From: Escherichia coli
GTDB taxonomy: Bacteria > Pseudomonadota > Gammaproteobacteria > Enterobacterales > Enterobacteriaceae
Assembly (NCBI RefSeq): GCF_030384885.1
Contig: NZ_CP128613.1
Reading direction: 5' to 3' (one strand)
Length of the DNA stretch: 64,000 nt
Shown: piece by piece, positions 1-64,000 of the stretch
How positions within the stretch are numbered: position 1 is the stretch's first letter
Layout of the letters: the number at the start of each line of letters is the position of its first letter
Made by a program: the position numbers and the translations under genes
Notes under the pieces: generated by a model
What the model was told of the DNA's origin: nothing
The model's input: only the letters and a program-made list of their open reading frames with translations
Databases searched by the model: none

Positions 1-2623
1 AAGTAAATGCCCAGTTTTCTTTTGCGGGTGCGCCAGCTTCTGTCCAGGCGGTATACAGATCCCAGCCAAAGTCAGCCAGTGATTCGCGAGTGAAGGTTTC
101 TTTGATGATCTCCAGCCCAGCGTAGGCGGTAATGTCGCGAGGAAAGCTCAGCATAGTGCCCAGGTGGCGCATAGCGTCATCTGGTAGAGGCAGGTTGTTA
201 CTTTTAAGCCGTGGTCTGCGCCATAAGGTGAACTGATAAAAGCCGGGCAGTGGGGCGATTTTTGCGGGATATTCTTCCAGAGGATCGCTATCAAATAATG
301 TTGCCAGCGCAGCTAAAACATCAGGTTGATTATATCCTTGCGCGATTTTCTCAATCGTTTCTCGCTGGTTTAATTTCACTAGCAGGCGGAGCGCCTGGCG
401 GGCATATTCCCGATTTTGGCACGGTTTGCCCAGTGCCAAAGGCAGTAGCCCGGCGGCGGCATGGCGCGGGTTATTTGCCAGCCAATTAACGGCATCCTTG
501 TAAGCCATTTTTTTCTGTAACCGCTGCGCCATTGGTAAGGCTAGTTCACTGGCCCCAATAAAGAGGGTGAATATCCACAGTCGTTGATGATCTCGTTGCA
601 AGCAGGTCATAAACGCAGGAATGGCCGTACTACCAAAAACTGCCAGAATCTCTTTCTCACCTGAATATCGCTCCTCAATGATTATTTGGTTGAGAAATGA
701 AATCGCCTGTTGTCCCGGTAAGTAACAAAGCGCAGATAAATTCCAGCTTTTGTTGGCATTGTTGTGATATTTCGCAAACTCAGCTTTTAGTGCTGGAAAA
801 TCAAAGCGCAACAAGGCATCAACAGCGCTTTGCGGTATGTATTTTTTTTCATGTAAGTCATCTTCGCAATGCAGCCATTCATTAAAACCTAATTGCCAAA
901 GGATTTGTTGTTCTGGTGTAAAAGGAATGAAAGATGTCTCCCAGCTTTCTTTTTCAATTAGTGGTAGGTCGGTAAATAAGGTTTGCTGTGATGCCTGATA
1001 TTTCGCGATTTCACTGAATCTGGATATGTCAGTGTGACTGATTAACTCTGTAATTCCTGGTGTGATATCCGTGACGGCAGGAATGGGAAGCACAGGTAAA
1101 TCAAATACGGGTATTACATTTTTCTTCTTATTTATTATCCACGGTGGAGCGACAAATAGCTGCGGCAACATATCCGCAGTGGCATACTCACATTCTTTAG
1201 CTACTGACTGAGGACGACATTCAGATAAGATGCCTGCCGCTTTAGCATTAACCCAGGGAATGACGTCAGTGACTAACTCTGGCGTGACGGTAATCAGTTT
1301 GACAAGCGCGTTGCGCCACTGTGCATCTTCATGTATTGCCAGCAAAGTAGCATAAGCGGCAATAGCCGCAGCGGGATGTTTTTGGCAGGCTTTGCTTAAG
1401 TATTCCAGGTGCTTTTTCTTGCCATTTACACCGAGGATCAGAATTTGAATCGCATCCGGGTGATTCGTTTTCCATAGCCATTTGACAAGATCTTCAGTCT
1501 CGCTGATGCGCTCGAAGAGATAAGTGGGATTGTCAGAATGCTCTTCCACAAACTCAGTAAGTATCCGGCTTACACCGCGCCCCCCATTATTTGCCAGCAA
1601 CATTGCCAGATAAGCGCGAAAATCACGATACAACGGTGGGAAGTCGTATTTTTCTGCTGTAGTCAGAGCTATATCATCGGTTACTACCAGTCTTAACCAG
1701 GTTATCGCCGGAACGTTTTGGTCTGCATAATGTAGCGCCATAGCATTGGCAATATCCGGGCGTTCAGGGAGCAGTAACGCGGCAAAAGGTTGCCGTGCTG
1801 GGGATAGCGTCGGAATAGCAGTAAGCACTTTATCCACACAGCGTTGCCACTCATCTTCTGAAGCGAGTGAAAGATGATGACATAGACGTTGATGCCAACT
1901 CGGTAGCGATTCTGCTTCGTGATTAGGTGGAATGATGGTGGTTACTGCGCCTTTTACTGGTTTATATTTGAGTTGAAGAGCGAGAAGGGCGATTTCAACG
2001 GCACTTTCCAGACCACAGCGAATGACTAAGTCATCGACCAGTTCATCTTGAGAGTAAGAGTTCCAAAAGCCCCAGAGCAATGCTGCATCAGATTGCGCAC
2101 TCCCTGTCGGTTGATTACCCTGAACTCGCATTTGTAACTCAGCAAAAGCCTGCTGCCAGTTTTCTGGATAAGAGCGGTAATTATTGTCGGGGTCATATGC
2201 CCTGGTGTTATTCGCGATGCGCTTCCATATTTGACCATCTTTGTGCAGATAATTGATATCTCTGGGGCGAGAGCGATGTGGAAAAGCAAATCGGTTAATA
2301 TCGTCGGTTAGCGGAATGACTGCATCATCAGCCAGCCATGGGCGTTTGTTTTTACTCTCGGGTGAAGTTTCAACGTCAGGAGTGACTTTGGTGACGGGGG
2401 GGATATGCACGTTTGCCGAAGCGTCTTCCACATAGCCTTTTTTCGTTTTCTCAGCGATAAGCTTCAGTTCCGCTTTTTCCGCCGCCGCAGCATCCGCAAA
2501 GCTTTTTATCTGGCTTTGCCCTTGGGTGCCAACTTTTCCCCAACTGATATGCAACTCGTTACCTTGCTGCCCCACCGCCCAGAATTTATGCGATTTTTCG
2601 TCCTGGTAGATATAACTCTTCAT
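1..2623 (-). CDS. molR: MolR-like large WGR-domain protein, N-terminal ~874 codons; gene continues past the window edge
   Basis: Manual reverse-complement translation from ATG at 2623 gives MKSYIYQDEKSHKFWAVGQQGNELHISWGKVGTQGQ (WGR-type motif). No complete minus-strand ORF is listed in the track for this frame, consistent with an open frame running to position 1. Position downstream of metG matches K-12 molR. Confidence 0.65.
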   Translation of the reverse strand, partial: MKSYIYQDEKSHKFWAVGQQGNELHISWGKVGTQGQSQIKSFADAAAAEKAELKLIAEKTKKGYVEDASANVHIPPVTKVTPDVETSPESKNKRPWLADDAVIPLTDDINRFAFPHRSRPRDINYLHKDGQIWKRIANNTRAYDPDNNYRSYPENWQQAFAELQMRVQGNQPTGSAQSDAALLWGFWNSYSQDELVDDLVIRCGLESAVEIALLALQLKYKPVKGAVTTIIPPNHEAESLPSWHQRLCHHLSLASEDEWQRCVDKVLTAIPTLSPARQPFAALLLPERPDIANAMALHYADQNVPAITWLRLVVTDDIALTTAEKYDFPPLYRDFRAYLAMLLANNGGRGVSRILTEFVEEHSDNPTYLFERISETEDLVKWLWKTNHPDAIQILILGVNGKKKHLEYLSKACQKHPAAAIAAYATLLAIHEDAQWRNALVKLITVTPELVTDVIPWVNAKAAGILSECRPQSVAKECEYATADMLPQLFVAPPWIINKKKNVIPVFDLPVLPIPAVTDITPGITELISHTDISRFSEIAKYQASQQTLFTDLPLIEKESWETSFIPFTPEQQILWQLGFNEWLHCEDDLHEKKYIPQSAVDALLRFDFPALKAEFAKYHNNANKSWNLSALCYLPGQQAISFLNQIIIEERYSGEKEILAVFGSTAIPAFMTCLQRDHQRLWIFTLFIGASELALPMAQRLQKKMAYKDAVNWLANNPRHAAAGLLPLALGKPCQNREYARQALRLLVKLNQRETIEKIAQGYNQPDVLAALATLFDSDPLEEYPAKIAPLPGFYQFTLWRRPRLKSNNLPLPDDAMRHLGTMLSFPRDITAYAGLEIIKETFTRESLADFGWDLYTAWTEAGAPAKENWAFT

Positions 2624-2763
2624 CCGCGTTCCCTGTATTTATATCCAGTTATAAGCGGATGCTAGCAGTTAATGAAAAAAATTAAGAGCGTTGAACAAAC
2701 AAGAAAACAACTTTAGGAATTCATAAAGAAAAGGCGCTGTCGATGCAGCGCCTTGAAGGGGGA

Positions 2764-4797
2764 TTATTTCACCTGATGGCCCGGTTTAGCACCGGCATCC
2801 GGGCTTAGCAGGAAAATATCTTTCCCGCCAGGACCAGCAGCCATCACCATGCCTTCAGAGATACCGAAGCGCATTTTACGTGGTGCCAGGTTAGCCACCA
2901 TAATGGTGTGACGACCAATCAGTGCCTGCGGATCCGGGTAGGCAGAACGAATGCCGGAGAAGACATTGCGTTTTTCACCGCCGAGATCCAGCGTCAGGCG
3001 CAGCAGTTTGTCAGAACCTTCAACAAACTCTGCGTTTTCAATCAGCGCCACGCGCAGGTCAACTTTAGCGAAGTCGTCAAAGGTGATGGTTTCCTGAATC
3101 GGATCATCTGCCAGCGGGCCAGTCACGGGGGCGGCAGTGGCTTTCACTTCTTCTTTAGACGCTTCCACCAGTGCTTCAACCTGCTTCATGTCAATACGGT
3201 TATACAGCGCCTTGAACGGATTCACTTTGTGGCCCAGCAGCGGTTGCTGGATACCATGCCAGGTCAGTTCCGTATTGAGGAATGCTTCTGCACGCTCGGT
3301 CAGTTTCGGCAGTACCGGCTTCAGGTAAGTCATCAGCACGCGGAACAGGTTTATGCCCATCGAGCAAATTGCCTGCAGGTCGGCATCGCGGCCTTCCTGT
3401 TTCGCCACCACCCACGGAGCCTGTTCATCGACATAGCGGTTAGCCAGATCAGCCAGCGCCATAATTTCGCGCACTGCTTTACCAAATTCGCGGCTTTCCC
3501 ATGCTTCACCAATCACTTCAGCGGCATCCGTGAAGGTTTTGTACAACTGCGGGTCAGCCAGTTCGCTTGCCAACACGCCGTCAAAACGCTTGTTGATAAA
3601 GCCCGCGTTACGGGATGCCAGGTTTACAACCTTATTAACGATATCGGCATTCACGCGCTGGACGAAATCCTCGAGGTTGAGATCGATATCATCAATGCGC
3701 GAAGAGAGTTTCGCAGTGTAGTAGTAACGCAGGCTGTCAGCGTCAAAATGATTCAGCCAGGTGCTGGCTTTAATAAAGGTGCCGCGAGACTTGGACATCT
3801 TCGCGCCGTTCACCGTTACATAGCCGTGAACAAACAGGTTGGTCGGCTTGCGGAAGTTGCTACCTTCCAACATGGCAGGCCAGAACAGGCTGTGGAAGTA
3901 AACGATATCTTTACCGATGAAGTGGTACAGTTCGGCGGTGGAGTCTTTCTTCCAGTATTCATCGAAGCTTACGCTGTCGCCGCGCTTGTCGCACAGATTC
4001 TTGAAGGAACCCATGTAGCCAATCGGCGCGTCCAGCCAGACGTAGAAATATTTGCCCGGCGCGTTCGGAATTTCAAAACCGAAGTACGGTGCATCGCGGG
4101 AGATATCCCACTGTTGCAGACCGGACTCAAACCACTCCTGCATTTTGTTTGCCACCTGCTCCTGCAACGCGCCGCTGCGGGTCCATGCCTGCAACATTTC
4201 GCTGAAAGAAGGCAGATCAAAGAAGAAGTGTTCAGAATCACGCATTACCGGGGTAGCGCCAGAAACCACCGATTTCGGCTCGATCAGTTCAGTCGGGCTG
4301 TAGGTCGCGCCGCAGACTTCGCAGTTATCGCCGTATTGATCCGGGGATTTACATTTCGGGCAGGTGCCTTTTACAAAACGGTCCGGCAGGAACATGCCTT
4401 TTTCCGGATCGTACAGCTGAGAGATGGTGCGGTTTTTAATAAAACCGTTTTCTTTCAGGCGAGAATAGATAAGTTCTGACAACTGGCGGTTCTCTTCGCT
4501 GTGCGTCGAGTGATAGTTGTCATAGCTGATGTTAAAGCCTGCAAAATCAGTCTGATGTTCCTGACTCATTTCGCCAATCATCTGCTCCGGAGTGATACCA
4601 AGCTGCTGAGCTTTCAGCATGATCGGTGTACCGTGGGCATCGTCGGCGCAGATGAAGTTGACCTCGTGGCCGCGCATTCGCTGGTAACGGACCCAGACAT
4701 CAGCCTGGATGTGCTCCAGCATATGGCCGAGGTGGATTGAGCCGTTAGCGTACGGCAGTGCGCACGTCACCAGAATTTTCTTCGCGACTTGAGTCAT
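2764..4797 (-). CDS. metG: methionyl-tRNA synthetase
   Basis: Track ORF 2764..4806; HIGH-type motif (HLGHMLEH) and KMSKS motif present. Start moved to internal Met ([19 protein letters not shown]) to give the 677-aa length I recall. Confidence 0.93.
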
Positions 4798-4928
4798 AGT
4801 AGGCATTACTTCTTAATAGTGAAAAGGGGTTAGATAGTACCAAATGGGAAAATGTTAAGTAAGTACTTCTCTATATTCTTCAGGTAAACTATCAGCTGAT
4901 GGTTTATCTATACAAAAAAGGAGTCGGG

Positions 4929-6038
4929 ATGAACGAACAATCCCAGGCCAAATCACCAGAAGCCTTGCGCGCAATGGTCGCCGGGACACTGGCCAATTTT
5001 CAGCACCCAACCCTGAAGCATAACCTCACCACGCTGAAAGCGTTGCACCATGTCGCCTGGATGGACGACACGTTGCATGTGGAACTGGTTATGCCATTCG
5101 TCTGGCATAGCGCGTTCGAAGAGTTAAAAGAGCAATGTAGCGCTGAACTGCTGCGCATCACCGGGGCGAAAGCTATCGACTGGAAACTGTCGCACAATAT
5201 CGCCACCTTAAAACGCGTGAAGAATCAGCCGGGAATTAACGGCGTGAAGAACATCATTGCGGTCAGCTCCGGTAAAGGCGGCGTGGGTAAATCCTCCACG
5301 GCGGTAAATCTGGCGCTGGCACTGGCGGCGGAAGGGGCGAAAGTCGGCATTCTGGACGCCGATATCTACGGCCCATCAATACCCACCATGCTGGGCGCAG
5401 AAAATCAGCGTCCAACTTCGCCGGACGGTACCCATATGGCACCGATTATGTCTCATGGACTGGCAACCAATTCAATTGGTTATCTGGTCACTGACGACAA
5501 TGCGATGGTGTGGCGTGGTCCGATGGCGAGCAAGGCGTTAATGCAGATGTTGCAGGAAACCTTGTGGCCGGATCTCGACTATCTGGTGCTTGATATGCCG
5601 CCAGGCACCGGTGACATTCAATTGACACTGGCACAAAACATTCCAGTAACTGGCGCGGTAGTGGTCACCACCCCGCAGGACATTGCGTTGATCGATGCGA
5701 AAAAAGGCATTGTGATGTTCGAGAAAGTCGAGGTTCCGGTGCTCGGTATTGTCGAGAACATGAGTGTGCATATTTGCAGTAACTGTGGTCACCATGAACC
5801 GATTTTCGGTACCGGTGGTGCAGAGAAACTGGCCGAGAAATACCACACGCAGTTGCTGGGGCAGATGCCGTTACACATTTCCTTACGTGAAGATCTCGAT
5901 AAAGGCACGCCAACAGTTATCAGCCGTCCGGAGAGCGAATTTACCGCTATCTACCGCCAGCTGGCTGACCGCGTTGCAGCCCAGCTTTATTGGCAGGGAG
6001 AAGTCATTCCTGGCGAGATTTCCTTCCGCGCGGTCTGA
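4929..6038 (+). CDS. apbC: Fe-S cluster carrier ATPase Mrp/ApbC
   Basis: Track ORF 4899..6038; P-loop GKGGVGKSS and CSNCG motif; start moved to MNEQSQAKSPEALRA. Divergent from metG as in K-12. Confidence 0.9.
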   Translation: MNEQSQAKSPEALRAMVAGTLANFQHPTLKHNLTTLKALHHVAWMDDTLHVELVMPFVWHSAFEELKEQCSAELLRITGAKAIDWKLSHNIATLKRVKNQPGINGVKNIIAVSSGKGGVGKSSTAVNLALALAAEGAKVGILDADIYGPSIPTMLGAENQRPTSPDGTHMAPIMSHGLATNSIGYLVTDDNAMVWRGPMASKALMQMLQETLWPDLDYLVLDMPPGTGDIQLTLAQNIPVTGAVVVTTPQDIALIDAKKGIVMFEKVEVPVLGIVENMSVHICSNCGHHEPIFGTGGAEKLAEKYHTQLLGQMPLHISLREDLDKGTPTVISRPESEFTAIYRQLADRVAAQLYWQGEVIPGEISFRAV

Positions 6039-6067
6039 CGCGTATTAACCTTTTTGGTTGTTTTTCA

Positions 6068-6109
6068 TACACCGCAGAGATGTTACATTGATGCGGTGTA
6101 TTTGCTTTT
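6068..6109 (+). terminator. putative rho-independent terminator after apbC
   Basis: Inverted repeat tacaccgca...tgcggtgta followed by tttgctttt. Confidence 0.45.
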
Positions 6110-6300
6110 GCCGCATTAATGAACACTTATTTAATGCTGCGAATATTCTGCGGACCTTCGTCCGAAACTCTATAAAGTCGATTGATCGTACAGGCAATGC
6201 ATCATTATCATCCTTCGTGGCTGTGTAGTGGATGTACAGCTATAGTTTGTTATGCACTCATTCTATCCAGGCATAACCTTTACTACAGGGATAACGTTCA

Positions 6301-6582
6301 ATGAATAAGTACTGGCTATCAGGAATTATTTTTCTTGCCTATGGAATGGCTTCTCCCGCGTTCTCTTCACAGACTGCCACATTAACGATTAATGGCAGGA
6401 TCAGTCCCCCAACATGCAGTATGGCTATGGTTAATGGTCAACCTCAACAGCATTGTGGTCAGTTAACGTATGATGTTGATACCCGTCATCAGGTTTCTTC
6501 GCCAGTCAAAGGTGTGACGACAGAAGTGGTTGTTGCAGGTAGTGATAGCAAACGTCGAATCGTGTTAAATCGCTACGATTAA
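6301..6582 (+). CDS. yehE: small secreted protein YehE
   Basis: 93-aa ORF with N-terminal signal-like sequence; position between mrp and the yeh fimbrial genes. Confidence 0.7.
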   Translation: MNKYWLSGIIFLAYGMASPAFSSQTATLTINGRISPPTCSMAMVNGQPQQHCGQLTYDVDTRHQVSSPVKGVTTEVVVAGSDSKRRIVLNRYD

Positions 6583-6613
6583 TTTGCCACCCTGGTTTTT
6601 TAAGCGGATTTAG

Positions 6614-6653
6614 AAAGCTGAAATCATTCGCGTGAATGATTTCAGCTTTTTTA
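6614..6653 (+). terminator. putative rho-independent terminator after yehE
   Basis: Stem agctgaaatcattc / gaatgatttcagct followed by a T6 run. Confidence 0.6.
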
Positions 6654-6877
6654 TTGATATTAATAATACCATTTAAAAAAATCTGCATTAATTAATAGAT
6701 GTGATAAATATTTAATATGCTTAAGTATTTGTTGTATTTATATTGCAATAGTTAATTTGTTTTAAATCAATAAAACAATATGTTTACATTGCGGCAACTT
6801 TTTTGATGTGAGAAATTTGTTTCCAAGAGATACAGACTCTTAACAACCAAAAAATAAATTTTATTAAGGAACATATT

Positions 6878-7420
6878 ATGAAACGTTCAATTATTGCTGC
6901 CGCTGTCTTTTCTTCTTTTTTTATGAGCGCTGGGGTATTTGCCGCAGACGTTGATACCGGAACATTAACCATTAAAGGGAATATTGCAGAATCTCCGTGT
7001 AAATTCGAAGCAGGTGGCGATTCAGTAAGTATTAATATGCCAACTGTACCAACCACTGTCTTTGAAGGTAAAGCTAAATACTCGACCTATGATGATGCAG
7101 TCGGTGTAACCAGCAGCATGTTAAAAATTAGCTGTCCGAAAGAAGTTGCTGGTGTAAAACTCTCGTTGATTACCAACGATAAAATAACCGGAAACGATAA
7201 GGCGATAGCCAGTAGCAACGATACCGTGGGGTACTATCTCTATTTAGGTGATAACAGTGATGTCCTGGATGTTTCTGCACCTTTTAACATTGAGAGTTAT
7301 AAAACAGCGGAAGGTCAATATGCTATTCCGTTTAAAGCAAAATACCTGAAGCTGACAGATAATTCAGTGCAATCAGATGATGTGTTATCTTCTCTGGTTA
7401 TGCGTGTGGCGCAGGATTAA
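6878..7420 (+). CDS. yehD: fimbrial major subunit-like protein
   Basis: 180 aa with signal peptide; first gene of a subunit-chaperone-usher-adhesin array; AT-rich upstream region. Confidence 0.85.
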   Translation: MKRSIIAAAVFSSFFMSAGVFAADVDTGTLTIKGNIAESPCKFEAGGDSVSINMPTVPTTVFEGKAKYSTYDDAVGVTSSMLKISCPKEVAGVKLSLITNDKITGNDKAIASSNDTVGYYLYLGDNSDVLDVSAPFNIESYKTAEGQYAIPFKAKYLKLTDNSVQSDDVLSSLVMRVAQD

Positions 7421-7500
7421 TAAATAAAATTTCAAATTTCTCCAGGTAATAAACATGGCCGCTATCCCCATGGCGGCCTTTTAATTTAAGAGGCATTAAG

Positions 7501-8175
7501 ATGAAAGGATTATTAGCTTTACTCATTTCTTCTATGGTCCTTCCTGCGCATGCCGGAATTGTTATCTACGGGACGCGCATTATTTACCCGGCAGAAAATA
7601 AAGAAGTGATGGTGCAGTTGATGAACCAGGGAAACCGTTCTTCGCTGCTGCAGGCGTGGATTGATGATGGCGATACGTCGTTACCACCTGAAAAAATTCA
7701 GGTTCCTTTCATGTTAACGCCACCAGTGGCAAAAATAGGGGCAAATTCCGGGCAGCAAGTAAAAATCAAAATTATGTCGAATAAACTGCCCACTAATAAA
7801 GAGAGCATTTTTTATCTGAATGTTCTGGATATTCCACCAAATAGTCCAGAGCAAGAGGGCAAGAATGCACTGAAATTTGCAATGCAAAACAGAATCAAAT
7901 TGTTTTACCGGCCTGCGGGTATTGCACCGGTAAATAAAGCGACATTTAAAAAGTTACTGGTAAATCGCAGTGGCAATGGATTGGTGATAAAAAATGACTC
8001 AGCAAATTGGGTAACGATTTCGGATGTCAAAGCTAATAATGTCAAAGTCAATTATGAAACTATTATGATTGCCCCCTTGGAAAGTCAGAGTATTAATGTC
8101 AAAAGTAATAATGCGAATAACTGGTATCTGACCATTATCGATGACCATGGCAACTATATTAGTGACAAAATTTAA
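7501..8175 (+). CDS. yehC: periplasmic fimbrial chaperone (PapD-like)
   Basis: 224 aa with signal peptide; operon position between subunit and usher. Confidence 0.85.
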   Translation: MKGLLALLISSMVLPAHAGIVIYGTRIIYPAENKEVMVQLMNQGNRSSLLQAWIDDGDTSLPPEKIQVPFMLTPPVAKIGANSGQQVKIKIMSNKLPTNKESIFYLNVLDIPPNSPEQEGKNALKFAMQNRIKLFYRPAGIAPVNKATFKKLLVNRSGNGLVIKNDSANWVTISDVKANNVKVNYETIMIAPLESQSINVKSNNANNWYLTIIDDHGNYISDKI

Positions 8176-8190
8176 TTGCAGGAGCTGCCT

Positions 8191-10671
8191 ATGTTGAGAA
8201 TGACCCCACTTGCATCAGCAATCGTAGCGTTATTGCTCGGCATTGAAGCTTATGCAGCTGAAGAAACCTTTGATACCCATTTTATGATAGGTGGAATGAA
8301 AGACCAGCAGGTTGCAAATATTCGTCTTGATGATAATCAACCCTTGCCGGGGCAGTATGACATCGATATTTATGTCAATAAGCAATGGCGCGGGAAATAT
8401 GAGATTATTGTTAAAGACAACCCGCAAGAAACATGTTTATCCAGGGAAATTATCAAGCGGTTAGGCATTAATACCGATAACTTTGCCAGCGGTAAGCAAT
8501 GTTTAACATTTGAGCAACTTGTTCACGGTGGGAGCTATACCTGGGATATCGGAGTTTTTCGTCTCGATTTCAGTGTACCGCAGGCGTGGGTGGAAGAACT
8601 GGAAAGTGGCTATGTTCCACCGGAAAACTGGGAGCGGGGTATTAATGCGTTTTATACCTCTTATTATGTGAGTCAGTATTACAGCGACTATAAAGCGTCG
8701 GGTAATAGCAAGAGTACATATGTACGTTTTAACAGCGGGTTAAATTTACTGGGGTGGCAACTGCATTCTGATGCCAGTTTCAGTAAAACAAATAGCAATC
8801 CAGGGGTGTGGAAAAGCAATACCCTGTATCTGGAACGTGGATTTGCCCAACTTCTCGGCACGCTTCGCGTGGGTGATATGTACACATCAAGCGATATTTT
8901 TGATTCTGTTCGCTTCAGCGGTGTGCGGTTGTTTCGTGATATGCAGATGTTGCCTAACTCGAAACAAAATTTTACTCCACGGGTGCAGGGGATTGCTCAG
9001 AGTAACGCGCTGGTAACTATTGAACAGAACGGTTTTGTGGTTTATCAGAAAGAGGTTCCTCCTGGCCCGTTTGCGATTACAGATTTGCAGTTGGCCGGTG
9101 GTGGAGCAGATCTTGATGTCAGCGTGAAAGAGGCGGACGGTTCGGTAACCACCTATCTGGTGCCTTATGCAGCAGTGCCGAATATGCTGCAACCCGGCGT
9201 GTCGAAATATGATTTTGCGGCAGGTCGTAGCCATATTGAAGGGGCGAGCAAACAAAGTGATTTTGTTCAGGCGGGTTATCAGTATGGTTTTAATAACTTA
9301 TTGACGCTGTATGGCGGATCGATGGTCGCGAATAATTATTACGCGTTCACTTTGGGGACTGGCTGGAATACACGCATTGGTGCCATTTCCGTCGATGCCA
9401 CGAAGTCGCATAGTAAACAAGACAACGGCGATGTGTTTGACGGGCAAAGTTATCAAATTGCCTACAACAAATTTGTGAGCCAAACGTCGACGCGTTTTGG
9501 TCTGGCGGCCTGGCGTTATTCGTCGCGTGATTACCGGACATTTAACGATCACGTTTGGGCAAACAATAAAGATAATTATCGCCGTGATGAAAACGATATC
9601 TATGACATTGCCGATTATTACCAGAACGATTTTGGCCGTAAAAATAGCTTTTCTGCCAATATGAGCCAGTCATTGCCAGAAGGCTGGGGTTCTGTGTCCT
9701 TAAGTACGTTATGGCGAGATTACTGGGGGCGTAGCGGCAGCAGTAAGGATTATCAGTTGAGTTATTCCAACAACCTGCGACGGATAAGCTATACCCTCGC
9801 AGCAAGCCAGGCTTATGACGAGAATCATCATGAAGAGAAACGTTTTAATATTTTTATATCGATTCCCTTTGATTGGGGTGATGACGTTACGACGCCTCGT
9901 CGGCAAATATATATGTCTAACTCAACGACATTTGATGATCAGGGTTTTGCCTCAAATAATACGGGATTATCGGGAACCGTTGGAAGCCGGGATCAATTTA
10001 ACTATGGGGTCAACCTGAGTCATCAGCATCAGGGAAATGAAACGACAGCTGGAGCGAATTTAACCTGGAACGCGCCGGTGGCAACGGTGAATGGCAGTTA
10101 TAGTCAGTCGAGTACTTATCGACAGGCTGGAGCCAGTCTTTCAGGGGGCATTGTCGCCTGGTCGGGTGGCGTTAATCTGGCGAACCGTCTTTCCGAAACG
10201 TTTGCTGTGATGAATGCGCCAGGAATTAAAGATGCTTATGTCAATGGGCAAAAATATCGCACAACAAACCGTAATGGAGTGGTGGTATACGACGGAATGA
10301 CACCTTATCGGGAAAATCACCTGATGCTGGATGTGTCGCAAAGCGATAGCGAAGCAGAATTACGTGGCAACCGGAACATTGCCGCCCCTTTTCGCGGCGC
10401 GGTTGTACTGGTTAATTTTGATACCGATCAGCGCAAGCCCTGGTTTATAAAAGCGTTAAGAGCGGATGGGCAACCATTAACGTTTGGTTATGAAGTCAAT
10501 GATATCCACGGTCACAATATTGGTGTTGTCGGTCAGGGAAGCCAGTTATTTATTCGCACTAATGATGTACCGCCATCGGTTAATGTGGCAATTGATAAAC
10601 AACAAGGGCTCTCATGCACAATCACCTTCGGTAAAGAGATTGATGAAAATAGGAACTATATTTGCCAGTAA
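8191..10671 (+). CDS. yehB: outer-membrane fimbrial usher
   Basis: Track ORF 8176..10671 (831 aa); start moved to MLRMTPLASAIVALLLG for the ~826-aa length I recall; size and position typical of a usher. Confidence 0.88.
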   Translation: MLRMTPLASAIVALLLGIEAYAAEETFDTHFMIGGMKDQQVANIRLDDNQPLPGQYDIDIYVNKQWRGKYEIIVKDNPQETCLSREIIKRLGINTDNFASGKQCLTFEQLVHGGSYTWDIGVFRLDFSVPQAWVEELESGYVPPENWERGINAFYTSYYVSQYYSDYKASGNSKSTYVRFNSGLNLLGWQLHSDASFSKTNSNPGVWKSNTLYLERGFAQLLGTLRVGDMYTSSDIFDSVRFSGVRLFRDMQMLPNSKQNFTPRVQGIAQSNALVTIEQNGFVVYQKEVPPGPFAITDLQLAGGGADLDVSVKEADGSVTTYLVPYAAVPNMLQPGVSKYDFAAGRSHIEGASKQSDFVQAGYQYGFNNLLTLYGGSMVANNYYAFTLGTGWNTRIGAISVDATKSHSKQDNGDVFDGQSYQIAYNKFVSQTSTRFGLAAWRYSSRDYRTFNDHVWANNKDNYRRDENDIYDIADYYQNDFGRKNSFSANMSQSLPEGWGSVSLSTLWRDYWGRSGSSKDYQLSYSNNLRRISYTLAASQAYDENHHEEKRFNIFISIPFDWGDDVTTPRRQIYMSNSTTFDDQGFASNNTGLSGTVGSRDQFNYGVNLSHQHQGNETTAGANLTWNAPVATVNGSYSQSSTYRQAGASLSGGIVAWSGGVNLANRLSETFAVMNAPGIKDAYVNGQKYRTTNRNGVVVYDGMTPYRENHLMLDVSQSDSEAELRGNRNIAAPFRGAVVLVNFDTDQRKPWFIKALRADGQPLTFGYEVNDIHGHNIGVVGQGSQLFIRTNDVPPSVNVAIDKQQGLSCTITFGKEIDENRNYICQ

Positions 10672-10686
10672 TAATCGGGTGGCTCT

Positions 10687-11721
10687 ATGAAAATTCGCAT
10701 AATGTTATTTATATTAATTATGATGGTAATGCCTGTGAGTTATGCAGCATGTTATGGAGAGTTATCTGCCCAGCATAATTTTGCTGTTCAGGGGGATTTT
10801 GCACTGACTCAAACACAAACGGCAACATATGAGCATAATTTTAATGATTCGTCATGCGTGAGTACAAATACTATCACCCCTATGAGCCCGTCGGATATTA
10901 TTGTTGGACTTTATAACGATACCATTAAATTAAATTTACATTTTGAATGGACCAATAAAAACAACATCACGTTGTCAAATAATCAGACCAGTTTCACCAA
11001 TGGTTATTCGGTAACGGTGACACCTGCGGCCAGTAATGCAAAAGTGAATGTTTCTGCGGGGGGCGGCGGTTCAGTGATGATTAATGGTGTTGCGACATTA
11101 TCCAGTGCTTCATCATCGACACGCGGGAGTGCTGCAGTACAATTTTTACTGTGTTTATTCGGTGGCAAGTCATGGGATGCATGTGTAAATAGCTACAGAA
11201 ATGCATTGGCACAAAATGCAGGTGTCTATTCCTTTAATCTGACATTGTCATACAACCCGATAACCACAACCTGCAAACCGGACGATTTATTAATTACTTT
11301 AGAGAGTATTCCCGTTTCACAATTACCAGCTACAGGTAACAAAGCAACAATAAATAGTAACAAAGGGGATATTGTTCTGCGTTGTAAAAACTTATTAGGT
11401 CAACAAAATCAAACATCACGGAAAATGCAGGTGTATTTATCAAGTTCTGACTTGTTAACCAACAGCAACACAATACTGAAAGGTGCGGAAGATAATGGCG
11501 TAGGATTTATTCTTGAAAGTAATGGTTCTCCAGTCACACTTTTAAATATCACTAACAGCAGTAAAGAATACACAAATTTAAAAGAAATTGCGGCAAAGTC
11601 AAAACTTACAGATACAACGGTTTCAATTCCGATAACTGCCAGTTACTACGTCTACGATACAAATAAAATTAAATCTGGCGCACTGGAGGCAACCGCATTA
11701 ATCAACGTGAAATACGACTAA
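10687..11721 (+). CDS. yehA: fimbrial adhesin-like protein
   Basis: 344 aa with signal peptide; last gene of the chaperone-usher operon. Confidence 0.8.
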   Translation: MKIRIMLFILIMMVMPVSYAACYGELSAQHNFAVQGDFALTQTQTATYEHNFNDSSCVSTNTITPMSPSDIIVGLYNDTIKLNLHFEWTNKNNITLSNNQTSFTNGYSVTVTPAASNAKVNVSAGGGGSVMINGVATLSSASSSTRGSAAVQFLLCLFGGKSWDACVNSYRNALAQNAGVYSFNLTLSYNPITTTCKPDDLLITLESIPVSQLPATGNKATINSNKGDIVLRCKNLLGQQNQTSRKMQVYLSSSDLLTNSNTILKGAEDNGVGFILESNGSPVTLLNITNSSKEYTNLKEIAAKSKLTDTTVSIPITASYYVYDTNKIKSGALEATALINVKYD

Positions 11722-11778
11722 TAACAAGCAAGACGAGCAAGTGGCTAATAATAAAAAATAACAAGGTGTCTGCATTTC

Positions 11779-11805
11779 CACCTCATGATGAGGGGGCTTT
11801 TTTTA
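11779..11805. terminator. putative bidirectional terminator between yehA and rcnB
   Basis: Short palindrome cctca-tga-tgagg followed by gggcttttttt, between convergent genes. Confidence 0.4.
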
Positions 11806-12141
11806 GCGATGATAAAAAATCTCACCATCGTAGGCTTTAATGATTTTACCGTCGGTGTCGCTGATCAACACGTACGCGCCACCCATATAGGTCCAGTGCG
11901 TCCCGGCATCAGGCGCGGGCAGGTTACGTAACTGCCACTGCTTAATGTTGTACTCATCGGTGCGGTACATCTCTGGGACGGTATCGCCTGGTTTGAAATG
12001 CTTAAAGTCAGCAATGAAACTGCTTAACTCATACTTAGAAATTCCCGAGGTATTGGTCGAACCCGCGGTGGCTGGTGCGGCCCAGGCGGCACTGGTAACC
12101 AGCAAAAGCACACCCAGCAACATCTTATTTTTAATGGTCAT
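11803..12141 (-). CDS. rcnB: periplasmic nickel/cobalt homeostasis protein RcnB (YohN)
   Basis: Track ORF 11803..12321; start moved to internal MTIKNKMLLGVLLLVTSAAWA (signal peptide), giving 112 aa. Confidence 0.8.
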   Translation of the reverse strand: MTIKNKMLLGVLLLVTSAAWAAPATAGSTNTSGISKYELSSFIADFKHFKPGDTVPEMYRTDEYNIKQWQLRNLPAPDAGTHWTYMGGAYVLISDTDGKIIKAYDGEIFYHR

Positions 12142-12359
12142 AAACTCTCCACTTTGGGGATCTGTAATATCAGTCGCATATCTTTCCTGCCATACAATAT
12201 AACTGACAAGCGATATTTTGTTAGTGATCCCATGATTTCGTAAAAAGTGTAAATGAAAGGATGCCCTAAAAGCATCCTTAGCGAGCAGAGAGCCAGCGGA
12301 AATAGCTGATTTAAGAATCATCCTGGGCTGAAGATAACATGCAAGCCTAAAGGATTGAG

Positions 12360-13181
12360 TTATCGTATTATGCCCATAAAGCCATGTACGCCCATATACA
12401 CACCAACTAAGCCAATCAACAGACTGGAAAAATAGGGGGCGCGTTTAGCGAGAGTGTTAAATCCGCTCCAGCGTTTTGCGACCTGCTGAACGCTGATTGC
12501 TGCGCCAATGCCTACGGTGACCAGCGTTAACGCAAGGCCAATGCTGAAACTGACGACCAGTGTTGCGCCCAGTGTCAGGGCTTTCAACTGAATGCAAATC
12601 AACAGCACGGTAATTGCTGCCGGGCAGGGGATAAGGCCACCGGTTAAGCCAAATAACAAAATTTGCCAGTTGGTGACCTCTCTACCATCGAAGCGTCGTT
12701 TAATGTCATTGGCATGGGCTCGTGCATGAGCATCCTGATACTCCCCATGTTCGTGATGGTGATGATGTCCATGGTCGTGGTGATCTTCGTGATCGTGATG
12801 ATACTCATGATCATGCCCGTGCATATTCTCCAGCCAGTTGCGTTCGCCGCGCCAGGTACGCCAGAACATCCAGAACGCGGTGCCAATAATGATCACCGCG
12901 GAAATCAACTGGAGCCACGGTTCTGCAGATTGAGCAGTAAAACGTTTGCTGATCACCATCCCGCCAAAGGCAATCAACCAGACCACCGCGGTATGCGAAA
13001 TGGTTGCTGCCAGTCCGAGCATCACCGCCTGTTTAATGGTGCCTTTGATGGCGATGATAAACGCCGCCATCATCGTTTTTGAGTGCCCTGGTTCCAGGCC
13101 ATGAAGCGCACCAAGTAAGATGGCGCTGGGGATGAAGAACCAGGCATTTCCTTGCTGAAGAAGAGTGGTAAATTCGGTCAT
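12360..13181 (-). CDS. rcnA: nickel/cobalt efflux transporter RcnA
   Basis: 273-aa membrane protein with a His-rich loop (HGHDHEYHHDHEDHHDHGHHHHHEHGEY). Confidence 0.9.
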   Translation of the reverse strand: MTEFTTLLQQGNAWFFIPSAILLGALHGLEPGHSKTMMAAFIIAIKGTIKQAVMLGLAATISHTAVVWLIAFGGMVISKRFTAQSAEPWLQLISAVIIIGTAFWMFWRTWRGERNWLENMHGHDHEYHHDHEDHHDHGHHHHHEHGEYQDAHARAHANDIKRRFDGREVTNWQILLFGLTGGLIPCPAAITVLLICIQLKALTLGATLVVSFSIGLALTLVTVGIGAAISVQQVAKRWSGFNTLAKRAPYFSSLLIGLVGVYMGVHGFMGIIR

Positions 13182-13218
13182 GATAATAATTCTTAGTATT
13201 AATTCGGCAATCCGATTC

Positions 13219-13253
13219 TACTCCCCCCCAGTACCTGATACTACCCCCCAGTA
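13219..13253. promoter_or_regulatory. two RcnR operator sites in the rcnR-rcnA divergent promoter
   Basis: Directly seen: TACT-C7-AGTA at 13219..13233 and TACT-A-C6-AGTA at 13239..13253, matching the TACT-G6-N-AGTA operator on the other strand. Confidence 0.8.
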
Positions 13254-13301
13254 GAATAATAGTGCTATGATTTTTCATGTTCTTGTTAACCAGGTGTTGC
13301 C

Positions 13302-13574
13302 ATGTCTCATACAATCCGTGATAAACAGAAACTGAAAGCGCGTGCCAGTAAGATTCAGGGTCAGGTCGTGGCGCTCAAGAAAATGCTCGACGAGCCGCAC
13401 GAATGCGCAGCTGTTCTACAACAGATTGCTGCTATCCGTGGCGCGGTAAACGGCCTGATGCGCGAAGTGATTAAGGGGCATCTGACGGAACACATCGTTC
13501 ACCAGGGGGATGAGCTAAAACGTGAAGAAGATCTGGATGTCGTTCTGAAGGTGTTGGATTCATATATCAAATAA
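13302..13574 (+). CDS. rcnR: Ni/Co-responsive repressor RcnR (CsoR/RcnR family)
   Basis: 90 aa; divergent from rcnA; operator sites in the shared intergenic region. Confidence 0.9.
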
Positions 13575-13664
13575 TTTCACAACGTTATTGTAATCCCGCC
13601 GTTTTTCCTCGTTTACAACGTGTGCGCGGGACATTACCATCCATCTCTGCGATTCATCATCGCA

Positions 13665-13790
13665 ACCAAACGACTCGGGGTGCCCTTCTGCGTGAAGGCT
13701 GAGAAATACCCGTATCACCTGATCTGGATAATGCCAGCGTAGGGAAGTCACAGACCACCAGGTCATTGCTTCTTCACGTTATGGCAGGAG
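13665..13790 (+). ncRNA. TPP (thi-box) riboswitch in the thiM 5' leader
   Basis: Leader contains GGGGUGCCCUUCUGCGUGAAGGCUGAGAAAUACCCGUAUCACCUGAUCUGGAUAAUGCCAGCGUAGGGAAGUC immediately upstream of the thiM RBS/ATG; matches the classic thiM aptamer I recall. Confidence 0.88.
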
Positions 13791-13796
13791 CAAACT

Positions 13797-14585
13797 ATGC
13801 AAGTCGACCTGCTGAGTTCCGCGCAATCAGCGCACGCGTTAAACCTCTTTTACCAACACTCTCCTCTTGTGCATTGCATGACCAATGATGTGGTGCAAAC
13901 CTTTACTGCCAATACTTTACTGGTGCTCGGTGCATCGCCAGCGATGGTTATCGAAGCAGAAGAGGCCAGTCAGTTTGCGGCTATCGCCAGTGCCTTGCTA
14001 ATTAACGTCGGCACGCTGACGCAGCCACGCGCACAGGCAATGCGTGCTGCCGTTGAACAGGCAACACACTCCCAAACGCCCTGGACGCTTGATCCGGTCG
14101 CGGTTGGCGCACTCGATTATCGTCGCCATTTTTGTCATGAACTTTTATCTTTTAAACCGGCAGCGATACGTGGTAATGCTTCGGAAATCATGGCATTAGC
14201 TGGCGTTGCTAATGGTGGACGGGGAGTGGACACCACTGACGCCGCGGCTAACGCGATACCTGCTGCACAAACACTGGCACGGGAAACTGGCGCAATCGTC
14301 GTGGTCACTGGCGAGGTGGATTATATTACCGATGGTCGTCGCACCGTTGGCATTCACGGCGGCGATCCGTTAATGACCAAAGTGGTAGGAACTGGCTGTG
14401 CATTATCGGCGGTTGTCGCTGCCTGTTGTGCGTTACCAGGTGATACGCTGGAAAATGTCGCATCTGCCTGTCACTGGATGAAACAAGCCGGAGAACGCGC
14501 CGTCGCCAGAAGTGAAGGGCCTGGCAGTTTTGTTCCCCATTTTCTTGATGCGCTCTGGCAATTGACGCAGGAGGTGCAGGCATGA
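13797..14585 (+). CDS. thiM: hydroxyethylthiazole kinase
   Basis: 262 aa; preceded by the TPP riboswitch; overlaps thiD start by 4 nt. Confidence 0.92.
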
Positions 14586-15382
14586 AACGAATTAACGCTC
14601 TGACGATTGCCGGTACTGATCCGAGCGGTGGCGCAGGGATTCAGGCCGATCTTAAAACCTTCTCGGCACTTGGCGCTTATGGTTGCTCAGTTATTACTGC
14701 ACTGGTGGCGCAAAATACCCGTGGCGTACAGTCGGTGTATCGCATTGAGCCTGATTTTGTCGCCGCCCAGCTCGATTCGGTGTTCACTGATGTGCGAATC
14801 GACACCACTAAAATCGGTATGTTGGCGGAAACCGATATTGTTGAAGCGGTGGCAGAACGGTTGCAACGTTATCAGATCCAAAACGTGGTACTCGACACCG
14901 TTATGCTGGCAAAAAGCGGCGACCCTCTGCTTTCACCTTCGGCGGTTGCCACGCTGCGCAGTCGATTATTGCCACAGGTTTCATTAATAACGCCAAACTT
15001 GCCCGAAGCTGCCGCCTTGCTCGACGCGCCACACGCGCGCAACGAACAGGAAATGCTGGAACAAGGGCGATCGCTGTTGGCGATGGGTTGTGGCGCAGTG
15101 CTAATGAAAGGTGGTCATCTGGATGATGAGCAAAGCCCGGACTGGCTGTTTACCCGAGAGGGGGAACAACGGTTTACTGCACCGCGCATTATGACCAAAA
15201 ACACCCACGGCACTGGTTGTACGCTCTCTGCGGCGTTGGCTGCACTACGCCCGCGCCATACAAACTGGGCTGACACCGTACAGGAGGCAAAAAGCTGGCT
15301 TTCATCGGCGTTAGCCCAGGCCGACACGCTGGAAGTTGGCGACGGTATTGGTCCGGTTCACCACTTCCACGCCTGGTGGTGA
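14582..15382 (+). CDS. thiD: hydroxymethylpyrimidine / phosphomethylpyrimidine kinase
   Basis: 266 aa, ribokinase-like fold; translationally coupled to thiM. Confidence 0.92.
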
Positions 15383-15437
15383 GCACCGTACTATAGCTGC
15401 TTTGGTTATTGTCAGTCTTTGGCGCTGACATTCAGGG

Positions 15438-16265
15438 ATGAAACCAATGCAACTGAGAATCACCAGTCGAAAAAAATTCACCGCTTTATTATGCGCTCTG
15501 GGGCTCATTTCTATCGTTGCGATTTATCCGCGTCAGACGGTGAATTTTTTCTATTCGACAGCAATTCAGATTAAAGACTACATCCACTTCTACGGTTATC
15601 GCCCGGTCAAATCTTTTTCTATTCGCATTCCTGCCGCTTATACCATTCACGGAATAGATGTTTCGCGCTGGCAGGAGCGGATCGACTGGCAGCGGGTGGC
15701 TAAAATGCGCGATAACGGTATTCGCTTGCAATTTGCCTTTATCAAGGCGACGGAAGGCGAAAAGCTGGTGGATCCGTATTTTTCGCGTAACTGGCAACTA
15801 AGCCGCGAAAATGGCTTGCTGCGCGGGGCGTATCATTATTTCTCCCCGTCGGTATCCGCTTCAGTTCAGGCGCGATTATTTCTGCAAACGGTGGATTTCT
15901 CACAAGGCGATCTCCCTGCCGTGCTGGACGTAGAAGAACGGGGAAAATTATCGGCAAAAGAATTACGCAAGCGGGTAAGTCAGTGGCTAAAAATGGTCGA
16001 AAAACGCACGGGAAAAAAGCCGATTATTTACTCAGGAGCCGTTTTTTATCACACCAATCTGGCGGGCTATTTCAATGAATATCCGTGGTGGGTGGCTCAC
16101 TATTATCAACGTCGTCCGGACAATGACGGCATGGCCTGGCGCTTCTGGCAGCATTCCGACCGTGGACAGGTAGATGGCATTAATGGTCCGGTGGATTTTA
16201 ATGTGTTTAATGGCACGGTGGAGGAGTTGCAGGCATTCGTTGATGGGATTAAAGAAACGCCTTAA
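15438..16265 (+). CDS. yegX: predicted GH25-family lysozyme/muramidase-like exported protein
   Basis: 275-aa ORF with N-terminal hydrophobic segment; the true start may be the Met at 15447. Confidence 0.75.
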   Translation: MKPMQLRITSRKKFTALLCALGLISIVAIYPRQTVNFFYSTAIQIKDYIHFYGYRPVKSFSIRIPAAYTIHGIDVSRWQERIDWQRVAKMRDNGIRLQFAFIKATEGEKLVDPYFSRNWQLSRENGLLRGAYHYFSPSVSASVQARLFLQTVDFSQGDLPAVLDVEERGKLSAKELRKRVSQWLKMVEKRTGKKPIIYSGAVFYHTNLAGYFNEYPWWVAHYYQRRPDNDGMAWRFWQHSDRGQVDGINGPVDFNVFNGTVEELQAFVDGIKETP

Positions 16266-16316
16266 ATAAGAAGCAGTGATATACTCCCACCAGACTCCCT
16301 GGCAGGAAAAAGACAA

Positions 16317-17063
16317 ATGGAACAAGCGCATACCCAGCTGATTGCCCAACTGAACGAACGTATTTTAGCGGCGGATAACACGCCGCTTTATATTAAGTTT
16401 GCCGAAACGGTGAAAAATGCCGTGCGCAGCGGGGTGCTGGAACATGGCAATATTTTACCCGGCGAGCGCGATTTAAGTCAGTTAACTGGCGTTTCGCGCA
16501 TTACGGTGCGCAAGGCGATGCAGGCGCTGGAAGAAGAGGGGGTGGTGACGCGTTCGCGCGGTTATGGCACGCAGATCAACAACATCTTCGAATACTCGTT
16601 GAAAGAAGCGCGAGGTTTTTCTCAGCAGGTGGTATTGCGCGGGAAAAAGCCCGATACGCTATGGGTTAACAAGCGTGTCGTGAAATGTCCCGAAGAAGTC
16701 GCGCAGCAGCTGGCGGTCGAAGCGGGAAGTGATGTCTTTTTGCTTAAGCGTATTCGCTATGTCGATGAAGAAGCGGTATCGATTGAGGAATCGTGGGTTC
16801 CGGCGCATTTAATTCATGATGTTGATGCCATCGGAATTTCTCTTTATGACTACTTCCGCAGCCAGCACATTTACCCACAACGTACCCGTTCCCGCGTTAG
16901 CGCCCGGATGCCGGATGCCGAGTTTCAGTCACATATTCAATTAGATAGTAAAATACCGGTGCTGGTGATCAAGCAAGTGGCGCTTGACCAACAGCAACGG
17001 CCTATTGAGTACAGCATCAGCCACTGTCGCAGTGATCTATACGTTTTTGTGTGCGAGGAGTAG
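16317..17063 (+). CDS. yegW: GntR-family transcriptional regulator (HTH plus UTRA-like C-terminal domain)
   Basis: 248 aa; N-terminal winged-HTH region (GERDLSQLTGVSRITVRKAMQALEEEGVV). Confidence 0.85.
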   Translation: MEQAHTQLIAQLNERILAADNTPLYIKFAETVKNAVRSGVLEHGNILPGERDLSQLTGVSRITVRKAMQALEEEGVVTRSRGYGTQINNIFEYSLKEARGFSQQVVLRGKKPDTLWVNKRVVKCPEEVAQQLAVEAGSDVFLLKRIRYVDEEAVSIEESWVPAHLIHDVDAIGISLYDYFRSQHIYPQRTRSRVSARMPDAEFQSHIQLDSKIPVLVIKQVALDQQQRPIEYSISHCRSDLYVFVCEE

Positions 17064-18002
17064 TTCCTCGCGGGTTGGCGCGCAATCACCGCCGCGATGC
17101 CCGACAACCCACGACGCCACTGCATTGCCCAGCAATACGGCATCCGGCAGTGGCAGACCAGAGGCCAGCCCGGCAAGTACGCCACCGGCATGACTGTCGC
17201 CCGCCCCAATGGTGTCTACAACTTGCGTTGGAAATGCCGGAATGCAGCCAGAAGCGTCGTTGCTGAAATACCATGCGCCTTCTTTATCGAGACGAACGAT
17301 CAACGGCGCGGCAAATTTCTCCTGCCATTGCTTGCCAAGTGTTGTTATCTCTGCGGATAAAGCAAAACGTTCGGCGGCAATCTCAGCCTCCTGACGATTG
17401 AGTGACACTAAAGGTCGACAGGCCATGATCCGCGCCAGTAATGCGTCCGGGATATCGCCAATACGTGGGCCAAAATCGATAAACGGCGTCACGTCTTGCA
17501 GCTTTTCCAGCCATTCCACTAACAATTCGCCGCAGGGCGAGGCCAGTTGATAACCGGAAAAATAGAGCAGGCTGCCAGGCGCAACGGTTAATCGCGCCAA
17601 CCATTGGCGATTCCACTGATTTTCCACACCGCTGAATGACATAAAAGTGCGTTCGCCATCCGGCTCAACCAGCGCCAGACACCAGCCGTTATCACCTTCG
17701 GCGTTATCGATCTGGCTGATTAAGCCCTCTTTTGCCATCCGGTTGCGAATAATCTCCGCCCAAACCCCCTGACCGAGCGGCAAGGCATTACCCGCTTCGA
17801 TGCCGAGGCGCTTTAACGCCACGGCAATATTCAGTGCGCAGCCGCCAACGTTAACGCTCTGCTGTTTCAGTTCGATATCGCACCCACGCCAGGGGAGGGC
17901 ATAAGCGTCGGCGATCACGTCAATGACCGCCGCGCCGACGACCATCACCGGCTGACGCGTGGTTAATTCAGGCAGCAGCGTGTGTAATCGAGCGCCGCTC
18001 AT
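17037..18002 (-). CDS. yegV: PfkB/ribokinase-family sugar or nucleoside kinase
   Basis: 321 aa; GAGD motif near the C-terminus (DTIGAGDSHAGG); 3' end overlaps the yegW 3' end by 27 nt (convergent). Confidence 0.85.
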   Translation of the reverse strand: MSGARLHTLLPELTTRQPVMVVGAAVIDVIADAYALPWRGCDIELKQQSVNVGGCALNIAVALKRLGIEAGNALPLGQGVWAEIIRNRMAKEGLISQIDNAEGDNGWCLALVEPDGERTFMSFSGVENQWNRQWLARLTVAPGSLLYFSGYQLASPCGELLVEWLEKLQDVTPFIDFGPRIGDIPDALLARIMACRPLVSLNRQEAEIAAERFALSAEITTLGKQWQEKFAAPLIVRLDKEGAWYFSNDASGCIPAFPTQVVDTIGAGDSHAGGVLAGLASGLPLPDAVLLGNAVASWVVGHRGGDCAPTREELLLAHKNV

Positions 18003-19003
18003 ACCGCCTCCCGTTGTTGACGATACTTCGCCAGCGCTGTGGCATAGCGGTTGAAATCAAGCTGATTTACCGCATCCAGTTCCGCCTTTAACGCAGGATC
18101 GATAGCGTTAACGCCATGCAACGCGCCGCAAATTGCCGTCGCCATAGCACCGATGGTGTCTGTGTCGCCGCCAAGGTTAGCGCACAGGACGGCGCAACGG
18201 TTCGGGTCGGTTTGTGCCAGTTCAACCAGCGCAATGGCGCACGGAACGGACTCAATAGTGCTGGTACCTGCGCCAATGACCTGGTAAAGCTGTTCGCTGG
18301 CGGATTCGGTGCCGTCGGCATTGCGCACAATTTTCAGCGCAATCTCCAGGCGTGCCGCCAGTGAGGCGCTGAAGGTGGTGATGCGTTTTTGCTGTGCATG
18401 TCGCGCAATCGAGGGTAGAGAATCAACAATCGCTGACCAGCTTTCTCCGTCAATGGCACGGGAAATCGCCCATGCGATGACTACCGCACCTGCAACCGCC
18501 AGATCGGATTTATGGGTCGGGCTGGACGCCAGCGCCACATCATCAATAAAGGAATCAACATCGCGCGCCGGAAGCAAACAACCTAATGGCGAGACGCGCA
18601 TCGCTGCGCCGTTGGTCACGCCATTGTTTTCCAGTTCAGCAACGGGTTTACCGTCGCGAATGGCGTTGAGAGCAATCTTCGAGGTCGGACCTAGTACGTT
18701 TTTGTTAAAGGCGTCGAAACGCAGCGCCCAGTCGAGAATATTACGCCCAATCAGATCCGGATCGATCTCGCCTTCACGTTCCAGTAACGCATCCGCCAGA
18801 CACAGCGCCATTGAGGTATCGTCGGTGAATTCGGCGCGGTTAAAATAACAGGCCGCGTTATTCTCCTTTGGGCCAGGCAAAAAACGGTCAATCCAGCCAA
18901 AGTGTGCTTTAACGCGGCTGCGTGGCCAAAGCTCGGACGGCATCCCCATCGCATCCCCTAACGCCTGCCCGTAAAGAGCACCGAGAATACGTTCTGTTTT
19001 CAT
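17999..19003 (-). CDS. yegU: ADP-ribosylglycohydrolase-family protein
   Basis: 334 aa; 4-nt overlaps with yegV and yegT indicate an operon. Confidence 0.85.
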   Translation of the reverse strand: MKTERILGALYGQALGDAMGMPSELWPRSRVKAHFGWIDRFLPGPKENNAACYFNRAEFTDDTSMALCLADALLEREGEIDPDLIGRNILDWALRFDAFNKNVLGPTSKIALNAIRDGKPVAELENNGVTNGAAMRVSPLGCLLPARDVDSFIDDVALASSPTHKSDLAVAGAVVIAWAISRAIDGESWSAIVDSLPSIARHAQQKRITTFSASLAARLEIALKIVRNADGTESASEQLYQVIGAGTSTIESVPCAIALVELAQTDPNRCAVLCANLGGDTDTIGAMATAICGALHGVNAIDPALKAELDAVNQLDFNRYATALAKYRQQREAV

Positions 19004-20277
19004 TTAACTTCCCCTTGTGTCAACGCAATATCGCGATCATCGACCTTGATAGCCGTAATTTCGTTGTCGGATTCGCGGAAAAAAATCATGAACAGCACGG
19101 CGATAATGGCAATCATCACCGCGCCGAAAGTCCACATCCCGGACCAGTTGAAAGTCAGTCCGTTTACCGGTTCCGGATAAGCGAACATCTTTTCCATCAT
19201 CACACCGCCAAGACGATAGCCGAGCAAACTGCCGAATCCCTGGCAGCAGAGCGTGATCAGCCCCTGCGCAGCGGTACGCATATGCACGGGGGCTTTTTTA
19301 TCGACATAGATGTAAGCGGTAACGTAGTAAAAATCGTAACTTACTCCATGCAGCAAAATGCCGAGGAACAGTAACGCGTAGGTGAAATATTCATCCGCAC
19401 TACCGTAAATAAAGAAGCCATAGCGGATCGCAGCGGTGACCAGACCAAGTAATAATACCTTTTTGATACCAAAGCGTTTGGTAAAAAACGGCAATGCCAG
19501 CATAAAGAAGATTTCAGAGAACTGGCCGAGCGTCATCCAGCCGGTGGCATTTTTCATGCCGACTTCGGTCAGATAACCGTTGGCAAAGATGTAATAGAAC
19601 GCCAACGGCATCGCAAACAGGAATGAACAGAAGAAAAAGACGAGGAAGTTTTTATCGCGCAGCAGGATCAGCGCATCCAGTCCGAGCATGACTTTAATGT
19701 CCATTTTGCCGGTGCTTTTTGGCGGCGTGTCAGGCAGGAAAAACGCAAACACACCGAGCAGAGCAGAACTTCCGGCGGTAATCAGCAGCGGGATGTTAGT
19801 CGGAGAGATATCGGCATAACCCAGCATTTGCGGCAAGAATCCACATGCCAGACCGGAGGCAATCCAGCCGATAGTGCCCATCACACGAATGCGTGGGAAA
19901 TCACGCTCCACATCCGGCACGTTGGCAAAAGCGATACTGTTAGTCAGCGCAATGGTCGGCATATAGGTTAGCGAGTAGGCCAGCAGTAACGGGAAGAAGC
20001 CGGCAAAAGTGGTCTGTTGCGCAGCGAAATACATCAGCGCCGCACCAGCGAACATCAATACCGCCAGCACTTTCTGCGCCGAGAAAAAGCGGTCAGTGAT
20101 GGAGCCAACCAGAATTGGCGACAGGATCGCTGCAATGGCGGTACAGGCATACGACCAACCAATTTCTCCGGCACTAAAACCGCTTTTACTTAACCACAAC
20201 CACAATGGCACAAACCACGCGCCCCAGATAAACCATTCAACAAACATCATGAACGACAGCTTTGCTGTTGTTTTCAT
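19000..20277 (-). CDS. yegT: MFS nucleoside:H+ symporter-family transporter
   Basis: 425-aa polytopic membrane protein; first gene of yegTUV. Confidence 0.85.
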   Translation of the reverse strand: MKTTAKLSFMMFVEWFIWGAWFVPLWLWLSKSGFSAGEIGWSYACTAIAAILSPILVGSITDRFFSAQKVLAVLMFAGAALMYFAAQQTTFAGFFPLLLAYSLTYMPTIALTNSIAFANVPDVERDFPRIRVMGTIGWIASGLACGFLPQMLGYADISPTNIPLLITAGSSALLGVFAFFLPDTPPKSTGKMDIKVMLGLDALILLRDKNFLVFFFCSFLFAMPLAFYYIFANGYLTEVGMKNATGWMTLGQFSEIFFMLALPFFTKRFGIKKVLLLGLVTAAIRYGFFIYGSADEYFTYALLFLGILLHGVSYDFYYVTAYIYVDKKAPVHMRTAAQGLITLCCQGFGSLLGYRLGGVMMEKMFAYPEPVNGLTFNWSGMWTFGAVMIAIIAVLFMIFFRESDNEITAIKVDDRDIALTQGEVK

Positions 20278-20533
20278 CTTTTAATTCCTTCATGACAGGT
20301 AATGTAAGGTACGCGATGACAATACCATTTAATAATACCTTTTAAATACCTTTGTGGTGAAAAATTGACCGCGGTAACATTTTTTCTGATGAATCGAGCC
20401 AACAGAAAACGCTGAAAAAACATCCAAAAGATGGAAAAACTCGCCTGTAACGACCAGGATTATGATTGCCCGCAAAAGGCGGGCCAGGACAATCCATAGC
20501 CGATATCCAATCGGAATTTACGGGAGCATAGTA

Positions 20534-21586
20534 ATGACAGATATTGCGCAGTTGCTTGGCAAAGACGCCGACAACCTTTTACAGCACCGTTGTATGACTA
20601 TTCCTTCTGACCAGCTTTATCTCCCCGGACATGACTACGTAGACCGCGTGATGATTGACAATAATCGCCCGCCAGCGGTGTTACGTAATATGCAGACGTT
20701 GTACAACACTGGGCGTCTGGCTGGCACAGGATATCTTTCTATTCTGCCGGTTGACCAGGGCGTTGAGCACTCTGCCGGAGCTTCATTTGCCGCTAACCCG
20801 CTCTACTTTGACCCGAAAAACATTGTTGAACTGGCGATCGAAGCGGGCTGTAACTGTGTGGCGTCAACCTACGGCGTGCTGGCATCGGTATCGCGGCGTT
20901 ACGCGCATCGCATTCCATTCCTCGTCAAACTTAATCACAACGAGACGCTAAGTTACCCGAATACCTACGATCAAACGCTGTATGCCAGCGTGGAGCAGGC
21001 GTTCAACATGGGCGCGGTGGCGGTTGGGGCGACTATCTATTTTGGCTCGGAAGAGTCACGTCGCCAGATTGAAGAAATTTCTGCGGCCTTTGAACGCGCG
21101 CATGAGCTGGGCATGGTGACCGTGCTGTGGGCCTATTTGCGTAACTCCGCCTTTAAGAAAGATGGCGTTGATTACCATGTTTCCGCCGACCTGACAGGTC
21201 AGGCGAACCATCTGGCGGCAACCATAGGTGCAGATATCGTCAAACAAAAAATGGCGGAAAATAACGGCGGTTATAAAGCGATTAATTACGGTTATACCGA
21301 CGATCGCGTGTACAGCAAGTTGACCAGCGAAAACCCGATTGATCTGGTGCGTTATCAGTTAGCTAACTGCTATATGGGCCGGGCAGGGTTGATAAACTCC
21401 GGCGGTGCTGCAGGCGGTGAAACTGACCTCAGCGATGCAGTGCGTACTGCGGTCATCAACAAACGCGCTGGCGGAATGGGGCTGATTCTTGGACGTAAGG
21501 CGTTCAAGAAATCGATGGCTGACGGCGTGAAACTGATTAACGCCGTGCAGGACGTTTATCTCGATAGCAAAATTACTATCGCCTGA
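20534..21586 (+). CDS. fbaB: class I fructose-bisphosphate aldolase
   Basis: Track ORF 20462..21586; start moved to [16 protein letters not shown], giving 350 aa. Confidence 0.9.
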
Positions 21587-21613
21587 TACGCCTCATACGA
21601 ACAGCACTACCCC

Positions 21614-21647
21614 GTAGGGCGGATAAGGCGTTCGCGCCGCATCTGAC
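21614..21647. repeat. REP (repetitive extragenic palindrome) element
   Basis: gtagggcggataaggcgttcgcgccgcatctgac, typical REP consensus. Confidence 0.6.
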
Positions 21648-21670
21648 ATAAAACAACGTGCACTTTGTTA

Positions 21671-21698
21671 CGGCTTCCCCCGGGAGGCCGTTTTTATT
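21671..21698 (+). terminator. rho-independent terminator after fbaB
   Basis: GC-rich hairpin cggcttccc / gggaggccg followed by TTTTT. Confidence 0.65.
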
Positions 21699-21801
21699 GC
21701 CTGTCATTCTGGATTGATTTTCATATTGTCTTTTTTGTGATCGATATCGCGACATTTGGAAACAAAAAATTTCATTATATTTTGAAATCGAAAATAAATA
21801 A

Positions 21802-23959
<2,158 letters not shown>

Positions 23960-23968
23960 GGACGGTAT

Positions 23969-24418
23969 ATGACTAACCTGTTTGTTCGTAGCGGAATTTC
24001 TTTTGTCGATCGTAGCGAAGTTTTAACCCATATCGGTAATGAGATGATCGCGAAAGGTGTGGTTCATGAAACCTGGCCACAGGCATTAATTGCCAGAGAA
24101 GCAGAATTCCCCACCGGGATAATGCTTGAACAGCACGCCATTGCAATACCGCATTGTGAGGCGATTCATGCTAAGTCGTCAGCCATTTATCTGTTAAGAC
24201 CGGCGAATAAAATAAAGTTTCAGCAAGCTGATGATGATAACGACGTGGCGGTGTCGTTGATTATCGCGCTGATTGTCGAAAATCCGCAGCAGCAACTGAA
24301 GCTTTTGCGGTGCTTATTTGGCAAGTTGCAGCAACCAGATATCGTTGAAACGCTAATCACCATTTCTGAATCGCAATTAAAGGAATATTTCACACAGCAT
24401 ATTTTAGATTCCGAATAA
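23969..24418 (+). CDS. gatA: galactitol PTS enzyme IIA
   Basis: 149 aa; operon position. Confidence 0.9.
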   Translation: MTNLFVRSGISFVDRSEVLTHIGNEMIAKGVVHETWPQALIAREAEFPTGIMLEQHAIAIPHCEAIHAKSSAIYLLRPANKIKFQQADDDNDVAVSLIIALIVENPQQQLKLLRCLFGKLQQPDIVETLITISESQLKEYFTQHILDSE

Positions 24419-24452
24419 CCAAAAACCTCTGTACCAATAAAAAGGATTGATT

Positions 24453-24737
24453 ATGAAACGCAAGATTATTGTCGCTTGCGGAGGCGCGGTTGCGACCTCT
24501 ACGATGGCGGCGGAAGAAATTAAAGAGTTGTGCCATAGCCATAATATCCCCGTTGAAGTAATCCAGTGTCGGGTTAATGAAATAGAAACCTATATGGATG
24601 GTGTACATCTTATTTGTACTACCGCCAGAGTTGACCGCAGTTTTGGCGATATTCCGTTAGTTCACGGCATGCCTTTTGTTTCTGGTGTCGGTATCGAAGC
24701 ATTACAAAATAAAATTCTGACTATCTTACAGGGGTGA
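24453..24737 (+). CDS. gatB: galactitol PTS enzyme IIB
   Basis: Track ORF 24447..24737; start at [16 protein letters not shown] (94 aa), with the Cys of the CGG motif. Confidence 0.9.
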
Positions 24738-24740
24738 CCT

Positions 24741-26096
24741 ATGTTTTCAGAAGTCATGCGTTATATTCTCGACCTCGGCCCTACGGTCATGTTGCCGATT
24801 GTCATCATTATTTTTTCTAAGATATTAGGCATGAAGGCAGGCGATTGCTTTAAAGCGGGTCTGCATATCGGGATTGGCTTTGTTGGCATCGGCCTGGTGA
24901 TTGGCTTAATGCTGGATTCCATTGGCCCGGCGGCGAAAGCGATGGCGGAAAATTTCGACCTGAATCTGCATGTGGTCGATGTCGGCTGGCCGGGCTCTTC
25001 ACCAATGACCTGGGCGTCGCAAATTGCGCTGGTGGCGATTCCGATTGCGATTCTGGTTAACGTGGCGATGCTACTGACCCGTATGACGCGGGTGGTAAAT
25101 GTTGATATATGGAATATCTGGCATATGACCTTCACCGGCGCATTGCTGCATCTGGCAACCGGTTCATGGATGATAGGGATGGCGGGTGTGGTAATTCACG
25201 CGGCGTTTGTTTATAAGCTCGGCGACTGGTTTGCCCGCGATACCCGAAATTTCTTTGAGCTGGAAGGCATTGCTATTCCGCACGGTACGTCGGCGTATCT
25301 GGGGCCAATTGCGGTGCTGGTGGATGCTATCATCGAGAAAATCCCAGGCGTTAACCGTATTAAATTTAGCGCCGACGATATTCAGCGCAAATTTGGCCCA
25401 TTTGGCGAACCTGTCACTGTGGGCTTTGTTATGGGGCTGATTATCGGCATCCTCGCGGGTTACGATGTCAAAGGTGTATTGCAGCTGGCGGTAAAAACGG
25501 CGGCAGTTATGCTGCTGATGCCACGGGTGATTAAACCCATCATGGATGGTTTAACGCCCATCGCTAAGCAGGCCCGTAGTCGTTTACAGGCGAAGTTCGG
25601 CGGTCAGGAGTTCCTGATTGGCCTTGATCCGGCGTTGCTGCTGGGGCATACGGCGGTGGTATCGGCAAGCCTGATTTTTATCCCGCTCACCATTTTAATT
25701 GCTGTTTGTGTTCCGGGTAATCAGGTACTGCCGTTTGGCGACCTTGCCACCATCGGCTTCTTTGTTGCGATGGCAGTTGCCGTGCATCGTGGAAATCTGT
25801 TCCGCACCTTAATCTCGGGTGTCATCATTATGAGCATCACCCTGTGGATCGCGACGCAAACTATTGGTTTGCACACCCAACTGGCGGCTAATGCTGGGGC
25901 GTTAAAAGCCGGGGGCATGGTGGCTTCAATGGATCAGGGCGGTTCTCCCATTACCTGGTTACTGATTCAGGTTTTCTCCCCGCAAAATATTCCCGGTTTC
26001 ATTATTATCGGTGCCATTTATCTTACCGGTATTTTCATGACCTGGCGTAGAGCGCGCGGCTTTATTAAACAAGAGAAAGCCGTTCTCGCAGAATAA
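24741..26096 (+). CDS. gatC: galactitol PTS enzyme IIC
   Basis: 451-aa polytopic membrane protein. Confidence 0.92.
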   Translation: MFSEVMRYILDLGPTVMLPIVIIIFSKILGMKAGDCFKAGLHIGIGFVGIGLVIGLMLDSIGPAAKAMAENFDLNLHVVDVGWPGSSPMTWASQIALVAIPIAILVNVAMLLTRMTRVVNVDIWNIWHMTFTGALLHLATGSWMIGMAGVVIHAAFVYKLGDWFARDTRNFFELEGIAIPHGTSAYLGPIAVLVDAIIEKIPGVNRIKFSADDIQRKFGPFGEPVTVGFVMGLIIGILAGYDVKGVLQLAVKTAAVMLLMPRVIKPIMDGLTPIAKQARSRLQAKFGGQEFLIGLDPALLLGHTAVVSASLIFIPLTILIAVCVPGNQVLPFGDLATIGFFVAMAVAVHRGNLFRTLISGVIIMSITLWIATQTIGLHTQLAANAGALKAGGMVASMDQGGSPITWLLIQVFSPQNIPGFIIIGAIYLTGIFMTWRRARGFIKQEKAVLAE

Positions 26097-26143
26097 TTTT
26101 TACCTGAGGGGGAGTTTATCCCCCTTAATAATCAGGAGTTTTT

Positions 26144-27184
26144 ATGAAATCAGTGGTGAATGATACTGATGGTATCGTACGCGTTGCCCAACGAGTCATT
26201 CCTGAAATTAAACATCAGGATGAGGTGCGGGTAAAAATTGCCAGCTCGGGATTATGTGGTTCCGATTTACCCAGAATTTTTAAAAATGGTGCACATTATT
26301 ATCCAATAACGTTAGGCCATGAATTTAGCGGCTATATTGATGCTGTGGGATCCGGTGTTGATGATTTACATCCTGGCGATGCGGTTGCCTGTGTGCCGTT
26401 ATTACCCTGTTTTACTTGTCCAGAGTGTCTGAAAGGGTTTTATTCCCAGTGCGCAAAATATGATTTTATTGGCTCACGGCGTGATGGTGGGTTTGCCGAA
26501 TATATTGTCGTTAAGCGGAAAAATGTCTTTGCTCTACCTGCGCATATGCCTATTGAGGATGGGGCTTTTATTGAACCGATTACCGTTGGCCTGCATGCTT
26601 TCCATTTAGCGCAAGGTTGTGAGAATAAAAACGTTATTATTATTGGTGCCGGAACCATTGGCCTGCTGGCCATTCAGTGCGCTGTCGCGCTGGGAGCAAA
26701 GAGTGTGACGGCTATCGACATTAGCTCAGAAAAACTGGCACTGGCAAAATCTTTCGGTGCGATGCAAACATTTAACAGCCTTGAAATGAGCGCGCCGCAA
26801 ATGCAGCCCGTTTTACGCGAGCTGCGCTTTAATCAGCTTATCCTCGAGACGGCTGGCGTCCCGCAAACCGTCGAACTGGCGGTAGAGATTGCCGGGCCTC
26901 ATGCCCAGCTGGCGCTGGTGGGCACGTTGCATCAGGATCTGCATTTAACATCGACAACGTTTGGCAAAATATTACGTAAAGAGCTGACGGTTATCGGCAG
27001 TTGGATGAACTACTCCAGCCCTTGGCCGGGGCAGGAGTGGGAAACGGCGAGCCGGTTGCTGACAGAACGTAAGTTAAGCCTGGAGCCATTAATCGCTCAC
27101 CGTGGAAGCTTTGAAAGCTTCGCCCAGGCGGTGCGTGACATCGCTCGTAATGCTATGCCGGGCAAAGTGTTGCTTATTCCCTGA
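26144..27184 (+). CDS. gatD: galactitol-1-phosphate 5-dehydrogenase (Zn-dependent MDR family)
   Basis: 346 aa; GHEFSG zinc-ligand motif and GAGTIG Rossmann motif. Confidence 0.92.
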   Translation: MKSVVNDTDGIVRVAQRVIPEIKHQDEVRVKIASSGLCGSDLPRIFKNGAHYYPITLGHEFSGYIDAVGSGVDDLHPGDAVACVPLLPCFTCPECLKGFYSQCAKYDFIGSRRDGGFAEYIVVKRKNVFALPAHMPIEDGAFIEPITVGLHAFHLAQGCENKNVIIIGAGTIGLLAIQCAVALGAKSVTAIDISSEKLALAKSFGAMQTFNSLEMSAPQMQPVLRELRFNQLILETAGVPQTVELAVEIAGPHAQLALVGTLHQDLHLTSTTFGKILRKELTVIGSWMNYSSPWPGQEWETASRLLTERKLSLEPLIAHRGSFESFAQAVRDIARNAMPGKVLLIP

Positions 27185-27289
27185 AACCGCGGGCCAGCGT
27201 GATGCTGGCCCGGTATTGTGCAAAACAGATCATTCACCAATGGTCCCCCTTCGTTTACACTAGCCACAATTGAATATGGGTAAATGACG

Positions 27290-28063
27290 ATGAATTCATT
27301 CGAGCGAAGGAATAAGATCATCCAATTAGTGAATGAACAGGGAACCGTGCTTGTTCAGGATCTGGCGGGAGTATTTGCTGCCTCGGAAGCGACAATCCGT
27401 GCCGATTTGCGCTTTCTCGAACAAAAAGGCGTGGTTACGCGCTTTCATGGCGGTGCGGCGAAAATAATGTCCGGTAATAGTGAAACCGAGACCCAGGAAG
27501 TCGGGTTTAAAGAGCGATTTCAGCTCGCCAGCGCACCGAAAAACAGAATAGCGCAGGCGGCAGTCAAAATGATCCACGAAGGGATGACCGTTATTCTCGA
27601 CAGCGGAAGTACGACAATGCTTATCGCCGAAGGTTTAATGACCGCCAAAAATATCACGGTGATTACCAACAGTCTCCCGGCGGCGTTTGCCCTTTCCGAA
27701 AATAAAGACATTACTCTGGTCGTCTGTGGTGGCACGGTCCGCCATAAAACGCGCTCGATGCATGGCTCCATTGCCGAGCGTTCATTGCAGGATATTAATG
27801 CCGATTTAATGTTTGTCGGTGCTGATGGTATTGATGCGGTTAATGGTATTACGACCTTTAATGAAGGTTATTCGATTAGCGGTGCGATGGTCACAGCCGC
27901 TAATAAAGTGATTGCCGTTCTCGATTCATCGAAATTTAACCGTCGCGGTTTTAATCAGGTACTACCAATCGAAAAAATTGACATTATTATTACCGATGAT
28001 GCCGTGTCAGAGGTGGATAAACTGGCATTGCAGAAGACACGGGTGAAATTAATTACGGTGTAG
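27290..28063 (+). CDS. gatR: DeoR-family repressor of the gat operon; intact in this window
   Basis: Track ORF 27284..28063; start at MNSFERRNKIIQLVNEQG. One uninterrupted ORF with no IS sequence inside. Confidence 0.85.
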   Translation: MNSFERRNKIIQLVNEQGTVLVQDLAGVFAASEATIRADLRFLEQKGVVTRFHGGAAKIMSGNSETETQEVGFKERFQLASAPKNRIAQAAVKMIHEGMTVILDSGSTTMLIAEGLMTAKNITVITNSLPAAFALSENKDITLVVCGGTVRHKTRSMHGSIAERSLQDINADLMFVGADGIDAVNGITTFNEGYSISGAMVTAANKVIAVLDSSKFNRRGFNQVLPIEKIDIIITDDAVSEVDKLALQKTRVKLITV

Positions 28064-28144
28064 CATTGTTCTTTATGCCGGATAAGGTGTGTACACCGAA
28101 TCCGGCATCACTGATACTCCCTGAATTAAGAAAGAGAAATTTGA

Positions 28145-29044
28145 TTAACGCAATAATGGACAATCCGGTGGTAATCGACAGCGCAATGCTGCCGGAAGTA
28201 TTTCAATATGAAAGTTTTGTCCACTCAACGGTTCGCCATCAAGATTAAAGGTAATTTCGTGTGGCGCTTGTATATCGAACCACGCCGAAGCACCTTCGAT
28301 AATATTCGGGTTATCTTCGTCAGATTTTAAGGTTGATACGAGAGCCGGAAGAATTTCATCGCCGGTGAAAATGCGCAGTTGCAGTAAGCCGTCGTTAATT
28401 AATGCGTTCGGGCACAATTGCTGACCGCCACCTGCCTGACGGCCGTTACCAATACCAATGACTAGTGCGTCACCTTGCCAGTGAAAGTTTTCACCGCGGA
28501 TTTCACAACGGTCCGGTTGCAGTGTATCCATGCGCATTAAGCCGTGAATGATGTAAGAGACGCCACCCAGCGCTGCTTTTAATTTTTCCGGCGTTTCTGT
28601 GGTAATACGTGTCCCAAACCCACCCGTTGCCATATTAATAAAACAGGTTTGTTTGTTGACCTGCGCCATATCAATCGCAATAGCGTCACCAGCAATTGCT
28701 TGTTTCAGCGCCTTATCCAGTGCCTCAGGAATCCCTACACTGGTGGCAAAATCATTGGCGGTTCCTAATGGCAAAATTCCCAGCGCGGGTATGTCATCCC
28801 CCTCACACTGAATCAACGCCGTAGAAACTTCATTAATGGTGCCATCGCCACCACCGGCAATCACCGTTGCGACGCCCAACTTCCGGGCCTCTTCTACAAA
28901 TCGGGCGGCATCGCCTTTCTCCCAGGTGACCCGCACATGGATCGTCATTCCTTCCTCGCGCAACAGCATAATTGCTTCGCGCAAGGGTTGATTGTCAGTA
29001 CTTTTGCCGTTAAGAATCAGTAAGCTGGCGGGAAATTCTGCCAT
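28145..29044 (-). CDS. yegS: lipid kinase YegS (DAGK_cat family)
   Basis: 299 aa; GGDGT motif ([13 protein letters not shown]). Confidence 0.88.
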
Positions 29045-29457
29045 AATCGTATGCCTTTATGATTGGTCTGTAGATAGTGTAGAGCAGAAAAGAAAAGGTG
29101 GAGTCAGAACAGGATGAAAATCGGAGGATAAAAAGTCAGTTCAAGTATGGGGGATTCAGTGGTTACCACCAGGAGCTTGCAATGGGGACAGTGAATGTTA
29201 ACGGTAGCCACCGATAAATTTCAAAAAAGAACATATACCTAATATTCAACTAAACAGTGGCATCTTCAATATCTTATTCTAAATATATTAAAGCCCTCAT
29301 GGGGGTACCTGGGAAGGGCCTTCATGTTTGTAATTCCTACTTATGTAGGAAATGTTGTACAGAACATTTATTATAATCCTATTCAATTATAATAATCATG
29401 CCATTATTATATTTAAACACCATAGCGTGTCGTTGGTATTTAATGGGGGAAGGTGAG

Positions 29458-29775
29458 ATGAAAAAGACAGCTGCTATATCATTAATTAGTGTTTTTCTTA
29501 TGTCTGGTTGTGCTGTGCATAATGATGAGACAAGTATCGGTAAATTCGGTCTTGCCTATAAAAGTAATATCCAGCGTAAACTCGATAACCAATACTACAC
29601 TGAAGCCGAAGCATCTTTAGCCAGGGGAAGAATATCTGGTGCGGAAAATATAGTGAAAAATGATGCAGCTAATTTCTGTGTTACTCAGGGCAAAAAAATG
29701 CAGATAGTTAACCTGAAGACTGAAGGGGCAGGATTACATGGCGTCGCGCGTCTGACATTCAAATGTGGAGAGTGA
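29458..29775 (+). CDS. yegR: small lipoprotein-like protein YegR
   Basis: Track ORF 29398..29775; start at MKKTAAISLISVFLMSGCAV (lipobox-like). Confidence 0.7.
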   Translation: MKKTAAISLISVFLMSGCAVHNDETSIGKFGLAYKSNIQRKLDNQYYTEAEASLARGRISGAENIVKNDAANFCVTQGKKMQIVNLKTEGAGLHGVARLTFKCGE

Positions 29776-29945
29776 GAATATTTTTTTGTAAGCGTCAAAC
29801 ATGCGCGTTCTGGTTGTGCGTAGCCGGAGCCTGTACGAGCACGATGCCGTTAAGTGAAAGGCATCGTGCTATGAAGGGGGATTCTATCGATGTGGTCAAT
29901 GGAAGACGGTCACCTGGGATCAATCCGTCTCTATGGTTTATGCAT

Positions 29946-30032
29946 AAAAAATAAGCCCGTGTAAGGGAGATTACACAGGCTAAGGAGGTGGTTCCTGGTA
30001 CAGCTAGCATTTTATGGGTTATGTTTTTCAGC
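29946..30032 (-). ncRNA. cyaR: CyaR (RyeE) Hfq-dependent sRNA
   Basis: Reverse complement reads GCTGAAAAACATAACCCATAAAATGCTAGCTGTACCAGGAACCACCTCCTTAGCCTGTGTAATCTCCCTTACACGGGCTTATTTTTT, which matches the 87-nt CyaR sequence as I recall it, including the terminator hairpin and U-tail. Confidence 0.9.
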
Positions 30033-30116
30033 GAAACGGATGATAACCTTAATAAATGCAGCTGTATGTGATCGGTTTCTAAGAATTTTCCATCCGGGAA
30101 AAATAATCGAAATTAA

Positions 30117-31478
30117 TCACTTACCGTGGGGGTTACGCGTGGTTTCCCCGGAGAAATTACGCATCAGCAGCGCGTAATTTAGCTCAAGATCCTGCGGGAC
30201 CGGGATCCACACAGTATAACCATCGCCCGGTGCGACCGGCATTGCTTCGCCTTTGGCGTTTTCCATATGCTCAAGGGTAAAGTTAATGTTCCCTTGCGGC
30301 GTCATCAGCTCAAGGCTGTCGCCAACGGAGAATTTATTTTTCACCGCTACCGCCGCGAGGTCGCCCTTGCGCTCACCGGTAAACTCACCAACAAACTGCT
30401 GGCGGTCAGAAACTGAATAACCGTATTCGTAGTTCTGATAATCGTCGTGAGTATGACGACGCAGGAAACCTTCGGTATAGCCACGATGCGCCAGACCTTC
30501 CAGAGTTTCCAGCAGGCTGGTATCGAATGGTTTTCCCGCAGCTGCGTCATCGATAGCTTTACGGTAAACCTGCGCGGTGCGTGCGCAATAGTAGAAAGAT
30601 TTTGTACGACCTTCGATTTTCAGCGAATGCACGCCCATTTTGGTCAGGCGTTCTACGTGGGCAATGGCGCGCAAATCTTTTGAGTTCATGATGTAAGTGC
30701 CGTGCTCATCTTCAAACGCGGTCATATACTCGCCCGGACGCTGGGCTTCTTCGATCATAAACACTTTGTCGGTTGGCGCGCCGATACCCAGCGTCGGCTC
30801 AACATTTTGCACCGGAATTGGCTCGTACTTGTGTACGATGTTGCCAACGTCATCTTCTTTACCTTCCTGGACGTTGTACTCCCAGCGGCAGGCGTTGGTG
30901 CAGGTGCCCTGGTTCGGATCGCGCTTGTTGATATAACCAGAGAGCAGGCAGCGACCAGAGTAGGCCATGCACAGCGCGCCGTGAACGAAGATTTCGAGTT
31001 CCATATCCGGCACCTGATTGCGGATCTCTTCAATCTCTTCCAGCGACAGTTCGCGAGAGAGGATCACGCGGGTCAGGCCCATTTGCTGCCAGAATTTCAC
31101 CGTCGCCCAGTTCACTGCGTTAGCCTGTACCGAGAGATGGATCGGCATTTCAGGGAAGTGCTCACGCACCAGCATAATCAGCCCTGGATCGGACATAATC
31201 AGCGCATCCGGCCCCATTTCCACCACCGGTTTCAGGTCACGGATAAAGGTTTTCAACTTAGCGTTGTGCGGTGCAATGTTGACCACGACATAAAACTTTT
31301 TCCCCAGCGCGTGGGCTTCATTAATGCCGAGCTGAAGATTTTCGTGGTTGAATTCGTTGTTGCGCACACGCAGGGAGTAACGCGGCTGGCCCGCATAAAC
31401 AGCATCTGCGCCATAAGCGAAAGCGTAACGCATATTTTTCAGCGTTCCCGCCGGGGAAAGGAGTTCCGGTTTAAACAT
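30117..31478 (-). CDS. yegQ: peptidase U32-family protein
   Basis: 453 aa; conserved position next to cyaR. Confidence 0.88.
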   Translation of the reverse strand: MFKPELLSPAGTLKNMRYAFAYGADAVYAGQPRYSLRVRNNEFNHENLQLGINEAHALGKKFYVVVNIAPHNAKLKTFIRDLKPVVEMGPDALIMSDPGLIMLVREHFPEMPIHLSVQANAVNWATVKFWQQMGLTRVILSRELSLEEIEEIRNQVPDMELEIFVHGALCMAYSGRCLLSGYINKRDPNQGTCTNACRWEYNVQEGKEDDVGNIVHKYEPIPVQNVEPTLGIGAPTDKVFMIEEAQRPGEYMTAFEDEHGTYIMNSKDLRAIAHVERLTKMGVHSLKIEGRTKSFYYCARTAQVYRKAIDDAAAGKPFDTSLLETLEGLAHRGYTEGFLRRHTHDDYQNYEYGYSVSDRQQFVGEFTGERKGDLAAVAVKNKFSVGDSLELMTPQGNINFTLEHMENAKGEAMPVAPGDGYTVWIPVPQDLELNYALLMRNFSGETTRNPHGK

Positions 31479-31681
31479 AATTCTCTCGTTCTGATGACAG
31501 GTCAGATCCGCTTCACCTGATGAAGCGGTTGGGGGAGTGCCCCCACTTTAAGGGCGGGCATTGTAGCGCAATCGGTGGGGTTGACTCCAGTGACAATGTT
31601 AAGGGAAAGACTGCGCATTTATTTCGTTTTGACTCCGATAGTCGTCAGGTTCAATTGTTATCAGTTGACCTTAATTTGGTG

Positions 31682-33082
31682 TTAAAGAAAGGGAATATAA
31701 CCCCATAACTTGTTGTGAAGTTCCGGATTGCAGGTAAAAAGCGCCTGAAGTTGCTGACGCTGAGGAGCATTTGGTTGAATGCCCGAAAGATTGAAATTGC
31801 GTTGCCATATCGCGAGCTGTTTACCTGCAAATTCTTCAGTTAGCTTGTGTTGCGATTGCAGAAGAAGAATTAAACAGGCCCATTTGTTCAAGTTATGATA
31901 CAGCCGACAATATGCGCAAGCATGTTTAACTGACGGTGCGTTTTCCAGCAACTTACGTATTTCCTCGAACGTAAGCGGAACTCGACACCATACACAGATG
32001 TTAACCATAAATCGAAGCCCGGAGGCGTCCGGGTTAGCCAGTGTGGTCAGAATAATCCCTTTGACACCACCATCAGGATTGGCTTTCGCAAGAATATACA
32101 TAGCGGCTAATCGCATTGGGAATACATCCTGTGATAATCCCCATTCTGCCAGTTTTAAAATATTGGCATCATGAATGGAGTCCAGCCCGTATAAAGCTGC
32201 CCGGCGCTGTGAGGGAGTATATTCAGTCGAGGTGACAACATGACGCCAGAATTGCACAACATCCATGACGTCATTAAGCATGTTTTTAGCGCGTAGACGG
32301 ATCAACATATTGTTATCCAGCAGTAATGCGCTGTACAACGCCGGAGGAATTTCTATAGCTCGGTCAGTAAGGCTAAACAACGTTGCTTGTCGAATACGCG
32401 GCCAGCGGTCTTTTAACAGACGAGTTAATACCGCTTCGCTTAACGGTAATTGTTGACGCAGCCAGTGGGTGACCGCCAGCATTCGTAAACCTTCGTCGGG
32501 CTGCTTGAGTATTAAAAGCAGCGAAGATTCATCATTAAAGTAGCCATATTCAATCAGCGTTTGTAATACTGCGCGGGAGAGTTTTTTATCAGGGCAAGTA
32601 AGCCAACACGTTAATTGTGGACGGCTATTTTCTGTCAATAAAAATCTAAGTATCTCGTCTACAAATGCACGGTGATCGTAACGCTGGCATTGGAGAAGGT
32701 TACGTATCAAGGGAAGATTAACGGCAAATGCCGCTGCATTCTTATCCTTCTTTAAATGACGTAACGCTATGGTTGCAGCAAGGCGAACCTCTTTTACCCA
32801 GTCATTAGCTGCAAGTAATAATTCTTCTATAGCTGCAACATCCTCTTTTTGTCCCAGACATTGCACGGCCTTTTCTCGTATATATCCATTGTGGTGATGG
32901 GTAAGCTGGCAAAGAACCAGAGTATCGTTGAGATCACAATCATGCGCTATATAATTGCCTGGATCGGCTATCATCGACTGGAGTTGTTGCTGGATAAGAA
33001 ATAATTCACAGTCAACAGAATTATTCATTTCGACGTTAAACAAAACCCTGCGTGTAAATAATGTACGCAATCCTTTGAGCAT
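31682..33082 (-). CDS. hypothetical alpha-helical repeat (HEAT/ARM-like) protein, 466 aa; not a gene I recognise at this locus
   Basis: Complete ORF in a visibly AT-richer stretch than its neighbours; recurring hydrophobic/Ala-rich helical repeats (WVKEVRLAATIALRHL, LRMLAVTHWLRQ, PMRLAAMYILAKA); no signal peptide or TM segment evident. Confidence 0.6.
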   Translation of the reverse strand: MLKGLRTLFTRRVLFNVEMNNSVDCELFLIQQQLQSMIADPGNYIAHDCDLNDTLVLCQLTHHHNGYIREKAVQCLGQKEDVAAIEELLLAANDWVKEVRLAATIALRHLKKDKNAAAFAVNLPLIRNLLQCQRYDHRAFVDEILRFLLTENSRPQLTCWLTCPDKKLSRAVLQTLIEYGYFNDESSLLLILKQPDEGLRMLAVTHWLRQQLPLSEAVLTRLLKDRWPRIRQATLFSLTDRAIEIPPALYSALLLDNNMLIRLRAKNMLNDVMDVVQFWRHVVTSTEYTPSQRRAALYGLDSIHDANILKLAEWGLSQDVFPMRLAAMYILAKANPDGGVKGIILTTLANPDASGLRFMVNICVWCRVPLTFEEIRKLLENAPSVKHACAYCRLYHNLNKWACLILLLQSQHKLTEEFAGKQLAIWQRNFNLSGIQPNAPQRQQLQALFTCNPELHNKLWGYIPFL

Positions 33083-33204
33083 AATTTTCCTTATCAGTTA
33101 TGAGGAGAAAACTCATTTCATGATTAATAATTTCCTGAGGGATAGTAACTCTGTGATGAGAGAAAATAAAGCCGGACGCCAACAACCTACGCCCGGCATC
33201 GTAA

Positions 33205-33537
33205 TTACGTATTGTCTTTCACCGTCTGGCTTGTGCCATTGGCTTTAACGGAGGCAATTCCGGTTTCACGAGATTGCGCGGTGGCGTACATCTGGCTGGA
33301 GCCGATAATTTGATGATTGGCGGCTTTCAGATTGAAATAGAATTTGCCGTTGCTTGCTGTTTTTTTCTCATAGCGTTCTTCTTGTGGGCTGTTGCTACGC
33401 ACTGACGCGATGCCCTTTTCCGCAGAGGCTTTTGAGGTATACAGCTCGCTGGTGAGGATAGTCTCACCATTGCCCGCTTTTAGCACAAACCGGAATTGAT
33501 TATCACTGCTCCTACTGAGTTCAAACCAACCAGCCAT
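33205..33537 (-). CDS. yegP: YegP (UPF0339/DUF1508 tandem-repeat protein)
   Basis: Track ORF 33205..33576; start moved to MAGWFELSRSSDNQFRF (110 aa); internal duplication visible (FRFVLKAGNGE / FYFNLKAANHQ). Confidence 0.85.
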   Translation of the reverse strand: MAGWFELSRSSDNQFRFVLKAGNGETILTSELYTSKASAEKGIASVRSNSPQEERYEKKTASNGKFYFNLKAANHQIIGSSQMYATAQSRETGIASVKANGTSQTVKDNT

Positions 33538-33716
33538 AATGACTCCTTGATTGAAATTGCGTATCGAAAACAGCATCTAAAAGGACTGTTTGCCGATTAA
33601 AGTATGAGCGATTTTCAGGTGCTTGCCAGGGCGGAGAGATAATGTCAGATAGCCGACAATGCGCGGGATAATGCTGCCGGATGTGGCGTGAATGCCTTCT
33701 CCGGCAGGTAAAAATG

Positions 33717-34439
33717 TTAAACGATGCGGCAGGCGTCGGCTTCCCAGCGATAACCGACACCGTAGACGGCGCGGATAAAAGACTGCTCTTCGTCCAGAGC
33801 TTCCAGCTTGCGACGCAGGTTTTTAATGTGGCTGTCGATGGTGCGGTCAGTTACTACGCGGTAGTCGTCATAAAGATGATTGAGCAATTGCTCGCGGGAG
33901 AACACTTTTCCTGGTTCATGAGAGAGTGTTTTCAGCAGACGAAATTCCGCAGGCGTCAGGTCAAGCATTTTACCGCGCCATGAAGCCTGAAAACGACCTT
34001 CGTCGATAATCAACGGGCTTTCAGCATCCTGTTGCTGCAACTCACGCTGCGGTTTGCAACGGCGCAAAATGGTTTTGACGCGTGCTACCACTTCCCGTGG
34101 GCTGTACGGCTTGCAGATATAATCATCTGCGCCAATCTCCAGCCCGAGCAGGCGGTCGATCTCTTCGATTTTTGCTGTCACCATCACGATCGGAATGTCA
34201 GAAAAACGACGAATCTCCCGACACAACGTCAGGCCATCGGTGCCGGGGAGCATCAGATCCAACAGGATCAGATCCGGTGGTGTCTGGCGCACATATGGCA
34301 GTACCTGATCGCCGTGGCTGATAAGCGTCGGCGCATAGCTCGCAGCACGCAGATAATCAATAAGCAACTGCCCCAGCTTCGGTTCATCTTCCACGATCAA
34401 AATACGTGGCGTGTTTTCGTCGATTGGTAACTCGGTCAT
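33717..34439 (-). CDS. baeR: OmpR-family response regulator BaeR
   Basis: 240 aa; receiver domain plus winged-helix; overlaps baeS by 4 nt. Confidence 0.93.
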
Positions 34440-35839
34440 ACTTCTCTCTGTAAATCCCGTTCCAGCGGTAACTCTACTGTAATGCTTACCCCGCCAAAAG
34501 GCGAATGAGCGGCAACAATGCGACCATTATGTGCTTCAACAATGTTAAGACAAATCGCCAGCCCCAGGCCGGAACCGCCGCTGGCACGGTTGCGGGAACC
34601 TTCGGTGCGATAAAAACGCTCAAACAATTTTTGCAGTTGATCGTCACTAACGCCCGGTGCACTGTCGGCAAAGGTCAGGCGCACCGTTTTGTCATGTTGC
34701 TCGGCAGAGATATGCAGGCTGCCGCCGCTGTCGGTATAGCGCAGGCTGTTTTCCAGTAAGTTATTGAACAACTGCATTAAACGATCGCGATCGCCAAATA
34801 CGGTAATGCTGTCTGGCAGGGAAAATTTCAGTTTCAGCCCGCGGCTGGCGAAACGCTCACGAAATGCGCCACCCGCGACTTCCAGTAGCGGGATCAGATC
34901 CACCGACGATTTCTGGTAGGCGAGAGCGCCTTCATCAGACATCGACAATTGATGAAGATCATCCACCAGTTTGGTCAGTGTACCGACCTCTGCCTGTAAA
35001 GAAGCCACCGTCTCCGGCGTGAATTTACGCACGCCATCCTGAATAGCTTCCAGTTCGCCGCGCAGTACCGCTAAAGGCGTGCGCAGCTCGTGGGAGATAT
35101 CGGCCATAAAATCGCGGCGCATCTGTTGGTTTTTCTCCAGCGTGCTGGCGAGCTGGTTGAAGTCTTGCGCCAGTTTGCCCAATTCATCTTCACTGGTGGG
35201 CGTCACGCGAGTAGTGAAATCGCCCGCTGCCAGTTTGTGTGTACCGTCCACCAGTCGTTTGACCGGAGCCAGCAAACCGCGCGCCAGTGGGAATGTCGCC
35301 AGCGCCGCTAACAAGGTAGATAAAGCGACAATCAGCCAACTGGTTTGCCTCTGTTGTCTGTCAAAATTGATGTCGGTATTGCGGGTCAGTCGTTCAACAG
35401 GGGAGGCGATCACCGCACCCACTTCCGCCCCATTGACCATAATGGGCCGCCGTGTGCCGTCTGGTGGAATCGGTGCTCGCGGGCCAACCAGCACTTTGTT
35501 GTTTTGATCAACCACCCAGAATTGCGTGCGCCAACCGTGTGGCGGCATACCGGGGCCGGGCTTATCTTCGTTGTTATCATGCTCCAGCGAACGTAGGATC
35601 TGAAATACAAAGCGATCGTTATTACGCAGGAAGCGCCAGTTCCCGTGCTGGGCGTACTGCTCACCAAGCGCATCGCCGAGCATTTGCAGCCGTTGTTCAT
35701 TTCCATGCTTGATGTAATCGATAAAGCCGCGCTCAAAACTGATACGTACCGCCCAGTGCATCGTGATCAATAAGACAATGCAGGTGGCGAAAATCGCCAG
35801 AAACAGTTTGCCGGTAATACCGGGTCGCCAGAATTTCAT
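34436..35839 (-). CDS. baeS: sensor histidine kinase BaeS
   Basis: 467 aa; H-box HELRTP and HATPase motifs. Confidence 0.93.
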
Positions 35840-37251
35840 TGCGCGCTCCTTTTTCGCCGCGAAATAGCGACATTTTGATGCGTATCGTTCGGCACTCTGG
35901 CAAAGATAAACGCCGGAAGGGCGATGATAAACGCCATGCTAAGCCAGGTGTACATAAAGACGGTTTGTGTGGTGCTGCTGTCTACACTGACATGCTGTGA
36001 ACCAAAAAGCCCCAGCAACAGCCCGGCGATGGTGACGCCGATACTCATCGATAATTGCATAATCATCGACAGCAGGCTGTTGCCGCTGCTCGCCAGATTG
36101 TCTGGTAGATCTTTCAGCGTCAGGGTGTTCATGGAGGAGAAACGTGTCGAGTTGACCATTCCTTGTAAAAACAGGACGAACGGCAAAACGTAGTACCAGC
36201 CCAGCAGCGCGGTAGTCATAAACAGCAGGGTGACCAGCGACAGGCCCAGCGTGGTCGCCACCAGTACCCGACGATAACCAAAGCGATTCACTACCTGCAC
36301 TACAACTCGCTTCATTCCCATGCTGCCGAGCACCATCGGGATCATCATCAATCCGGCATGAAACGGCGAGAAACCGAGGCCAATCTGTAAGAAAACCGGT
36401 GTCATAAAGGGCAACATGCCACTGCCGATACGTCCGGCAAAGCTCCCCGCCAGGCCCAGCGAAAAGGTACGAGTGCGGAACAGTTTCAGACTGAACAGGG
36501 CGCGGTTGTTATTTCTGGCGTGCAGCAGATAAAGCACCAGTGCCACCACGCCAATCGCTGCCAGTCCGGCAATCGCCAGCGGCGATAAACCTGTACCTTT
36601 ACTGCCATCCAGCGCCAGCGTTAATACCGCCATGCCGACTGCCAGCAATAAAAAACCGGAGAGATCGAAACGCCGCGTCTGCATGGTGTAGTTTGGCATT
36701 AACATCAGCGTGGCGATCGCACCGATAATCCCTACCGGAATGTTGATCAAAAAGATCCAGTGCCAGGACGCGTATTCCACCAGCAGGCCGCCGAGCGCCG
36801 GACCAAGCAGCGGACCGACTTGCCCGGGCAGCGTAACAAAGGTCATCGCCGCCATATATTGCTCGCGCGGTACAATTTTCATCACCGTCAACCTGCCAAC
36901 CGGCACCATCATCGCGCCGCCAACGCCCTGTAACGCGCGTGCCAGCAACAGTTCGTTTAGCGTGCCGGAAAGCGCGCAAAACAGTGAACCGAGAGTAAAC
37001 AGTACGATGGCGGTAAAGAAAATATTGCGCACGCCGACTTTGTCCGCCAGCCAGCCGCTGGCGGGCAGCATCACCGCCACGGTCAGTACATAAGAGACAA
37101 TGACCATGTGCATATGCAACGGACTTTCCCCAAGGCTTTGCGCCATTGAGGGAAGGGCGGTGTTTACGATGGTGGTGTCCAGCGACTGCATAAAGAAGCC
37201 GAAAGCCACAATCCACAATTGCCAGCGGGTGCTGTCGGGAAGATCTGTCAT
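35836..37251 (-). CDS. mdtD: MFS transporter MdtD
   Basis: 471-aa polytopic membrane protein; operon position. Confidence 0.92.
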
Positions 37252-40200
37252 TTACTCAGTTACCGTTTGTTTAGGTTTACGCGAAAAACGCAGCCGCAGA
37301 CGGTCAAAAAAGAGATACACCACCGGCGTGGTATACAGCGTCAGGAGCTGGCTCATTACCAGACCGCCGACAATGGTGATCCCCAGGGGTTGGCGCAGCT
37401 CCGAGCCGTCACCGCCCGACAATACCAGCGGCAGCGCACCAAACAGCGCCGCCAGGGTAGTCATCATAATCGGGCGAAAACGCAGCAGACAGGCCTGGAA
37501 AATAGCTTCCTGCGGCGTCAGGTTACCGTGCCGTTGGGCTTCGAGCGCAAAATCGACCATCATAATGGCGTTTTTCTTCACGATGCCGATTAATAGCATG
37601 ATCCCTATCAGGGCGATTAGGCTGAACGGGGCATTGAACAGCTCCAGCGCCAACAGCGCTCCAACGCCCGCCGAGGGCAGGGTGGAGAGAATCGTCAGTG
37701 GATGCACGTAACTCTCGTAAAGGATACCCAGCACGATATACACCGTGGCGATGGCTGCGATAATCAGGATCACCTGCGAGTTCATCGTCTCCTGGAATAC
37801 CTGCGCTGTTCCGGCAAAACTGCCGCGCACCGTCGAAGGCACACCTAGCTGGGTCATTGCGCGGTCAATCGCCGCACTGGCGTCCGAGAGCGATTTTCCG
37901 GTCGGCAAGTTGAACGAGATGGTCGAGGCCGCCGATAATCCCTGATGATTCACCGACAGCGGGGCATTCGCCGGTTGCCATTTAGCGAAATATGACAGAG
38001 GGATCGCTTTTCCTTCGTTATTAATGACAAACATTTTTTCCAGTGCACTGATGTCCTGGGTATAGCGCGGATCCACTTCCATCACCACTTTATACTGGTT
38101 CATGGGCTGGTAAATGGTCGAGATTTGCCGCTGACCGAAGGCGTTATTCAACAGGCTGTTGGCGGCCTGCACGTCGATTCCCAGCCGTGCCATGGTATCG
38201 CGGTCGTAAACCAGATTCATCTCCGCGCCGTTATCCTGCTGGTCGGAATTCACGTCCGCCAGTTCCGGCAATGTCGCCAGTTTTTTGCGGATTTTCGGCT
38301 CCCATTCGCGCAGCGCCGCCAGGTCGTCGGAGAGCAACGTATACTGGTAACTGGCGTTCGACTGACGTCCGCCAACGCGAATATCCTGTACCGCCATCAG
38401 GAACAGATTCGCCCCCGGTTCTTTCGCCAGCTTCACCCGCAGACGGTCGATAATTTGCTGCGCCGTTTCGCTGCGCTCGTCGCGCGGTTTGAGAGTGATA
38501 AACATCATCCCACTGTTCACCCGCGAGCCACCGGTAAAGCCGGTGACATTATCCACTGCCGGATCGTCACGGATAATTTTCATAAAATCCTGCAACTTAC
38601 CACGCATCGCCTGAAACGAAATACTCTGATCCGCCTGTATCCCGCCCATCAACACGCCGGTGTCCTGCTCCGGGAAGAAGGTTTTCGGGATCGAGATATA
38701 CAGCCAGATATTCAAAGCAATGGTGCCAAGCAGCACCACGCCCACCAGACGGGTATGATTAAGCACCCATTTCAGTGACTTGCCGTAGCTTTGTTGCAGG
38801 GCTACCAACATGCGACCAAAACCACGCAGACGCTTTTGCTCGCGCGGCTTGCTGGCTTTTAGCATCCAGCCGCACATCATCGGCGTTAACGTCAGGGAAA
38901 CCAGCAACGAAATACCAATGGCGACAGAAAGCGTCACGGCAAATTCGCGTAACAGTCGGCCCGGCAATCCGCCCATCAACAGCAGCGGCAGGAACACCGC
39001 CACCAGTGACAGACTCATCGACAGTACCGTAAAGCCGACTTCGCGAGTACCTTGCAGCGCGGCCTGTAGCGGTTTCATCCCCGCTTCCAGATGACGGGCA
39101 ATGTTTTCCAGCACTACGATGGCGTCATCCACCACGAAACCAGTAGCGATGGTGAGCGCCATTAACGAAAGATTATTGAGACTGAAACCGCACAGGTACA
39201 TCGCCGCAAACGTACCAATCAGCGAAACCGGCACCGCAACGGCGGGAATAATTGTGGCGCGACCCGAGCGCAGGAATAAAAAGACCACCAGAATCACCAG
39301 TGCCACCGAGATAATCAGCGTTTGCTCGACTTCTTCCAGCGAGGCGCAAATGGTGGGGGAGCGATCCTGGGCAATTTGCAGATCAATCGCCGCCGGAATG
39401 GTCTCCTGCAACTCCGGTAATTTTGCCCGGATGCTGTCAACCGTCTGGATAATATTGGCTTCCGGCAGCTTGCGGATCATCAGCAAAATAGCCGGTTTGG
39501 CGTTGGTCATCCCGGCGTTGCGCACATCCTGCACTGAGTCGGTCACCGTCGCTACATCGCCCAGACGAACCGCGCCGCCGTTGTTGTAATGAATAATCAG
39601 CGGCTGATATTCAGCGGCGGTTTTCAGTTCATCGTTAGTCTGGATCTGCCAGCGGTGAGTGCCATCTTCCAGCGCCCCCTGCGGTTTACGCACGTTGGCA
39701 TTGCTGATGGCAGTGCGTACGTCGTCCAGCGACACGCCCTGATTAAATAGCGCCTGCGGGTTCAGCCCAACGCGCACAGCGGGCAACGAGCTGCCGCCGA
39801 CATCGACATCACCGACACCGTCGATTTGCGAAATTGTCGGAGCCAGTTGCGTCGAGGCGAAATCGTACAGTTCACCCTGCGAATAAGTATCGGATGTCAG
39901 CGTCAGGATCATAATTGGCGCATCCGAAGGATTCGCTTTGCGATAGGTCGGACGGCTTGGCATTCCGCTGGGCAGCAAACTTTGCGCGGCGTTGATCGCC
40001 GCCTGCACATCGCGCGCCGCGCCGTTGATATCCCGGTCAAAATCAAACTGCAAAATAATACGCGTGCTGCCAAGCGAACTGCTGGAGGTCATTTCACTGA
40101 CCCCGGCGATGCGCCCAAGTGAGCGCTCCAGCGGCGTGGCGACGGAAGACGCCATTGTCTCCGGCGATGCACCGGGCAGCGAGGCGCTGACCATGATCAC

Positions 40201-40329
40201 CGGAAAATCGACCTGCGGCAGCGGGGCGACCGGCAGCATACGGAAGCCCAGTATGCCGCACAGGGTAATGGCAACCGACAGTAAAATCGTCGCCACCGGG
40301 CGGTAAATGAAGAGGGCAAAAAACTTCAC
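37252..40329 (-). CDS. mdtC: RND multidrug efflux transporter subunit MdtC
   Basis: 1025 aa; AcrB-like. Confidence 0.95.
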
Positions 40330-43300
40330 TTACGCCTCCTCTTCATGACGAGCAAAGCGGCTTTTGGTCCACAATGCCAGGCGGTCGAACAGCAAATAAA
40401 TCACCGGCGTGGTAAACAGCGTCAGCACCTGGCTGACTATCAGACCGCCGACCATGCCGATACCTAACGGACGACGCAGTTCCGCGCCGACCCCGGTACT
40501 TAACATCAGCGGCAACGCGCCAAGCAGAGCCGCCAGAGTGGTCATCAGGATCGGACGAAAACGCAACAGACAGGCCTGGTAAATTGCATCGCGCGGCGAC
40601 ATGCCTTGCTCGCGCTCGGCAGCCAGCGCGAAGTCGATCATCATGATGGCGTTTTTCTTCACAATACCGATCAGCAAAATAATGCCGATGATGGCGATCA
40701 CATCCAGCTCACTTCCGGCAATCATTAGCGCCAGCAGTGCGCCAACACCTGCCGTTGGCAACGTCGAGAGAATGGTGATCGGGTGGATAAAGCTCTCGTA
40801 CAGAATGCCGAGCACGATATACATCGCCACCACCGCTGCGACAATCAGCCAGACAGTGCTGCCCAATGCCGACTGGAAGGCGAGGGTGCTGCCCTGGAAT
40901 TGTGTGGTGATATCCACCGGCAGATTCAGCGTCTTTTCGGTGTCCATAATCGCCTGCACCGCATCACCGAGAGAATAGTTATCCGGCACGTTAAAGGAGA
41001 TGGTCGTTACCGGGAACTGATCCAGATGGTTGATGGAGAGCGGCGCAAAACGCTGCTCAATTTTGGCAATTGAGCTTAGCGGCACCACGCCACCGTCGCT
41101 GCTGGTCAGGCGGATAGTATCCAGCGCCGCGAGGCCTGGGGTATTTTCGGTATTGTGCTCCAGCACCACGCGATACTGGTTAGCCTGAGTATAAATGGTG
41201 GAAATCAGTCGCTGACCAAACGCGTTGTACAGGGCGTTATCGACGTCCGCCATGCTGATCCCCAGACGGCTGGCGCTGTCGCGATCAACGTTGACATACG
41301 CCACCAGCCCTTGGTCCTGCCAGTCGCTGGAGACATCAGAAAGCTGTGGCAGCTGCTGGAGTTTTTCCACGAGTTGCGGCACCCAGGTGCTGAGCGCATC
41401 CAGCGATGTGGCCTGCAAGGTAAACTGGTACTGGGTGCGGCTGACCTGAGTATCGATAGTCAGATCCTGCGTTGGTTGAAGGAAGAGATCGACACCCGGC
41501 ACTTTATCTACTGCCGTTTGCAAACGGGCGATGACTTTTTGCACCCGATCATCACGTTCATCCAACGGTTTGAGGTTGATCTGTAAACGCGCACTGTTCA
41601 GCGACGGGTTAGTACCATCAACGCCAACAAATGAGGTCAGGCTTTGCACCGCCGGGTCCTGCAAAATCACATCAGCGACCTGACGTTGCCGCTGGGCCAT
41701 ATTGGCAAAGGAGCTGGATTGCGGTGCCTGCAAGGTGCCCTGAATAATGCCGTTGTCCTGTACCGGGAAGAAACCTTTCGGAATGAACACCCATAAGAGA
41801 ACGCTAAGCAGCAGCGTGCTGAGCGCTACGCTTAAAGTCAGCCACGGATGATTCAGCACTTTCGCCAGTCCACGACCATAGGCGGCAATTATCCTGTCGA
41901 ACATTTTTTCCGAGGCCCGGGAGAAGCGGTTCTGTTTACGCAGCGACTCCTGGCTGAGCATCCGCGCGCACATCATCGGTGTCAGGGTCAGCGACACCAC
42001 GGCTGAGATCAAAATCGCTACCGCCAGGGTAATGGCAAATTCGCGGAACAGTCGCCCGACGATATCGCCCATAAACAGCAGCGGGATCAGCACTGCAATC
42101 AGAGAGAAAGTCAGTGAGATAATGGTAAAACCGATTTCACCTGCGCCCTTGAGCGCCGCTGCCAGTGGTTTTTCGCCTTTTTCGATATAGCGGGAAATGT
42201 TTTCGATCACCACGATGGCGTCGTCGACAACGAATCCGGTGGCGATGGTTAACGCCATCAGCGTCAGGTTATTGATCGAAAAATCGAGAAACACCATGAC
42301 CGCGAAGGTGCCGATTAACGACAGCGGCACGGCGACGCCAGGAATGATGGTCGCCGGAATATTGCGCAGAAACAGGTAGATAATCATGACTACCAGCGCG
42401 ATAGCCATCATCAGTTCAAACTGGGTATCGTCGACTGATGCGCGGATATTGGTAGTGCGATCGGAAAGTACCGTCACTTTTACCGATTTCGGCAGACTCT
42501 CGGTAAGCTGTGGCAGCATCTGCCGAATGCTGTCGGCGGTAGAGATAATGTTAGCACCGGGCTGGCGCTGAACATTCATCACAATGGCCTGTTCTTTGTT
42601 CGCCCATGCGCCAAGCCAATTGTTTTCTGCGCCTTGTTCAACGGTTGCGACATCACCAAGACGAATCGGCGCGCCGTTCTGGTAGGCGATAATCAACTGG
42701 CGATATTCATCCGCAGATTGCATCTGGTCGTTCGCGGAAAGCGTGACCGCGCGGGAAGGGCCGTCGAGGCTACCTTTAGCCGAGTTAACGTTAGCGCCGG
42801 TAATGGCGGTGCGCACGGTTTCGCTGGTCAGGCCGAGGGCGGCAATCGCCTGGGCGTTAAGTTTGACGCGAACAGCCGGACGCTGACCGCCGGAAAGCGT
42901 CACCAGCCCGACGCCGGAAATCTGCGAGATCTTCTGCGCGACGCGGGTTTCCACCATATCTTCCACTTGGGTCATCGGCATGGCGGTTGAGGTGACGGCA
43001 AGCGTCATGATTGGCGGATCTGCCGGGTTCACTTTGCTGTAAACCGGCGGGTTAGGCAGATCGCTCGGCAACAAGTTGGTCGCAGCGTTAATCGCGGCCT
43101 GCACTTCCTGCTCGGCGACATCCAGCGGTAATGTTAGCTGGAACTGCAAAGTGATAACTGACGCGCCGCCGGAACTTTGCGACGACATCTGTTTCAGGCC
43201 GGACATCTGCCCGAACTGGCGTTCGAGCGGTGCGGTAACGGCAGAGGTCATGACATCCGGGCTGGCACCTGGGTAGAGGGTGACCACCTGAATGGTTGGA

Positions 43301-43452
43301 TAGTCCACTTCCGGCAGCGCCGAAACGGGCAGGGCACGATAACCGATAATCCCGGCGAGTAAGATCGCCACCATCAGCAGCGTAGTGGCGACAGGACGCA
43401 TAATAAACAGGCGCGACGGGCCGCCTGTGCTGCTCGGGGGTAACACCTGCAT
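40330..43452 (-). CDS. mdtB: RND multidrug efflux transporter subunit MdtB
   Basis: 1040 aa; AcrB-like; directly abuts mdtC. Confidence 0.95.
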
Positions 43453-44699
43453 CAGGAGCGTGCTCCTTTTTTCGCGTATTCGCGGCTGGTGGCTTTCTCT
43501 TCCGAAGTGGTGGCGCTTTGAGCTTCAACCACTTCCACTTTCGCCCCTTCGGTCAGACGATCAATGCCATCCGTCACTACGCGGTCGCCTGCAGAAATAC
43601 CTGCGCGGATCACCACTTTCTGACTGTCCTGAATGCCCGGCGTCACCAGATGTTTGCTGACCTTGTTTTCGCTATTCAGCACCCAGACAAAATGGCCTTC
43701 GTTGCCCATTTGCAGGGCGGCGGTGGGGATCACCACGGCGTTTTGTTCGGTGTCGACTAACATGCGCGCGTTAACAAACTGATTGGGAAACAGCGCATCA
43801 TCCTGATTATTAAAGCGTGCTTTCACTTTAATCGTACCGGTAGTGGCATCGATTTGGTTATCGAGACTTAACAGCGTGCCTTCACTTAATTTCTTCGAGT
43901 TGGTGCGATCCCAGGCTTCAACAACCAGCGGTTTTCCGGCTTTTTGCGCCTGTACTACGGTAGCGATATCGCTTTCCGGCAGGGTAAAGAGCAAATCGAT
44001 AGGATGCGTCTGGGTGATCACCACAATCCCGGTGGTATCACCACTGGAGATTTGGTTACCAACATCAACCTGCTTGAGACCAACGCGACCATCGACTGGT
44101 GCGGTGATGCGGCTCCAGTCGAGTTGCAGCTGTGCGCTGGCGACGCTCGCTTCATCAGCCTTAATGGTACCTTCGGTTTCACTGACCAGCGCCTGTTGGG
44201 CATCCAATTCCTGACGGGAGACGAGATTGGTTTTTGCCAGTTGCTGATAACGCGCTAAATCACGGCGGGCGTTGGCTAGTGTGGCTTTATCTTTTGCCAG
44301 TTGCCCCTGAGCTTGTGCTAATGCAACTTTGAACTGGCTGGGGTCAATTTCTGCCAGTAAATCGCCTGCTTTGACCTGCTGACCCTCCTGGAAATGTAAT
44401 GCCATCAGTTGACCATCTACGCGACTGCGCACCGTAACGGTGTTAGCAGCGGTAATCGTACCAAGCCCGGTGAGGTAACGCGGAACCGCCTGTTCCACGG
44501 CAGTTGCTGCCTGAACCGGGGCCAATGGGCCGGAACGCATACCACGGCGGCCACCGGCTGGCGACTGCTGTGCTTGCTTCGTCGCACCTGGCGCTGCGCT
44601 CTGGGATTCATTGCGGCCTTGCCAGAACCAGAAAGCGGCGATGGCGGCGATAACCACCACGATTACGATTACCCAACGGGATTTATAACTGCCTTTCAT
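43452..44699 (-). CDS. mdtA: membrane fusion protein (periplasmic adaptor) MdtA
   Basis: Track ORF 43452..44846; start moved to [16 protein letters not shown] (415 aa). Confidence 0.9.
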
Positions 44700-44744
44700 C
44701 GTTAAGAGTTTCTCTTCCTGAAACGTTTCGCGGAATGATACTAG

Positions 44745-44763
44745 TGTAGCCAGCCAATAAGGG
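44745..44763 (-). promoter_or_regulatory. putative BaeR box upstream of mdtA
   Basis: Minus strand reads TTTTTCTCCCTTATTGGCT, close to the BaeR consensus as I recall it (TTTTTCTCCATGATTGGCT). Confidence 0.5.
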
Positions 44764-44932
44764 AGAAAAATGGAGGAATTATGAAACACTGTCGGGAATC
44801 GTCTGAATGACGGGCACTTTTGCGAGCACGCATCCAGTAATAACACAGGAAACTATTTTATCTACGCGTTAGCGATAGACTGCATTCAGGGCAAAAGGAG
44901 GTAGGCCGACGATTTCAGCGGGACGCTGAAAC

Positions 44933-45073
44933 GGGAAAGCCCCTCCCGAGGAAGGGGCCTTAAATAAGGAAAGGGTCATGATGAAGATACTCATCATCGT
45001 GGTGCTCTTAGTCGTTAGCTACCCAGCTTACTAAGACTACCAGGGCGGGGAAAACCCCGCTCTACCCTCACTC
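44933..45073 (-). ncRNA. sibA: Sib antisense antitoxin RNA, unit 1 (approximate ends)
   Basis: Ends placed by analogy to the K-12 sibA/ibsA geometry (sib fully overlaps ibs on the opposite strand); not mapped from sequence. Confidence 0.45.
44978..45034 (+). CDS. ibsA: type I toxin Ibs, 18-aa hydrophobic peptide (MMKILIIVVLLVVSYPAY)
   Basis: ATGATGAAG... ORF preceded by an AGGAAAGGG RBS; matches the Ibs family. Confidence 0.75.
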   Translation: MMKILIIVVLLVVSYPAY

Positions 45074-45260
45074 CTGAAAATATGCCTTCACGGTCAGAAT
45101 GTCAATCCGCAGGCTTTGCAGTCTGCGATCCTGCCAGCAAATATTCTTTGCGAGTCGTTACGCAATAATCACAGATGAAACTATTTTATCTACGCGTTAG
45201 CGATAGACTGCATTCAGGGCGAAAGGAGGTAAGCCGATGATTTCAGCGGGACGCTGAAAC

Positions 45261-45401
45261 GGGAAAGCCCCTCCCGAGGAAGGGGCCTTAAATAAGGAAA
45301 GGGTCATGATGAAGTGGATCATCATCGTGGTGCTCTTAGTCATTAGCTTACCGGCTTACTAAGACTACCAGGGCGGGGGAAACCCCGCTCAACCCTCACT
45401 C
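45261..45401 (-). ncRNA. sibB: Sib antisense antitoxin RNA, unit 2 (approximate ends)
   Basis: As unit 1. Confidence 0.45.
45306..45362 (+). CDS. ibsB: type I toxin Ibs copy 2 (MMKWIIIVVLLVISLPAY)
   Basis: Second repeat unit; same architecture. Confidence 0.75.
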   Translation: MMKWIIIVVLLVISLPAY

Positions 45402-45588
45402 CTGAAAGTATGCCTTCACAATCAGATTGTCAATCCGCAGGCTTTGTAGTCTGCGATCCTGCCAGCAAATATTCTTTGCGAGACGTTACGCAATAATCAC
45501 ATGTGAAACTATTTTATCTGCAAGTTAGCGATAGACTGCTTGCATGGCGAAAGGAGGTAGGCCGCCGATTTCAGCGGGACGCTGAAAC

Positions 45589-45729
45589 GGGAAAGCCCCT
45601 TCCGAGGAAGGGGCCTTAAATAAGGAAAGGGTCATGATGAAGCTACTCATCATCGTGGTGCTCTTAGTTATTAGCTGGCCAGCTTACTAAGACTACCAGG
45701 GCGGGGGAAACCCCGCTCTACCCTCACTC
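45589..45729 (-). ncRNA. Sib antisense antitoxin RNA, unit 3 (approximate ends)
   Basis: As unit 1. Confidence 0.4.
45634..45690 (+). CDS. type I toxin Ibs copy 3 (MMKLLIIVVLLVISWPAY)
   Basis: Third repeat unit; same architecture. Confidence 0.7.
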   Translation: MMKLLIIVVLLVISWPAY

Positions 45730-45907
45730 CTGAAGTTATGTTACTCCACCCTTATTGTCAATCTGTAAGTCCACGTTCTTGCGGGGCGAATAGCAAAACC
45801 CTCTGCGCTTATGGGCCGAATTCTGAAAGTTGCTTTGCCTGCTCTTATTTCATTATTGCAGTCGGTATGATACCGGACCTCAATAATTCTCTAAGAAAGG
45901 ATTTCTT

Positions 45908-46567
45908 ATGAGCGAACAAATCACGTTTGCCACCAGCGATTTTGCCAGTAACCCGGAACCACGTTGCCCCTGCATTTTGCTGTTGGATGTTTCTGGTTCG
46001 ATGAGTGGTAGACCTATTAATGAACTTAACGCCGGATTGGTTACCTTTCGCGATGAGCTGCTTGCCGATTCGCTGGCCTTAAAAAGAGTGGAACTCGGTA
46101 TTGTGACGTTCGGCCCGGTGCATGTGGAACAACCATTTACCAGCGCCGCTAATTTTTTCCCGCCCATCCTGTTTGCCCAGGGAGATACACCAATGGGGGC
46201 CGCCATTACCAAAGCCCTGAATATGGTTGAGGAGCGCAAACGTGAGTATCGCGCCAATGGTATTTCCTATTATCGTCCGTGGATTTTCATGATCACTGAT
46301 GGTGCACCAACCGATGAGTGGCAGGCTGCTGCCAACAAGGTGTTTCAGGGGGAAGAAGATAAGAAGTTTGCCTTCTTTTCCATCGGTGTTCAGGGGGCGG
46401 ATATGAAGACGCTGGCCCAAATCAGCGTTCGTCAGCCTTTGCCTCTTCAAGGATTACAATTCCGCGAACTGTTTAGCTGGTTATCCAGTTCGCTGCGTTC
46501 GGTTTCCCGCTCCACGCCGGGAACGGAAGTTGTACTGGAAGCGCCAAAAGGCTGGACGTCAGTGTGA
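45908..46567 (+). CDS. yegL: von Willebrand factor A (vWA) domain protein
   Basis: 219 aa; MIDAS-type DxSxS motif ([11 protein letters not shown]); 4-nt overlap with yegK. Confidence 0.88.
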
Positions 46568-47325
46568 GCTGGCGTCTGGTCTATGCATCAGCCGTTGGAA
46601 CGTCGCACATCAGCGCTGACTTGTCTTGCCAGGATGCCTGCCAGATGCAGGTTGCCTGGCTAGAAGACCAGCAGCCATTATTGTCGGTATTTGTCGCTGA
46701 TGGCGCAGGCAGCGTCTCGCAGGGAGGCGAAGGTGCGAAGCTTGCCGTCAATGAAGCGATGGCTTATATATCGCAAAAAGTGCAGGGTGGGGAATTGGAG
46801 CTTAATGATGTCCTCGCCACGGATATTGTACTGACTATTCGTCAGCGACTTTTTGCCGAGGCAGAGGCCAAAGAATTAGCGGTTCGCGATTTTGCCTGCA
46901 CATTTCTGGGACTGATTTCATCGCCTAACGGCACATTGATTATGCAGATTGGCGATGGTGGCGTGGTCGTAGATTTGGGGCACGGTTTGCAATTGCCGCT
47001 CACGCCGATGGTGGGTGAATATGCCAACATGACGCATTTCATTACCGATGAAGATGCCGTTTCCAGACTGGAAATTTTCACCAGCACTGAGCGTGCGCAT
47101 AGAGTTGCAGCATTTACGGATGGTATTCAGAGACTGGCGTTAAATATGCTGGATAATTCTCCGCATGTGCCTTTCTTTACCCCGTTTTTCAATGGACTGG
47201 CGTCAGCAACGCAGGAACAACTCGATTTATTACCTGAATTGTTAAAGCAGTTTTTGTCCAGCCCAGCGGTAAACGAGCGTACCGATGATGATAAAACGTT
47301 AGCACTGGCTATGTGGACAGAATAA
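46564..47325 (+). CDS. yegK: PP2C-family Ser/Thr protein phosphatase
   Basis: 253 aa; Asp-rich metal-binding patches ([16 protein letters not shown]); coupled to yegL. Confidence 0.85.
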
Positions 47326-47389
47326 ACATCGCATGGCGGTTGAAGACAACGGTTCAACCGCCAGTTTAAGCAATCAATATAATGGCTGG

Positions 47390-47851
47390 CTAGCGAACTA
47401 ATTTTGCTCTTAGCTCGTCGGCTTCTTCTTTTGGATAGGTGACCAATAAAGGATCAATGGTATAACCACCGTAAATTTTATCCCCGCGCGTATACATCCA
47501 GTCTGAAATATCTTCTTTCTTGATTTTCCACTCCTGGCCATATTCTACGTTTGTAACAATACCAGGGTCATTGCTTATTATACCAATAAACATGCCGTTA
47601 GAATAAGTGACATCCGTGAGCCAGAAATGCTCGGTTTCTCCGCGATCGGTTATCGGGGCTTTGACTGCGAAAGTATCAGCATCTTTTTTATTCATAACTT
47701 CGATGAATTGATCGGTTTCTTTCCGCGCATGTTGAATGGCGTCAGACATCGCCTTTTTATCATAACCTCCTGTCACTAACGTATCCGAAATCTCACAATA
47801 GCTTGCGGTAGTAAAAAATAGCAGACACAACATAAGTAATATCTTTTTCAT
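47390..47851 (-). CDS. yegJ: small exported protein YegJ
   Basis: 153 aa with signal peptide (MKKILLMLCLLFFTTASYC). Confidence 0.8.
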   Translation of the reverse strand: MKKILLMLCLLFFTTASYCEISDTLVTGGYDKKAMSDAIQHARKETDQFIEVMNKKDADTFAVKAPITDRGETEHFWLTDVTYSNGMFIGIISNDPGIVTNVEYGQEWKIKKEDISDWMYTRGDKIYGGYTIDPLLVTYPKEEADELRAKLVR

Positions 47852-48051
47852 TTTTTCTCCAGAATCCCTGTGTAGTAAAAGTTAGCAAAAAACCTGTGGA
47901 AGTGAATCATTATCAGGTTGGAATTGAATTGTATCCTGATGAAATTGCATTATCATTTTTATTCTTGAGTGGGACTCTTCCAATATAGAAATAATTATAA
48001 TGGGCAGTGTTATTATTCATTGAAATATAATATGACTGCCCTTGAAACATT

Positions 48052-49998
48052 ATGAAGACAAATATAAAAGTATTTACATCGACAGGTGAATTGACCACTC
48101 TCGGGCGTGAACTGGGCAAAGGCGGCGAAGGCGCGGTTTATGATATCGAGGAGTTTGTCGATAGCGTTGCCAAGATTTATCACACGCCGCCACCCGCCTT
48201 AAAACAGGACAAACTTGCCTTTATGGCTGCGACAGCTGACGCGCAGTTGCTGAATTATGTCGCCTGGCCGCAAGCAACGCTTCATAGTGGACGAGGTGGG
48301 AAGGTTATCGGTTTTATGATGCCAAAAGTTTCTGGTAAAGAACCGATTCATATGATCTATAGCCCGGCACATCGTCGCCAGAGTTACCCTCATTGTGCGT
48401 GGGATTTTCTCCTCTATGTTGCGCGCAATATTGCTTCATCTTTTGCTACGGTTCATGAGCACGGGCATGTCGTGGGTGACGTAAACCAGAACAGCTTTAT
48501 GGTAGGCCGTGACAGCAAAGTGGCGTTGATTGATAGCGACTCCTTTCAGATTAACGCCAATGGCACACTGCATTTATGCGAAGTCGGCGTGTCGCATTTT
48601 ACGCCGCCAGAGCTGCAAACCTTGTCGTCATTTGTTGGCTTTGAACGCACAGAAAATCACGATAATTTTGGCCTTGCGTTGCTGATATTTCACGTCTTGT
48701 TTGGTGGGCGGCATCCTTATTCTGGTGTGCCGCTTATCTCTGATGCGGGTAATGCGCTGGAGACGGATATTGCCCATTTTCGTTATGCCTACGCGTCAGA
48801 CAATCAGAGACGTGGCTTAAAACCGCCGCCACGATCGATTCCGCTATCGATGTTACCGGGTGATGTTGCAGCCATGTTTCAGCAGGCATTCACGGAAAGT
48901 GGCGTGGCAACCGGGCGTCCGACGGCAAAAGCGTGGGTTGCGGCACTTGATTTACTACGCCAACAATTAAAGAAATGTACCGTTTCAGCAATGCATGTTT
49001 ACCCTTGTCATTTAACCGACTGCCCGTGGTGTGCGCTGGATAATCAAGGCGTTATCTATTTTATTGATCTCGGCGAAGAGGTGATTACCACCGTCGGTGA
49101 TTTTGTGCTGGCGAAAGTCTGGGCGATGGTGATGGCGTCAGTAGCACCACCAGCATTACAGTTACCATTACCCGATCATTTCCAACCAGCTGGCAGGCCG
49201 CTTCCTTTAGGCCTGTTACGGCGTGAATACATTATTCTGATTGAGATCACACTGTCAGCGTTATCGCTGTTGCTTTGCGGTCTTCAGGCAGAACCGCGTT
49301 ATATTATTTTGGTGCCTGTGCTGGCGGCTATCTGGATTATTGGCAGTCTGACAAGCAAAGCTTACAAAGCAGAAGTCCAGCACCGTCGTGAGGTATTTAA
49401 TCGTGCGAAAATGGACTATGACCATTTAGTCAGCCAGATCCAACAGTTGGGCGGGTTGGAAGGTTTTATCGCCAAACGGACGATGCTTGAAAAAATGAAG
49501 GACGAAATTCTTGGGTTACCGGAAGAAGAAAAGCGCGATCTGGCAGCACTTCAGGACAACGCAAGGGAACGGCAGAAGCAGAAGTTTCTGGAGGGATTTT
49601 TTATTGATGCTGCCTCTATTCCCGGCGTTGGCCCTGCGCGTAAAGCGGCGTTACGGTCTTTTGGTATTGAAACAGCAGCAGATGTTACCCGTCGTGGTGT
49701 TAAGCAAGTGAAAGGGTTTGGTGATCATCTGACCCAGGCGGTTATCGACTGGAAAGCGAGTTGCGAACGCCGTTTTGTGTTCAGGCCGAATGAAGCGGTA
49801 ACGCCAGCAGACAGACAAGCGGTAATGGCGAAAATGACCGCCAAACGACATCGGCTGGAATCGGCACTGATTGTCGGCGCGACAGAGTTGCAGCGATTCC
49901 GCCTTCATGCTCCTGCACGGACCATGCCGTTGATGGAACCATTACGTCAGGCAGCGGAGAAACTGGCTCAGGCGCAGGCTGATTTAAGCCGCTGCTGA
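48052..49998 (+). CDS. yegI: eukaryotic-like Ser/Thr protein kinase with central TM region and C-terminal domain
   Basis: 648 aa; glycine-rich GRELGKGGEGAVY, VAKIY lysine, catalytic-loop-like HVVGDVNQNSFMV, DFG-like IDSDSF; hydrophobic segment around residues ~400-440. Confidence 0.88.
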   Translation: MKTNIKVFTSTGELTTLGRELGKGGEGAVYDIEEFVDSVAKIYHTPPPALKQDKLAFMAATADAQLLNYVAWPQATLHSGRGGKVIGFMMPKVSGKEPIHMIYSPAHRRQSYPHCAWDFLLYVARNIASSFATVHEHGHVVGDVNQNSFMVGRDSKVALIDSDSFQINANGTLHLCEVGVSHFTPPELQTLSSFVGFERTENHDNFGLALLIFHVLFGGRHPYSGVPLISDAGNALETDIAHFRYAYASDNQRRGLKPPPRSIPLSMLPGDVAAMFQQAFTESGVATGRPTAKAWVAALDLLRQQLKKCTVSAMHVYPCHLTDCPWCALDNQGVIYFIDLGEEVITTVGDFVLAKVWAMVMASVAPPALQLPLPDHFQPAGRPLPLGLLRREYIILIEITLSALSLLLCGLQAEPRYIILVPVLAAIWIIGSLTSKAYKAEVQHRREVFNRAKMDYDHLVSQIQQLGGLEGFIAKRTMLEKMKDEILGLPEEEKRDLAALQDNARERQKQKFLEGFFIDAASIPGVGPARKAALRSFGIETAADVTRRGVKQVKGFGDHLTQAVIDWKASCERRFVFRPNEAVTPADRQAVMAKMTAKRHRLESALIVGATELQRFRLHAPARTMPLMEPLRQAAEKLAQAQADLSRC

Positions 49999-50010
49999 GC
50001 CATTTTTCAA

Positions 50011-51363
50011 TTAACGAAACACCACTTCTGCCCAACGTGCCAGCCCGGCGGTGACGGAGCCAAAGTCATCGCCGCCTGCAATCGGAATGCCCGGCAACTG
50101 TTCTGCCAGCGCTTTTTTAATCAGCGGCGATCGGGCGCTACCACCAGTCAGATAGATGACATCCGGTTTTTCCTGGGCGTTATCCAGCGCCAGTTGCACC
50201 TGTTCCAGAATTCGCGCCAGCGGCTGACTGAGGGCGTTTTCCAGTCCTTGTTGGCTAATCAGTGTTGCCAGTTCATCGCTGATAAACGGCAGCGATGCAC
50301 GAGTTTCTGCTGCGCTGGAAAGGGCGATTTTGCTCTCTTCCGCGCTGCGTACCAGCCGATAACTTAAACGCTGACGCCAGACTTTCTGTAACAGGGCCAC
50401 TTTCTCCGGTTCGCGGGCGTCGCGTACCAGGTCGTTAAGCAGACGACCGTTAGCACTACTGTAGAAATCACTCTGCGCTGGTACATCGTTGATGGCAACC
50501 GCATTCCACCACGGCAGGATCGGCAGGGCGATGCCTTTTTCAGTTTCGCCACCCATGCCCAGTAATGGCATCAGATTTTTAAACGCCAGTGCGATATCCA
50601 GATCGTTACCGCCAATACGGCAACCACTGTGACCCAGCAGGCTGGCTTCACGATCGAGGCGCGAACGCCACTGTGGCCCCATTAGCAGTAAAGAACAGTC
50701 AGTCGTACCACCGCCGATATCCACCACCAGTACGCGTTTTTCTTCCTGCAAGGTGGCTTCGTAATCCAGCCCAGCCGCCACCGGCTCGTACTGGAATACC
50801 ACGTCCTTAAACCCGGCACGCTTCGCTGCGCGCTCCAGAATCCCTTGTGCCTGGGCGTTTGCCTCATCGCCGCCCAGCCCCTGGAAGTTGATCGGGCGAC
50901 CAATCACCGCCTGGGTAATCGCTTCTGGCAGCTGTGTCTGGGCCTGCTTGCGAATGTGCAACATCATTGCGCAGACCAGATCCTCAAACAGTGCTACCTG
51001 CTGCGGTTTTAAGCCGCTGGCACCGAGGAACGATTTTGGTGATTTCACAAACCACACTTCTTCTGGATCATCAATGTACTGTGCCAATGAGGAAAGACCG
51101 AACTGCACGCTTTTCGCCGTAACATCAATATCTTCTTCGCGGTTATAACGAATCGCCCGACGCAGCAGCGCCTGCGTTTCATCGTCGTCTGCCGGAACAT
51201 CATGATGGCGGTACAGCCATTCGCTTACGGCTTCACGCGTTGGCGCGCAAAGCATTGAAGGCAGCAGCGTGCTGTCGTTTTCCATTTTCAGTAATTGCGG
51301 TTTACCGTCACGCATGACCGCGACTGAACAGTTTGCTGTACCGTAATCAAAACCAATAAACAC
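50011..51363 (-). CDS. yegD: Hsp70/actin-fold ATPase homolog YegD
   Basis: Track ORF 50011..51426; likely GTG start at VFIGFDYGTANCSVAV (450 aa); phosphate-1 and VLVVDIGGGTTDCSLL motifs. Confidence 0.85.
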   Translation of the reverse strand: MFIGFDYGTANCSVAVMRDGKPQLLKMENDSTLLPSMLCAPTREAVSEWLYRHHDVPADDDETQALLRRAIRYNREEDIDVTAKSVQFGLSSLAQYIDDPEEVWFVKSPKSFLGASGLKPQQVALFEDLVCAMMLHIRKQAQTQLPEAITQAVIGRPINFQGLGGDEANAQAQGILERAAKRAGFKDVVFQYEPVAAGLDYEATLQEEKRVLVVDIGGGTTDCSLLLMGPQWRSRLDREASLLGHSGCRIGGNDLDIALAFKNLMPLLGMGGETEKGIALPILPWWNAVAINDVPAQSDFYSSANGRLLNDLVRDAREPEKVALLQKVWRQRLSYRLVRSAEESKIALSSAAETRASLPFISDELATLISQQGLENALSQPLARILEQVQLALDNAQEKPDVIYLTGGSARSPLIKKALAEQLPGIPIAGGDDFGSVTAGLARWAEVVFR

Positions 51364-51436
51364 GAAATAATCCCCATGCCGGTGAAGAAGGGGCGTGACT
51401 TTAGCGAAATGTTGCCGTCGCGACAACCGGAATATG

Positions 51437-51449
51437 AAAGCAAAGCGCA
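51437..51449 (+). promoter_or_regulatory. putative Ada box in the alkA promoter
   Basis: AAAGCAAAGCGCA located ~50-60 bp upstream of the alkA ATG. Confidence 0.5.
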
Positions 51450-51496
51450 GCGTCTGAATAACGTTTATGCTGAAAGCGGATTAACAAGGAGATGCG

Positions 51497-52345
51497 ATGT
51501 ATACCCTGAACTGGCAGCCGCCATATGACTGGTCGTGGATGTTGGGATTTCTCGCCGCCCGTGCGGTGAGCGGTGTTGAAACGGTTGCGGACGATTATTA
51601 TGCCCGTAGTCTGGCGGTGGGTGAACATCGTGGCGTGGTGACTGCTATTCCGGATATAGCCAGCCATACTCTGCACATAAATTTAAGTGCAGGTTTAGAA
51701 CCTGTTGCCGCTGAGTGTCTGGCGAAAATGAGCCGCCTGTTTGATCTGCAATGTCACCCGCAGATTGTTAACGGTGCGTTGGGCAAGTTAGGCGCGGCGC
51801 GGCCCGGATTGCGTTTACCTGGTTGTGTTGATGCTTTTGAGCAGGGCGTGCGGGCGATTTTAGGCCAACTGGTGAGCGTGGCGATGGCAGCAAAATTGAC
51901 CGCCAGAGTGGCACTGCTTTATGGCGAACGGCTGGATGATTTTCCGGATTATGTCTGCTTCCCCACGCCTCAGCGGCTGGCTGCAGCCGACCCGCAGTCA
52001 TTAAAAGCGTTAGGTATGCCGTTGAAACGGGCAGAGGCACTGATTCATCTGGCAAATGCGGCGCTGGAGGGCACCTTACCAATGACAATACCGGGCGACG
52101 TAGAACAAGCGATGAAAACGCTGCAAACTTTTCCGGGTATCGGGCGCTGGACGGCGAATTATTTCGCCTTACGTGGTTGGCAGGCGAAAGATGTTTTCCT
52201 GCCGGATGATTATCTGATTAAACAGCGATTTCCGGGAATGACACCGGCACAAATCCGCCGTTATGCCGAACGCTGGAAGCCCTGGCGTTCTTATGCGCTG
52301 TTGCATATCTGGTATACGGAAGGCTGGCAACCAGACGAAGCATGA
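51497..52345 (+). CDS. alkA: 3-methyladenine DNA glycosylase II
   Basis: 282 aa; N-terminal MYTLNWQPPYDWSWMLGF. Confidence 0.92.
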   Translation: MYTLNWQPPYDWSWMLGFLAARAVSGVETVADDYYARSLAVGEHRGVVTAIPDIASHTLHINLSAGLEPVAAECLAKMSRLFDLQCHPQIVNGALGKLGAARPGLRLPGCVDAFEQGVRAILGQLVSVAMAAKLTARVALLYGERLDDFPDYVCFPTPQRLAAADPQSLKALGMPLKRAEALIHLANAALEGTLPMTIPGDVEQAMKTLQTFPGIGRWTANYFALRGWQAKDVFLPDDYLIKQRFPGMTPAQIRRYAERWKPWRSYALLHIWYTEGWQPDEA

Positions 52346-52353
52346 CGTTGGTC

Positions 52354-52437
52354 GCCGGATGTGGTGCGAGCGCCTTATCCGGCCTGGGGAATGAGCGATT
52401 TGTAGGCATGATAAGACGCGTTAGCGTCGCATCAGGC
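52354..52437. repeat. BIME-like pair of REP elements between alkA and dgcE
   Basis: gccggatgtggtgcgagcgccttatccggcc and gtaggcatgataagacgcgttagcgtcgcatcaggc. Confidence 0.7.
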
Positions 52438-52454
52438 AATGGGCAAACGCTCCC

Positions 52455-55400
52455 TCAGTTAATCGCGAAATAACTGTTATTCACCAGCAAATCCAACGGT
52501 TGGGCATCGGCAATCACATCACCATAAATCAGATCAACGCCGATGCCAGAAAGCGTATCCATCACTAAGGGTAAAACAACTGGCCCGGCGATAGTCTTCA
52601 CCCCGAGTCGCTGAGCGTGCCCCTGAATAATCGTAATCAGCATCTCATCCATCAAATTACCCTGCACGCTGGCGCATAGCTCACCGTCAAGTAGCAGGTA
52701 ATCTGCCATATTCGCTTTCAGCGTGTTGAAAATTTGCAGATCGCGACCCACCTGGCTGAGCACTATCCGACATCCCGCCAGCCGCAGTTTTTGCACGCTT
52801 TCTGCGTGATCGAAAACCGCTTCTGCCGGAATAATCAGATGTAATAACCGTGGTGGTAGAGGGTTATTTTCCAGTTGCTCAAGCAGTTCATTCACCAGCG
52901 AGGCGCTACTCAAACCGGCAACAGAAAGGGGGAGGGCGATGCTTAAGCCTTTACTGGCAATCGCTTTTGCGGTCTGCTGGAAAAATTCATGGAGTACCCG
53001 GCGGTCAAGAGCATGGTTAAGCGCCGGATCACCGAAGCTACGACGAAATGTTTGTTCATCAACAATCTCGCCTTCGCAACCCCAGAGTTTTAGTGATATC
53101 AACCACAAATTACGCGCTTCCGGGATCCGTGGCGAAGCGACGCCGTGGGCGATCATCATCAACTGATTCTCTTTAATCATCCGCCACTGTTCATCAATCG
53201 ACATCGCCGCCCGTTCGATATGTGCGTCAGCTTGCTGCGGTTCGTAAACTGTCACCCGGCCGCGGCCACCATTTTTGGAGGCATAACAGGCGATGTCAGC
53301 CTGCGACATCACTTCAACCGCCTGATGATTGTTGTCATCAATCAAGGTAATCCCGGCACTGGCACCTACCCGATGTACACGTCCTTCCCATATAAAGTGA
53401 TAGTCATTCACGGCGCTGATAATGCGTGTAGCGATAAAACGCGCACTTTCGACATTACAATCTGGCAGCAGCAGACCAAATTCATCGCCACCGAGTCGCG
53501 CCAGCACGTCGCTGGAGCGCAGCATACTCAGCATCAATGACGCCAGTTCGCGCAACAAAGCGTCGCCAGCGGCGTGTCCGGCGCTGTCATTCACCGCTTT
53601 AAAGCGATCAAGATCGATAAACACCAGGGCATGTCGCTGATGTGTACTGTTTACCGTTTGCAGCAGGATGCGTAGTTGCTTCTCAAAACTGGCGCGATTG
53701 GCGAGATGCGTCAGTGCATCATGGGAGGCGCTGTAGCTCAGCTGCCGTAACATTTTGCGTGATTCGGTGACGTCCTGAATCACCAGAACCGAACCAATAT
53801 TGCTGCCATCCAGAGTACTTAGCGGTGTAATACTGTAATGCACGTCGTAGCTGCCGCCGCTCCGGCAGTGCAACACCACATCTTGTTCAATCGCAGAACG
53901 TGAGGTGTCGGCACTGTAAATGTTCTCCATTAATGGCCCGTTGTCGCCAAAAGTAATATGCAACACCGTCAGGAGCGGAACACCTAACGCTTCTTCCTGC
54001 GTCCAGCCGCTCATCTTCTCCGCCACCGGATTCATAAAGGTAATTTTCATTGCCATATCAATACAGACCACGGCTTCGCCGATGGAATCCAGCGTAATGT
54101 GCAGGCGCTCTTTTTCCTGAAACAATGCCTCGTTAAGCTGTTTCACTTCGGTCATATCCATATTAATGCCGAGCAGGCGTTCGACTTCGCCTTCTTTATT
54201 CAGTACCCGGTTGGCGAGGGCGCGGATATGGCGAATACCGTCTTTCACGGTAATGCGAAATTCCAGTTTAAAGGGCGAGCGTGATTGCAACGAATCGCGA
54301 ATCACTTTTTCGGCGTGTGCGCGATCTTCCGGCAATACACACTCGTACCACACCTGCCAGTTCGGTTTGATATGCGGAGGAATTTCATACAACTCAAACA
54401 TCCGCTTATCCCAACTAAAAATATTCGGCTTCAGCTCCCACTCCCAGATGCCAATCCCGCCAGCTTCGTTAGCCAGCGTGATGCGCTCCATCAGTTGCTG
54501 GTTCACCTGTTCGGTGCGTTTTAGCTCGTTAATGTCTTCAATCTGAGCGATAAAATAGAGCGGCGTACCATCGGTGTGGTGCACCAGTGAGACGGCAAGC
54601 AACGCCCAGACAACATCGCCATTGCGGTTGTAGTAGCGTTTTTCCATTGAATAGGTGTTTATTTCACCGCTGATCAGCTTTTCAACCTGTTGGAGATCTT
54701 TATTGAGATCCTCCGGCCAGGTCAGTTGCTGAAAGGTAAGTCCGCGCAGTTCTTCCTGACTGTAACCGAGAAACTGGCAGAGCGCTTTGTTGGATTGCAG
54801 CCATTGCCCCTCGGTGCCCACTAATGCCATGCCGATGGCGGAATATTCCATCGCGTTCCGAAAGCGGGTTTCGCTTTCGGAAATGTGTTTGCGTTCCGCA
54901 CGAAAGGCATACATCACCATCGTCATGATGTTGGCGGGCAGCAGGATCAGCAAAAACGGTAGCCACGGCATATGGCTCATCAGGTATGTACGCGGCGTAG
55001 CAAGCAGGGAGGGATCAGCGGCCATCATCAGTGACACCATCATCACCGTGGTAAGGAAGATCAAAAAGGCTTCCATTCGTGGCAGGCGCACGGCGCTCCA
55101 CATCAACAGCACAATAATGAAAGTAAAAGGCCACGGCAGATACAGCATCGAAAGCCAGCTTAACGTCAGTGTGATGGCTAACGTGAGCAGCGACTCAAAA
55201 AGCAACCTTGGGTTGCGATGGCGCAGCAGATAGTGTGGTTTAAATAACAATCCCAGCGGCACCAGTGCCAGGGCGCCGATGGATTCTGACAGTACCCATA
55301 TCAAAAATGCCCTGAGAGGATCGTCTCCGGGCGTCAGCAGGATAACCAGAACACCCCCTAACAGAGGTGGAACAATGGCGCTGCCGAGTGCCAGACGCAG

Positions 55401-55772
55401 CCAGTCAGCCAGATTTTGCAAGGGGTTATACCACGGCAGCAATTTACGCAGTAGCACTGCCCCGACCACGGCTTCAACAATATTGATGGTTGTCCAGGTC
55501 ATGTTCAGCGAGCTGGTGGAAAAAAGCAGGATGGATGCGGCGATATTTCCCAGCGAGCAGCTCAGCGCAATCCCCGGCCACATGCGCCCGGCATGGCGAT
55601 AAAACGCCACCATCATGATGGACGTCGGGAACCACAATGGGGCGAGTTGGGTGCCAAACTGCGAAAGCTCAAGCGAGAAAAGGGTAAAGATAAACGAGAC
55701 TAAACCTAAACTGACCAGGTGAAACAGCGGGTGGGGCAGGGCAATTAATACATGCTGTGATTGTTTGCTCAT
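52455..55772 (-). CDS. dgcE: multidomain diguanylate cyclase DgcE (YegE): N-terminal membrane sensor, PAS, GGDEF, EAL-like
   Basis: 1105 aa; N-terminal polytopic region; GGDEF motif (RLGGDEFG); C-terminal EAL-like region. Confidence 0.9.
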   Translation of the reverse strand: MSKQSQHVLIALPHPLFHLVSLGLVSFIFTLFSLELSQFGTQLAPLWFPTSIMMVAFYRHAGRMWPGIALSCSLGNIAASILLFSTSSLNMTWTTINIVEAVVGAVLLRKLLPWYNPLQNLADWLRLALGSAIVPPLLGGVLVILLTPGDDPLRAFLIWVLSESIGALALVPLGLLFKPHYLLRHRNPRLLFESLLTLAITLTLSWLSMLYLPWPFTFIIVLLMWSAVRLPRMEAFLIFLTTVMMVSLMMAADPSLLATPRTYLMSHMPWLPFLLILLPANIMTMVMYAFRAERKHISESETRFRNAMEYSAIGMALVGTEGQWLQSNKALCQFLGYSQEELRGLTFQQLTWPEDLNKDLQQVEKLISGEINTYSMEKRYYNRNGDVVWALLAVSLVHHTDGTPLYFIAQIEDINELKRTEQVNQQLMERITLANEAGGIGIWEWELKPNIFSWDKRMFELYEIPPHIKPNWQVWYECVLPEDRAHAEKVIRDSLQSRSPFKLEFRITVKDGIRHIRALANRVLNKEGEVERLLGINMDMTEVKQLNEALFQEKERLHITLDSIGEAVVCIDMAMKITFMNPVAEKMSGWTQEEALGVPLLTVLHITFGDNGPLMENIYSADTSRSAIEQDVVLHCRSGGSYDVHYSITPLSTLDGSNIGSVLVIQDVTESRKMLRQLSYSASHDALTHLANRASFEKQLRILLQTVNSTHQRHALVFIDLDRFKAVNDSAGHAAGDALLRELASLMLSMLRSSDVLARLGGDEFGLLLPDCNVESARFIATRIISAVNDYHFIWEGRVHRVGASAGITLIDDNNHQAVEVMSQADIACYASKNGGRGRVTVYEPQQADAHIERAAMSIDEQWRMIKENQLMMIAHGVASPRIPEARNLWLISLKLWGCEGEIVDEQTFRRSFGDPALNHALDRRVLHEFFQQTAKAIASKGLSIALPLSVAGLSSASLVNELLEQLENNPLPPRLLHLIIPAEAVFDHAESVQKLRLAGCRIVLSQVGRDLQIFNTLKANMADYLLLDGELCASVQGNLMDEMLITIIQGHAQRLGVKTIAGPVVLPLVMDTLSGIGVDLIYGDVIADAQPLDLLVNNSYFAIN

Positions 55773-56088
55773 TACCGCTTTATCCGCAAGACCAGGTCGC
55801 CAGTATTCGTTTCTGTGTTTATGCTAGTACAAAAGTTTTACATTTTATATGCGAATTGCTCATAAAGTGACGTAAAGGCGGATAATTTGCGCAACTGCGT
55901 ATAACATTTTTTACCTTACATAAAACTGAACAACGTAATTTGCCACCGGGAATTCTTCGTCAACAATTACTCTGAGCGCGCGGCAACGCTATTCGACTGG
56001 TATCAGGCGGATGAAATCCCTATAATTGCCGCGTTTGGCGCTTCGTCGCCCCCTTCCTAACATCCAGGTTAATCAGGTCGCTAAATAT

Positions 56089-56730
56089 ATGACTGATCAG
56101 TCTCATCAGTGCGTCATTATCGGTATCGCTGGCGCATCGGCTTCCGGCAAGAGTCTTATTGCCAGTACCCTTTATCGTGAATTACGTGAGCAAGTCGGTG
56201 ATGAACACATCGGCGTAATTCCCGAAGACTGCTATTACAAAGATCAAAGCCATCTGTCGATGGAAGAACGCGTTAAGACCAACTACGACCATCCCAGCGC
56301 GATGGATCACAGCCTGCTGCTTGAGCATTTACAAGCATTGAAACGCGGCTCGGCAATTGACCTGCCGGTTTACAGCTATGTTGAACATACGCGAATGAAA
56401 GAAACGGTGACGGTTGAGCCGAAGAAAGTCATCATTCTCGAAGGCATTTTGCTGCTGACGGATGCGCGTTTGCGTGACGAACTTAACTTCTCAATTTTCG
56501 TTGATACCCCGCTGGATATCTGCTTGATGCGCCGCATCAAGCGTGATGTTAACGAGCGTGGGCGTTCAATGGATTCAGTGATGGCGCAATATCAAAAAAC
56601 TGTGCGCCCGATGTTCCTGCAATTCATTGAGCCATCTAAACAATATGCGGACATTATCGTGCCGCGCGGCGGGAAAAACCGCATCGCCATCGATATATTG
56701 AAAGCGAAAATAAGTCAGTTCTTTGAATAA
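56089..56730 (+). CDS. udk: uridine/cytidine kinase
   Basis: Track ORF 56026..56730; start at [22 protein letters not shown] (P-loop), giving 213 aa. Confidence 0.92.
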
Positions 56731-56821
56731 GCTTGATAAATTGTGTACCGTTCAGTGATAACCTGGTATGCCCTTGACGTAATTGGCGTTAAGGGAGTGA
56801 TGCGCGAAAGGAGAAAATGCC

Positions 56822-57403
56822 ATGCGTCTGTGTGACCGAGATATTGAAGCCTGGCTTGATGAAGGCCGTTTGTCGATCAACCCACGTCCGCCAGTGGAGC
56901 GTATTAATGGCGCGACGGTGGATGTGCGCCTGGGCAATAAATTTCGTACCTTCCGTGGTCACACGGCAGCGTTTATCGATCTGAGCGGTCCCAAAGATGA
57001 AGTGAGCGCCGCGCTCGATCGAGTGATGAGCGATGAAATCGTGCTCGACGAGGGCGAGGCGTTTTATCTCCATCCGGGAGAGCTGGCGCTGGCGGTGACG
57101 CTGGAGTCGGTGACGCTGCCAGCCGATCTGGTGGGATGGCTGGACGGTCGTTCCTCACTGGCGCGTCTGGGGCTTATGGTGCACGTCACCGCGCACCGTA
57201 TCGATCCGGGCTGGTCTGGCTGCATTGTGCTGGAGTTCTACAACTCCGGTAAGCTGCCGCTGGCGCTGCGTCCGGGCATGTTAATTGGTGCGCTGAGCTT
57301 TGAGCCGCTTTCCGGCCCGGCGGCGCGACCTTACAACCGCCGTGAAGATGCGAAATATCGCAACCAGCAGGGCGCGGTAGCCAGCCGAATCGATAAAGAC
57401 TAA
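56822..57403 (+). CDS. dcd: dCTP deaminase
   Basis: 193 aa; [17 protein letters not shown]. Confidence 0.93.
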
Positions 57404-57424
57404 TTCAGGCCCATTGAGGATACC

Positions 57425-59278
57425 ATGAGACGATTTCTGACGACGCTGATGATACTCCTGGTCGTGCTGGTGGCCGGGTTATCTGCGTTAGTGTTGCTGG
57501 TGAATCCGAATGATTTCCGCGACTATATGGTCAAGCAAGTTGCTGCACGTAGCGGTTATCAATTGCAGCTCGACGGGCCACTGCGTTGGCACGTCTGGCC
57601 GCAACTTAGTATCCTCTCCGGGCGAATGTCTCTCACTGCCCAGGGCGCGAGCCAGCCACTGGTTCGCGCAGACAACATGCGTCTGGACGTGGCGCTTTTA
57701 CCACTGCTGAGTCATCAACTGAGCGTTAAGCAGGTGATGCTAAAAGGGGCAGTGATCCAACTGACGCCGCAGACGGAAGCGGTACGCAGCGAAGATGCCC
57801 CGGTTGCACCGCGCGACAATACCTTGCCGGATCTGTCAGACGATCGCGGATGGTCGTTTGATATATCCAGTCTTAAGGTGGCGGACAGCGTGCTGGTGTT
57901 CCAGCATGAAGATGACGAGCAGGTGACAATCCGTAATATCCGCCTGCAAATGGAACAAGATCCCCAACATCGTGGTTCATTTGAGTTCTCCGGGCGGGTT
58001 AATCGCGATCAGCGCGATCTCACGATATCCCTTAACGGTACGGTAGATGCTTCTGATTATCCGCATGATTTAACGGCGGCTATTGAACAAATTAACTGGC
58101 AGTTGCAGGGTGCCGATTTACCAAAACAAGGTATTCAGGGGCAGGGGAGTTTCCAGGCCCAGTGGCAGGAGTCACATAAACGCCTTTCATTTAACCAAAT
58201 TAGTTTGACCGCCAATGACAGTACGCTGAGCGGGCAAGCACAGGTCACGCTGACAGAGAAACCGGAATGGCAGCTGAGACTGCAATTCCCGCAACTGAAT
58301 CTTGACAACCTCATCCCGCTTAAAGAAACAGCGAACGGTGAAAACGGTGCCGCGCAGCAGGGGCAGAGCCAATCAACATTGCCGCGCCCGGTCATTTCTT
58401 CGCGTATTGATGAACCCGCGTATCAGGGGCTGAAAGGCTTTGCGGCAGATATTTTGTTGCAGGCCAGTAACGTGCGCTGGCGCGGAATGAATTTTACAGA
58501 TGTTGCCACGCAAATGACCAACAAGTCGGGTTTGCTGGAAATTACTCAACTGCAGGGCAAGCTTAACGGTGGACAGGTTTCGCTGCCGGGCACGCTGGAC
58601 GCGACATCAATAAATCCGCGGATAATCTTCCAGCCACGGTTGGAAAACGTTGAGATTGGCACCATTCTGAAGGCGTTTAACTATCCGATTTCGTTGACCG
58701 GAAAGATGTCACTTGCGGGTGATTTCTCCGGTGCTGACATAGATGCCGACGCATTCCGCCACAACTGGCAAGGACAGGCGCATGTCGAAATGACGGACAC
58801 ACGTATGGAAGGGATGAACTTCCAGCAGATGATTCAGCAAGCGGTAGAGCGTAATGGTGGTGATGTGAAGGCCGCTGAAAACTTCGATAACGTGACGCGT
58901 CTTGACCGCTTTACCACCGATTTGACGTTGAAGGATGGCGTCGTGACGTTAAACGATATGCAAGGTCAATCGCCTGTGCTGGCGCTGACAGGGGAAGGCA
59001 TGTTGAATTTGGCAGATCAAACCTGCGACACCCAGTTTGATATTCGGGTCGTGGGTGGCTGGAACGGGGAAAGCAAACTGATTGATTTCCTCAAAGAAAC
59101 GCCAGTACCGCTGCGGGTTTATGGCAACTGGCAGCAACTTAATTACAGCCTGCAAGTGGACCAGCTGCTACGCAAACATCTCCAGGACGAAGCGAAACGT
59201 CGCCTGAATGACTGGGCAGAGCGGAATAAAGATTCCCGCAATGGCAAAGATGTGAAGAAGTTGCTGGAGAAGATGTAA
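57425..59278 (+). CDS. asmA: outer-membrane assembly protein AsmA
   Basis: 617 aa with N-terminal TM anchor. Confidence 0.9.
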   Translation: MRRFLTTLMILLVVLVAGLSALVLLVNPNDFRDYMVKQVAARSGYQLQLDGPLRWHVWPQLSILSGRMSLTAQGASQPLVRADNMRLDVALLPLLSHQLSVKQVMLKGAVIQLTPQTEAVRSEDAPVAPRDNTLPDLSDDRGWSFDISSLKVADSVLVFQHEDDEQVTIRNIRLQMEQDPQHRGSFEFSGRVNRDQRDLTISLNGTVDASDYPHDLTAAIEQINWQLQGADLPKQGIQGQGSFQAQWQESHKRLSFNQISLTANDSTLSGQAQVTLTEKPEWQLRLQFPQLNLDNLIPLKETANGENGAAQQGQSQSTLPRPVISSRIDEPAYQGLKGFAADILLQASNVRWRGMNFTDVATQMTNKSGLLEITQLQGKLNGGQVSLPGTLDATSINPRIIFQPRLENVEIGTILKAFNYPISLTGKMSLAGDFSGADIDADAFRHNWQGQAHVEMTDTRMEGMNFQQMIQQAVERNGGDVKAAENFDNVTRLDRFTTDLTLKDGVVTLNDMQGQSPVLALTGEGMLNLADQTCDTQFDIRVVGGWNGESKLIDFLKETPVPLRVYGNWQQLNYSLQVDQLLRKHLQDEAKRRLNDWAERNKDSRNGKDVKKLLEKM

Positions 59279-59296
59279 GTCATCCAGATGACATAT

Positions 59297-59336
59297 GCTG
59301 TAGGCCTGATAAGACGCGTAAGCGTCGCATCAGGCA
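59297..59336. repeat. REP element
   Basis: gctgtaggcctgataagacgcgtaagcgtcgcatcaggca. Confidence 0.75.
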
Positions 59337-59694
59337 ATCACGTAGATTACTTTCAGCAAATATGAATCATCTGTATAAGTAAGATACTTCAGCGAGGGTG
59401 TTGGTCCGGCTGTAAATCGCCGAATCGTTTCCTGTAGGCCGGGGCAGCCCACATGGATGTGGGCTGAGGGCGCGTTTTACAGGGATGTTACCTCGCGCCC
59501 GTACCCGATAGCCGAAAGGAATAAGATGAGGGGACCGCGCTAGCGGCGATTTACCGCCGGGAGCCCGGGTTGCCAGGGTGGTGGCGATTGAGCCACCCTG
59601 GCACGTTCACCGGCTTGAGCGTTCCAAAGTAGCGAGGAACATAAAGTGAACGGAACAGCCTCTAATGTCACATACTCTCCCGGTTGAATGAAAC

Positions 59695-59733
59695 GCCTGA
59701 TGCGACGCTTACGCGTCTTATCAGGCCTACATG
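59695..59733. repeat. REP element, inverted relative to the copy at 59297
   Basis: gcctgatgcgacgcttacgcgtcttatcaggcctacatg is the reverse complement of the 59297 copy. Confidence 0.75.
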
Positions 59734-59736
59734 CCA

Positions 59737-61320
59737 TCACACCTCGTACTCCATCTCGCCATCCTTACGCAGCGGAATAATCTGCACCTTCTGCACGCGA
59801 TGGCTTTCCACCTGCAACGTTTTAAGCAAATAATCCCCCACCTGAACTTCTTCGCCAGGTTTTGGAATACGCTGCAAATATTCCATCAACAGCCCGGCAA
59901 TGGTGTGATATTCACGTTTTTCATCCAGCGGCAGCGGCACATATTGCACCAGATCTTCCAGCGGCATATGACCATTCGCTGTCCATGAACCGTCGGCATT
60001 TTTCTGAATATCATGACGGGCATCGATCTCTTCCACTTCGTTTGGCAAGTTACCTGCAATGGTTTCAGTGACGTCACTTAATGTCACAATCCCTTCCACC
60101 GAGCCAAACTCATCCACCACAAAAGCAAAGTGTGTGCGGGCATTACGGAACTGCTCCAGGGCAGGTAACAACGGTAAAGTTTCCGGGAACACCAGCGGCT
60201 GGCGAATCAACACCCGCAGGTTGAGCGGTTCGCCGCGCAGTGACTGTTGTAACAGGTCGATAACGTGAACAACACCGAGCAAATCTTCTGCATCATCGCC
60301 GTCGGTAACGACCAGACGCGTGTGCTGATTTCGCTCCAGCAGCTGGCGGATCTCCTCTTCCGGCGCGTTGAGATCGATATGCTCAATATCGTGGCGCGAC
60401 GTCATAATGCTGCTGACAGTACGCTGGTTAAGATTAAGTACCCGCTCAATCATCCGCCGTTCCTGCGGATTAAAGATCTGCTGGTTACCATGATCCACCA
60501 GCATGGACGCGGTTTCGGCATCCAGTTCCGCATCTTCTTTTTGCCCGCTTAACAAGCGCATTACCGCTTCGGTAGTCCGCTGGCGCAGCGTCTGGTTAGC
60601 GGAAAGAAAACGTCGCCGGTTAAAGATAGCCAGTTGATTGAGCGCCTCGATCATCACCGAGAAACCAATGGCAGCGTACAGGTAGCCTTTCGGAATGACG
60701 AAGCCGAAACCTTCCGCCACCAGGCTAAAGCCAATCATCAACAGGAAGCTTAGGCAGAGAATAACGATGGTCGGGTGGCTATTAACGAACTGGGTTAACG
60801 GCTTGCTTGCCATCAGCATCAGGCTGATCGCGATAACCACGGCGGCCATCATGACCAGTAAATGGTCGACCATCCCGACGGCGGTAATCACCGAGTCAAG
60901 TGAGAAGATGGCGTCCAGCACCACAATTTGCGTCACCACGCCCCAGAACTTCGCACCTTTGCGTTGTGTGGGGTTATTGCTGTCTTTCCCCTCCAGCCGT
61001 TCGTTCAACTCCATCGTGGCTTTGAACAGCAGGAAGAAACCACCAAACAGCATGATTAAGTCGCGGGCACTAAAGGTAAACGAGCGGAAGCTGAACAGCG
61101 GTTGAGTCAGGGTGACCAGCCAGGAGATTGACGCCAGCAGTAACAGGCGCATTAACATCGCCAGCAGCAGCCCGGTAACCCGTGCGCGGTCGCGCTGCTT
61201 CGGCGGTAGTTTTTCGGCGAGGATGGCAATAAAGACCAGGTTATCAATGCCGAGGACCAGTTCGATCACAATCAGCGTGATTAACCCGGCCCAGATAGAC
61301 GGATCGGCAATCCATTCCAT
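59737..61320 (-). CDS. yegH: TerC-family membrane protein with CBS and CorC/HlyC domains
   Basis: Track ORF 59737..61386; start moved to [20 protein letters not shown] (527 aa). Confidence 0.88.
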
Positions 61321-61788
61321 AGTAAGTACAAAACCTATTCGTTGTATGACAAATGTCACAATTCGATCATGGATAAATCGGGGCAAAAATGCAATGTTGC
61401 AGCACTATTTATCTCATATAATTTGAGGGTTATAACCTCACATTATCCCTGAATTAAAAGTGGCAATAATAAAACATTATTTAAGAAATATCGCATATGG
61501 AGACACTATATTAATTATTGTCAACCTAAAGAAAGTCCTAAAAAACATATTGATTGACACTTAATATAATTCTTAAAAATAGCCAATTGCCGAATTGTTA
61601 CCTTGCCTGCTATTCCGTTAGCTGTAACACTTCCTCCTGCATTATTGGAAGCCAATATTCAATTACCATAATGCCACCTTATATCTGGAAAATTAATTCA
61701 CGGAATAACGCTTTTTCATAATCGACTGCATGATGAAAGAGTTAGAAAATCTAAACTAAATCAGTGTATTGGTAGCTAAAAAGCCAGG

Positions 61789-61796
61789 GGCGGTAG
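61789..61796 (+). promoter_or_regulatory. ops element (GGCGGTAG) of the JUMPstart sequence in the wza leader; RfaH-dependent antitermination site
   Basis: GGCGGTAGCGTG present ~190 nt upstream of the wza ATG in a long untranslated leader. Confidence 0.75.
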
Positions 61797-61978
61797 CGTG
61801 TCTGGATGCCTGAAAGACCAGTCTGAATTATTCTGTCAATAGCCTGCGGATGAAATCAATTTTTTTAGGACTGATGCCAGTTAAATTTTTGTTCAATTAA
61901 CTGCAAGGTAAATGTGCATGGCGACATTGCTATTAATAGTGCACAGGATAATTACTCTGCCAAAGTGATAAATAAACA

Positions 61979-63118
61979 ATGATGAAATCCAAAATGAAAT
62001 TGATGCCATTATTGGTGTCAGTAACCTTGATAAGCGGTTGCACAGTACTTCCGGGCAGCAATATGTCGACGATGGGTAAAGACGTCATCAAACAGCAGGA
62101 TGCTGATTTCGATCTCGACAAAATGGTGAATGTTTATCCGCTGACCCCGCGCCTGATTGATCAATTACGCCCACGCCCGAACGTCGCGCGCCCCAATATG
62201 ACGCTGGAAAGCGAGATTGCCAATTATCAATATCGTGTCGGGCCGGGCGACGTTCTTAATGTCACCGTCTGGGATCACCCGGAACTCACCACGCCAGCTG
62301 GTCAGTACCGCAGCTCCAGCGACACCGGCAACTGGGTACAGCCTGACGGCACCATGTTCTACCCGTATATCGGCAAGGTTCACGTAGTGGGGAAAACGCT
62401 CGCTGAAATCCGCAGTGATATTACCGGGCGCTTAGCGACGTACATCGCTGACCCGCAGGTGGACGTTAATATCGCCGCCTTCCGCTCGCAAAAAGCGTAT
62501 ATCTCAGGTCAGGTGAATAAATCCGGTCAACAGGCGATCACCAACGTACCATTGACCATTCTCGACGCCATTAACGCCGCAGGTGGCCTGACCGATACCG
62601 CTGACTGGCGCAACGTGGTGCTAACACACAATGGTCGTGAAGAACGCATTTCTTTGCAGGCGCTGATGCAAAACGGCGACCTCAATCAGAACCGACTGCT
62701 TTATCCTGGCGATATTCTCTACGTGCCGCGTAATGATGATCTGAAAGTATTTGTGATGGGTGAAGTGAAAAAACAGAGCACCCTGAAAATGGACTTTAGC
62801 GGTATGACCCTGACTGAAGCCCTGGGCAATGCTGAAGGCATCGACATGACCACCTCCAACGCCAGCGGCATCTTTGTCATTCGTCCGCTGAAAGGCGAGG
62901 GTGGGCGTAACGGCAAGATCGCCAATATCTACCAACTGGATATGTCCGATGCCACGTCGCTGGTGATGGCGACAGAATTCCGCCTGCAGCCTTATGACGT
63001 GGTGTATGTCACCACCGCCCCGGTTTCCCGCTGGAACCGTCTGATCAATCAGTTGCTGCCAACTATTAGCGGTGTCCGTTACATGACGGATACAGCCAGC
63101 GACATTCATAACTGGTAA
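61979..63118 (+). CDS. wza: outer-membrane polysaccharide export lipoprotein Wza (colanic acid)
   Basis: 379 aa; lipobox signal (LISGC). Confidence 0.93.
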
Positions 63119-63123
63119 TCGTC

Positions 63124-63567
63124 ATGTTTAACAACATCTTAGTTGTCTGTGTCGGCAATATTTGCCGTTCCCCGACGGCGGAACGCTTACTGCAACGTTA
63201 TCACCCGGAGCTGAAAGTGGAGTCCGCTGGACTCGGCGCGCTGGTTGGTAAGGGCGCTGATCCTACCGCTATCAGCGTCGCCGCAGAACATCAACTGTCT
63301 CTGGAAGGTCACTGTGCCCGTCAAATCAGCCGCAGCCTGTGTCGCAACTACGACCTGATTTTGACCATGGAAAAGCGCCATATCGAACGCTTATGCGAGA
63401 TGGCACCTGAGATGCGCGGCAAAGTGATGCTGTTTGGTCACTGGGATAACGAATGTGAAATCCCCGATCCGTATCGCAAAAGCCGGGAAACGTTTGCAGC
63501 GGTGTACACATTACTTGAACGGTCTGCCCGCCAGTGGGCGCAGGCATTGAACGCAGAGCAGGTATAA
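63124..63567 (+). CDS. wzb: low-molecular-weight protein-tyrosine phosphatase Wzb
   Basis: 147 aa; CVGNICRSP active-site motif. Confidence 0.93.
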   Translation: MFNNILVVCVGNICRSPTAERLLQRYHPELKVESAGLGALVGKGADPTAISVAAEHQLSLEGHCARQISRSLCRNYDLILTMEKRHIERLCEMAPEMRGKVMLFGHWDNECEIPDPYRKSRETFAAVYTLLERSARQWAQALNAEQV

Positions 63568-63569
63568 CA

Positions 63570-64000
63570 ATGACAGAAAAAGTAAAACAACATGCCGCTC
63601 CGGTAACGGGCAGTGATGAAATCGATATTGGTCGCCTGGTCGGCACCGTCATTGAAGCGCGCTGGTGGGTAATTGGCATCACCGCCGTATTCGCCCTCTG
63701 TGCCGTGATTTACACCTTCTTCGCTACGCCGATATACAGCGCCGACGCACTGGTACAAATTGAGCAAAGCAGCGGCAATTCGTTAGTGCAGGATATCGGC
63801 TCTGCGTTAGCCAACAAGCCGCCAGCATCGGACGCTGAGATCCAGTTGATTCGCTCGCGTCTGGTGCTCGGTAAAACGGTGGACGATCTTGACCTCGATA
63901 TTGCGGTGAGCAAAAACACGTTCCCGATTTTCGGTGCGGGCTGGGATCGCCTGATGGGACGTCAGAACGAGACAGTAAAAGTGACCACCTTTAACCGTCC
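63570..64000 (+). CDS. wzc: tyrosine autokinase / polysaccharide co-polymerase Wzc, N-terminal part; continues beyond the window
   Basis: ATG at 63570 followed by MTEKVKQHAAPVTGSDEIDIGRLVGTVIEARWWVIGIT; open to the window end. Confidence 0.85.
   Translation, partial: MTEKVKQHAAPVTGSDEIDIGRLVGTVIEARWWVIGITAVFALCAVIYTFFATPIYSADALVQIEQSSGNSLVQDIGSALANKPPASDAEIQLIRSRLVLGKTVDDLDLDIAVSKNTFPIFGAGWDRLMGRQNETVKVTTFNR

Follow-up and report, generated by a model that had tools for sequence, protein, structure and literature searches.

The cyaR small RNA gene of an Escherichia coli strain, its putative class II CRP promoter and the phage P2 attachment core in its terminator

In class II CRP promoters, the CRP box is centred at −41.5 and ends at −34, and the −10 hexamer starts at −12. 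The promoter of the small RNA gene cyaR is one of those described as class II, and its CRP site in E. coli was reportedly mapped by De Lay and Gottesman (2009), Johansen (2008) and Papenfort (2008). Its RNA, CyaR, is under positive control by cAMP-CRP and negative control by CpxR (PMC5861431, PMC8916003, PMC8313858). Its dependence on CRP has been reported for E. coli, Salmonella and Yersinia (PMC5861431, PMC8916003, PMC4376681, PMC11795201). CyaR was undetectable in a crp mutant of Yersinia pseudotuberculosis (PMC11795201), cAMP-dependent binding of CRP to the Yersinia cyaR regulatory region was observed in gel shifts (PMC4376681), and the CyaR of Y. pestis was found to be CRP-activated (PMC3770706). 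CyaR binds Hfq and represses ompX, nadE, luxS and yqaE, and its seed loop was identified as the target-pairing region (PMC5861431, PMC11795201). The gene is also known from phage biology, with "cyaR RNA" listed as a P2 insertion site in the E. coli W genome paper (PMC3032704) and ryeE, the other name of cyaR, given as a known phage target by Bobay et al. (PMC3603311).

The copy of cyaR analysed here lies in a window of 64,000 nucleotides, the whole stretch of E. coli DNA under study. It comprises a core enterobacterial gene, cyaR, and the CRP-dependent promoter of that gene, both already known, and the copy is an ordinary one, encoding a textbook Hfq-dependent small RNA through which outer-membrane and metabolic genes respond to carbon status (cAMP-CRP). 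The window copy is identical to the K-12 gene, and the value of the finding lies mainly in its correct annotation.

Identity, fold and annotation of the RNA

The gene and the two elements of its RNA were placed as follows.

29946..30032, minus strand: cyaR (ryeE), an 87-nt Hfq-dependent small RNA gene, with the 5′ end taken as G30032; placed by the Rfam match, the identity to K-12 and the fold
29982..29998, minus strand: small hairpin presenting the C-rich anti-Shine-Dalgarno seed CCAGGAACCACCUCCUU in its exposed loop; placed by the minimum free energy fold, and written in upper case, as an invariant block, in the Rfam consensus
29946..29981, minus strand: Rho-independent terminator with an 11-bp stem, a 6-nt loop and a U-run, forming the Hfq-binding 3′ end; placed by the terminator scan

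Read directly on the minus strand from 30032 to 29946, the full RNA (87 nt) is GCTGAAAAACATAACCCATAAAATGCTAGCTGTACCAGGAACCACCTCCTTAGCCTGTGTAATCTCCCTTACACGGGCTTATTTTTT, beginning with GCTGAAAAAC and ending with GGGCTTATTTTTT. The Rfam scan of the whole window gave a match to CyaR_RyeE (RF00112) at 29949..30034 on the minus strand, with a score of 100.7 bits (E = 6e-19; gathering score 47) and with model positions 1–85 of 85 covered, and a permissive rescan of 29700..30300 returned no match besides CyaR. In an alignment that also included a second E. coli genome, the window and K-12 proved 100% identical from the stop codon of yegQ (TGA, 30119..30117, minus strand) through the final base of the terminator T-run. 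The first-pass annotation had placed the full 87-nt CyaR on the minus strand, and this was borne out by the full-length Rfam match and the identity to K-12; its left boundary (29946) proved exact on direct reading, and the alignment brought out no mismatch to CyaR, promoter and gene being identical to those of K-12. The identity of the RNA was thereby established. Among 5426 complete E. coli genomes, 5421 contain the segment that holds promoter and gene (177 nt) at a coverage of at least 80%, and 5130 of the 5425 matching records are at least 99% identical to it. The neighbours in K-12 are the same as in the window, yegQ upstream and yegR with yegS downstream (order yegQ-cyaR-yegR-yegS), whereas the cyaR-yegR spacer and yegR itself have diverged by about 6% between the two.

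The minimum free energy fold of the RNA (−19.8 kcal/mol, z = −3.0) comprises three hairpins, namely a weak one at the 5′ end, one of 4 bp that leaves AACCAC of the C-rich seed exposed, and the 11-bp terminator hairpin, which is followed by U-rich sequence. The terminator scan agreed with this fold, placing the stem at 29981..29954 with TATTTTTT after it. The traits of the CyaR/RyeE family, a C-rich seed in a hairpin loop with a terminator hairpin and U-tail downstream, were thus all found in the window RNA.

No feature under cyaR was present in RefSeq/PGAP in any of the records inspected, so that automatic annotation passes over the gene. The locus tags of strain 2013C-4282 omit RS01885 at the position of cyaR. 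An exact CyaR seed-and-terminator pattern was also encountered in a contig of a metagenome-assembled genome of Collinsella sp. (Actinobacteria), where it most likely reflects enterobacterial contamination of the bin.

Two open reading frames adjoin or cross the gene, one of which had been called antisense and almost certainly spurious.

29763..29954, plus strand: open reading frame of 63 codons, judged non-coding from the lack of a Pfam match and from its codon differences

This frame exists. It shares the strand of yegR, begins within that gene, 13 nt from its 3′ end, and lies mostly in the cyaR-yegR spacer. Only the last 9 nt of CyaR (29946..29954) are overlapped, so that the description as antisense to CyaR was overstated, while the verdict of non-coding held. 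The second frame, of 71 codons, lies on the minus strand (30010..29795) with its AUG inside CyaR. That either frame encodes a small protein is suggested by their being open in the window and, for the 63-codon frame, by its also being open in K-12 over the aligned part. Set against this, a Pfam search of both products and of YegR returned no matches, and strain NCCP15648 carries an in-frame stop at codon 50 of the 63-codon frame. In that frame, comparison with K-12 gave a ratio of synonymous to nonsynonymous codon differences of 2:8, and comparison with NCCP15648 one of 2:6, neither of them more favourable than in two control frames, and in K-12 a 618-bp phage remnant lies at its 3′ end. The 71-codon frame passes through the CyaR terminator and would thus not be carried on the 87-nt transcript. 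A small protein from either frame is therefore regarded as extremely improbable, and both frames were rejected as genes, given the lack of a Pfam match together with the broken frame in one case and the required terminator read-through in the other.

Geometry and conservation of the promoter

The promoter elements upstream of G30032 are given below.

30067..30082, minus strand: putative CRP box TTAGAAACCGATCACA, centred at −42.5 relative to G30032; proposed from sequence and conservation
30046..30066, minus strand: 21-bp spacer, constant in length but variable in sequence and lacking a −35 hexamer; marked by low information content
30040..30045, minus strand: −10 hexamer TATCAT, at −13 to −8 relative to G30032; conserved in 114 unique promoters

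The right half of the box, GATCACAT, is a perfect consensus with TCACA at 30071..30067, while the left half is non-consensus, reading TTAGA against the consensus TGTGA. A TCACA half-site in a possible CRP string had been noted upstream at 30058..30079; half-site and string are indeed there, but the coordinates were wrong by 3–12 nt, the true ones being 30082..30067. Against TGTGA-N6-TCACA, the box matches at 8 of 10 core positions, a level that is at chance in the window, since the motif with at most two mismatches occurred 22 times in the window and 26.2 ± 5.2 times in shuffled sequences. Because the bare consensus match is at chance level, the assignment was based on geometry and phylogenetic footprinting instead. 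A GATC site for Dam methylation lies within the box (30070..30073, minus strand) and is invariant in 113–114 of the 114 unique promoters; since these four letters are also part of the extended CRP consensus GATCACA, the site may have no separate meaning.

Between the last A of TCACA (30067) and the −10 hexamer there are exactly 21 bp. A sigma-70 scan found no −35 hexamer at 16–18 bp from the −10 and no sigma-70 promoter on the minus strand upstream of cyaR. The same arrangement is seen in class II CRP promoters such as galP1 (site at −41.5), in which the 16-bp box stops 21 bp short of the −10 and the −35 element is weak or absent; the G:C pairs at positions 7 and 16 are likewise kept in the cyaR box. 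The cyaR promoter differs from them in its left half, which is TTAGA and not TGTGA across the order, and in its E. coli centre of −42.5, one base off the textbook −41.5, if G30032 is +1. In most other genera the distance from the −10 to +1 appears one base shorter, and the centre would then be −41.5.

Conservation was evaluated on 120 DNA stretches retrieved from one-genome-per-species contigs with a pattern that fixed only the CyaR seed and the terminator loop. Because seed and loop were fixed, the loci are not an unbiased sample of all cyaR homologues; the pattern lies inside the RNA, however, and the promoter was no part of it. Loci with at least 150 nt upstream formed the promoter set (118 loci, 114 unique sequences, about 32 named genera), drawn from Enterobacteriaceae, Yersiniaceae, Pectobacteriaceae and Photorhabdus. 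TCACA served as the anchor of the alignment, so that its five columns are invariant by construction, the others not. The arrangement TCACA-N21-TAnnAT was found in 118/118 loci, compared with a frequency of 0.00015 in random 110-mers. The longer string TTAGAA-N3-GATCACA, followed by N21-TAnnAT, was present in 111/118 loci, and the consensus left half TGTGA in 0/118. The seven exceptions to TTAGAA were all from Rahnella (CAAGAA, TAAGAA or TAAGGA), and two Yersinia loci carried the same box as E. coli. Positions 1, 2, 5 and 6 of the −10 hexamer (T, A, A and T) were invariant in the 114 unique promoters, always 21 nt downstream of TCACA. Information content was 1.7–2.0 bits at TTAGAA, at GA-TCACA-T and at these four −10 positions, as opposed to 0.1–0.6 bits in the flank upstream and across the 21-bp spacer, and the CRP box was the most conserved promoter block in the 118 loci. 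The position and conservation of the box, as distinct from its sequence match, are therefore far beyond chance, and box, −10 hexamer and spacing are conserved together. The cyaR promoter is in this respect a clean case of a class II layout that has stayed constant throughout an entire bacterial order. In the terminator stem, 38 distinct variants were counted among the retrieved loci, with nearly all positions paired and with compensatory changes at four positions.

The earlier suggestion of a class II CRP site activating cyaR thus gained support from the geometry, the conservation and the published CRP dependence, which together point to such a site. The best explanation, held with high confidence, is a cyaR gene with a class II CRP-activated promoter and Hfq-dependent repression of its targets. 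When glucose is scarce, cAMP-CRP would bind TTAGAAACCGATCACA (30082..30067), where a −35 hexamer would otherwise be, and the bound CRP would substitute for the missing −35 contact and recruit RNA polymerase to TATCAT (30045..30040) in the class II manner, with transcription starting at about G30032 and stopping at the hairpin and U-run whose end is at 29946. According to the literature, Hfq is bound by the 3′ end of the 87-nt RNA, and the exposed anti-Shine-Dalgarno loop ACCACCUCCUU pairs with the ribosome-binding regions of mRNAs such as those of ompX, nadE, luxS, yqaE and hdeD; this pairing blocks translation and triggers decay of the mRNA. For CRP occupancy of the exact box in E. coli, for the start site and for the targets, the account draws on published work or on inference, and what has been published applies to the window copy because its sequence is identical to that of K-12. 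That the box is the very site mapped in E. coli appears probable from the geometry and conservation and from the description of the promoter as class II.

The never-TGTGA left half is the only mildly unexplained point, everything else matching the known cyaR. One reading of it takes TTAGAA-N3-GATCACA as a composite element whose left half would be held by a second factor, for instance the repressor CpxR, or by contact with RNA polymerase. The counts lend it some weight, since TGTGA was found at none of the 118 loci and exactly TTAGAA at 111, and selection for a weak site alone should have allowed other weak variants as well; moreover, repression of cyaR by CpxR has been reported (PMC5861431, PMC8313858). 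The E. coli sequence GGAAA-N5-TAGAA upstream also loosely resembles GTAAA-N5-GTAAA, although this resemblance is weak and of our own reading. On the other side, the left-half positions contacted by CRP (T4, G7 and A8) are preserved, conservation of the upstream GGAAA does not extend beyond Enterobacteriaceae, and Rahnella tolerates CAAGAA and TAAGAA. A composite element is therefore considered unlikely. Equally doubtful is the wider proposal that the invariant TTAGAA has been selected for itself, either as a composite operator with, for example, CpxR or as a tuned low-affinity half-site, and is not simply a tolerated degenerate one; if it were true, a low-affinity left half-site would set the cAMP threshold for CyaR. 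Far less probable is an ordinary sigma-70 or sigma-E promoter to which TCACA is incidental. The bare CRP-like match, being at chance level in the window, is compatible with it, and the title of Johansen 2008, as cited in PMC5861431, links CyaR to sigma-E. Nevertheless, the −35 hexamer that sigma-70 would call for at 16–18 bp from the −10 is lacking, and positions +3 to +8 after TCACA match TTGACA at no more than 3 of 6. For sigma-E, a conserved GGAACTT-N16-TCNAA arrangement is likewise lacking, and visual inspection revealed neither a sigma-E type promoter nor tandem CpxR repeats that are conserved outside Enterobacteriaceae. A spacing fixed at 21 nt in all 118 loci cannot be incidental. Activation by CRP at a class II site, as set out above, was accordingly preferred to these readings.

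A disrupted promoter was observed in E. coli DETEC-P622, in which an IS1 element lies between yegQ and cyaR and cuts the promoter at about the −10 hexamer (window position ~30042); cyaR is probably silenced in this strain.

Phage P2 attachment core and other features of the window

The 3′ end of cyaR was found to coincide with a phage sequence.

29946..29972, no strand assigned: phage P2 attachment core (attB), empty in the window; placed by identity to the attP core

In a search of phage genomes, window positions 29945..29972 were identical at 28/28 positions to P2 (AF063097, 24355–24382), in which 24356–24382 are annotated as attP/Int core, between int and ogr. By this match, the last 27 nt of cyaR, a segment of its terminator, are the P2 attachment core, the chromosomal attachment site of P2-like phages, probably the one called locI. 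As in P2-type attachment sites the core is identical to attP, yet here it is unoccupied. K-12 differs from the window in this respect, since a P2 remnant (ogrK-D′), made up of ogrK and a truncated D gene, lies there directly past the cyaR terminator and is missing from the window. In strain NCCP 14541 the site is occupied by a complete P2-like prophage, with its integrase abutting yegR. When complete E. coli genomes were searched with an 821-nt query, the two sides of the site were not in one place in 861 of 5423 (~16%), and the partial matches broke at the two ends of the core (window positions 29972 and 29946). The cyaR terminator thus doubles as a P2 site, which is empty in this strain and therefore a likely site of lysogeny for P2-like phages.

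Right after the attachment core there is a sharp boundary in identity, the spacer and yegR (29380..29945) being only ~94% identical to most E. coli. Only 2 of 5425 records were at least 99% identical to the 821-nt query, and in the matching strain 2013C-4282 the YegR homologue is named "hypothetical protein" by PGAP.

Several further features were observed elsewhere in the window. A gene for a 466-aa HEAT-repeat protein (Pfam HEAT_2 and HEAT) lies between yegP and yegQ at 31682..33082 on the minus strand. Of 5426 complete E. coli genomes, only 39 have it at full length, and DETEC-P622, with its K-12-type arrangement, lacks it; the gene is an accessory insertion. Three tandem SIB antitoxin RNAs (RF00113, 137–139 bits each) at 44963..45105, 45291..45433 and 45619..45761 on the minus strand imply three Ibs/Sib type I toxin-antitoxin repeats, where K-12 has two at the same locus. 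A TPP riboswitch (13666..13762, plus strand, 71.5 bits) and a JUMPstart element (61762..61800, plus strand, 57.3 bits) were both detected above their Rfam gathering thresholds.

Follow-up and report, generated by a model that had tools for sequence, protein, structure and literature searches.

In E. coli K-12, yegP and yegQ lie side by side with 146 bp between them, as the first-pass annotation had stated. In the E. coli DNA analyzed here, a stretch of 64,000 nucleotides hereafter called the window, a complete gene for a HEAT-repeat protein lies between the two. What this protein does, and how its gene came to occupy this site, are the questions addressed below. The features of the interval are as follows.

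30117..31478, minus strand: yegQ/trhP (tRNA U34 hydroxylase), core flank, from the ORF listing and annotation
31570..31618, strand unassigned: left junction, with an initial ~30 bp common to the ParDE state of the site and absent in K-12
31619..31661, minus strand: remains of a ParD-like antitoxin gene (5' end), start codon changed from ATG to ATA
31682..33082, minus strand: HEAT-repeat protein CDS, 466 aa, ATG start, RefSeq WP_000911984.1
33083..33170, minus strand: AT-rich 5' leader of the HEAT gene with its presumed promoter, within the segment missing from K-12
33171..33200, minus strand: conserved intrinsic-terminator hairpin and T-run of yegP, right border of the variable segment (terminator-like site at 33183-33171, minus strand)
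33205..33537, minus strand: yegP, core flank, 110 aa, annotated locus

The single intact 466-residue frame reported for the interval is confirmed by the ORF listing, and its DNA is 100% identical to an annotated CDS of E. coli 2013C-4282; RefSeq labels the product simply "HEAT repeat domain-containing protein". Its immediate neighbors are yegP and yegQ, with yegP taken as the annotated 110-aa ORF rather than the 123-aa ORF of the mechanical list. Calculation bears out the earlier impression that the gene is AT-richer than its surroundings: it has a GC of 0.440 and a GC3 of 0.407, against 0.532/0.617 for yegQ, 0.531/0.589 for baeR and 0.470/0.524 for yegP. The GC3 of the flanking genes ranges from 0.52 to 0.68 compared with 0.41 in the HEAT gene, and the inserted segment as a whole has a GC of 0.43 versus a window mean of 0.503.

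An extra segment of ~1.7 kb had been drawn from 31479 to 33204; the segment is indeed present, but alignment with the empty site shows that the sequence missing from K-12 is 31570-33170, ~1.6 kb, and that 31479-31569 is conserved yegQ upstream region outside the variable part. On the right, a three-way alignment finds the yegP terminator sequence in the empty, ParDE and HEAT states of the site alike. On the left, BLAST break points fall at 31569 against K-12, 31599 against the ParDE state and 31624 against a state carrying both HEAT and parD. Outside the HEAT gene the segment has a further recognizable feature, the ParD-like relic. Window positions 31619-33500 align with 2501-4382 of locus L004. 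A 52-aa remnant of the ParD family is annotated there at 2385-2543 and shows homology to the complete ParD found where the site carries ParDE; the intervening 110 bp are missing in the window. A repeat search of the segment borders found no direct repeats, and inverted repeats that were short and at chance level only, while no IS or integrase is annotated at the identical RefSeq locus; the first reading of the borders had come to the same result. Across genomes, the spacer holds ParDE, the HEAT gene, a TPR protein, a 201-aa hypothetical protein or IS1, with the ParDE cassette at the same spot in 1844 of 5426 complete E. coli genomes (34%). The spacer between yegP and yegQ is a variable site with several alternative states.

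A confident match to a well-characterized family would have counted against the earlier reading, and none was found: NCBIfam and PHROGs returned no match to it, and PADLOC-DB v2 gave a partial match to HEAT-ARM_XIII (E 1.2e-7, 188 of 1972 profile positions) and a BrxF match at chance level. A word-indexed homolog search recovered close Escherichia/Shigella relatives only (at least 60% identity). In an exhaustive HMM profile search, by comparison, 1714 cluster representatives scored E<1e-3, and 572 of them E<1e-10; most matches were full-length and collinear, 430-560 aa long, and they span query residues ~26-463. The family is marked by the motifs NGYxRExAV, NDWVxxVR, RxDH, NKW and W...FN; W95, W401 and W426 are among its invariant residues, and R134, H137, K400 and N431 are near-invariant. 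The window protein matches collinearly over its full length and retains every family-invariant residue (G66, R69, A72, N93, D94, W95, D256, W401 and W426); judged by sequence, it is a member of a large unnamed bacterial family. This family has a short form of ~445 aa and a long form of ~540 aa, and a neighbor-joining tree nests the E. coli protein inside the short-form clade. Members are basic, with a median pI of 9.0 (8.7 for the E. coli protein). No phage homologs were found by tblastn of 50,697 phage records, in PHROGs or in IMG/VR contigs, and a phage origin was rejected on this ground. The gene has neither the viral homologs nor the flanking integrase, IS or direct repeats of phage-borne or mobile cargo.

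The amphipathic helical repeats noted at the outset are of HEAT type. Pfam HEAT_2 (PF13646) matches the window protein at E 8e-5 and 51 of 60 family members at E<=1e-3, and the family profile matches alphaRep/PBS-lyase-type HEAT repeat chains at E 1e-39 to 1e-13. An AlphaFold2 model built on a 60-sequence alignment (m4848845bfa34) is all alpha, with ~28 helices, pLDDT 93.3 and pTM 0.84; an earlier 10-sequence alignment had given pLDDT 70.6 and a disordered N-terminal 114 residues, both of which the larger alignment remedied. The model gives a predicted alpha-solenoid of ~14 HEAT-like repeats of PBS-lyase/alphaRep type, a class characterized by ~31-residue tandem helix-turn-helix repeats with the HEAT_2/alphaRep consensus found here. 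Foldseek detected no global structural match in the PDB (TM <= 0.29). The closest solved fold is E. coli YibA (PDB 1oyz), but the match covers ~170 of 466 residues at 8% identity, and YibA is a 280-aa protein of no known function without the NDW, RxDH, NKW and W...FN motifs. Other relatives by repeat class are Pfam HEAT_2, HEAT_PBS and the CpcE/F bilin lyases. A bilin-lyase function was considered, in view of the PBS-lyase type of the repeats and of a hutW-hutX-chuY-like haem-degradation operon that has copies on either side in Rahnella, and was dropped because this adjacency is restricted to one genus.

Genes of the short-form clade lie repeatedly within or directly beside Rtc RNA-repair operons (RtcB ligase, RtcA cyclase, RlaP nucleotidyltransferase, other RNA ligases), sometimes beside tRNA arrays; the operons are tight and their gene order varies. 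In 8 of 10 Pectobacterium species the arrangement is rtcR | rtcB-HEAT, where L024 has a 16-bp gap, or rtcB-rlaP-HEAT. Metagenome loci picked by HEAT motifs alone show the orders rtcB-HEAT-rtcA (L050), rtcB-rtcA-HEAT (L051), rtcB-rlaP-rtcA-HEAT (L101), rtcB-HEAT-rlaP-rtcA with gaps of 4 and 23 bp (L114), rtcB-HEAT (L124), HEAT-rtcA (L121) and HEAT-rtcB (L087/88). In L037, HTH-RlaP-HEAT stands beside genes for RtcB, PrfH, an RNA ligase, an HD/AAA_33 kinase, KptA, NADAR and an ADP-ribosylglycohydrolase, and a Deinococcus plasmid carries an RNA ligase-HEAT pair. In L058 and L059, rtcB is followed by 9-10 tRNA genes and then HEAT, and L064 has a shorter tRNA array. Two clusters called as genes in high-GC metagenome loci (c2 and c16) are antisense artifacts of crude ORF calling and are actually tRNA arrays. 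Of the 28 short-form loci of non-enterobacterial origin on the tree, 14 show linkage to Rtc genes or to tRNA arrays; many of those without it are contigs of 1-3 kb. Direct BLASTP aligns the E. coli protein to the rtcB-embedded L114 protein at E 5e-14 with the motifs in register. A literature search outside the comparative survey of RNA-repair operons by Burroughs & Aravind (2016) returned no paper naming the HEAT family in rtc operons. Neighbors are unrelated to rtc in Serratia, Rahnella, Xenorhabdus, Affinibrenneria and nearly all long-form members, and no partner gene is conserved across Enterobacterales, where synteny is genus-specific.

The natural substrates and partners of bacterial RtcB/RtcA repair are poorly defined, and it was operon context that gave the first hint of each of its known accessory factors: Ro60 with its Y RNAs, archease, PrfH and RlaP. 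A conserved ~445-aa solenoid encoded between or beside rtcB, rtcA and rlaP in several unrelated lineages, and beside tRNA arrays, is a concrete, testable candidate for damaged-RNA recognition. From the operon linkage and basic pI we infer a putative RNA- or RtcB-binding role; counting against RNA binding, HEAT solenoids are as a rule protein binders. We give roughly even chances to the proposal that the HEAT protein is a non-catalytic accessory factor of Rtc RNA repair, of which the E. coli copy is an orphan, partly decaying representative. In this mechanism, the basic solenoid would bind RtcB, damaged RNA (broken tRNA being the likeliest) or both, and would present substrates for sealing. Since relatives in many other bacteria lie in RtcB operons, often by tRNA arrays, the E. 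coli gene is probably an unrecognized RNA-repair helper. More tentatively, and with the balance somewhat against it, the whole family may represent a previously unrecognized, widespread solenoid subunit of the bacterial Rtc system, which would capture broken tRNAs or other damaged RNAs for RtcB/RtcA/RlaP and which travels with tRNA arrays and translation-targeting toxin-antitoxin modules.

Known systems offer partial precedents. Like the HEAT family, Ro60/Rsr (a TROVE-domain HEAT-repeat ring) is a helical HEAT-type protein encoded by an extra co-oriented gene in Rtc operons, in the order rtcR-rsr-yrlBA-rtcBA, and rtc operons often recruit this RNA-binding protein, Ro (PMC3854526). The Salmonella Ro60/Rsr operon is followed by a toxin-antitoxin pair, dinJ-yafQ 3' of rtcBA, as is seen with HEAT homologs (PMC3854526). 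The HEAT protein may fill the slot that Ro60/Rsr, a different HEAT-repeat protein, holds in other rtc operons. However, the window protein has no TROVE domain with a C-terminal vWA domain, and no adjacent Y RNA genes (YrlA/YrlB) were detected: Rfam scans at gathering thresholds returned tRNAs and one C4 RNA only in six homolog loci, and CyaR only in window positions 28000-35000. RlaP (PF10127) was likewise flagged by conserved adjacency to RtcB/RNA-ligase genes (PMC12776372), and the RlaP and HEAT genes are direct neighbors in Pectobacterium, L037, L101 and L114; RlaP is a Pol-beta-fold nucleotidyltransferase with demonstrated RNA activity, in contrast to the HEAT protein, which has no enzymatic fold. 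In cyanobacteria, tRNA arrays are linked to and co-regulated with rtcB, and Anabaena all4315 is a hypothetical gene with the same co-regulation and linkage to tRNA arrays (PMC8421152).

The window gene itself is not a member of an Rtc operon by adjacency, since its neighbors are yegP and yegQ and no rtcB, rtcA, rlaP or tRNA gene lies within the 64-kb window. Promoter-site scans found no sigma-70 consensus on the minus strand of 33083..33170 and, with up to 2 mismatches allowed, no sigma-54/RtcR-type site (TGGCAC-N5-TTGCW) in 33083-33204, and thus no promoter-level sign of the RtcR/sigma-54-dependent expression of an Rtc component. On the Rtc-accessory reading, the E. coli copy would have become detached from rtcBA and come to lie in the variable spacer after the yegP terminator, beside a toxin-antitoxin relic. 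If working, its product would act in trans with chromosomal rtcBA, or against RNA damage by translation-targeting toxins. Should the family as a whole be an Rtc subunit, E. coli strains with the gene at yegP-yegQ would possess an additional means of tolerating RNA damage, one that does not depend on RtcR.

An anti-defense, immunity or effector-scaffold role had been suggested for the protein. We found no specific support for any of these and no phage or viral homologs, the sole strong functional signal being the linkage to Rtc genes and tRNA arrays. One alternative is that the solenoid binds and blocks a toxin directed at translation, be it a ribonuclease or of another kind (type II toxin, colicin or contact-dependent-inhibition-type RNase), instead of assisting the ligase. 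Its place in repair operons would then reflect a shared purpose, since toxin blocking and repair are responses to one and the same attack. Toxin-antitoxin pairs of differing family lie 3' of the homolog in three genera (the ParD relic in E. coli, with ParDE at the same site; RelB/RelE in Pectobacterium; TacA/TacT in Enterobacteriaceae UBA3516), the Paraburkholderia copy adjoins a filamentous haemagglutinin gene and a weak SLATT-like gene, and in another genus the same chromosomal slot holds a homolog only 41% identical between flanks of 92-93% identity, a pattern typical of conflict genes. However, these pairs have antitoxins of their own, no toxin gene is a constant partner, and 445 aa is large for an immunity protein. 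The strict conservation of Trp/Arg/His/Lys/Asn motifs across phyla favors one conserved ligand over diversifying toxin recognition, and we regard this reading as unlikely. A stand-alone anti-phage defense or counter-defense gene in a small defense hotspot is a still slimmer prospect. The varied contents of the spacer, the weak match to the candidate-defense model HEAT-ARM_XIII, Pectobacterium copies beside an HNH protein related to phosphorothioate-DNA restriction enzymes, and the part that RNA repair itself plays in phage-host conflicts (PMC7824862) are all compatible with it. Yet the PADLOC match, at ~190 of 1972 positions, is repeat-level similarity only and far from full length, the partner genes of the model are absent at the locus, no effector domain is present, phage and viral collections contain no homologs, and the gene is stably syntenic among Pectobacterium species, unlike typical defense cargo.

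HEAT-like repeats can also serve catalysis, deoxyhypusine hydroxylase being a HEAT-repeat metalloenzyme. The HEAT protein might by analogy be an enzyme on damaged nucleic acid with NDW/RxDH/NKW as its active site, similar to the AlkC/AlkD DNA glycosylases, which are HEAT-like-repeat repair proteins with conserved Trp/Asp, as in this family, for which a repair role is here proposed. Its invariant polar and aromatic residues lie outside the repeat consensus, its homologs sit in repair operons, and residues 83-192 match Pfam DNA_alkylation (PF08713) marginally. However, that match is non-significant (i-E-value 0.11) and recurs in none of 60 members, no AlkC/AlkD structure match was obtained, His-Glu metal motifs are absent, and most of the conserved Asp/Arg residues are structural D-x(3-5)-R repeat positions, so that catalysis seems very improbable. 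That the E. coli gene is a decaying relic with no present function, which we consider quite unlikely, has to be judged from its record within the species. Presence in most E. coli genomes with core-like composition, the other finding that would have spoken against the earlier reading, is not what is seen: the gene is accessory and atypical in composition, and at least 80% of the segment is kept in just 39 of 5426 complete genomes (~0.7%), and some of it in 96. Copies include forms that are frameshifted (annotated as two CDS), truncated or interrupted by IS1, which indicates that the function is dispensable in E. coli, and the adjacent antitoxin gene is already reduced to a remnant. The gene had also been taken for a solitary acquisition. 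A recent arrival of this kind is not supported: synonymous divergence between alleles (dS 0.17) is near that of yegQ (0.14) and yegP (0.09), and together with the ParD-like relic and the many degraded copies it makes the segment look like a long-standing resident of a variable site that is now wearing away, not a new arrival. The low-GC gene at yegP-yegQ, a puzzle in E. coli genomics, is thereby accounted for. The dN/dS of its alleles, 0.23-0.27, is roughly ten-fold above that of yegQ, but over a dS of 0.17 it reflects remaining constraint, and the window copy is full length with its invariant residues intact. The E. coli gene appears to be still under moderate purifying selection, yet on its way to being lost across the species, and intact alleles ~7% apart in DNA survive in different lineages.

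The 466-aa minus-strand ORF reported between yegQ and yegP by the first-pass annotation is real, and its composition (GC 0.440, GC3 0.407) lies, as claimed, below that of yegQ (0.532/0.617), baeR (0.531/0.589), baeS (0.541/0.583) and yegP (0.470/0.524). In K-12, yegP adjoins yegQ, as stated there; the insert proposed at 31479-33204 is present, with its borders corrected by alignment of the site states. The left border lies within the conserved yegQ upstream region, and the segment is bordered by neither direct repeats nor an IS or integrase, in agreement with the earlier reading.

29949-30034, minus strand: CyaR sRNA
31570-33170: segment extra relative to K-12
31619-31661: relic of the 5' end of a ParD-like remnant, still aligning, start codon mutated
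31682..33082, minus strand: HEAT CDS, 466 aa, ATG start
33171-33200: conserved yegP terminator hairpin, the right border

The 2.3-kb region containing the gene is 100% identical to E. coli strain 2013C-4282. RefSeq already lists the gene there, as WP_000911984.1, and its name, "HEAT repeat domain-containing protein", is a generic one. The lowest-GC stretch nearby (0.34-0.37) is at window 29100-29800 and contains a yegR-like ORF (29398-29775, GC3 0.33), and the ogrK P2-remnant found beyond yegQ in K-12 is absent from the window strain.

A survey of 5426 complete E. coli genomes found the flanks of this spot in 5423, at least 80% of the insert in only 39, some of the insert in 96, and this position occupied by a ParD-ParE/RelE-family cassette in 1844. 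The yegP-yegQ spacer (window 31570-33170; L002, L004, L005, L007, L008) is a multi-state variable spot, with states including:

L004: HEAT gene with a 52-aa ParD remnant
L005: HEAT gene truncated or IS1-interrupted
L007: HEAT gene with a 201-aa hypothetical gene on the opposite strand
L008: TPR protein in place of the HEAT N-terminal half

Neither the 201-aa hypothetical nor the TPR protein has a convincing match in NCBIfam or PADLOC, and HEAT copies annotated as two CDS are read as frameshifted. The window carries the L004 state minus 110 bp. HEAT alleles are ~7% apart at the DNA level (dN 0.045, dS 0.168, ω 0.27), near the dS of yegQ (0.138) and yegP (0.089) in the same genome pair, which suggests that the gene has been at this locus for roughly as long as the lineages carrying it have existed. 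These values, together with the eroding locus, argue against a recent import: the E. coli gene is under moderate constraint and in the process of loss, the window representing an eroded state. In UBA3516, a MAG of another Enterobacteriaceae genus, the HEAT homologue of the baeR-yegQ interval is only 41% identical, against 92% for BaeR and 93% for YegQ, and divergence at this spot therefore reflects very fast evolution or else repeated replacement. Separately, a plasmid of 43 kb in E. coli (NZ_CP083887.1, 14857-15156) holds an unannotated fragment that codes for the C-terminal ~100 residues of the HEAT protein (81% identity).

Pfam matched the protein only to HEAT_2 (E 8e-5), with further repeat matches below threshold; NCBIfam and PHROGs returned nothing, and PADLOC gave a partial match to a HEAT-ARM model of 1972 positions. 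A word-indexed search found Escherichia/Shigella relatives only. Exhaustive profile searching recovered 1714 cluster representatives with E below 1e-3, of which 572 fell below 1e-10. The majority are collinear across residues ~26-463, with a length of ~445 aa (short-form) or, where the N-terminus is extended, ~540 aa (long-form). AlphaFold2 with a 60-member alignment predicts ~28 helices in roughly 14 repeats (pLDDT 93.3, pTM 0.84), bearing out the suggested HEAT-like architecture. Within this alignment G66, R69, A72, N93, D94, W95, D256, W401 and W426 are invariant and R100, R134, H137, D196, R200, D225, R231, R262, K400, N431 and Q441 nearly so; many of the conserved Asp/Arg occupy the repeat's structural D-x(3-5)-R positions, and W95, R134/H137, K400/W401, W426, N431 and Q441 are family-specific. 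In comparison with solved structures, the family profile has a strong match to alphaRep/PBS-lyase-type repeats (E 1e-39) and further matches to CpcE (6e-8) and YibA (5e-6). Foldseek found no global match in the PDB (TM ≤ 0.29), and its AFDB50 matches were confined to "HEAT repeat" proteins lacking annotation, from Proteobacteria, Firmicutes, Planctomycetes and other groups. None of these searches matched the protein to a characterised family.

Neighbours of the homologues differ genus by genus in Enterobacterales. In 8 of 10 Pectobacterium species loci, rtcR (NCBIfam RtcR, 840 bits, above cut-off) is divergent from rtcB, with HEAT downstream, either 16 bp after rtcB or in the order rtcB-rlaP-HEAT. 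The gene of P0027, a remote family member (E 3e-33), belongs to an HTH-RlaP(PF10127)-HEAT arrangement with a 22-bp gap, beside which are RtcB, PrfH (RF-1), RNA ligase, HD/AAA_33 kinase, KptA, ADP-ribosylglycohydrolase, NADAR and NUDIX genes, and a Deinococcus plasmid carries RNA ligase-HEAT. We then scored 80 metagenome loci, chosen solely by two HEAT-family peptide motifs, with tblastn seeds (verified with NCBIfam) and ARAGORN:

L050: rtcB-HEAT-rtcA
L051: rtcB-rtcA-HEAT
L053: rtcB near HEAT
L055, L113: rtcA with HEAT
L087, L088: HEAT-rtcB
L101: rtcB-rlaP-rtcA-HEAT
L114: rtcB-HEAT-rlaP-rtcA, gaps 4 and 23 bp
L121: HEAT-rtcA
L124: rtcB-HEAT
L058 (array 3372-4186), L059 (2907-3727): rtcB, 9-10 tRNA genes, HEAT; soil/rhizosphere contigs
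L064 (544-1024): shorter array of the same kind; soil/rhizosphere contig
L057, L060: tRNA array-HEAT, contigs ending before any rtcB

One more tRNA-like gene lies just 3' of HEAT at the array loci (L058/L059/L064 group). An NJ tree includes 28 non-enterobacterial short-form loci. Linkage to Rtc genes or tRNA arrays occurs in 14 of them, ~12 being independent since L058-L060 are near-identical, and many unlinked ones are contigs of only 1-3 kb; long-form members are almost never linked. Enterobacterales members, including E. coli, nest in the short-form clade, and the E. coli protein and the rtcB-embedded protein of L114 align directly (E 5e-14), family motifs being in register. The genes rtcB, rtcA and rlaP are roughly single-copy, and we estimate that, by chance, fewer than about one in 80 random loci would have them within ±7 kb. 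Adjacency that survives reshuffling of gene order classically points to functional coupling. Cyanobacteria are known to have tRNA L-arrays with linkage to rtcB (PMC8421152). Band-7/SPFH (slipin-like) genes also recur near rtcB-HEAT loci (L059 6058-7554; L037, the P0027 locus, 12210-13214), and the Anabaena TrcR regulon includes a slipin gene together with rtcB (PMC10272220). Our literature search found no paper tying this family to rtc operons, the survey of Burroughs & Aravind 2016 being outside its scope. Our reading of the arrangement is an operon of the Rtc RNA-repair type in which the accessory gene would encode a HEAT solenoid of a different kind, E. coli having a detached copy; an earlier description is possible.

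From this linkage we infer that the HEAT protein may be a non-enzymatic solenoid binding damaged RNA, probably tRNA, and/or RtcB, as Ro60 does in other rtc operons. Its basic pI (family median 9.0, E. coli 8.7) and invariant Trp/Arg/Lys/His/Asn are compatible with nucleic-acid binding without proving it. The 64-kb window contains no rtc or tRNA genes, nor is there a sigma-54 promoter upstream of the HEAT gene; the species carries rtcR-rtcBA elsewhere in the genome (PMC3854526), and any E. coli role would be exerted in trans. The E. coli copy is an orphan in an eroding state; the erosion speaks for the rival view of a functionless relic, the moderate constraint against it. A further rival is an enzyme built on HEAT-like repeats. 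Ro60 and AlkC/AlkD are absent from every structure-comparison list.

A toxin-neutralising solenoid, another rival, would fit the type II toxin-antitoxin pairs that follow HEAT homologues in three genera, of a different family in each:

E. coli: ParD relic; ParDE also at the same site
Pectobacterium L019, L024, 9409-10792: RelB/RelE-type pair and HNH protein after HEAT
UBA3516 L014, 6906-7651: TacA (DUF1778)/TacT (GNAT, aminoacyl-tRNA acetylating) between HEAT and yegQ

The UBA3516 pair matches solved TacT (E 1e-71) and TacA (E 1e-42), and yegP is absent there. Such pairs may simply settle in variable spots; they also fit a pattern in which translation-targeting toxins lie close to genes of the RNA-damage response, and dinJ-yafQ follows Salmonella rtcR-ro-rtcBA (Das and Shuman; PMC3854526). 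The rival that the gene serves defence could draw on the partial HEAT-ARM match and on the Pectobacterium HNH protein, which is related to phosphorothioate-DNA-binding restriction endonucleases. Downstream of rtcB in Pectobacterium, the RelB/RelE and HNH genes make up a small patch of variable content.

In Rahnella, the homologue directly adjoins a hutW-hutX-chuY-like anaerobic haem-degradation operon, on a side that differs by species (L017, L028 versus L030, L033, L034). Because the repeats are of PBS-lyase type, this adjacency, confined to one genus, hints at a tetrapyrrole link. On Paraburkholderia phymatum pBPHY02 (L043, 6956-9358) the homologue adjoins a gene for a filamentous haemagglutinin, and after the homologue comes a 220-aa protein whose SLATT-domain match is weak (E 7e-5, below cut-off).

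Follow-up and report, generated by a model that had tools for sequence, protein, structure and literature searches.

An intact mdtABCD-baeSR operon with a conserved BaeR box in an Escherichia cryptic clade I strain

The locus analyzed here raises the question of whether a six-gene cluster that reads like the BaeSR-controlled efflux operon of E. coli K-12 is an ordinary intact copy of that operon, or whether it has changed in gene content, control or function. The analyzed stretch of 64 kb (the window) matches Escherichia cryptic clade I strain 2013C-4282, a human-stool isolate, at 100%. According to the ORF list and the RefSeq annotation of NZ_CP027579.1, which is 100% identical to the locus, six intact co-directional genes run on the minus strand from 44699 down to 33717 in the order mdtA-mdtB-mdtC-mdtD-baeS-baeR (Table 1). 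The first-pass annotation had read the same six co-directional genes; that they lie on the minus strand is a correction to it. All six products passed the curated NCBIfam cut-offs; five of the models (MdtA, MdtB, MdtC, BaeS and BaeR) are equivalogs, while the MdtD model is at subfamily level. Structural matches were found for MdtB (full length, PDB 9lyq, MdtB), for the BaeS sensor domain (residues 35-166, PDB 5wvm) and for BaeR, which aligns over its full length to the BaeR structure PDB 4b09 (E = 5e-158). No RNA families were found inside the operon with Rfam.

Table 1. Genes, gene junctions and control elements of the mdtABCD-baeSR locus; positions are those of the window, and scores are given against the NCBIfam cut-off
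Feature	Position	Strand	Description	Evidence
mdtA	43452..44699	-	membrane fusion (periplasmic adaptor) protein, 415 aa	NF008589, 723.5 bits vs 391
mdtB	40330..43452	-	RND permease subunit, 1040 aa	NF007798, 2243.5 bits vs 1584
mdtC	37252..40329	-	RND permease subunit, 1025 aa, GTG start	NF007905, 2207.2 bits vs 1774
mdtD (iceT)	35836..37251	-	DHA2-type MFS transporter, 471 aa	NF007799, 966.4 bits vs 426
baeS	34436..35839	-	sensor histidine kinase, 467 aa	NF007837, 932.6 bits vs 603
baeR	33717..34439	-	OmpR/PhoB-family response regulator, 240 aa	NF007982, 451 bits vs 380
mdtA/mdtB junction			overlap 1 nt (-1)	TGATG
mdtB/mdtC junction			abut (0 nt)	TAAGTG
mdtC/mdtD junction			abut (0 nt)	TAAATG
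mdtD/baeS junction			overlap 4 nt (-4)	ATGA
baeS/baeR junction			overlap 4 nt (-4)	ATGA
BaeR box TTTTTCTCCCTTATTGGC	44770-44753	-	17/18 consensus positions	same as K-12 mdtA site
Putative tandem half-sites TTCCTCCA (44778-44771) and TTTCTCCC (44768-44761)	44761..44778	-		sequence reading
Candidate -10 hexamers TACACT, TAGTAT, TATCAT	44735..44748	-	immediately downstream of box	
Hairpin	33674..33707	-	begins 10 nt past baeR stop codon, without U-tract	RNA fold

Alignment to K-12 mdtABCD-baeSR, the check proposed with the first reading, was colinear: the segment from mdtA to baeR spans 10,983 nt in both genomes, with no indel and 94.4% nucleotide identity. The six proteins are 96.6-99.5% identical to their K-12 counterparts, with 2-16 amino-acid substitutions each (MdtA, 98.8% identity). 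A locus-specific divergence, as expected of an imported island, was considered and rejected, since every K-12-alignable part of the window is 94-96% identical. A divergence of about 5% is seen over almost the whole portion of the window for which K-12 has a counterpart, and it is explained by the assignment of the strain to Escherichia cryptic clade I. Judged by sequence, the locus is almost certainly the ordinary chromosomal mdtABCD-baeSR operon, intact and orthologous to that of K-12 gene for gene, in a cryptic clade I strain. In K-12, the operon is well established as an envelope-stress efflux system under BaeSR control (PMC4462101, PMC12046405), with the operon, its regulators and the MdtB2C stoichiometry described in the former source and the regulon summarized in the latter. 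The view that this is the known envelope-stress-induced RND system is thus upheld by the NCBIfam cut-offs, the colinearity and promoter identity with K-12 and the K-12 literature. The operon is already known and well studied, and nothing about this copy is new.

In a lineage that differs from K-12 by about 5%, the operon could be present and yet decaying, a silent non-functional remnant; the neighboring gene pphC is a pseudogene, and MdtC carries an unusual R328C substitution relative to K-12. However, all six ORFs have K-12 lengths without internal stops, dN/dS is low (0.01-0.05), the catalytic residues are retained and the promoter sequence does not vary. Moreover, R328C is also found in a second strain and is therefore a real lineage variant and not a lesion, so that we regard decay as highly improbable. 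Among the functional residues, MdtB has the VVDDAIV motif with TM4 D410/D411 and the TM10 Lys motif GIVKKNAI from residue 929, and MdtC has TM4 D401/D402 and the same Lys motif from residue 915. BaeS shows the H-box HELRTPL with His250, the G2 box (GSGLGL) and, by a loose pattern match, an N-box-like NSLRY at residue 364, while the receiver Asp61 is present in BaeR. All six genes are under strong purifying selection, with dN/dS of 0.012-0.079 for each of them across six pairwise comparisons.

To what extent the control of the operon is also retained can be read from the region upstream of mdtA. The near-consensus BaeR box that had been noted there was confirmed: TTTTTCTCCCTTATTGGC lies between 71 and 54 nt ahead of the mdtA ATG and has a single mismatch to the published consensus TTTTTCTCCATDATTGGC (Nishino 2005, quoted in PMC3915751 and PMC3799227). 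It is the sole match to the consensus with two or fewer mismatches in the 64 kb, and 0.21 matches are expected by chance at three or fewer. A second BaeR-like match with 3 mismatches (53920-53937) lies inside dgcE and was discarded as being at chance level. The extent first given for the operon, 33717-44763, ends inside the box, dividing it in half, and should be extended to at least 44770, or to 44778 if the upstream half-site is included. The CTCC cores of the two putative half-sites are spaced by exactly 10 bp, as would be expected for an OmpR/PhoB-type regulator on a direct repeat; in the same stretch, the CTNCA element was matched at 44775-44771 and TCTNCANAA, with 2 mismatches, at 44766-44758. 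Given the position of the candidate -10 hexamers just downstream, the box would overlap a weak -35 region, which is the layout of an activator-dependent promoter. A sigma-70 consensus scan of positions 44600-45000 called no promoter at the box; its one candidate, TTCAGA-18-CATAAT (44807-44778), is located upstream of the box and occurs at a near-chance rate. This outcome fits an activator-dependent promoter but is uninformative.

Six genomes share an identical sequence over the 91 nt preceding the mdtA ATG, a stretch that contains the BaeR box: this window, another probable clade I strain, K-12, O157 and two further E. coli isolates. This holds despite a synonymous divergence of 0.07-0.29 in mdtA among the compared genomes; the candidate -10 stretch is likewise invariant in all six. 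In K-12, BaeR was found by ChIP-exo to be bound upstream of mdtA (PMC7657598). Because of this identity with a sequence bound in K-12, and because the genes are joined by junctions of 0 nt or less, phosphorylated BaeR is predicted to bind the box and to activate one polycistronic mRNA. Such junctions occur in all five positions of the operon vs 4 of the 31 remaining pairs of adjacent co-directional genes in the window (hypergeometric P = 3.3e-4). The first-pass annotation was right that the genes abut or overlap by 1 to 4 nt, as read in the sequence, but its list of junctions omitted the abutting mdtB/mdtC pair. Through these abutting or overlapping stop and start codons, the translation of successive genes is probably coupled, which would help to coordinate subunit output.

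It might be argued that tight junctions and box alike arose by coincidence of sequence and have no regulatory meaning, as ATGA-type overlaps are frequent in bacteria and four other pairs in the window show them. The enrichment of tight junctions in the operon, a box matching at 17 of 18 positions where so few matches are expected even at a looser threshold, its preservation across lineages with synonymous sites up to 29% apart, and the occupancy by BaeR of the identical sequence in K-12 (PMC7657598) all speak against this. Conservation and the K-12 ChIP-exo data effectively refute coincidence already, and we give it practically no chance of being correct.

At the other end of the operon, a terminator scan and a fold of the baeR-yegP spacer revealed no convincing canonical intrinsic terminator after baeR. 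The hairpin in this region may represent the 3' end of the transcript, although it is not a canonical intrinsic terminator, and the z-score of the intergenic fold was only -1.1.

The part of the operon that deviates most from K-12 is baeS. Its 5' segment of about 600 nt is 84-85% identical to K-12 and EDL933 vs 92-97% to strain K56-43-un, and its dS vs K-12 is about 0.55-0.58, compared with 0.17-0.27 for the neighboring genes. Among 5,423 records of the sensor segment, 40 fell into the identity band of at least 99%, 178 into 95-99%, 1064 into 90-95% and 4141 into 80-90%. At the protein level, BaeS differs from K-12 by nine amino-acid changes in residues 26-184, which comprise TM1, the periplasmic domain and TM2. 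The sensor-coding segment (approximately 35100-35700) thereby falls into one of two allele classes that coexist in E. coli and are deeply diverged, about 15% apart in nucleotides. One could suppose that this dimorphism is maintained by selection and that the classes differ in signal specificity; we consider the proposal improbable. If it were true, strains would differ in the triggers of the Bae envelope-stress and efflux response. The related explanation that this BaeS allele is a functionally distinct sensor class with a signal specificity unlike that of K-12 BaeS, acquired through old recombination or retained through balancing selection, draws on the same identity contrast, the elevated dS, the separate identity bands and the nine changes. 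It appears similarly unlikely, since baeS has a dN/dS of 0.03, which is as low as that of the adjacent genes, most of the changes are conservative (L/M, S/T, K/R, F/L), and the pattern fits neutral mosaicism arising from recombination. The mosaic two-class polymorphism of baeS is the sole mildly useful by-product of this analysis, being relevant to recombination history or to differences in signal response.

Taking the locus as the ordinary functional operon, a circuit can be proposed from work on K-12. BaeS would sense envelope-damaging compounds (indole, flavonoids, metals and some antibiotics), autophosphorylate on His250 and pass the phosphate to Asp61 of BaeR. Phosphorylated BaeR would then act on the direct-repeat box at the weak -35 region and activate one long transcript from mdtA to baeR, raising the levels of the MdtA adaptor, the heterotrimeric MdtB2C RND pump and the MFS exporter MdtD/IceT. 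The same transcript would also raise the level of BaeSR, resulting in positive autoregulation. The pump would partner with TolC, encoded elsewhere; tolC lies outside the window. In K-12, the MdtB2C heterotrimer works with MdtA and TolC in the efflux of drugs and bile salts (PMC4462101), and by analogy the same assembly and efflux activity are expected here.

A cryptic clade I human-stool isolate thus retains the complete BaeSR-controlled MdtABC/MdtD efflux module, which has little import beyond correct annotation. The retention of the module with an invariant promoter and under purifying selection places this intrinsic-resistance and envelope-stress circuit in the conserved Escherichia core. 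Compared with the K-12 operon (b2074-b2079), the six genes, their order and lengths, the five junctions and the BaeR box are the same, and so are the flanks, where yegL and the sib/ibs repeats lie at one end and yegP at the other. The differences are a nucleotide divergence of 5.6% overall and 11% in baeS, three Sib/Ibs units upstream vs two in K-12, and a HEAT-repeat gene inserted downstream of yegP in this strain. The latter is a rare gene of 1401 bp with HEAT_2 repeats; it was rejected as the published clade-I-specific marker, which has 1368 bp and PipB2 domains.

The Bae and Cpx systems have the common targets spy, acrD and, reportedly, mdtA (PMC4462101, PMC12046405). BaeS is a paralogue of CpxA, and BaeR of CpxR (157 and 163 bits), but both score under the CpxA/CpxR cut-offs. 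The mdtA upstream region also differs in that no CpxR box (GTAAA-N5-GTAAA, two or fewer mismatches) was found in 44700-44960, so the reported Cpx input was not located by pattern. The nearest matches lie inside the Sib repeats, and over the whole window the pattern occurs 69 times vs 51.5 expected, barely above chance. MuxABC-OpmB of Pseudomonas aeruginosa shares with MdtABC two different RND permease subunits and one adaptor, and two of the NCBIfam models bear the names MdtA/MuxA and MdtB/MuxB. The Mux operon includes a gene for an outer-membrane channel of its own but no MFS transporter and no BaeSR pair, whereas the system in the window is without a channel gene and would rely on TolC. With AcrAB-TolC of E. 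coli it shares the RND fold and the proton-relay motifs, MdtB matching AcrB chains at E ~1e-118; AcrB, however, is a homotrimer under AcrR/MarA/SoxS/Rob, while MdtBC forms a heterotrimer (B2C) controlled by BaeSR (PMC4462101).

The minus strand between positions 33717 and 44846 carries six long ORFs in the ORF list, for which gene names and coordinates were adopted from the RefSeq annotation of a 100%-identical record, NZ_CP027579.1. All six products passed the curated NCBIfam cut-offs with full-length alignments (MdtA/MuxA, MdtB/MuxB, MdtC, MdtD, BaeS and BaeR); the MdtD model is of subfamily level, while the other five are equivalogs. A longer, GTG-initiated ORF extending to 44846 was rejected as mdtA; the ATG at 44699 gives a protein of 415 aa, the length found in K-12, and residue 4 of this product aligned with profile position 3 of the MdtA/MuxA family model. 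Residue checks revealed that BaeS has kept His250 within the H-box HELRTPL as well as the G2 box, BaeR has kept Asp61, and the TM10 lysine motif is retained in both MdtB and MdtC together with D410/D411 and D401/D402, respectively. Close relatives with solved structures exist for BaeR (4b09) and MdtB (9lyq), and a solved periplasmic sensor domain (5wvm) is related to that of BaeS. The substitution R328C in MdtC (codon 328, 39346-39348), located just before TM2, also occurs in the closest relative, 2020CK-00188, and is a genuine variant of this sub-lineage; it is missing from four other genomes (K-12, EDL933, K56-43-un and M160133).

Genes, gene junctions and flanking elements of the mdtABCD-baeSR region
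Feature	Position	Strand	Details
baeR	33717-34439	minus	RefSeq annotation of identical record
baeS	34436-35839	minus	RefSeq annotation of identical record
mdtD	35836-37251	minus	RefSeq annotation of identical record
mdtC	37252-40329	minus	RefSeq annotation of identical record
mdtB	40330-43452	minus	RefSeq annotation of identical record
mdtA	43452-44699	minus	RefSeq annotation of identical record
mdtA/mdtB junction			TGATG, -1 nt, read from sequence
mdtB/mdtC junction			TAAGTG, 0 nt, read from sequence
mdtC/mdtD junction			TAAATG, 0 nt, read from sequence
mdtD/baeS junction			ATGA, -4 nt, read from sequence
baeS/baeR junction			ATGA, -4 nt, read from sequence
HEAT-repeat protein gene	31682-33082	minus	466 aa, within the 1.6-kb insertion
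Sib antitoxin RNAs	44963-45105, 45291-45433, 45619-45761	minus	
Ibs toxin ORFs	44978-45034, 45306-45362, 45634-45690	plus	

The first-pass annotation had described the six genes as abutting or overlapping by 1 to 4 nt, which the junction sequences bear out; the four junctions that it listed (mdtA/mdtB, mdtC/mdtD, mdtD/baeS and baeS/baeR) are right, but the abutting mdtB/mdtC pair had been omitted. Distances of zero or less were found at all five operon junctions versus 4 of the 31 other co-directional adjacent gene pairs in the whole-window annotation (hypergeometric P = 3.3e-4). The abutting or overlapping stop and start codons suggest translational coupling.

To locate BaeR sites, the whole window was searched with the published E. 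coli BaeR consensus 5'-TTTTTCTCCATDATTGGC-3' (Nishino 2005, as quoted in PMC3915751 and PMC3799227), allowing up to three mismatches, a setting at which chance alone would give about 0.21 matches. A single strong match, TTTTTCTCCCTTATTGGC, was found on the minus strand at 44770-44753; it departs from the consensus at one position, does not differ from K-12, and precedes the mdtA ATG by 71 to 54 nt. The near-consensus box reported earlier upstream of mdtA is thus present, but the end of the feature at 44763, as then drawn, cuts through its middle. The other match, ATGTTCTCCATTAATGGC (53920-53937), lies inside dgcE on the strand opposite to the gene and, with three mismatches, is at chance level. 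Directly upstream of the BaeR box is a second element, CTCCA, which fits the CTNCA core (PMC3799227), and the CTCC cores of this element and of the box are spaced by exactly 10 bp, consistent with the direct-repeat geometry expected for a regulator of the OmpR/PhoB family. Downstream, three overlapping -10-like hexamers occupy 44748-44735, so that the BaeR box would overlap a poor -35 region, as is usual for promoters that depend on an activator. The only candidate from a simple sigma-70 scan lies upstream of the BaeR box and is close to chance level, and the 260 nt upstream of mdtA yielded no CpxR consensus site. No canonical intrinsic terminator was found after baeR.

Selection was assessed by comparing the window with K-12, EDL933 (O157) and the urinary isolate K56-43-un. 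The dN/dS ratios were between 0.012 and 0.079 for every gene and every pair of these four genomes. The 91 nt before the mdtA ATG, which include the BaeR box and the -10 candidates, were identical in all six genomes examined despite a synonymous divergence of mdtA of 0.07-0.29. The low ratios and the invariant upstream segment thus place genes and promoter alike under purifying selection.

A separate pattern was observed in baeS, whose first ~600 nt (35100-35700, minus strand) are 84-85% identical to K-12 and EDL933 and 92-97% identical to K56-43-un. The dS of this gene is about 0.55-0.58 (0.58 versus K-12), compared with 0.17-0.27 for the neighbouring genes, at a dN/dS of ~0.03. Among 5,423 E. 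coli records, identity to this segment separated into discrete bands: at least 99% in 40, 95-99% in 178, 90-95% in 1064 and 80-90% in 4141. The segment is a mosaic, two-class polymorphism that is not specific to the strain; it resembles either a mosaic left by old recombination or a polymorphism of two alleles.

Several differences were observed around the operon. Between mdtA and yegL, three tandem 328-bp units (44838-45761), each with a Sib antitoxin RNA and an Ibs toxin ORF, reach as far as 44838, which leaves about 70 nt between them and the BaeR box; EDL933 also has three units at this locus, whereas K-12 has two. Further along, the annotation gives pphC, encoding a PP2C-type Ser/Thr phosphatase (46564-47325), as a pseudogene because of an internal stop; yegL and the kinase gene yegI, its partners, are both intact. 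On the other side, a 1.6-kb insertion relative to K-12 (31570-33170) lies between yegP and yegQ/trhP, directly after the yegP terminator hairpin; no direct repeats were found flanking it. Its HEAT-repeat gene is absent in K-12; of 5,426 complete genomes, only 39 have it at full length. The only families matched by the product were Pfam HEAT_2 repeats and, weakly, PADLOC HEAT-ARM_XIII. Within 27290-30117, in contrast to K-12, gatR and gatC are intact, without the IS3E insertion, and the ogrK/PR-X prophage remnant (~550 bp) beside CyaR (29949-30034) is missing. The left end of the window (1-2623), off which a DUF4132 protein gene runs, differs in structure from K-12: for the initial ~2.4 kb, nothing matched in the K-12 interval that corresponds to it (yehF/yehH/yehI area).

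Among complete E. coli genomes searched by megablast with 33000-45500, 2013C-4282 (NZ_CP027579.1) matched at 100%, and more than 5,400 others were matched, most at 90-95% identity. The identity of 100% to 2013C-4282 holds for the whole window. This strain was isolated from human stool, and its complete genome is listed under Escherichia cryptic clade I, a sister lineage of E. coli sensu stricto (PMC10100065). Alignment to K-12 mdtABCD-baeSR, the check proposed in the first-pass annotation, showed that the mdtA-to-baeR segment is colinear, spanning 10,983 nt in both genomes without any indel at 94.4% identity, and the proteins differ by 2 to 16 substitutions (96.6-99.5% identity). Since every K-12-alignable part of the 64-kb window is 94-96% identical to K-12, the ~5% divergence is not special to the operon.

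A mechanism for the window can be proposed from knowledge of K-12, as described in two reviews (PMC4462101; PMC12046405) and a ChIP-exo study (PMC7657598). Envelope-damaging compounds would be sensed by BaeS, leading to phosphorylation of BaeR, which would then bind upstream of mdtA and activate the mdtABCD-baeSR transcription unit. The expected output is the adaptor MdtA, a heterotrimeric MdtB2C RND pump working with TolC, and the MFS exporter MdtD/IceT, while additional BaeSR would provide positive feedback. For the strain studied here, we infer BaeR binding, a single transcript, B2C assembly and efflux by analogy. With the NCBIfam cut-offs passed and an indel-free, colinear K-12 counterpart, the original identification as a known RND efflux system holds: on all sequence-level criteria tested, the locus is a member of the mdtABCD-baeSR system, which is already known.

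Follow-up and report, generated by a model that had tools for sequence, protein, structure and literature searches.

The intergenic region between mdtA and yegL raises two linked questions in the chromosome studied here: how a toxin-antitoxin locus that Escherichia coli K-12 carries as two units, sibA/ibsA and sibB/ibsB, comes to hold three, and whether each of the three toxins depends on an antisense RNA of its own. The DNA analysed (the window, a stretch of 64,000 nucleotides from E. coli contig NZ_CP128613.1) was credited in a preliminary description with three tandem 328-bp units spanning 44845–45790. Tandem Repeats Finder (TRF) recovers essentially the same span, placing at 44838–45734 an indel-free array that has a 328-bp period, 92% matches and a score of 1542. 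It counts 2.7 copies, short of a full 3.0, since the sequence past the Sib +1 region of unit 3 departs from the spacer seen in units 1 and 2; when the three ibs/sib units are aligned, their mean column identity is 92%. The intergenic region measures 1208 bp in the window, and its mdtA and yegL flanks are those of the K-12 sibA/sibB locus, lying in the orientation opposite to that of K-12. The anatomy and synteny of the locus are direct observations. Very probably, the chromosomal Ibs/Sib type I toxin-antitoxin module is present here as a tandem array of three units, and unequal recombination has changed the size of that array. The features are listed in Table 1.

Table 1 Features of the ibs/sib array and its flanks in the window. 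TRD, TRD-equivalent segments assigned through the Sib alignment.
Feature	Positions	Strand	Evidence and remarks
mdtA, left flank	43452..44699	-	ORF list and annotation
ibs/sib tandem array	44838..45734		three functional units (predicted); TRF and alignment
Sib RNA, unit 1, 136 nt, SibB-like	44934..45069	-	Rfam; K-12 SibB alignment; fold -61.1 kcal/mol, z -4.5
TRD2-equivalent segment, unit 1	44959..44978		Shine-Dalgarno and start codon; Sib P1 3' strand and J1/7
ibs, unit 1, 18-aa ORF MMKILIIVVLLVVSYPAY (WP_100249771.1)	44978..45034	+	translation; Pfam 31.6 bits; annotated in NZ_CP027579.1
P6-loop variable patch, units 1, 2, 3	44987..44990, 45315-45318, 45643-45646		ibs codons 4-5; Sib 80-83
TRD1-equivalent patch, units 1, 2, 3	45013..45025, 45341-45353, 45669-45681		Sib positions 45-57; ibs codons 12-16
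Sib-1 promoter, TTGACA, 17 nt, TATTTT	45077..45105	-	promoter scan, 10/12 matches; Rfam model start
Sib RNA, unit 2, 136 nt, SibB-like	45262..45397	-	Rfam; alignment; fold -60.6 kcal/mol, z -5.6
ibs, unit 2, 18-aa ORF MMKWIIIVVLLVISLPAY (WP_106907789.1)	45306..45362	+	translation; Pfam 34.1 bits; annotation
Sib-2 promoter, TTGACA, 17 nt, TACTTT	45405..45433	-	read from sequence, compared with K-12 sibB
Sib RNA, unit 3, 136 nt, SibB-like body	45590..45725	-	Rfam; alignment; fold -61.0 kcal/mol, z -5.4
ibs, unit 3, 18-aa ORF MMKLLIIVVLLVISWPAY (WP_100249772.1)	45634..45690	+	translation; Pfam 40.4 bits; annotation
Conserved block ACCCTCACTCCTGAA, Sib +1 region	45720..45734		SibB-body/sibA-promoter switch in unit 3
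Sib-3 promoter, TTGACA, 17 nt, TAACTT	45733..45761	-	alignment of terminal units
yegL (vWA-domain protein), right flank	45908..46567	+	ORF list and annotation

Membership of the units in the ibs/sib type I family, as originally proposed, finds agreement among Rfam, Pfam, synteny and RefSeq annotation. On the toxin side, all three peptides pass the Pfam model PF13956 (Ibs_toxin; gathering score 27) over profile positions 1–19 of 19, each query having been lengthened by two in-frame residues from upstream, since the input had to be at least 20 aa; a doubled Ibs peptide searched against NCBIfam returned noise only. [quoted passage not shown] The 18-codon ORFs are intact in every unit, as first described, free of frameshifts and internal stop codons, and their Shine-Dalgarno and start region (AAGGAAAGGGTCATGATG) is identical to that of K-12 ibsB. 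Taken in the order of units 1, 2 and 3, the peptides carry I, W and L at residue 4, L, I and L at residue 5, V, I and I at residue 13, and Y, L and W at residue 15. The preliminary description had correctly listed I/L at residues 4–5 and Y/L/W at residue 15, but had missed W4 in unit 2 and the V/I difference at residue 13. The unit 2 peptide differs by F15L from the KWI-type peptide that O157:H7 and strain 605 carry, and the unit 3 peptide is K-12 IbsB with F15W; in the Ibs peptides of other strains residue 15 is Y, F, W or L, always inside intact ORFs. Consensus searching and alignment to the ibsC region gave no convincing −35/−10 pair for an ibs promoter in A/B-type units, and the transcription start that Han et al. 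mapped for ibsC aligns to no obvious −10/−35 pair in the window units.

On the opposite strand, the Rfam model RF00113 (SIB_RNA; gathering score 56) matches three times, far above what chance would produce, over its full length (1–147 of 147, E about 1e-29), at 44963–45105 (137.4 bits), 45291–45433 (137.3 bits) and 45619–45761 (139.0 bits). The model starts at the −35 hexamer TTGACA, and the ends of the RNAs were placed by alignment to the annotated K-12 Sib RNAs (SibB). PGAP marks only the three Ibs genes in NZ_CP027579.1, where the Sib RNAs have no annotation, and Rfam fills in the three that are absent. In each unit the whole ibs ORF, together with its Shine-Dalgarno sequence and start codon, lies inside the antisense Sib. 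The window Sibs differ from K-12 SibB at 7–9 of 136 positions, and the same fold is predicted for all three, with z-scores computed against shuffled sequences: a closing helix, a G+C-rich hairpin and a long hairpin bearing TRD1 are followed by an AUGAUGA/UCAUCAU hairpin, a single-stranded UCCUUAUUUAA segment and the terminator hairpin. The Sib strand also contains ORFs of 42–48 aa (for example 44869–44997, − strand), which were rejected as genes: their starts lie at the palindromic AUGAUGA, no Shine-Dalgarno sequence precedes them, and they extend beyond the Sib terminator.

Judged on sequence alone, a sigma-70 promoter and an intrinsic terminator for an RNA of ~136–145 nt are present in all three units. 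Both hexamers of the Sib-2 promoter are those of K-12 sibB, its TACTTT being the native sibB −10, and the Sib-3 promoter is homologous to that of K-12 sibA (TAATTT), not to those of units 1 and 2. The promoter scan did not call Sib-2 (TACTTT) or Sib-3 (TAACTT), whose −10 hexamers are weak against the consensus (that of Sib-2 falls below the −10 threshold). The Sib terminator is clear in the folds as a G+C-rich terminal hairpin of 11 bp, which UUUCC follows just as it does in K-12 SibB; a consensus terminator scan was empty because the tail (UUUCCCGUUU) is too poor in U residues.

Two readings would lower the number of working units. We consider it improbable, first, that any of the units is a relic in decay, its promoter silent or its peptide non-toxic. 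The −10 of Sib-3, TAACTT, is one change from the TAATTT of sibA, unit 2 carries its F15L substitution near the C terminus, where IbsC has residues required for toxicity (review PMC8309996), and K-12 ibsB is itself annotated merely as a ‘putative’ toxic peptide; however, no unit has a damaged ORF, Shine-Dalgarno sequence, −35 hexamer, terminator or Sib fold, frameshifts and stops are absent, and position 15 naturally takes all four residues across strains in intact ORFs. It is very hard to believe, on the other hand, that a repeat of two units was misassembled into three. Units that are 92% identical can mislead assemblers, yet these units are distinct at diagnostic sites, the chromosome record is finished, a second record agrees with the locus at 99% identity or more, and many independent genomes, all complete, hold arrays of three, four and five units drawn from these same types.

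How the three units are related to those of other strains is evident from a comparison of nine loci, namely those of K-12, O157:H7, strain 605, MIN9, FDAARGOS_1268, muskdeer13-4, AR76.3 and S1-ZIM-01-A together with the window. Two unit types occur in them: a 19-aa IbsA type that normally adjoins yegL, and an 18-aa SibB type whose number is variable. The window array consists of three SibB-type units and lacks the usual yegL-proximal ibsA/sibA unit; annotated ibsA is also missing in about 10 of 57 sampled genomes. The mdtA-proximal K-12 unit, sibB/ibsB (b4437/b4668), has the same intergenic region and orientation, a 136-nt Sib and an 18-aa Ibs, but it is the one SibB-type unit of K-12 against three in the window. 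K-12 SibB is set apart from all window units by its TRD1 and by position 110, a single TRD2 site, and K-12 IbsB differs from the window peptides at residues 4–5, 13 and 15. As for the yegL-proximal K-12 unit, sibA/ibsA (b4436/b4667), the sibA promoter and tail are homologous to the stretch from the unit 3 promoter to yegL, whereas the ibsA/sibA body (encoding the 19-aa MMKHVIILVILLVISFQAY) is absent from the window. The arrays of O157:H7, strain 605 and FDAARGOS_1268 are built of the same 328-bp unit and the same peptide types (KIL, KWI and KLL), but they terminate in ibsA/sibA, which the window array does not have. In strain 605 the peptides of units 1 and 3 are identical to those of the window, the KWI-type unit 2 has F15 where the window has L15, and a fourth unit is ibsA.

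Alignment of the terminal units reveals that unit 3 of the window is a chimera whose body is of SibB type and whose promoter and tail are of sibA type. Ahead of the conserved block in its Sib +1 region the unit matches unit 3 of strain 605, and past that block, up to yegL, the resemblance is to the terminal (sibA) unit in K-12, O157 and strain 605. On the simplest reading, the block would mark the crossover point of a recombination between a SibB-type unit and sibA that deleted the ibsA/sibA body. The array of muskdeer13-4 has the same chimeric architecture. More generally, the array has probably arisen, and is probably still being resized, through unequal homologous recombination between units that are ~92% identical, the loss of the yegL-proximal ibsA/sibA in the window strain having presumably left the chimeric last unit behind.

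Variation in copy number between strains, which the preliminary description had anticipated along with the two copies in K-12, is observed directly across E. coli. A flank-only query of 1.5 kb from the mdtA side and 1.5 kb from the yegL–pphC side was used, and the intergenic length was read from the match span in 57 complete E. coli genome records, taken at even steps down the ranking, in which both flanks were joined. The lengths form discrete classes: 559 bp for one unit (1 of 57 genomes), about 887 bp for two (24, several K-12 derivatives among them), about 1215 bp for three (23), about 1544 bp for four (8) and 1871 bp for five (1). Three units are therefore about as common as the two of K-12, and O157:H7 (including EDL933) is among the strains that have three. 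For O157:H7 Sakai, seven Ibs genes have been reported against five in K-12, with lineage-specific duplications (Fozo et al. 2010, PMC2887945). Publications and annotation already cover the ibs/sib system, along with its duplication in tandem and its differing copy number, and the three-unit state is a known, annotated system in one of its common copy-number states. What is particular to the window array, namely the absence of an ibsA unit, a chimera as its last unit and the F15L substitution in unit 2, is minor in each case and within documented variation.

Transcription of the window units, the toxicity of their peptides and the repression of one by the other are expected from their homologues. 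In K-12, overproduction of Ibs is toxic and Sib relieves this toxicity (PMC2943612, PMC8309996); Ibs inserts into the inner membrane and depolarises it, and ATP falls (review PMC8309996). By analogy, each unit would express an 18-residue hydrophobic Ibs from the + strand and, constitutively from the − strand, a Sib of ~136 nt with perfect complementarity to the complete ibs ORF, its Shine-Dalgarno sequence and its start codon. First contact would be made, as proposed for K-12, through the TRD1 loop, which is complementary to the ORF, and/or through the single-stranded TRD2, from which pairing would spread. The duplex would then block ribosome binding and expose the mRNA to RNase III, so that the membrane-depolarising toxin would not be made; a block of initiation and RNase III degradation have been described for the Sib/ibs duplex (PMC2943612; PMC4147584). 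A 2025 preprint describes binding of Salmonella IbsA to subunits a and b in the F_o complex of F_oF_1 ATP synthase, and reports that a His of IbsA is necessary for binding the b subunit (bioRxiv 10.1101/2025.05.26.656083). The variable ibs codon 4 coincides with that His residue, and by this analogy the codon 4 variants might differ in target too. Tandem arrangement is shared with ldr/rdl and with zorO-orzO/zorP-orzP, which likewise pair small hydrophobic toxins with antisense RNA antitoxins and likewise lie in tandem in one intergenic region with a strain-variable copy number (PMC2887945). They are nevertheless other sequence families, in which Orz/Zor and Rdl/Ldr pair in the 5′ UTR, whereas Ibs/Sib pair across the entire ORF.

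The differences between the units are confined to few places. Pairwise, the window Sibs differ at 7–10 of 136 positions (7, 19, 45, 48, 49, 56, 57, 80–83 and 125), and alignment of the units places the variable antisense region at the TRD1 patch, with four differing sites in each pair of units, and at the P6 loop. These domains can be read against work on SibC, in which TRD1 (+46 to +68, P5 loop) targets the ORF and TRD2 (+99 to +115, J1/7) targets the translation initiation region; either alone represses, and SibC given the SibD sequence in these domains acts on ibsD instead (Han et al. 2010, PMC2943612). Among 20 SibB-type units from nine strains, the multi-allelic columns of the sib/ibs overlap fall only at ORF nucleotides 10–13, which are codons 4–5 and the loop of the AUGAUGA hairpin (P6), and at ORF nucleotides 36–51, which are codons 12–17. 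ORF nucleotides 14–35 (within codons 5–12) and the stretch from −32 to +9 are invariant save for one site, which varies in two of the 20 units. Mapped through the Sib alignment, the variable patch at codons 12–17 is TRD1, so natural unit variants map onto an experimentally defined determinant. Synonymous third positions make up four of the seven variable sites in this patch, which indicates variation at the RNA level. The codon 4–5 and C-terminal patches combine variously across strains, KIL, KWI, KLL and KRL being found with SY, SF, SW and SL; this reshuffling of variable modules points to exchange between units. The 20 nucleotides equivalent to TRD2 (TGACCCTTTCCTTATTTAAG), which recur at +328 (unit 2) and +656 bases (unit 3), do not vary among the window units, whereas TRD2 differs among all five K-12 Sibs. 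Under the model of Han et al. both TRD1 and TRD2 differ between co-resident paralogues; in the window TRD1 differs and TRD2 is the same.

This distribution bears on the second question in both directions. The suggestion that the variants mark discrimination determinants holds in so far as they fall in the published TRD1 (PMC2943612) and in the P6 loop, but TRD2 does not discriminate among these units; likewise, the presumption that each toxin needs its own Sib agrees with the differences in TRD1 and sits uneasily with a common TRD2, a domain able to repress alone. Strict pairing, in which each Sib represses its own ibs only, the TRD1 and P6 differences discriminate and all three antitoxins are indispensable, is in our estimate a real possibility, if somewhat short of an even one. 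It would accord with K-12, whose Sibs repress only their cognate ibs mRNAs, ibsA excepted (PMC2943612), and with the clustering of between-unit differences in TRD1 (Sib 45–57) and the P6 loop (80–83), the sole multi-allelic sites of the overlap in the 20 units, partly synonymous in TRD1. SibA and SibE, moreover, share the region from +90 to +113, yet ibsE is not repressed by SibA (PMC2943612); TRD2 identity alone is therefore not always enough. The difficulty for strict pairing is that a single TRD suffices in SibC, where a contiguous TRD2 helix of 25 bp retargets the RNA to ibsD (PMC2943612), and that non-cognate pairs in the window have at least 41 contiguous nucleotides in common across P6-3′, P1-3′, J1/7 and the terminator, a measure used here for its TRD2 figures only, as it is inflated for TRD1 by runs touching the domain edge. 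With TRD2 identical in the three units, strict one-Sib-per-toxin specificity is thus not assured.

Cross-repression through the common TRD2 is plausible among these units, and we rate it about equal with strict specificity: that any one Sib silences all three ibs mRNAs, the antitoxins being partly redundant, comes close to an even prospect. The shared complementarity would cover the translation initiation region, and TRD2 of SibC acts independently of TRD1 (PMC2943612). There is a precedent in K-12, which tolerates ibsA without SibA (PMC2943612), and the units are often gained, lost and reshuffled, from one to five copies, which would be more tolerable if loss of a sib promoter were not lethal. 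Against this stand the SibA/ibsE counter-example (PMC2943612) and the concentration of variation in TRD1, synonymous sites included, which suggests selection for distinctness. If one Sib does protect against all three toxins, recombination may add or remove units without killing the cell. A broader formulation, which we put forward tentatively and hold to be doubtful rather than probable, is that, provided TRD2 is sufficient by itself as in SibC, the Sibs are a cross-protective pool buffering the gain and loss of units, and that the array is a recombining cassette system, not three independent pairs.

Beyond correct annotation, the significance of the three-unit locus is slight, and the array serves chiefly to illustrate, in a natural setting, how unequal recombination resizes a type I toxin-antitoxin locus. 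Its one useful lead lies in SibB-type paralogues that have TRD2 in common, since they pose the question of whether one recognition domain suffices for cross-repression.

Directly past each Sib terminator, inside the presumed ibs 5′ leader, lies a perfect 8-bp hairpin (TTTCAGCG nnn CGCTGAAA). The same hairpin is kept in the A and B units of K-12, and an altered form of it is found upstream of ibsC, ibsD and ibsE. The element could serve as a second Sib terminator or as a structure of the ibs leader, and we regard it as a candidate for either. Among the other RNA elements of the window, the CyaR/RyeE sRNA is placed in the yegS–yegQ interval, adjoined by an annotated 105-aa hypothetical protein (~29458-29775), and the TPP riboswitch and JUMPstart element are both expected here.

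Features of the array neighbourhood and other RNA elements in the window
Feature	Coordinates	Strand	Score	Remark
8-bp perfect hairpin, TTTCAGCG nnn CGCTGAAA	44913-44931, 45241-45259, 45569-45587			one per unit
CyaR/RyeE sRNA	29949-30034	-	100.7 bits	Rfam RF00112
TPP riboswitch	13666-13762	+	71.5 bits	upstream of thiMD
JUMPstart element	61762-61800	+	57.3 bits	upstream of wza, colanic acid cluster
pphC (PP2C serine/threonine phosphatase gene)	46564-47325	+		directly 3′ of yegL

The array flanks (43200-44699 and 45908-47407, covering mdtA, yegL and pphC) were compared with complete E. coli genomes in a search whose query consisted of the two flanks. Their identity to nearly all other genomes is ~94-96%, with 94.1% for K-12 and 95.8% for the top non-self match. 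The metG gene of the window is 100% identical in 2020CK-00188, and the closest record besides 2020CK-00188 and 2013C-4282, whose sequence matches the window throughout, shares 98.5% identity. Judged from these sequence comparisons, the window strain appears to come from a thinly sampled lineage, or else the array neighbourhood is unusually diverged. RefSeq labels the pphC gene of the window strain a pseudogene, interrupted by an internal stop; the gene is intact in K-12 and at the remaining loci retrieved for comparison.

In the same flank search, a few genomes, such as 2014C-3011 and 98197, show no junction between the mdtA and yegL sides within 2 kb, which suggests that their array either has taken up an insertion or is far longer. 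Within the five-unit array of FDAARGOS_1268, two neighbouring units (positions 2433-2817 of the retrieved mdtA–yegL locus) have identical ibs ORFs and identical downstream sequence, with MMKILIIVVLLVISFPAY present twice in the adjoining units. On sequence grounds the two units appear to stem from a tandem duplication of very recent date, a direct illustration of ongoing unequal crossing-over.

Follow-up and report, generated by a model that had tools for sequence, protein, structure and literature searches.

In Pseudomonas aeruginosa, PpkA, PppA and Fha1 constitute the threonine-phosphorylation pathway of type VI secretion. The vWA domain of PpkA is fused to the kinase and periplasmic, and the output of the pathway is the FHA protein together with the type VI secretion system (T6SS). 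In single-gene kinase defence systems such as Stk2 of Staphylococcus, the kinase itself is the effector and phosphorylates many proteins. The TerY-P triad, as later papers summarise it, comprises a TerY-like vWA protein, a PP2C phosphatase and a Ser/Thr kinase (STK) whose C-terminus bears a zinc ribbon (Anantharaman, Iyer, Aravind 2012). TerY-P-like modules are reported, again in later papers, to act on their own as anti-phage systems against T7-like phages (Gao et al. 2020). A kinase carrying a zinc ribbon or TM helices, a PP2C and a standalone vWA protein are also found in actinobacterial GAP1-N2 conflict systems (Kaur et al. 2020).

The genes yegL, pphC (yegK) and yegI of Escherichia coli encode three proteins of these types, and their assignment to the “TerY-P triad” type can be made with high confidence. 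They lie, together with yegJ and yegD, in the window, that is, the whole stretch of 64,000 nucleotides that was analysed:

45908-46567, plus strand: yegL, 219 aa; DVSGSMSG is residues 27-34
46564-47325, plus strand: pphC/yegK, 253 aa; GTG start
47390-47851, minus strand: yegJ, 153 aa; DUF2314
48052-49998, plus strand: yegI, 648 aa
50011-51363, minus strand: yegD, 450 aa by the RefSeq start

The five open reading frames, the 4-nt overlap between yegL and pphC, the MIDAS sequence DVSGSMSG and the 12-bp gap between yegI and yegD are all where the earlier note had placed them. The overlap (GTGA) joins pphC to yegL by translational coupling, and the coordinates of yegD put its stop 12 bp past that of yegI. 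The longest yegD frame in the list of open reading frames reaches a TTG at 51426. The same gene set, with the same names, is annotated by RefSeq in a 99.6%-identical genome. Compared with another E. coli, the genes of the locus have dN/dS values of 0.04-0.15, indicating purifying selection. The locus is fixed in position, and of the 5426 complete E. coli genomes over 99.5% contain yegL-pphC and yegI. A promoter and terminator scan gave counts equal to the shuffled expectation and was set aside.

Genome comparison has shown that yegL-pphC-yegI is a unit co-inherited across phyla, and its spread through bacteria and archaea is ascribed to horizontal transfer. The three genes abut in identical order and on the same strand in essentially all of the approximately 70 loci having upstream DNA. 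The hosts comprise alpha-, beta-, and gammaproteobacteria, Georgenia, Frankia, Paenibacillus, Bacillus, and Clostridiales, as well as Acidobacteria, Planctomycetes, a cyanobacterium, and the methanogen Methanoregula. Plasmids carry the triad too, 44 of them outside E. coli; among the 52 plasmid records with a match, 22 have a conjugative type. In Klebsiella spallanzanii the triad occupies a different genomic context. The view of the earlier note that the vWA/PP2C/kinase trio is a functional unit agrees with this strict co-conservation across phyla. Indeed, the co-occurrence extends beyond close relatives to approximately 70 loci in bacteria and methanogens, and the conflict-system architecture that the note mentioned from the literature is that of the TerY-P triad type.

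Clustering of the flanking ORFs of 80 loci yielded no fourth conserved gene. The only recurrent neighbour of the triad is a TetR-like gene, present at 12 related Competibacteraceae-type loci. Several apparent neighbour clusters were discarded, being antisense shadow ORFs of high-GC genomes. The window and the recurrent neighbours contain neither ter genes (TerB, TerC, TerD, TerZ) nor FHA or T6SS genes. About 8 of 18 sampled loci have a defence-type neighbour and about half have none, a raw, uncorrected count over large neighbours. The flanks of the triad in several genomes include Gabija GajA/GajB (E ~1e-215), a type I RM system with a TIR protein, a C5-methyltransferase, a DpdF-like helicase, a type IV restriction-endonuclease domain, and an Nhi-like helicase.

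Immediately upstream of yegL there are three ibs/sib units, the array beside which the earlier note had placed the locus. In Salmonella and Citrobacter the gene order is alkA-yegD-ibs-mdtABC, without the triad, and yegD, whose product is 88-91% identical there, abuts ibs/mdtA. The homology of the window to these loci (L085 and L086) ends at about 45738 and resumes at 50011, the corresponding interval measuring about 50 bp there. From the triad-less order it follows that the intervening segment is an insertion:

45739-50010: Escherichia-lineage insertion carrying the triad, about 4.27 kb including yegJ, from the last ibs/sib unit to the yegD stop

The triad adjoins ibs/sib because the insertion landed there; the adjacency marks an insertion site and carries no functional tie. 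YegD is, by its profile matches, an Hsp70/actin-fold ATPase reduced to the nucleotide-binding domain, since the HSP70 match is limited to this domain; the NCBIfam model PRK11678 matches at 811 bits. It stands beside the triad in E. coli only and beside none of the approximately 70 non-E. coli triads. Judged by gene order, yegD and ibs are ancestral enterobacterial neighbours and not members of the cassette.

A further insertion lies within the triad itself. Its bounds were obtained by alignment with the yegJ-less locus of E. coli E69 (L020):

47317-48106: yegJ cassette, about 790 bp, AT-rich, replacing the ancestral pphC/yegI overlap junction of about 55 bp

This cassette brings a new pphC stop, yegJ, a divergent intergenic region of 200 bp, and a new yegI 5′ end; the GC content of the yegJ stretch is 0.37. 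YegJ matches Pfam DUF2314 (3e-25) and has a signal-peptide-like N-terminus. The gene occurs in 35% of the complete E. coli genomes (1924 of 5426) and is missing from the other 65%, and it does not lie beside any of the approximately 70 non-E. coli triads. On the alignment, yegJ is a secondary insertion that splits the ancestral pphC/yegI coupling and stands outside the conserved cassette. It has been reported that E. coli B keeps the yegL-pphC-yegI operon intact. Published work has also described that YegJ binds the N-terminal domain of RNase E and that its overproduction leads to a leaky envelope and to yegD induction.

YegL is a standalone cytosolic vWA protein (Pfam VWA, 2e-9) and the most conserved member of the triad, with a median identity over 67 triads of 61.6% versus 39% for PphC and 37% for YegI; the dN/dS of yegL is 0.044. 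Its MIDAS is intact, as D27-x-S29-x-S31, T94 and D131 are all invariant in the alignment across 67 triads. The N-terminal NPEPRCPC motif is likewise invariant, and so are W191, L192, S193, S195, S200, S202 and, further on, P213, G215 and W216 of the Ser-rich C-terminal tail. The PADLOC TerY model matches YegL only marginally and partially (E 0.0088, 13.6 bits), aligning residues 90-169 with model positions 131-208 of 277; this is a generic vWA similarity from which orthology is not clear. Homologues of YegL are essentially absent from phage genomes in the homologue search, and phmmer searches of YegL and of PphC against the PDB returned no solved relatives.

PphC is matched by Pfam PP2C_2 (4e-52), and its metal-site residues D24, D46-G47, D131-G132, D186-G187 and D242-D243 are invariant. 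No PADLOC model matches PphC, even at E<=10. According to published biochemistry, PphC is an active enzyme although it lacks two of the eight canonical PP2C residues; the purified protein dephosphorylates YegI, and YegI in turn phosphorylates PphC. This published purification, activity and mutual action of PphC and YegI had been missed by the earlier note.

YegI is organized as follows:

48052-48951, plus strand, residues 1-300: atypical Hanks-type Ser/Thr kinase domain, assigned from the AF2 model, Foldseek and invariant columns
48967-49041, plus strand, residues 306-330: putative zinc-knuckle/zinc-ribbon-like element, C309-x5-H315-x8-C324-P-W-C327, with invariant ligands
49219-49347, plus strand, residues 390-432: transmembrane hairpin, model helices 390-410 and 420-432
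49357-49590, plus strand, residues 436-513: long cytoplasmic helices, coiled-coil-like, from AF2 secondary structure
49600-49776, plus strand, residues 517-575: (HhH)2 module, GVGPARKAALRSFGIETAADV ... VKGFGDHLTQAVIDW
49804-49992, plus strand, residues 585-647: single long C-terminal helix ending in LAQAxADL, from the conserved motif and the model

In its AF2 model (pLDDT 93.5, pTM 0.83), YegI has a protein-kinase fold. Foldseek gave more than 1900 PDB kinase matches for this model, with target TM-scores of 0.65-0.74 against PknB, BRAF and Aurora (PknB ~0.7). The kinase domain displays a G-rich loop (G22-G27), K41, the catalytic segment G142-D143-V-N145, D204, and a “TPPE” motif (P186-E187), while D161-S162-D163-S164-F165 occupies the place where DFG is expected; VGD and DSD/DSF thus stand in for the HRD and DFG motifs. 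K41, D143, N145, D161 and D163 are invariant among YegI homologues. Pfam gives no Pkinase match in YegI itself, only a marginal HHH_5, and phmmer against the PDB finds kinases only at E>0.1; Pkinase matches are nevertheless obtained in 24 of 28 YegI homologues. Since Pfam is blind to YegI, a test of the kinase domain by Pfam alone would give a false negative. Of the domains proposed in the earlier note, the vWA and PP2C folds are thus supported by Pfam, whereas the kinase is supported by the AF2 model, Foldseek and the homologues. The notion that YegI is not a kinase was dropped in view of the AF2 model, its Foldseek matches and the Pkinase matches among homologues.

Published assays have established that YegI is an active kinase which prefers Mn2+ and autophosphorylates on serines equivalent to S155, S162 and S164 here; the K39 and D141 mutants of that work, with their activity assays, correspond to K41 and D143. 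Overexpression of yegI has been reported to slow growth. Directly after the kinase domain, 108 homologues all share C309, H315, C324 and C327, and the putative zinc element is modelled as two short strands followed by a helix. The catalytic, MIDAS and zinc-ligand residues of the triad have been shown to be all intact and under purifying selection. YegI is anchored in the inner membrane with both termini in the cytoplasm; published PhoA-LacZ fusions at 340, 390, 414, 432, 439 and 646 fit a two-pass topology. The cytoplasmic (HhH)2 module is predicted to contact either nucleic acid or a protein partner; its fold matches include NusA AR2 and SAM domains, and such folds can mediate protein contacts rather than bind DNA. 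Longer YegI homologues add only TPR and SH3 domains and one Top1-type zinc ribbon, and no toxin or nuclease effector is recognisable in the triad, these homologues included. The best PADLOC match of YegI is to the PD-T4-6 defence kinases (E 8.6e-5, residues 19-240); this match and that to the MkoA model are weak and confined to the kinase core. PADLOC models do not recognise the YegLKI family, and relaxing the threshold to E<=10 brought up no further TerY-P component.

In the mechanism proposed here, PphC would hold YegI off in resting cells, and a trigger would shift the balance to YegI autoactivation. As the trigger, the membrane-proximal (HhH)2/coiled-coil module of YegI could sense a nucleic acid or a partner, or the MIDAS of YegL could capture a ligand. 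Once active, YegI would phosphorylate its targets, of which the Ser-rich YegL tail is the prime candidate, and then host or invader proteins. Growth may then be arrested or DNA transactions be disturbed, and PphC would finally reset the switch. Of the roles considered, defence against phages or other invading DNA, as demonstrated for related TerY-P-like triads, is the most likely; we hold this role and the individual steps of the mechanism tentatively and judge them slightly short of an even chance. The overall statement, namely, that a self-contained, horizontally transferred three-gene phospho-switch was inserted between ibs/sib and yegD, then fixed, and has a defence role, is in our judgement evenly balanced. 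A genome-wide screen has reported that overproduction of YegL or of YegI each raises endogenous DNA damage. This finding, the growth cost of yegI overexpression, the defence genes that flank the triad in several genomes, the published TerY-P-like systems and the PD-T4-6 match of YegI speak for the proposal. The literature reports no phage, plasmid or stress phenotype of the E. coli locus, which counts against defence, and expression has been detected only weakly, in stationary phase, with no condition known to drive it. The triad is a near-universal core set at a fixed E. coli position, while most defence systems are accessory; this also speaks against a defence role. E. coli B is a classical T-phage host, and it hosts T phages despite its intact operon, a further observation against defence. 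On the same side stand the marginal or absent PADLOC matches, the sampled loci with no defence neighbour, the lack of a recognisable effector and the protein contacts that (HhH)2-like folds can mediate.

A more specific version is that YegLKI represents a membrane-tethered, nucleic-acid-sensing kinase system distinct from OB-fold TerY-P. The (HhH)2/coiled coil would detect DNA that enters or builds up at the inner membrane, for example during phage injection or conjugative transfer, detection would free YegI from PphC control, and the tail-phosphorylated YegL would be the effector or adaptor blocking DNA transactions. This version appears unlikely. If it is true, E. coli would possess, in its core genome, a silent kinase pathway of innate immunity.

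The defence role has to be weighed against a domesticated housekeeping module, in which the kinase and phosphatase adjust cell physiology according to a cue from inside the cell; YegL would be an adaptor or a substrate, and the module would play no part against invaders. The cue could be envelope state, DNA-damage handling or stationary-phase handling. Core status at a fixed locus (over 99.5% of the complete genomes of the species), strong purifying selection across the genes (dN/dS 0.04-0.15), the weak stationary-phase expression and the perturbed DNA integrity upon overproduction of YegL or YegI are consistent with this explanation, and numerous Hanks kinase/PP2C pairs of bacteria are, according to published work, physiological regulators. 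However, the triad is absent at the syntenic locus of the closest genera, its patchy cross-domain spread, plasmids and unrelated neighbourhoods are typical of mobile accessory cassettes, and it stands repeatedly beside RM, Gabija and TIR genes; moreover, no endogenous substrate or phenotype has been described in the literature. Domestication is regarded as a rather doubtful, minority explanation.

According to another proposal, in line with the one first made for TerY-P triads, the triad is a sensor of metal or chemical stress of the tellurite-resistance type, the YegL MIDAS reporting metal or xenobiotic status and the kinase/phosphatase pair turning this report into phosphorylation. The invariance of this MIDAS and the Mn2+ preference of YegI point in this direction, but TerB, TerC, TerD and TerZ do not accompany the triad in the window or among recurrent neighbours, and the TerY match of YegL is marginal. 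In addition, a MIDAS metal normally serves to bind an acidic or phosphorylated ligand and not to sense metal. This role seems very improbable. Even less credible is a five-gene system in which YegJ and YegD, which the earlier note had grouped with the triad, work together with it, possibly along with the ibs/sib array. The genes are physically adjacent in the window, and yegJ overexpression induces yegD, for which the authors of that study speculated on a common pathway; this induction, however, goes with a general envelope and protein stress from toxic YegJ overproduction. Against membership of yegD stands its same place by ibs/mdtA in triad-less Salmonella and Citrobacter, and against that of yegJ its absence from 65% of E. 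coli genomes and its disruption of the ancestral pphC/yegI coupling; no homologue of either protein lies beside any of the approximately 70 non-E. coli triads. The five-gene reading is largely refuted by synteny, and we consider it extremely improbable. The preferred reading remains that of a transferred, membrane-tethered three-gene phospho-switch with a possible role in sensing conflict or stress.

Both the genes and systems of this kind have been described before, and the role of the E. coli locus is not established, as the earlier note had also stated. Eukaryote-like signalling genes are few in the best-studied bacterium, and yegL, pphC and yegI belong to them. The real unit is a three-gene cassette found in hundreds of species, including archaea; an insertion brought it into Escherichia, and its K-12 copy is split by yegJ. 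Unit, insertion and split point to the intact B-type operon and away from yegD and ibs/sib, and the residues of interest lie in the MIDAS and Ser tail of YegL and in the putative zinc knuckle and HhH module of YegI. Should the cassette prove to act in defence or DNA surveillance, a kinase-based immune pathway would be missed by current defence-finder models; if not, the locus is an ordinary, already annotated kinase/phosphatase locus.

Among the known systems, PknB/PstP and PrkC/PrpC share with YegI and PphC the kinase fold, the single operon and a phosphatase that dephosphorylates the kinase; YegI differs in having no extracellular sensor such as PASTA, and its vWA partner is obligatory. Compared with classical Hanks kinases in general, YegI carries VGD and DSD/DSF in place of HRD and DFG, and the Pfam Pkinase model is blind to it. 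In PpkA/PppA/Fha1, too, one on/off switch is built from a membrane kinase of the Hanks type, an opposing PP2C and a vWA domain. PD-T4-6 and Staphylococcus Stk2 resemble YegI inasmuch as PD-T4-6 is its best, though weak, PADLOC match in the catalytic core; they differ in lacking dedicated PP2C and vWA partners and the membrane/(HhH)2 architecture. The GAP1-N2 systems contain the same three protein types, with a kinase fused to a zinc ribbon or TM helices; conversely, no GAP1-N2 GTPase is present at the E. coli or sampled loci, and the YegLKI family is spread beyond the actinobacteria to which those sets belong.

Differences from TerY-P are that the PADLOC TerY model barely touches YegL, that PphC has no PADLOC match, and that the E. 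coli triad is a fixed core locus without linked ter or McrBC/CoCoNuT genes. As later papers summarise it, the kinase of the TerY-P validated by Gao et al. ends in an OB fold, which YegI does not have, and that of the CoCoNuT-associated TerY-P stops at the zinc ribbon. Unlike the TerY-P kinases described there, YegI continues past its zinc knuckle with a TM hairpin, a coiled coil, the (HhH)2 module and a long helix. The two have in common a standalone vWA protein, a PP2C and a Ser/Thr kinase in adjacent, co-oriented genes, a zinc-binding element (putative in YegI) directly after the kinase, and a mobile character, often beside restriction or other defence genes and with no obvious toxin.

The locus carries three tandem toxin-antitoxin units followed by five genes, and the ORF list reproduces exactly the gene layout described in the earlier note. 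The features are as follows:

44963-45761, three tandem ibs/sib type I toxin-antitoxin units of ~328 bp each
44963-45105, 45291-45433 and 45619-45761, minus strand, SIB RNAs, each opposite a 19-codon ibs ORF
45908-46567, plus strand, yegL, 219 aa, with DVSGSMSG at residues 27-34
46564-47325, plus strand, pphC (yegK), 253 aa, GTG start within the yegL stop
47390-47851, minus strand, yegJ, 153 aa
48052-49998, plus strand, yegI, 648 aa
50011-51363, minus strand, yegD, 450 aa

The details noticed by eye are all present, including the 4-nt overlap of yegL and pphC, the vWA protein with its DVSGSMSG motif, and the 12 bp that separate the end of yegD from that of the convergent yegI. With a TTG at 51426 as its start, the longest yegD ORF begins 21 codons before the annotated ATG (51363), and some YegD database entries are 471-480 aa long. 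One annotated E. coli genome, 99.6% identical to the window, bears the same gene names. Over 45000-52400, just 2 of the 5426 complete "E. coli" genomes reach 99.2-99.6% identity to the window; nearly all the others stand at 90-95%, which places the window in a divergent Escherichia lineage.

The vWA, PP2C and kinase assignments of the earlier note hold, the first two by direct Pfam matches (YegL, 2e-9; PphC, 4e-52). YegJ is a DUF2314 protein, and YegD possesses the Hsp70-type nucleotide-binding domain and lacks the substrate-binding domain. As YegI has no match at all to Pfam Pkinase and only marginal sequence matches to PDB kinases, its homologues were collected (3235 cluster representatives at E<1e-30, mostly ~645 aa), and 108 of these representatives were aligned. 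The predicted structure (pLDDT 93.5, pTM 0.83) resembles more than 1900 solved protein kinases in a fold search, with a target TM-score of ~0.7 to PknB. Its homologues do match Pfam Pkinase, significantly in 24 of 28 cases, and with this the identification of YegI as a protein kinase is secure.

Invariant in the YegI alignment are the glycine-rich loop, K41, D143/N145, D161-x-D163-S164-F165 and a predicted zinc knuckle, C309-x5-H315-x8-C324-x2-C327. Further invariant features in alignment and model are a hairpin of helices (residues 390-432), long helices and the motif GIGPxRKAxLxSxGIETAADV...PGFG. Some long homologues of 700-1158 aa (P0026, P0049, P0083, P0086 and others) are extended at the C-terminus by TPR repeats or bacterial SH3 domains, one of them by a topoisomerase-type C4 zinc ribbon.

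The unit that is conserved consists of yegL, pphC and yegI. A scan with one genome per species yielded at least 533 confirmed relatives, from which 80 loci were kept. In essentially every one of these with enough upstream DNA, the three homologues abut in the same order on one strand. The loci listed belong to alpha-, beta- and gammaproteobacteria, Georgenia, Frankia, Paenibacillus, Bacillus, Clostridiales, Acidobacteria, Planctomycetes, a cyanobacterium and Methanoregula, so that co-occurrence spans phyla, far beyond close relatives. No generally conserved fourth gene was found beside the triad in the 80 loci. Among those listed, YegJ occurs only in the E. coli genome nearest to the window and YegD only in the two E. 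coli loci. The reading in the earlier note was partly right: the trio is a genuine unit, widely conserved and of a kind already known, but neither the five-gene system drawn around it nor a link to the ibs/sib array is supported.

In Klebsiella spallanzanii the triad is 61% identical and its genomic context unrelated. There are YegL homologues on 44 non-E. coli plasmids (22 of 52 matching plasmid records are typed conjugative), but almost none in phages. Directly after yegI, on the same strand, 12 loci, mostly of Competibacteraceae-type genomes, encode a ~210-aa protein weakly similar to the TetR family (L058:9961-10632, L078:9998-10627, L030:9932-10591 and 9 others), which may be a lineage-specific cassette regulator. 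In two loci, L018 from Ca. Methylophosphatis and L015 from a Nitrosomonas MAG, the triad genes lie in several pieces; in L018, ~6.7 kb separates yegL from pphC, and yegI forms three fragments across ~7 kb. Both loci resemble copies that were interrupted or are decaying, or else assembly errors.

The history of the locus can be read from its relatives. Salmonella and Citrobacter have the order dgcE-alkA-yegD-ibs-mdtABC without the triad, and their YegD homologues are 88-91% identical to that of the window. Homology to their loci ends at ~45738 and restarts at 50011; the triad is therefore an insertion in the Escherichia lineage, of ~3.5 kb, or 4.27 kb counting yegJ. The three ibs toxin genes and three SIB RNAs lie directly upstream of the triad, and ibs stands beside yegD in the triad-less Salmonella and Citrobacter too, so yegD and ibs/sib are bystanders. 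A single ibs/sib unit occupies the equivalent position in both genera.

The yegJ cassette is a further layer. Compared with a yegJ-less E. coli locus, it is a ~790-bp replacement (window ~47317-48106) in which the ancestral overlapping pphC/yegI junction was lost, and which gave pphC a new stop and YegI new first ~19 residues. Nowhere else is the region AT-rich (GC 0.37 at yegJ). The new N-terminus of YegI still agrees with the family consensus, suggesting that it was imported from a diverged allele and did not arise de novo. The cassette is a presence/absence polymorphism, carried by 1924 of the 5426 complete E. coli genomes (35%), in agreement with published K-type strains with yegJ and B-type strains without it; by these counts it extends beyond K-12 relatives. 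Reported for YegJ are binding to the N-terminal domain of RNase E, toxicity on overproduction and induction of yegD; nothing in this literature connects YegJ to the conserved cassette. Against E69, a strain with a yegJ-less triad locus, pphC (46564-47325) shows 81% amino acid identity and a dS of 0.85, with yegL, yegI and yegD far below at ~0.32-0.41. Old allelic lineages, or recombination at pphC, may lie behind this divergence. The B and K alleles of pphC are reported to differ functionally.

The triad is core within E. coli and is under purifying selection (dN/dS 0.044 for yegL, 0.144 for pphC and 0.147 for yegI). Median identities are 61.6% for YegL, 39% for PphC and 37% for YegI. Invariant in YegL are the complete MIDAS (D27, S29, S31, T94, D131), an N-terminal NPEPRCPC motif and the C-terminal tail W191-L-S193-x-S195...S200-x-S202...P213-x-G215-W216. 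PphC retains the PP2C metal-site aspartates. In published biochemistry YegI prefers Mn2+, shows second-order kinetics and autophosphorylates on three activation-segment serines, which correspond to S155, S162 and S164 of the YegI encoded here; S164, reported as essential, is invariant among homologues. PphC dephosphorylates YegI, which in turn phosphorylates PphC. This biochemistry and the conservation pattern together suggest that YegI acts as a membrane-tethered kinase switch held back by PphC. Input would arrive via the (HhH)2/coiled-coil module of YegI or via the YegL MIDAS, and as its first output the kinase would phosphorylate the Ser-rich tail of YegL.

Whether such a switch acts in defence has to be weighed. 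Defence-type neighbours, found in ~8 of 18 sampled triad loci, a count with no background frequency to set beside it, comprise Gabija, a type I RM system with a TIR protein, a C5-methyltransferase, a DpdF-like helicase, a type IV restriction-endonuclease domain and an Nhi-like helicase. These neighbourhoods are suggestive of a defence association. Against a defence role speak the core status of the triad in E. coli, its transcriptional silence (expression is reported as undetectable under laboratory conditions), the lack of any phage phenotype in the literature, and the absence of a dedicated toxin or enzymatic effector domain, the longer YegI homologues included. In Pseudomonas alcaligenes the triad is directly preceded by a complete Gabija system (L019:2552-6516; GajA, E 3e-215; GajB, E 1e-221). 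In a genome-wide overexpression screen for raised endogenous DNA damage, YegL and YegI were independent hits, as were the neighbouring MdtA and MdtB.

The PphC and YegI enzymes were already characterised and the triad class already named. New here are the exact extent of the unit, its insertion history, the YegI anatomy with a predicted (HhH)2 module and zinc knuckle, and the exceptional conservation of YegL relative to its partners. Among PADLOC models, TerY matches YegL weakly (E 0.0088), none matches PphC, and the best defence-model matches of YegI are weak ones to PD-T4-6 kinases. The TerY-P triad combines vWA, PP2C and an STK with a zinc ribbon and is proposed as a phosphorylation switch tied to systems for restriction and DNA processing. 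One TerY-P-like set, with an OB fold on its kinase, protects against T7-like phages. Sets of PP2C, vWA and a kinase that bears a zinc ribbon or TM helices have also been noted in actinobacterial conflict systems. By architecture yegL-pphC-yegI belongs to the TerY-P class, but the C-terminal module of YegI is unlike that of either version described.

Follow-up and report, generated by a model that had tools for sequence, protein, structure and literature searches.

The protein kinase gene yegI and the gene for the Hsp70-family protein YegD converge on a gap of 12 bp in the 64-kb stretch of E. coli DNA analyzed here (the window, to which all unspecified coordinates refer). The junction reads ...CGC TGC TGA, then GCCATTTTTCAA, then TTA (50011-13), the complement of the yegD stop codon. 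Gene names follow the PGAP annotation of NZ_CP027579.1, the closest genome (yegI, protein kinase; yegD, molecular chaperone), which differs from the window by 12 SNPs in 64 kb, none of them in the junction, and has the same 12-bp gap. Pfam searches matched YegD to HSP70 (E = 2e-24) and gave no match for YegI. The convergence and the 12-bp stop-to-stop distance given in a preliminary description of the locus were borne out by the raw sequence, the open reading frame list and the PGAP annotation of NZ_CP027579.1. Such a short gap is not rare: the eight convergent pairs of the window, over which the frequency was counted, are separated by 81, -27, 81, 341, 64, 12, 109 and 458 bp, two of the eight thus having a gap of 12 bp or less.

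Table 1. Features of the yegI/yegD junction and of the yegW/yegV pair (window coordinates).
Feature	Position	Strand	Description	Source
yegI CDS	48052..49998	+	Ser/Thr protein kinase YegI, 648 aa; TGA stop 49996-49998	ORF list, PGAP of near-identical record
yegD CDS	50011..51363	-	Hsp70-family protein, 450 aa; TAA stop 50013-50011	ORF list, PGAP, Pfam
Intergenic gap	49999..50010		GCCATTTTTCAA, 12 bp	raw sequence, folds
Shared terminator hairpin (predicted)	49964..50002	both		folds, inverted repeat, window scan, synonymous recoding
yegI-direction U-tract	50003..50012	+	UUUUUCAAUU, directly after stem	sequence, window scan
yegD-direction tail	49954..49963	-	GUUUCUCCGC here (weak), GUUUUUCUGC in K-12 (good)	
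yegW CDS	16317..17063	+		
yegV CDS	17037..18002	-		
yegW/yegV coding-end overlap	17037..17063		27 nt	sequence
Hairpin within yegW, candidate yegV terminator	16955..17001	-	-26.8 kcal/mol as yegV-sense RNA, then UAUUUUACUA	

Folding of the region predicted a hairpin to which yegI contributes its 11 final codons and TGA stop, and the gap its first four bases (GCCA), which finish the stem. The adjoining TTTTT (50003..50007) provides the U-tract of yegI transcripts, and the complement of the gap, UUGAAAAA, is an A-tract leading into the hairpin in the yegD direction. A 2x2 internal loop separates the 8-bp outer stem (UGGCUCAG/CUGAGCCA) from an inner stem of 6 bp, which has one bulge and is closed by a loop of 6 nt; an inverted repeat, AAACTGGCTCAG/CTGAGCCATTTT, spans 49960-49971/49995-50006. 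The stop codon of yegI falls within the 3' arm and that of yegD 8 nt before the stem. Fold energies were -24.5/-25.3 kcal/mol for the yegI-sense RNA and -21.8/-25.1 for the yegD-sense RNA. Shuffled versions of the former gave -14.9 +/- 2.6 kcal/mol and none of 200 was as stable as the native -25.3 (z = -4.0); the corresponding comparison for the yegD-sense hairpin (-25.1 kcal/mol) gave z = -3.1. In the yegI direction the stem-loop is GC-rich (14 pairs, 9 of them G-C), as in intrinsic terminators.

A scan of both strands of the window placed this hairpin third among 1766 hairpin-plus-U-tail candidates, and second among the 290 with a strong U tail. The junction has the best hairpin-plus-U-tract signature of the eight convergent pairs, and no other pair offers a candidate that could serve both genes. 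When the last 11 codons of yegI were recoded synonymously, the mean energy was -12.4 +/- 3.3 kcal/mol, and none of 5000 recodings reached the native -24.6. A consensus promoter and terminator scan flagged nothing at the junction because its rule requires an uninterrupted stem and this one is interrupted; we did not retain that result as a negative, since folding and the custom scan recover the site. Rfam, at the gathering score, gave six matches in the window, none of them near 50000.

The tails differ between the two directions. The yegI U-tract lies past the stop codon, even though the stop itself is in the stem, and directly follows the stem, within the 0-2 nt usual for intrinsic terminators. 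On the opposite strand, GAGAAAC lies upstream and the tail is GUUUCUCC, a poor one, so that the pattern of a two-way terminator is weakly developed in this strain. The strain belongs to a different E. coli lineage from K-12; across the 301 bp surrounding the junction it is about 95% identical to K-12 strains. In K-12 the arrangement is symmetric (AGAAAAAC-hairpin-AUUUUUC, with the opposite-strand tail GUUUUUCU); the hairpin folds at -26.3 kcal/mol in the yegI direction and at -26.6 in the yegD direction, and with a U-tract on the opposite strand it shows the pattern of a bidirectional terminator. No other good terminator was found within 600 nt downstream of the junction in either direction.

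The junction was present in 5407 of 5426 complete E. coli genomes. The 12-bp gap is kept in K-12 MG1655, E. whittamii and three other Escherichia lineages, and is 11 bp long in E. coli 90-3040 and 258E, where the T-tract is retained or longer (TTTTCTTTT; UUUUCUUUU right after the stem). In all lineages compared, 5-9 T sit exactly past the stem. The hairpin is likewise kept in E. whittamii and the three other lineages, with 95.5% of cells paired, and all five one-sided stem changes convert G-C to G-U; Escherichia sp. MOD1-EC7003 has a weaker hairpin (-18 kcal/mol, z = -1.9). Covariation analysis of eight Escherichia sequences found no compensatory double substitution, and shuffles equalled the observed values; with a divergence of no more than about 12% among the sequences, these controls carry no information. 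Among 100,044 species genomes, relatives of yegI occurred in Escherichia only, apart from one 559-bp contig labelled Streptomyces, which is probably contamination.

Together, these data suggest, with a probability that we put at roughly 0.7, that the yegI/yegD junction is a compact intrinsic terminator shared by the two genes. RNA 3' ends at intrinsic terminators lie 7-9 nt past the stem. RNA polymerase transcribing yegI would then stop at about 50008-50011, where the yegI message just reaches the stop codon of yegD. In the other direction, transcription of yegD would pass through the gap, continue over the complementary hairpin within yegI and, if termination happens, end at about 49955-49957. 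If both genes use the hairpin, which would take in the end of yegI and leave the remainder of the gap as T-tract, both mRNAs would end in a complementary 3' stretch of about 55 nt. A ribosome following closely behind polymerase should hinder hairpin folding, with both stop codons in the stem or at most 8 nt from it, and some read-through into the partner is therefore expected during active translation (compare PMC4824070). Co-transcriptional folding of a hairpin that takes in a translated stop codon may even be rare, which speaks against this reading. The preliminary description had held that the gap leaves no room for independent terminators; 12 bp is indeed too short for two separate ones, but the lack of signals that this implied finds no support, given the strong hairpin and its T5. 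It had also predicted overlapping 3' transcript ends, in keeping with the listing of yegD-yegI among the MG1655 convergent pairs with overlapping transcripts (PMC12288877). Any yegD transcript passing its own stop codon is necessarily antisense to yegI; with the hairpin inside the end of yegI and the T-tract filling the gap, however, the obligatory overlap may be only about 55 nt, the length of the hairpin region, in line with known bidirectional terminators.

No mapped 3' end was found for either gene. Adams et al. 2021 list in their Term-seq tables no plus-strand 3' end between K-12 positions 2143342 and 2153420, and their supplements have no yegI/yegD entry and no coordinate starting with 21489, 21490 or 21491. 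These absences fit low expression and confirm nothing; yegI and its neighbours show no or weak expression in standard growth (PMC13232886). Overproduction of YegJ raised yegD about 8-fold, and yegI was not listed as changed (RNase E interactor paper).

The main alternative, which we consider unlikely, is that no working terminator exists at the junction: long antisense RNAs would run into the partner gene and be ended diffusely by Rho, acting on the untranslated antisense RNA, or by head-on collision of polymerases, and these collisions, together with RNase III attack on the duplex, would cause mutual interference. One stop codon is within the hairpin and the other 8 nt ahead of it, and ribosomes at such positions nearly abolish intrinsic termination: when a stop codon 28 bp upstream of a terminator was moved to a distance of 5 bp, termination dropped from about 90% to less than 10% (Li et al., NAR 2016, PMC4824070). 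This reading also gains from the weak yegD-direction U-tract of the present strain, from the lack of another good terminator nearby, from the classification of the pair as an excludon by RNA-seq coverage (PMC12288877) and from the known occurrence of collision-driven termination at convergent-gene hairpins (10.1101/2022.10.23.513370). Set against it are the rank of the hairpin and T5 as the top terminator-like signal among the convergent pairs of the window, and a hairpin stability far beyond what the amino acid sequence demands. Ribosome-polymerase coupling is stochastic, so a fraction of transcripts should still terminate, and poorly translated genes such as yegI should be still less affected.

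The hairpin could instead serve chiefly as a stabilizer or processing site at the mRNA 3' end (a barrier to 3' exonucleases or, after pairing of the two RNAs, a target of RNase III) and not as a stop for polymerase; we regard this as improbable. Both messages would carry a stable stem at their extreme 3' end, and Dar and Sorek are said to have found Rho-dependent transcripts often trimmed back to such stems, which would favor this role. However, a T-run directly after the stem is a hallmark of intrinsic termination, and an exonuclease barrier needs none, whereas here 5-9 T are kept or lengthened across strains. Dar and Sorek mapped 3' ends of Rho-dependent transcripts (PMC6061677).

Slightly less probable still, and to be taken as speculation, is a terminator gated by translation, in which a ribosome on either mRNA would prevent termination of that same mRNA, so that polymerase continues into the partner in the antisense direction, making YegI and YegD a reciprocal translation-sensed switch in the yegD-yegL signalling cluster. 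Finally, the view that the palindrome has no function and results from neutral drift and from the peptide that ends YegI (LAQAQADLSRC) is disfavored to the point of being hardly credible: the Ala/Gln repeat does bring some self-complementarity (GCN CAG GCN CAG) and compensatory covariation is lacking, but none of the 5000 synonymous recodings is as stable, the stop codon and non-coding gap bases form half of the outer stem, and the T-tract follows the stem exactly in every lineage compared.

The similarity to yegW/yegV proposed in the preliminary description holds for the convergent overlap of the coding ends but is not fully parallel. The hairpin within yegW, 36-82 nt past the yegV stop codon, is the top match of the window-wide scan, and none of 5000 synonymous recodings was as stable; it would serve yegV only, the scan having shown no nearby terminator in the yegW direction.

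A very short convergent gap need not mean missing termination signals, a conclusion of little import beyond annotation. A signal folded into the end of the yegI frame would place the last 11 codons under a double constraint. Deleting or tagging the yegI C-terminus would then also destroy the yegD terminator, and altering the end of yegD would affect yegI, so that genetic experiments on YegI/PphC/YegJ/YegD signalling could be confounded by the shared end.

The arrangement itself is ordinary and already catalogued. ExcludonFinder (NAR 2025, PMC12288877) derived 165 convergent pairs with overlapping transcripts from MG1655 RNA-seq, 146 of them with a TransTermHP terminator overlapping the neighbour; its Table 1 names yegD-yegI, yegV-yegW and dgcE-alkA, and yegD-yegI qualifies there as a convergent excludon in 50% or more of the 58 RNA-seq sets. 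That listing rests on K-12 coverage, whereas the present junction is known from sequence in another lineage. Stop codons in the hairpin or a few nt away recall ribosome-repressed terminators, in which translation should lower termination; the effect was seen with lambda tR2 in a reporter, at another locus than yegI/yegD (PMC4824070). As in bidirectional intrinsic terminators, a single GC-rich hairpin between convergent genes is flanked by an A-tract and, at its other end, by a T-tract and could be read from both strands, if only weakly in the yegD direction of this strain. Unlike theirs, this hairpin is not intergenic: it is made up of the final 35 nt of the yegI frame, stop codon included, with only the T-tract and four stem bases in the gap, and one U-tract is degenerate in this strain. 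The overlapping bidirectional sites of SEnd-seq (Ju et al. 2019) and the collision model (Wang et al.; ynaJ-uspE) likewise involve convergent pairs in which a hairpin in the overlap positions the ends; such sites are described as unlike intrinsic terminators, whereas the yegI/yegD junction, with its U-tracts, resembles one.

The stop codons of yegI and yegD face each other across a gap of 12 bp: the junction reads ...AGC CGC TGC TGA, then the gap GCCATTTTTCAA, then TTA ACG... Sequence, open reading frames and annotation all agree to the base with the spacing given in the preliminary description, as do the ends of yegW (17063) and yegV (17037) with its 27-nt overlap of that pair. YegD hits the Pfam HSP70 family (E = 2e-24). 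For YegI, Pfam gives no match, which fits its description in print as a kinase without conserved motifs. The gap had been thought to leave no room for terminators. Folding showed otherwise, revealing a 39-nt hairpin directly followed by UUUUU. The 5′ arm is made of the yegI codons for Leu-Ala-Gln; the 3′ arm combines the final base of a Cys codon, the stop TGA and GCCA from the gap. Since the stem takes four gap bases, the U-tract five and CAA the rest, the gap is fully used. A repeat finder returned the same palindrome (AAACTGGCTCAG/CTGAGCCATTTT); the built-in consensus terminator scan did not flag the site because it requires an uninterrupted stem. The yegD-sense RNA folds into a mirror-image hairpin (−25.1 kcal/mol, z = −3.1) with UUGAAAAA on its 5′ side and GUUUCUCC on its 3′ side. 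Two substitutions in K-12 change the upstream flank to AGAAAAAC and the yegD-sense tail to GUUUUUCU, making the element nearly perfectly symmetric (−26.3 and −26.6 kcal/mol for the two strands).

Features of the yegI/yegD junction and the hairpin within yegW (window positions)
Feature	Position	Strand	Details
yegI	48052..49998	+	TGA stop 49996-49998
yegD	50011..51363	-	TAA stop 50013-50011
yegI-yegD gap	49999..50010		12 bp
Junction hairpin	49964..50002		8-bp outer stem UGGCUCAG/CUGAGCCA; 2x2 internal loop; 6-bp inner stem, one bulge; 6-nt loop
U-tract	50003-50007		UUUUU
Hairpin inside yegW frame	16955-17001	-	−26.8 kcal/mol, then UAUUUUACUA; overall top candidate of window scan

Both the anatomy of the junction and its statistical excess are direct observations. 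The hairpin energy is −25.3 kcal/mol, against −14.9 ± 2.6 in dinucleotide shuffles, none of which (0/200) was equally stable. When both strands of the 64 kb were scanned for any U-rich tail with a folded hairpin at most 2 nt upstream, the junction ranked third by energy among 1766 distinct candidates and second when only the 290 with a strong U tail were considered. None of the other convergent pairs, of the eight in all, had as strong a plus-strand candidate or one that could work in both directions. The possibility that the structure is a by-product of the YegI peptide was ruled out by synonymous recoding of the last 11 yegI codons with window codon usage, stop and gap held fixed: the recodings averaged −12.4 ± 3.3 kcal/mol and 0/5000 reached the actual −24.6, an outcome unchanged when the stop codon and four gap bases were randomised too. 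In eight Escherichia sequences, 95.5% of cells were paired; one-sided changes occurred at five pairs, all from G-C to G-U in the yegI-sense RNA, mismatches at two, and compensatory double changes at none. This comparison, spanning at most about 12% divergence, adds conservation without covariation support.

The gaps of the eight convergent pairs in the window measure 81, −27, 81, 341, 64, 12, 109 and 458 bp; a quarter are thus 12 bp or less, and such a gap is not unusual. The identical spacing is found in K-12 MG1655 (yegD 2147674..2149026, yegI 2149039..2150985), E. whittamii, two further Escherichia species and E. coli E69, while some E. coli have 11 bp, with the T-tract kept or longer (TTTTCTTTT). 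The junction is present in 5407 of 5426 complete E. coli genomes, and within the genus the arrangement is both old and stable. The soil isolate MEI4BO-21 (NZ_CM149565.1 1775014-1780146) lacks the entire yegL-pphC-yegJ-yegI block; there yegD and an ibs toxin gene face each other over 82 bp, and dgcE is fragmentary. This makes the yegI cluster a unit of insertion or deletion adjoining yegD. A YegI fragment with 95% identity to the E. coli protein, on a 559-bp low-coverage contig labelled Streptomyces sp. A1136 (NZ_SSBJ01000306.1), almost certainly reflects contamination of that assembly with E. coli DNA.

The window spans metG to wzc on the E. coli chromosome and matches NZ_CP027579.1 (strain 2013C-4282) at 358857-422856 with 12 single-base differences in 64 kb, none near the junction, so that its coordinates transfer directly to the PGAP annotation of that genome. 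At 46658 the window has TGG where NZ_CP027579.1 has TAG; pphC (yegK), which that record treats as a pseudogene carrying an internal stop, is therefore intact here. Three tandem Ibs toxin/Sib antitoxin RNA modules (Rfam SIB_RNA, 137-139 bits each) occupy 44963-45761, two (sibA/ibsA, sibB/ibsB) being present in the K-12 stretch compared, and a gene for a 466-aa "HEAT repeat domain-containing protein" lies between yegP and yegQ (31682-33082, minus strand).

We propose that the junction acts as a single shared two-way intrinsic terminator, with predicted transcript ends at about 50008-50011 for yegI and 49955-49957 for yegD; some 55 nt of the two RNAs would then be perfectly complementary. Hairpins that lie between convergent E. 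coli genes and stop transcription in both directions have been described as a class (Ju et al. 2019, as summarised in 10.1101/2022.10.23.513370). In the experiments of Li et al. (PMC4824070), bringing a stop codon closer to a downstream terminator, from 28 to 5 bp, lowered termination from about 90% to below 10%, as the trailing ribosome keeps the hairpin from folding. Here the yegI stop lies within the stem and the yegD stop 8 nt ahead of it, and it is reasonable to expect leaky termination when translation of either gene is efficient. A translation-dependent fraction would read through into the partner, to be finished there by Rho or head-on collision. The exact 3′ ends, the termination efficiencies and any interference are inferred; in the Term-seq tables examined, neither gene has a mapped 3′ end. 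Expression of yegI and its neighbours in standard growth is reported to be absent or weak, and yegD rises about 8-fold on YegJ overproduction (PMC13232886).

For transcript overlap in K-12 we rely on the literature. ExcludonFinder (NAR 2025, PMC12288877) lists dgcE-alkA, yegD-yegI and yegV-yegW among 165 convergent MG1655 pairs whose transcription overlaps in at least half of 58 RNA-seq data sets, and places predicted terminators within the neighbour's transcription unit in 146 of the 165. The predicted yegI/yegD overlap, general cause included, had thus already been catalogued, and the junction is an ordinary overlapping-terminator arrangement. Of the preliminary interpretation, then, the overlap is supported but the implied lack of terminator signals is not. 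In practice, editing the yegI C-terminus also alters the putative yegD terminator.

The alkA/dgcE gap (52346-52454, 109 bp) contains no good hairpin-plus-U-tail in either direction, and Adams et al. list a 3′ end at K-12 2146686 (+) that responds to bicyclomycin, lies just beyond dgcE and is antisense to alkA. This suggests Rho-dependent termination, unlike at the yegI/yegD junction. Two strong terminator-like hairpins lie inside yegT: one in sense (19088-19135, −; −24.3 kcal/mol, then U7), located 88 nt ahead of the stop codon of yegT and upstream of yegU, and one antisense (19259-19294, +; −21.0 kcal/mol, then UUUUUAU). Internal attenuation is one possible role; alternatively, they may be chance features of a Phe-codon-rich membrane-protein gene. 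The hairpin wholly within the yegW reading frame, 36-82 nt beyond the yegV stop and more stable than all 5000 synonymous recodings (0/5000), probably serves as terminator for yegV. Read on the plus strand, it precedes the yegW stop and its tail is poor, so it can serve yegV only; no good yegW terminator was found within about 600 nt inside yegV. The yegW/yegV pair therefore resembles yegI/yegD in principle, a putative terminator lying within the coding end of the partner gene, though here for one direction only.
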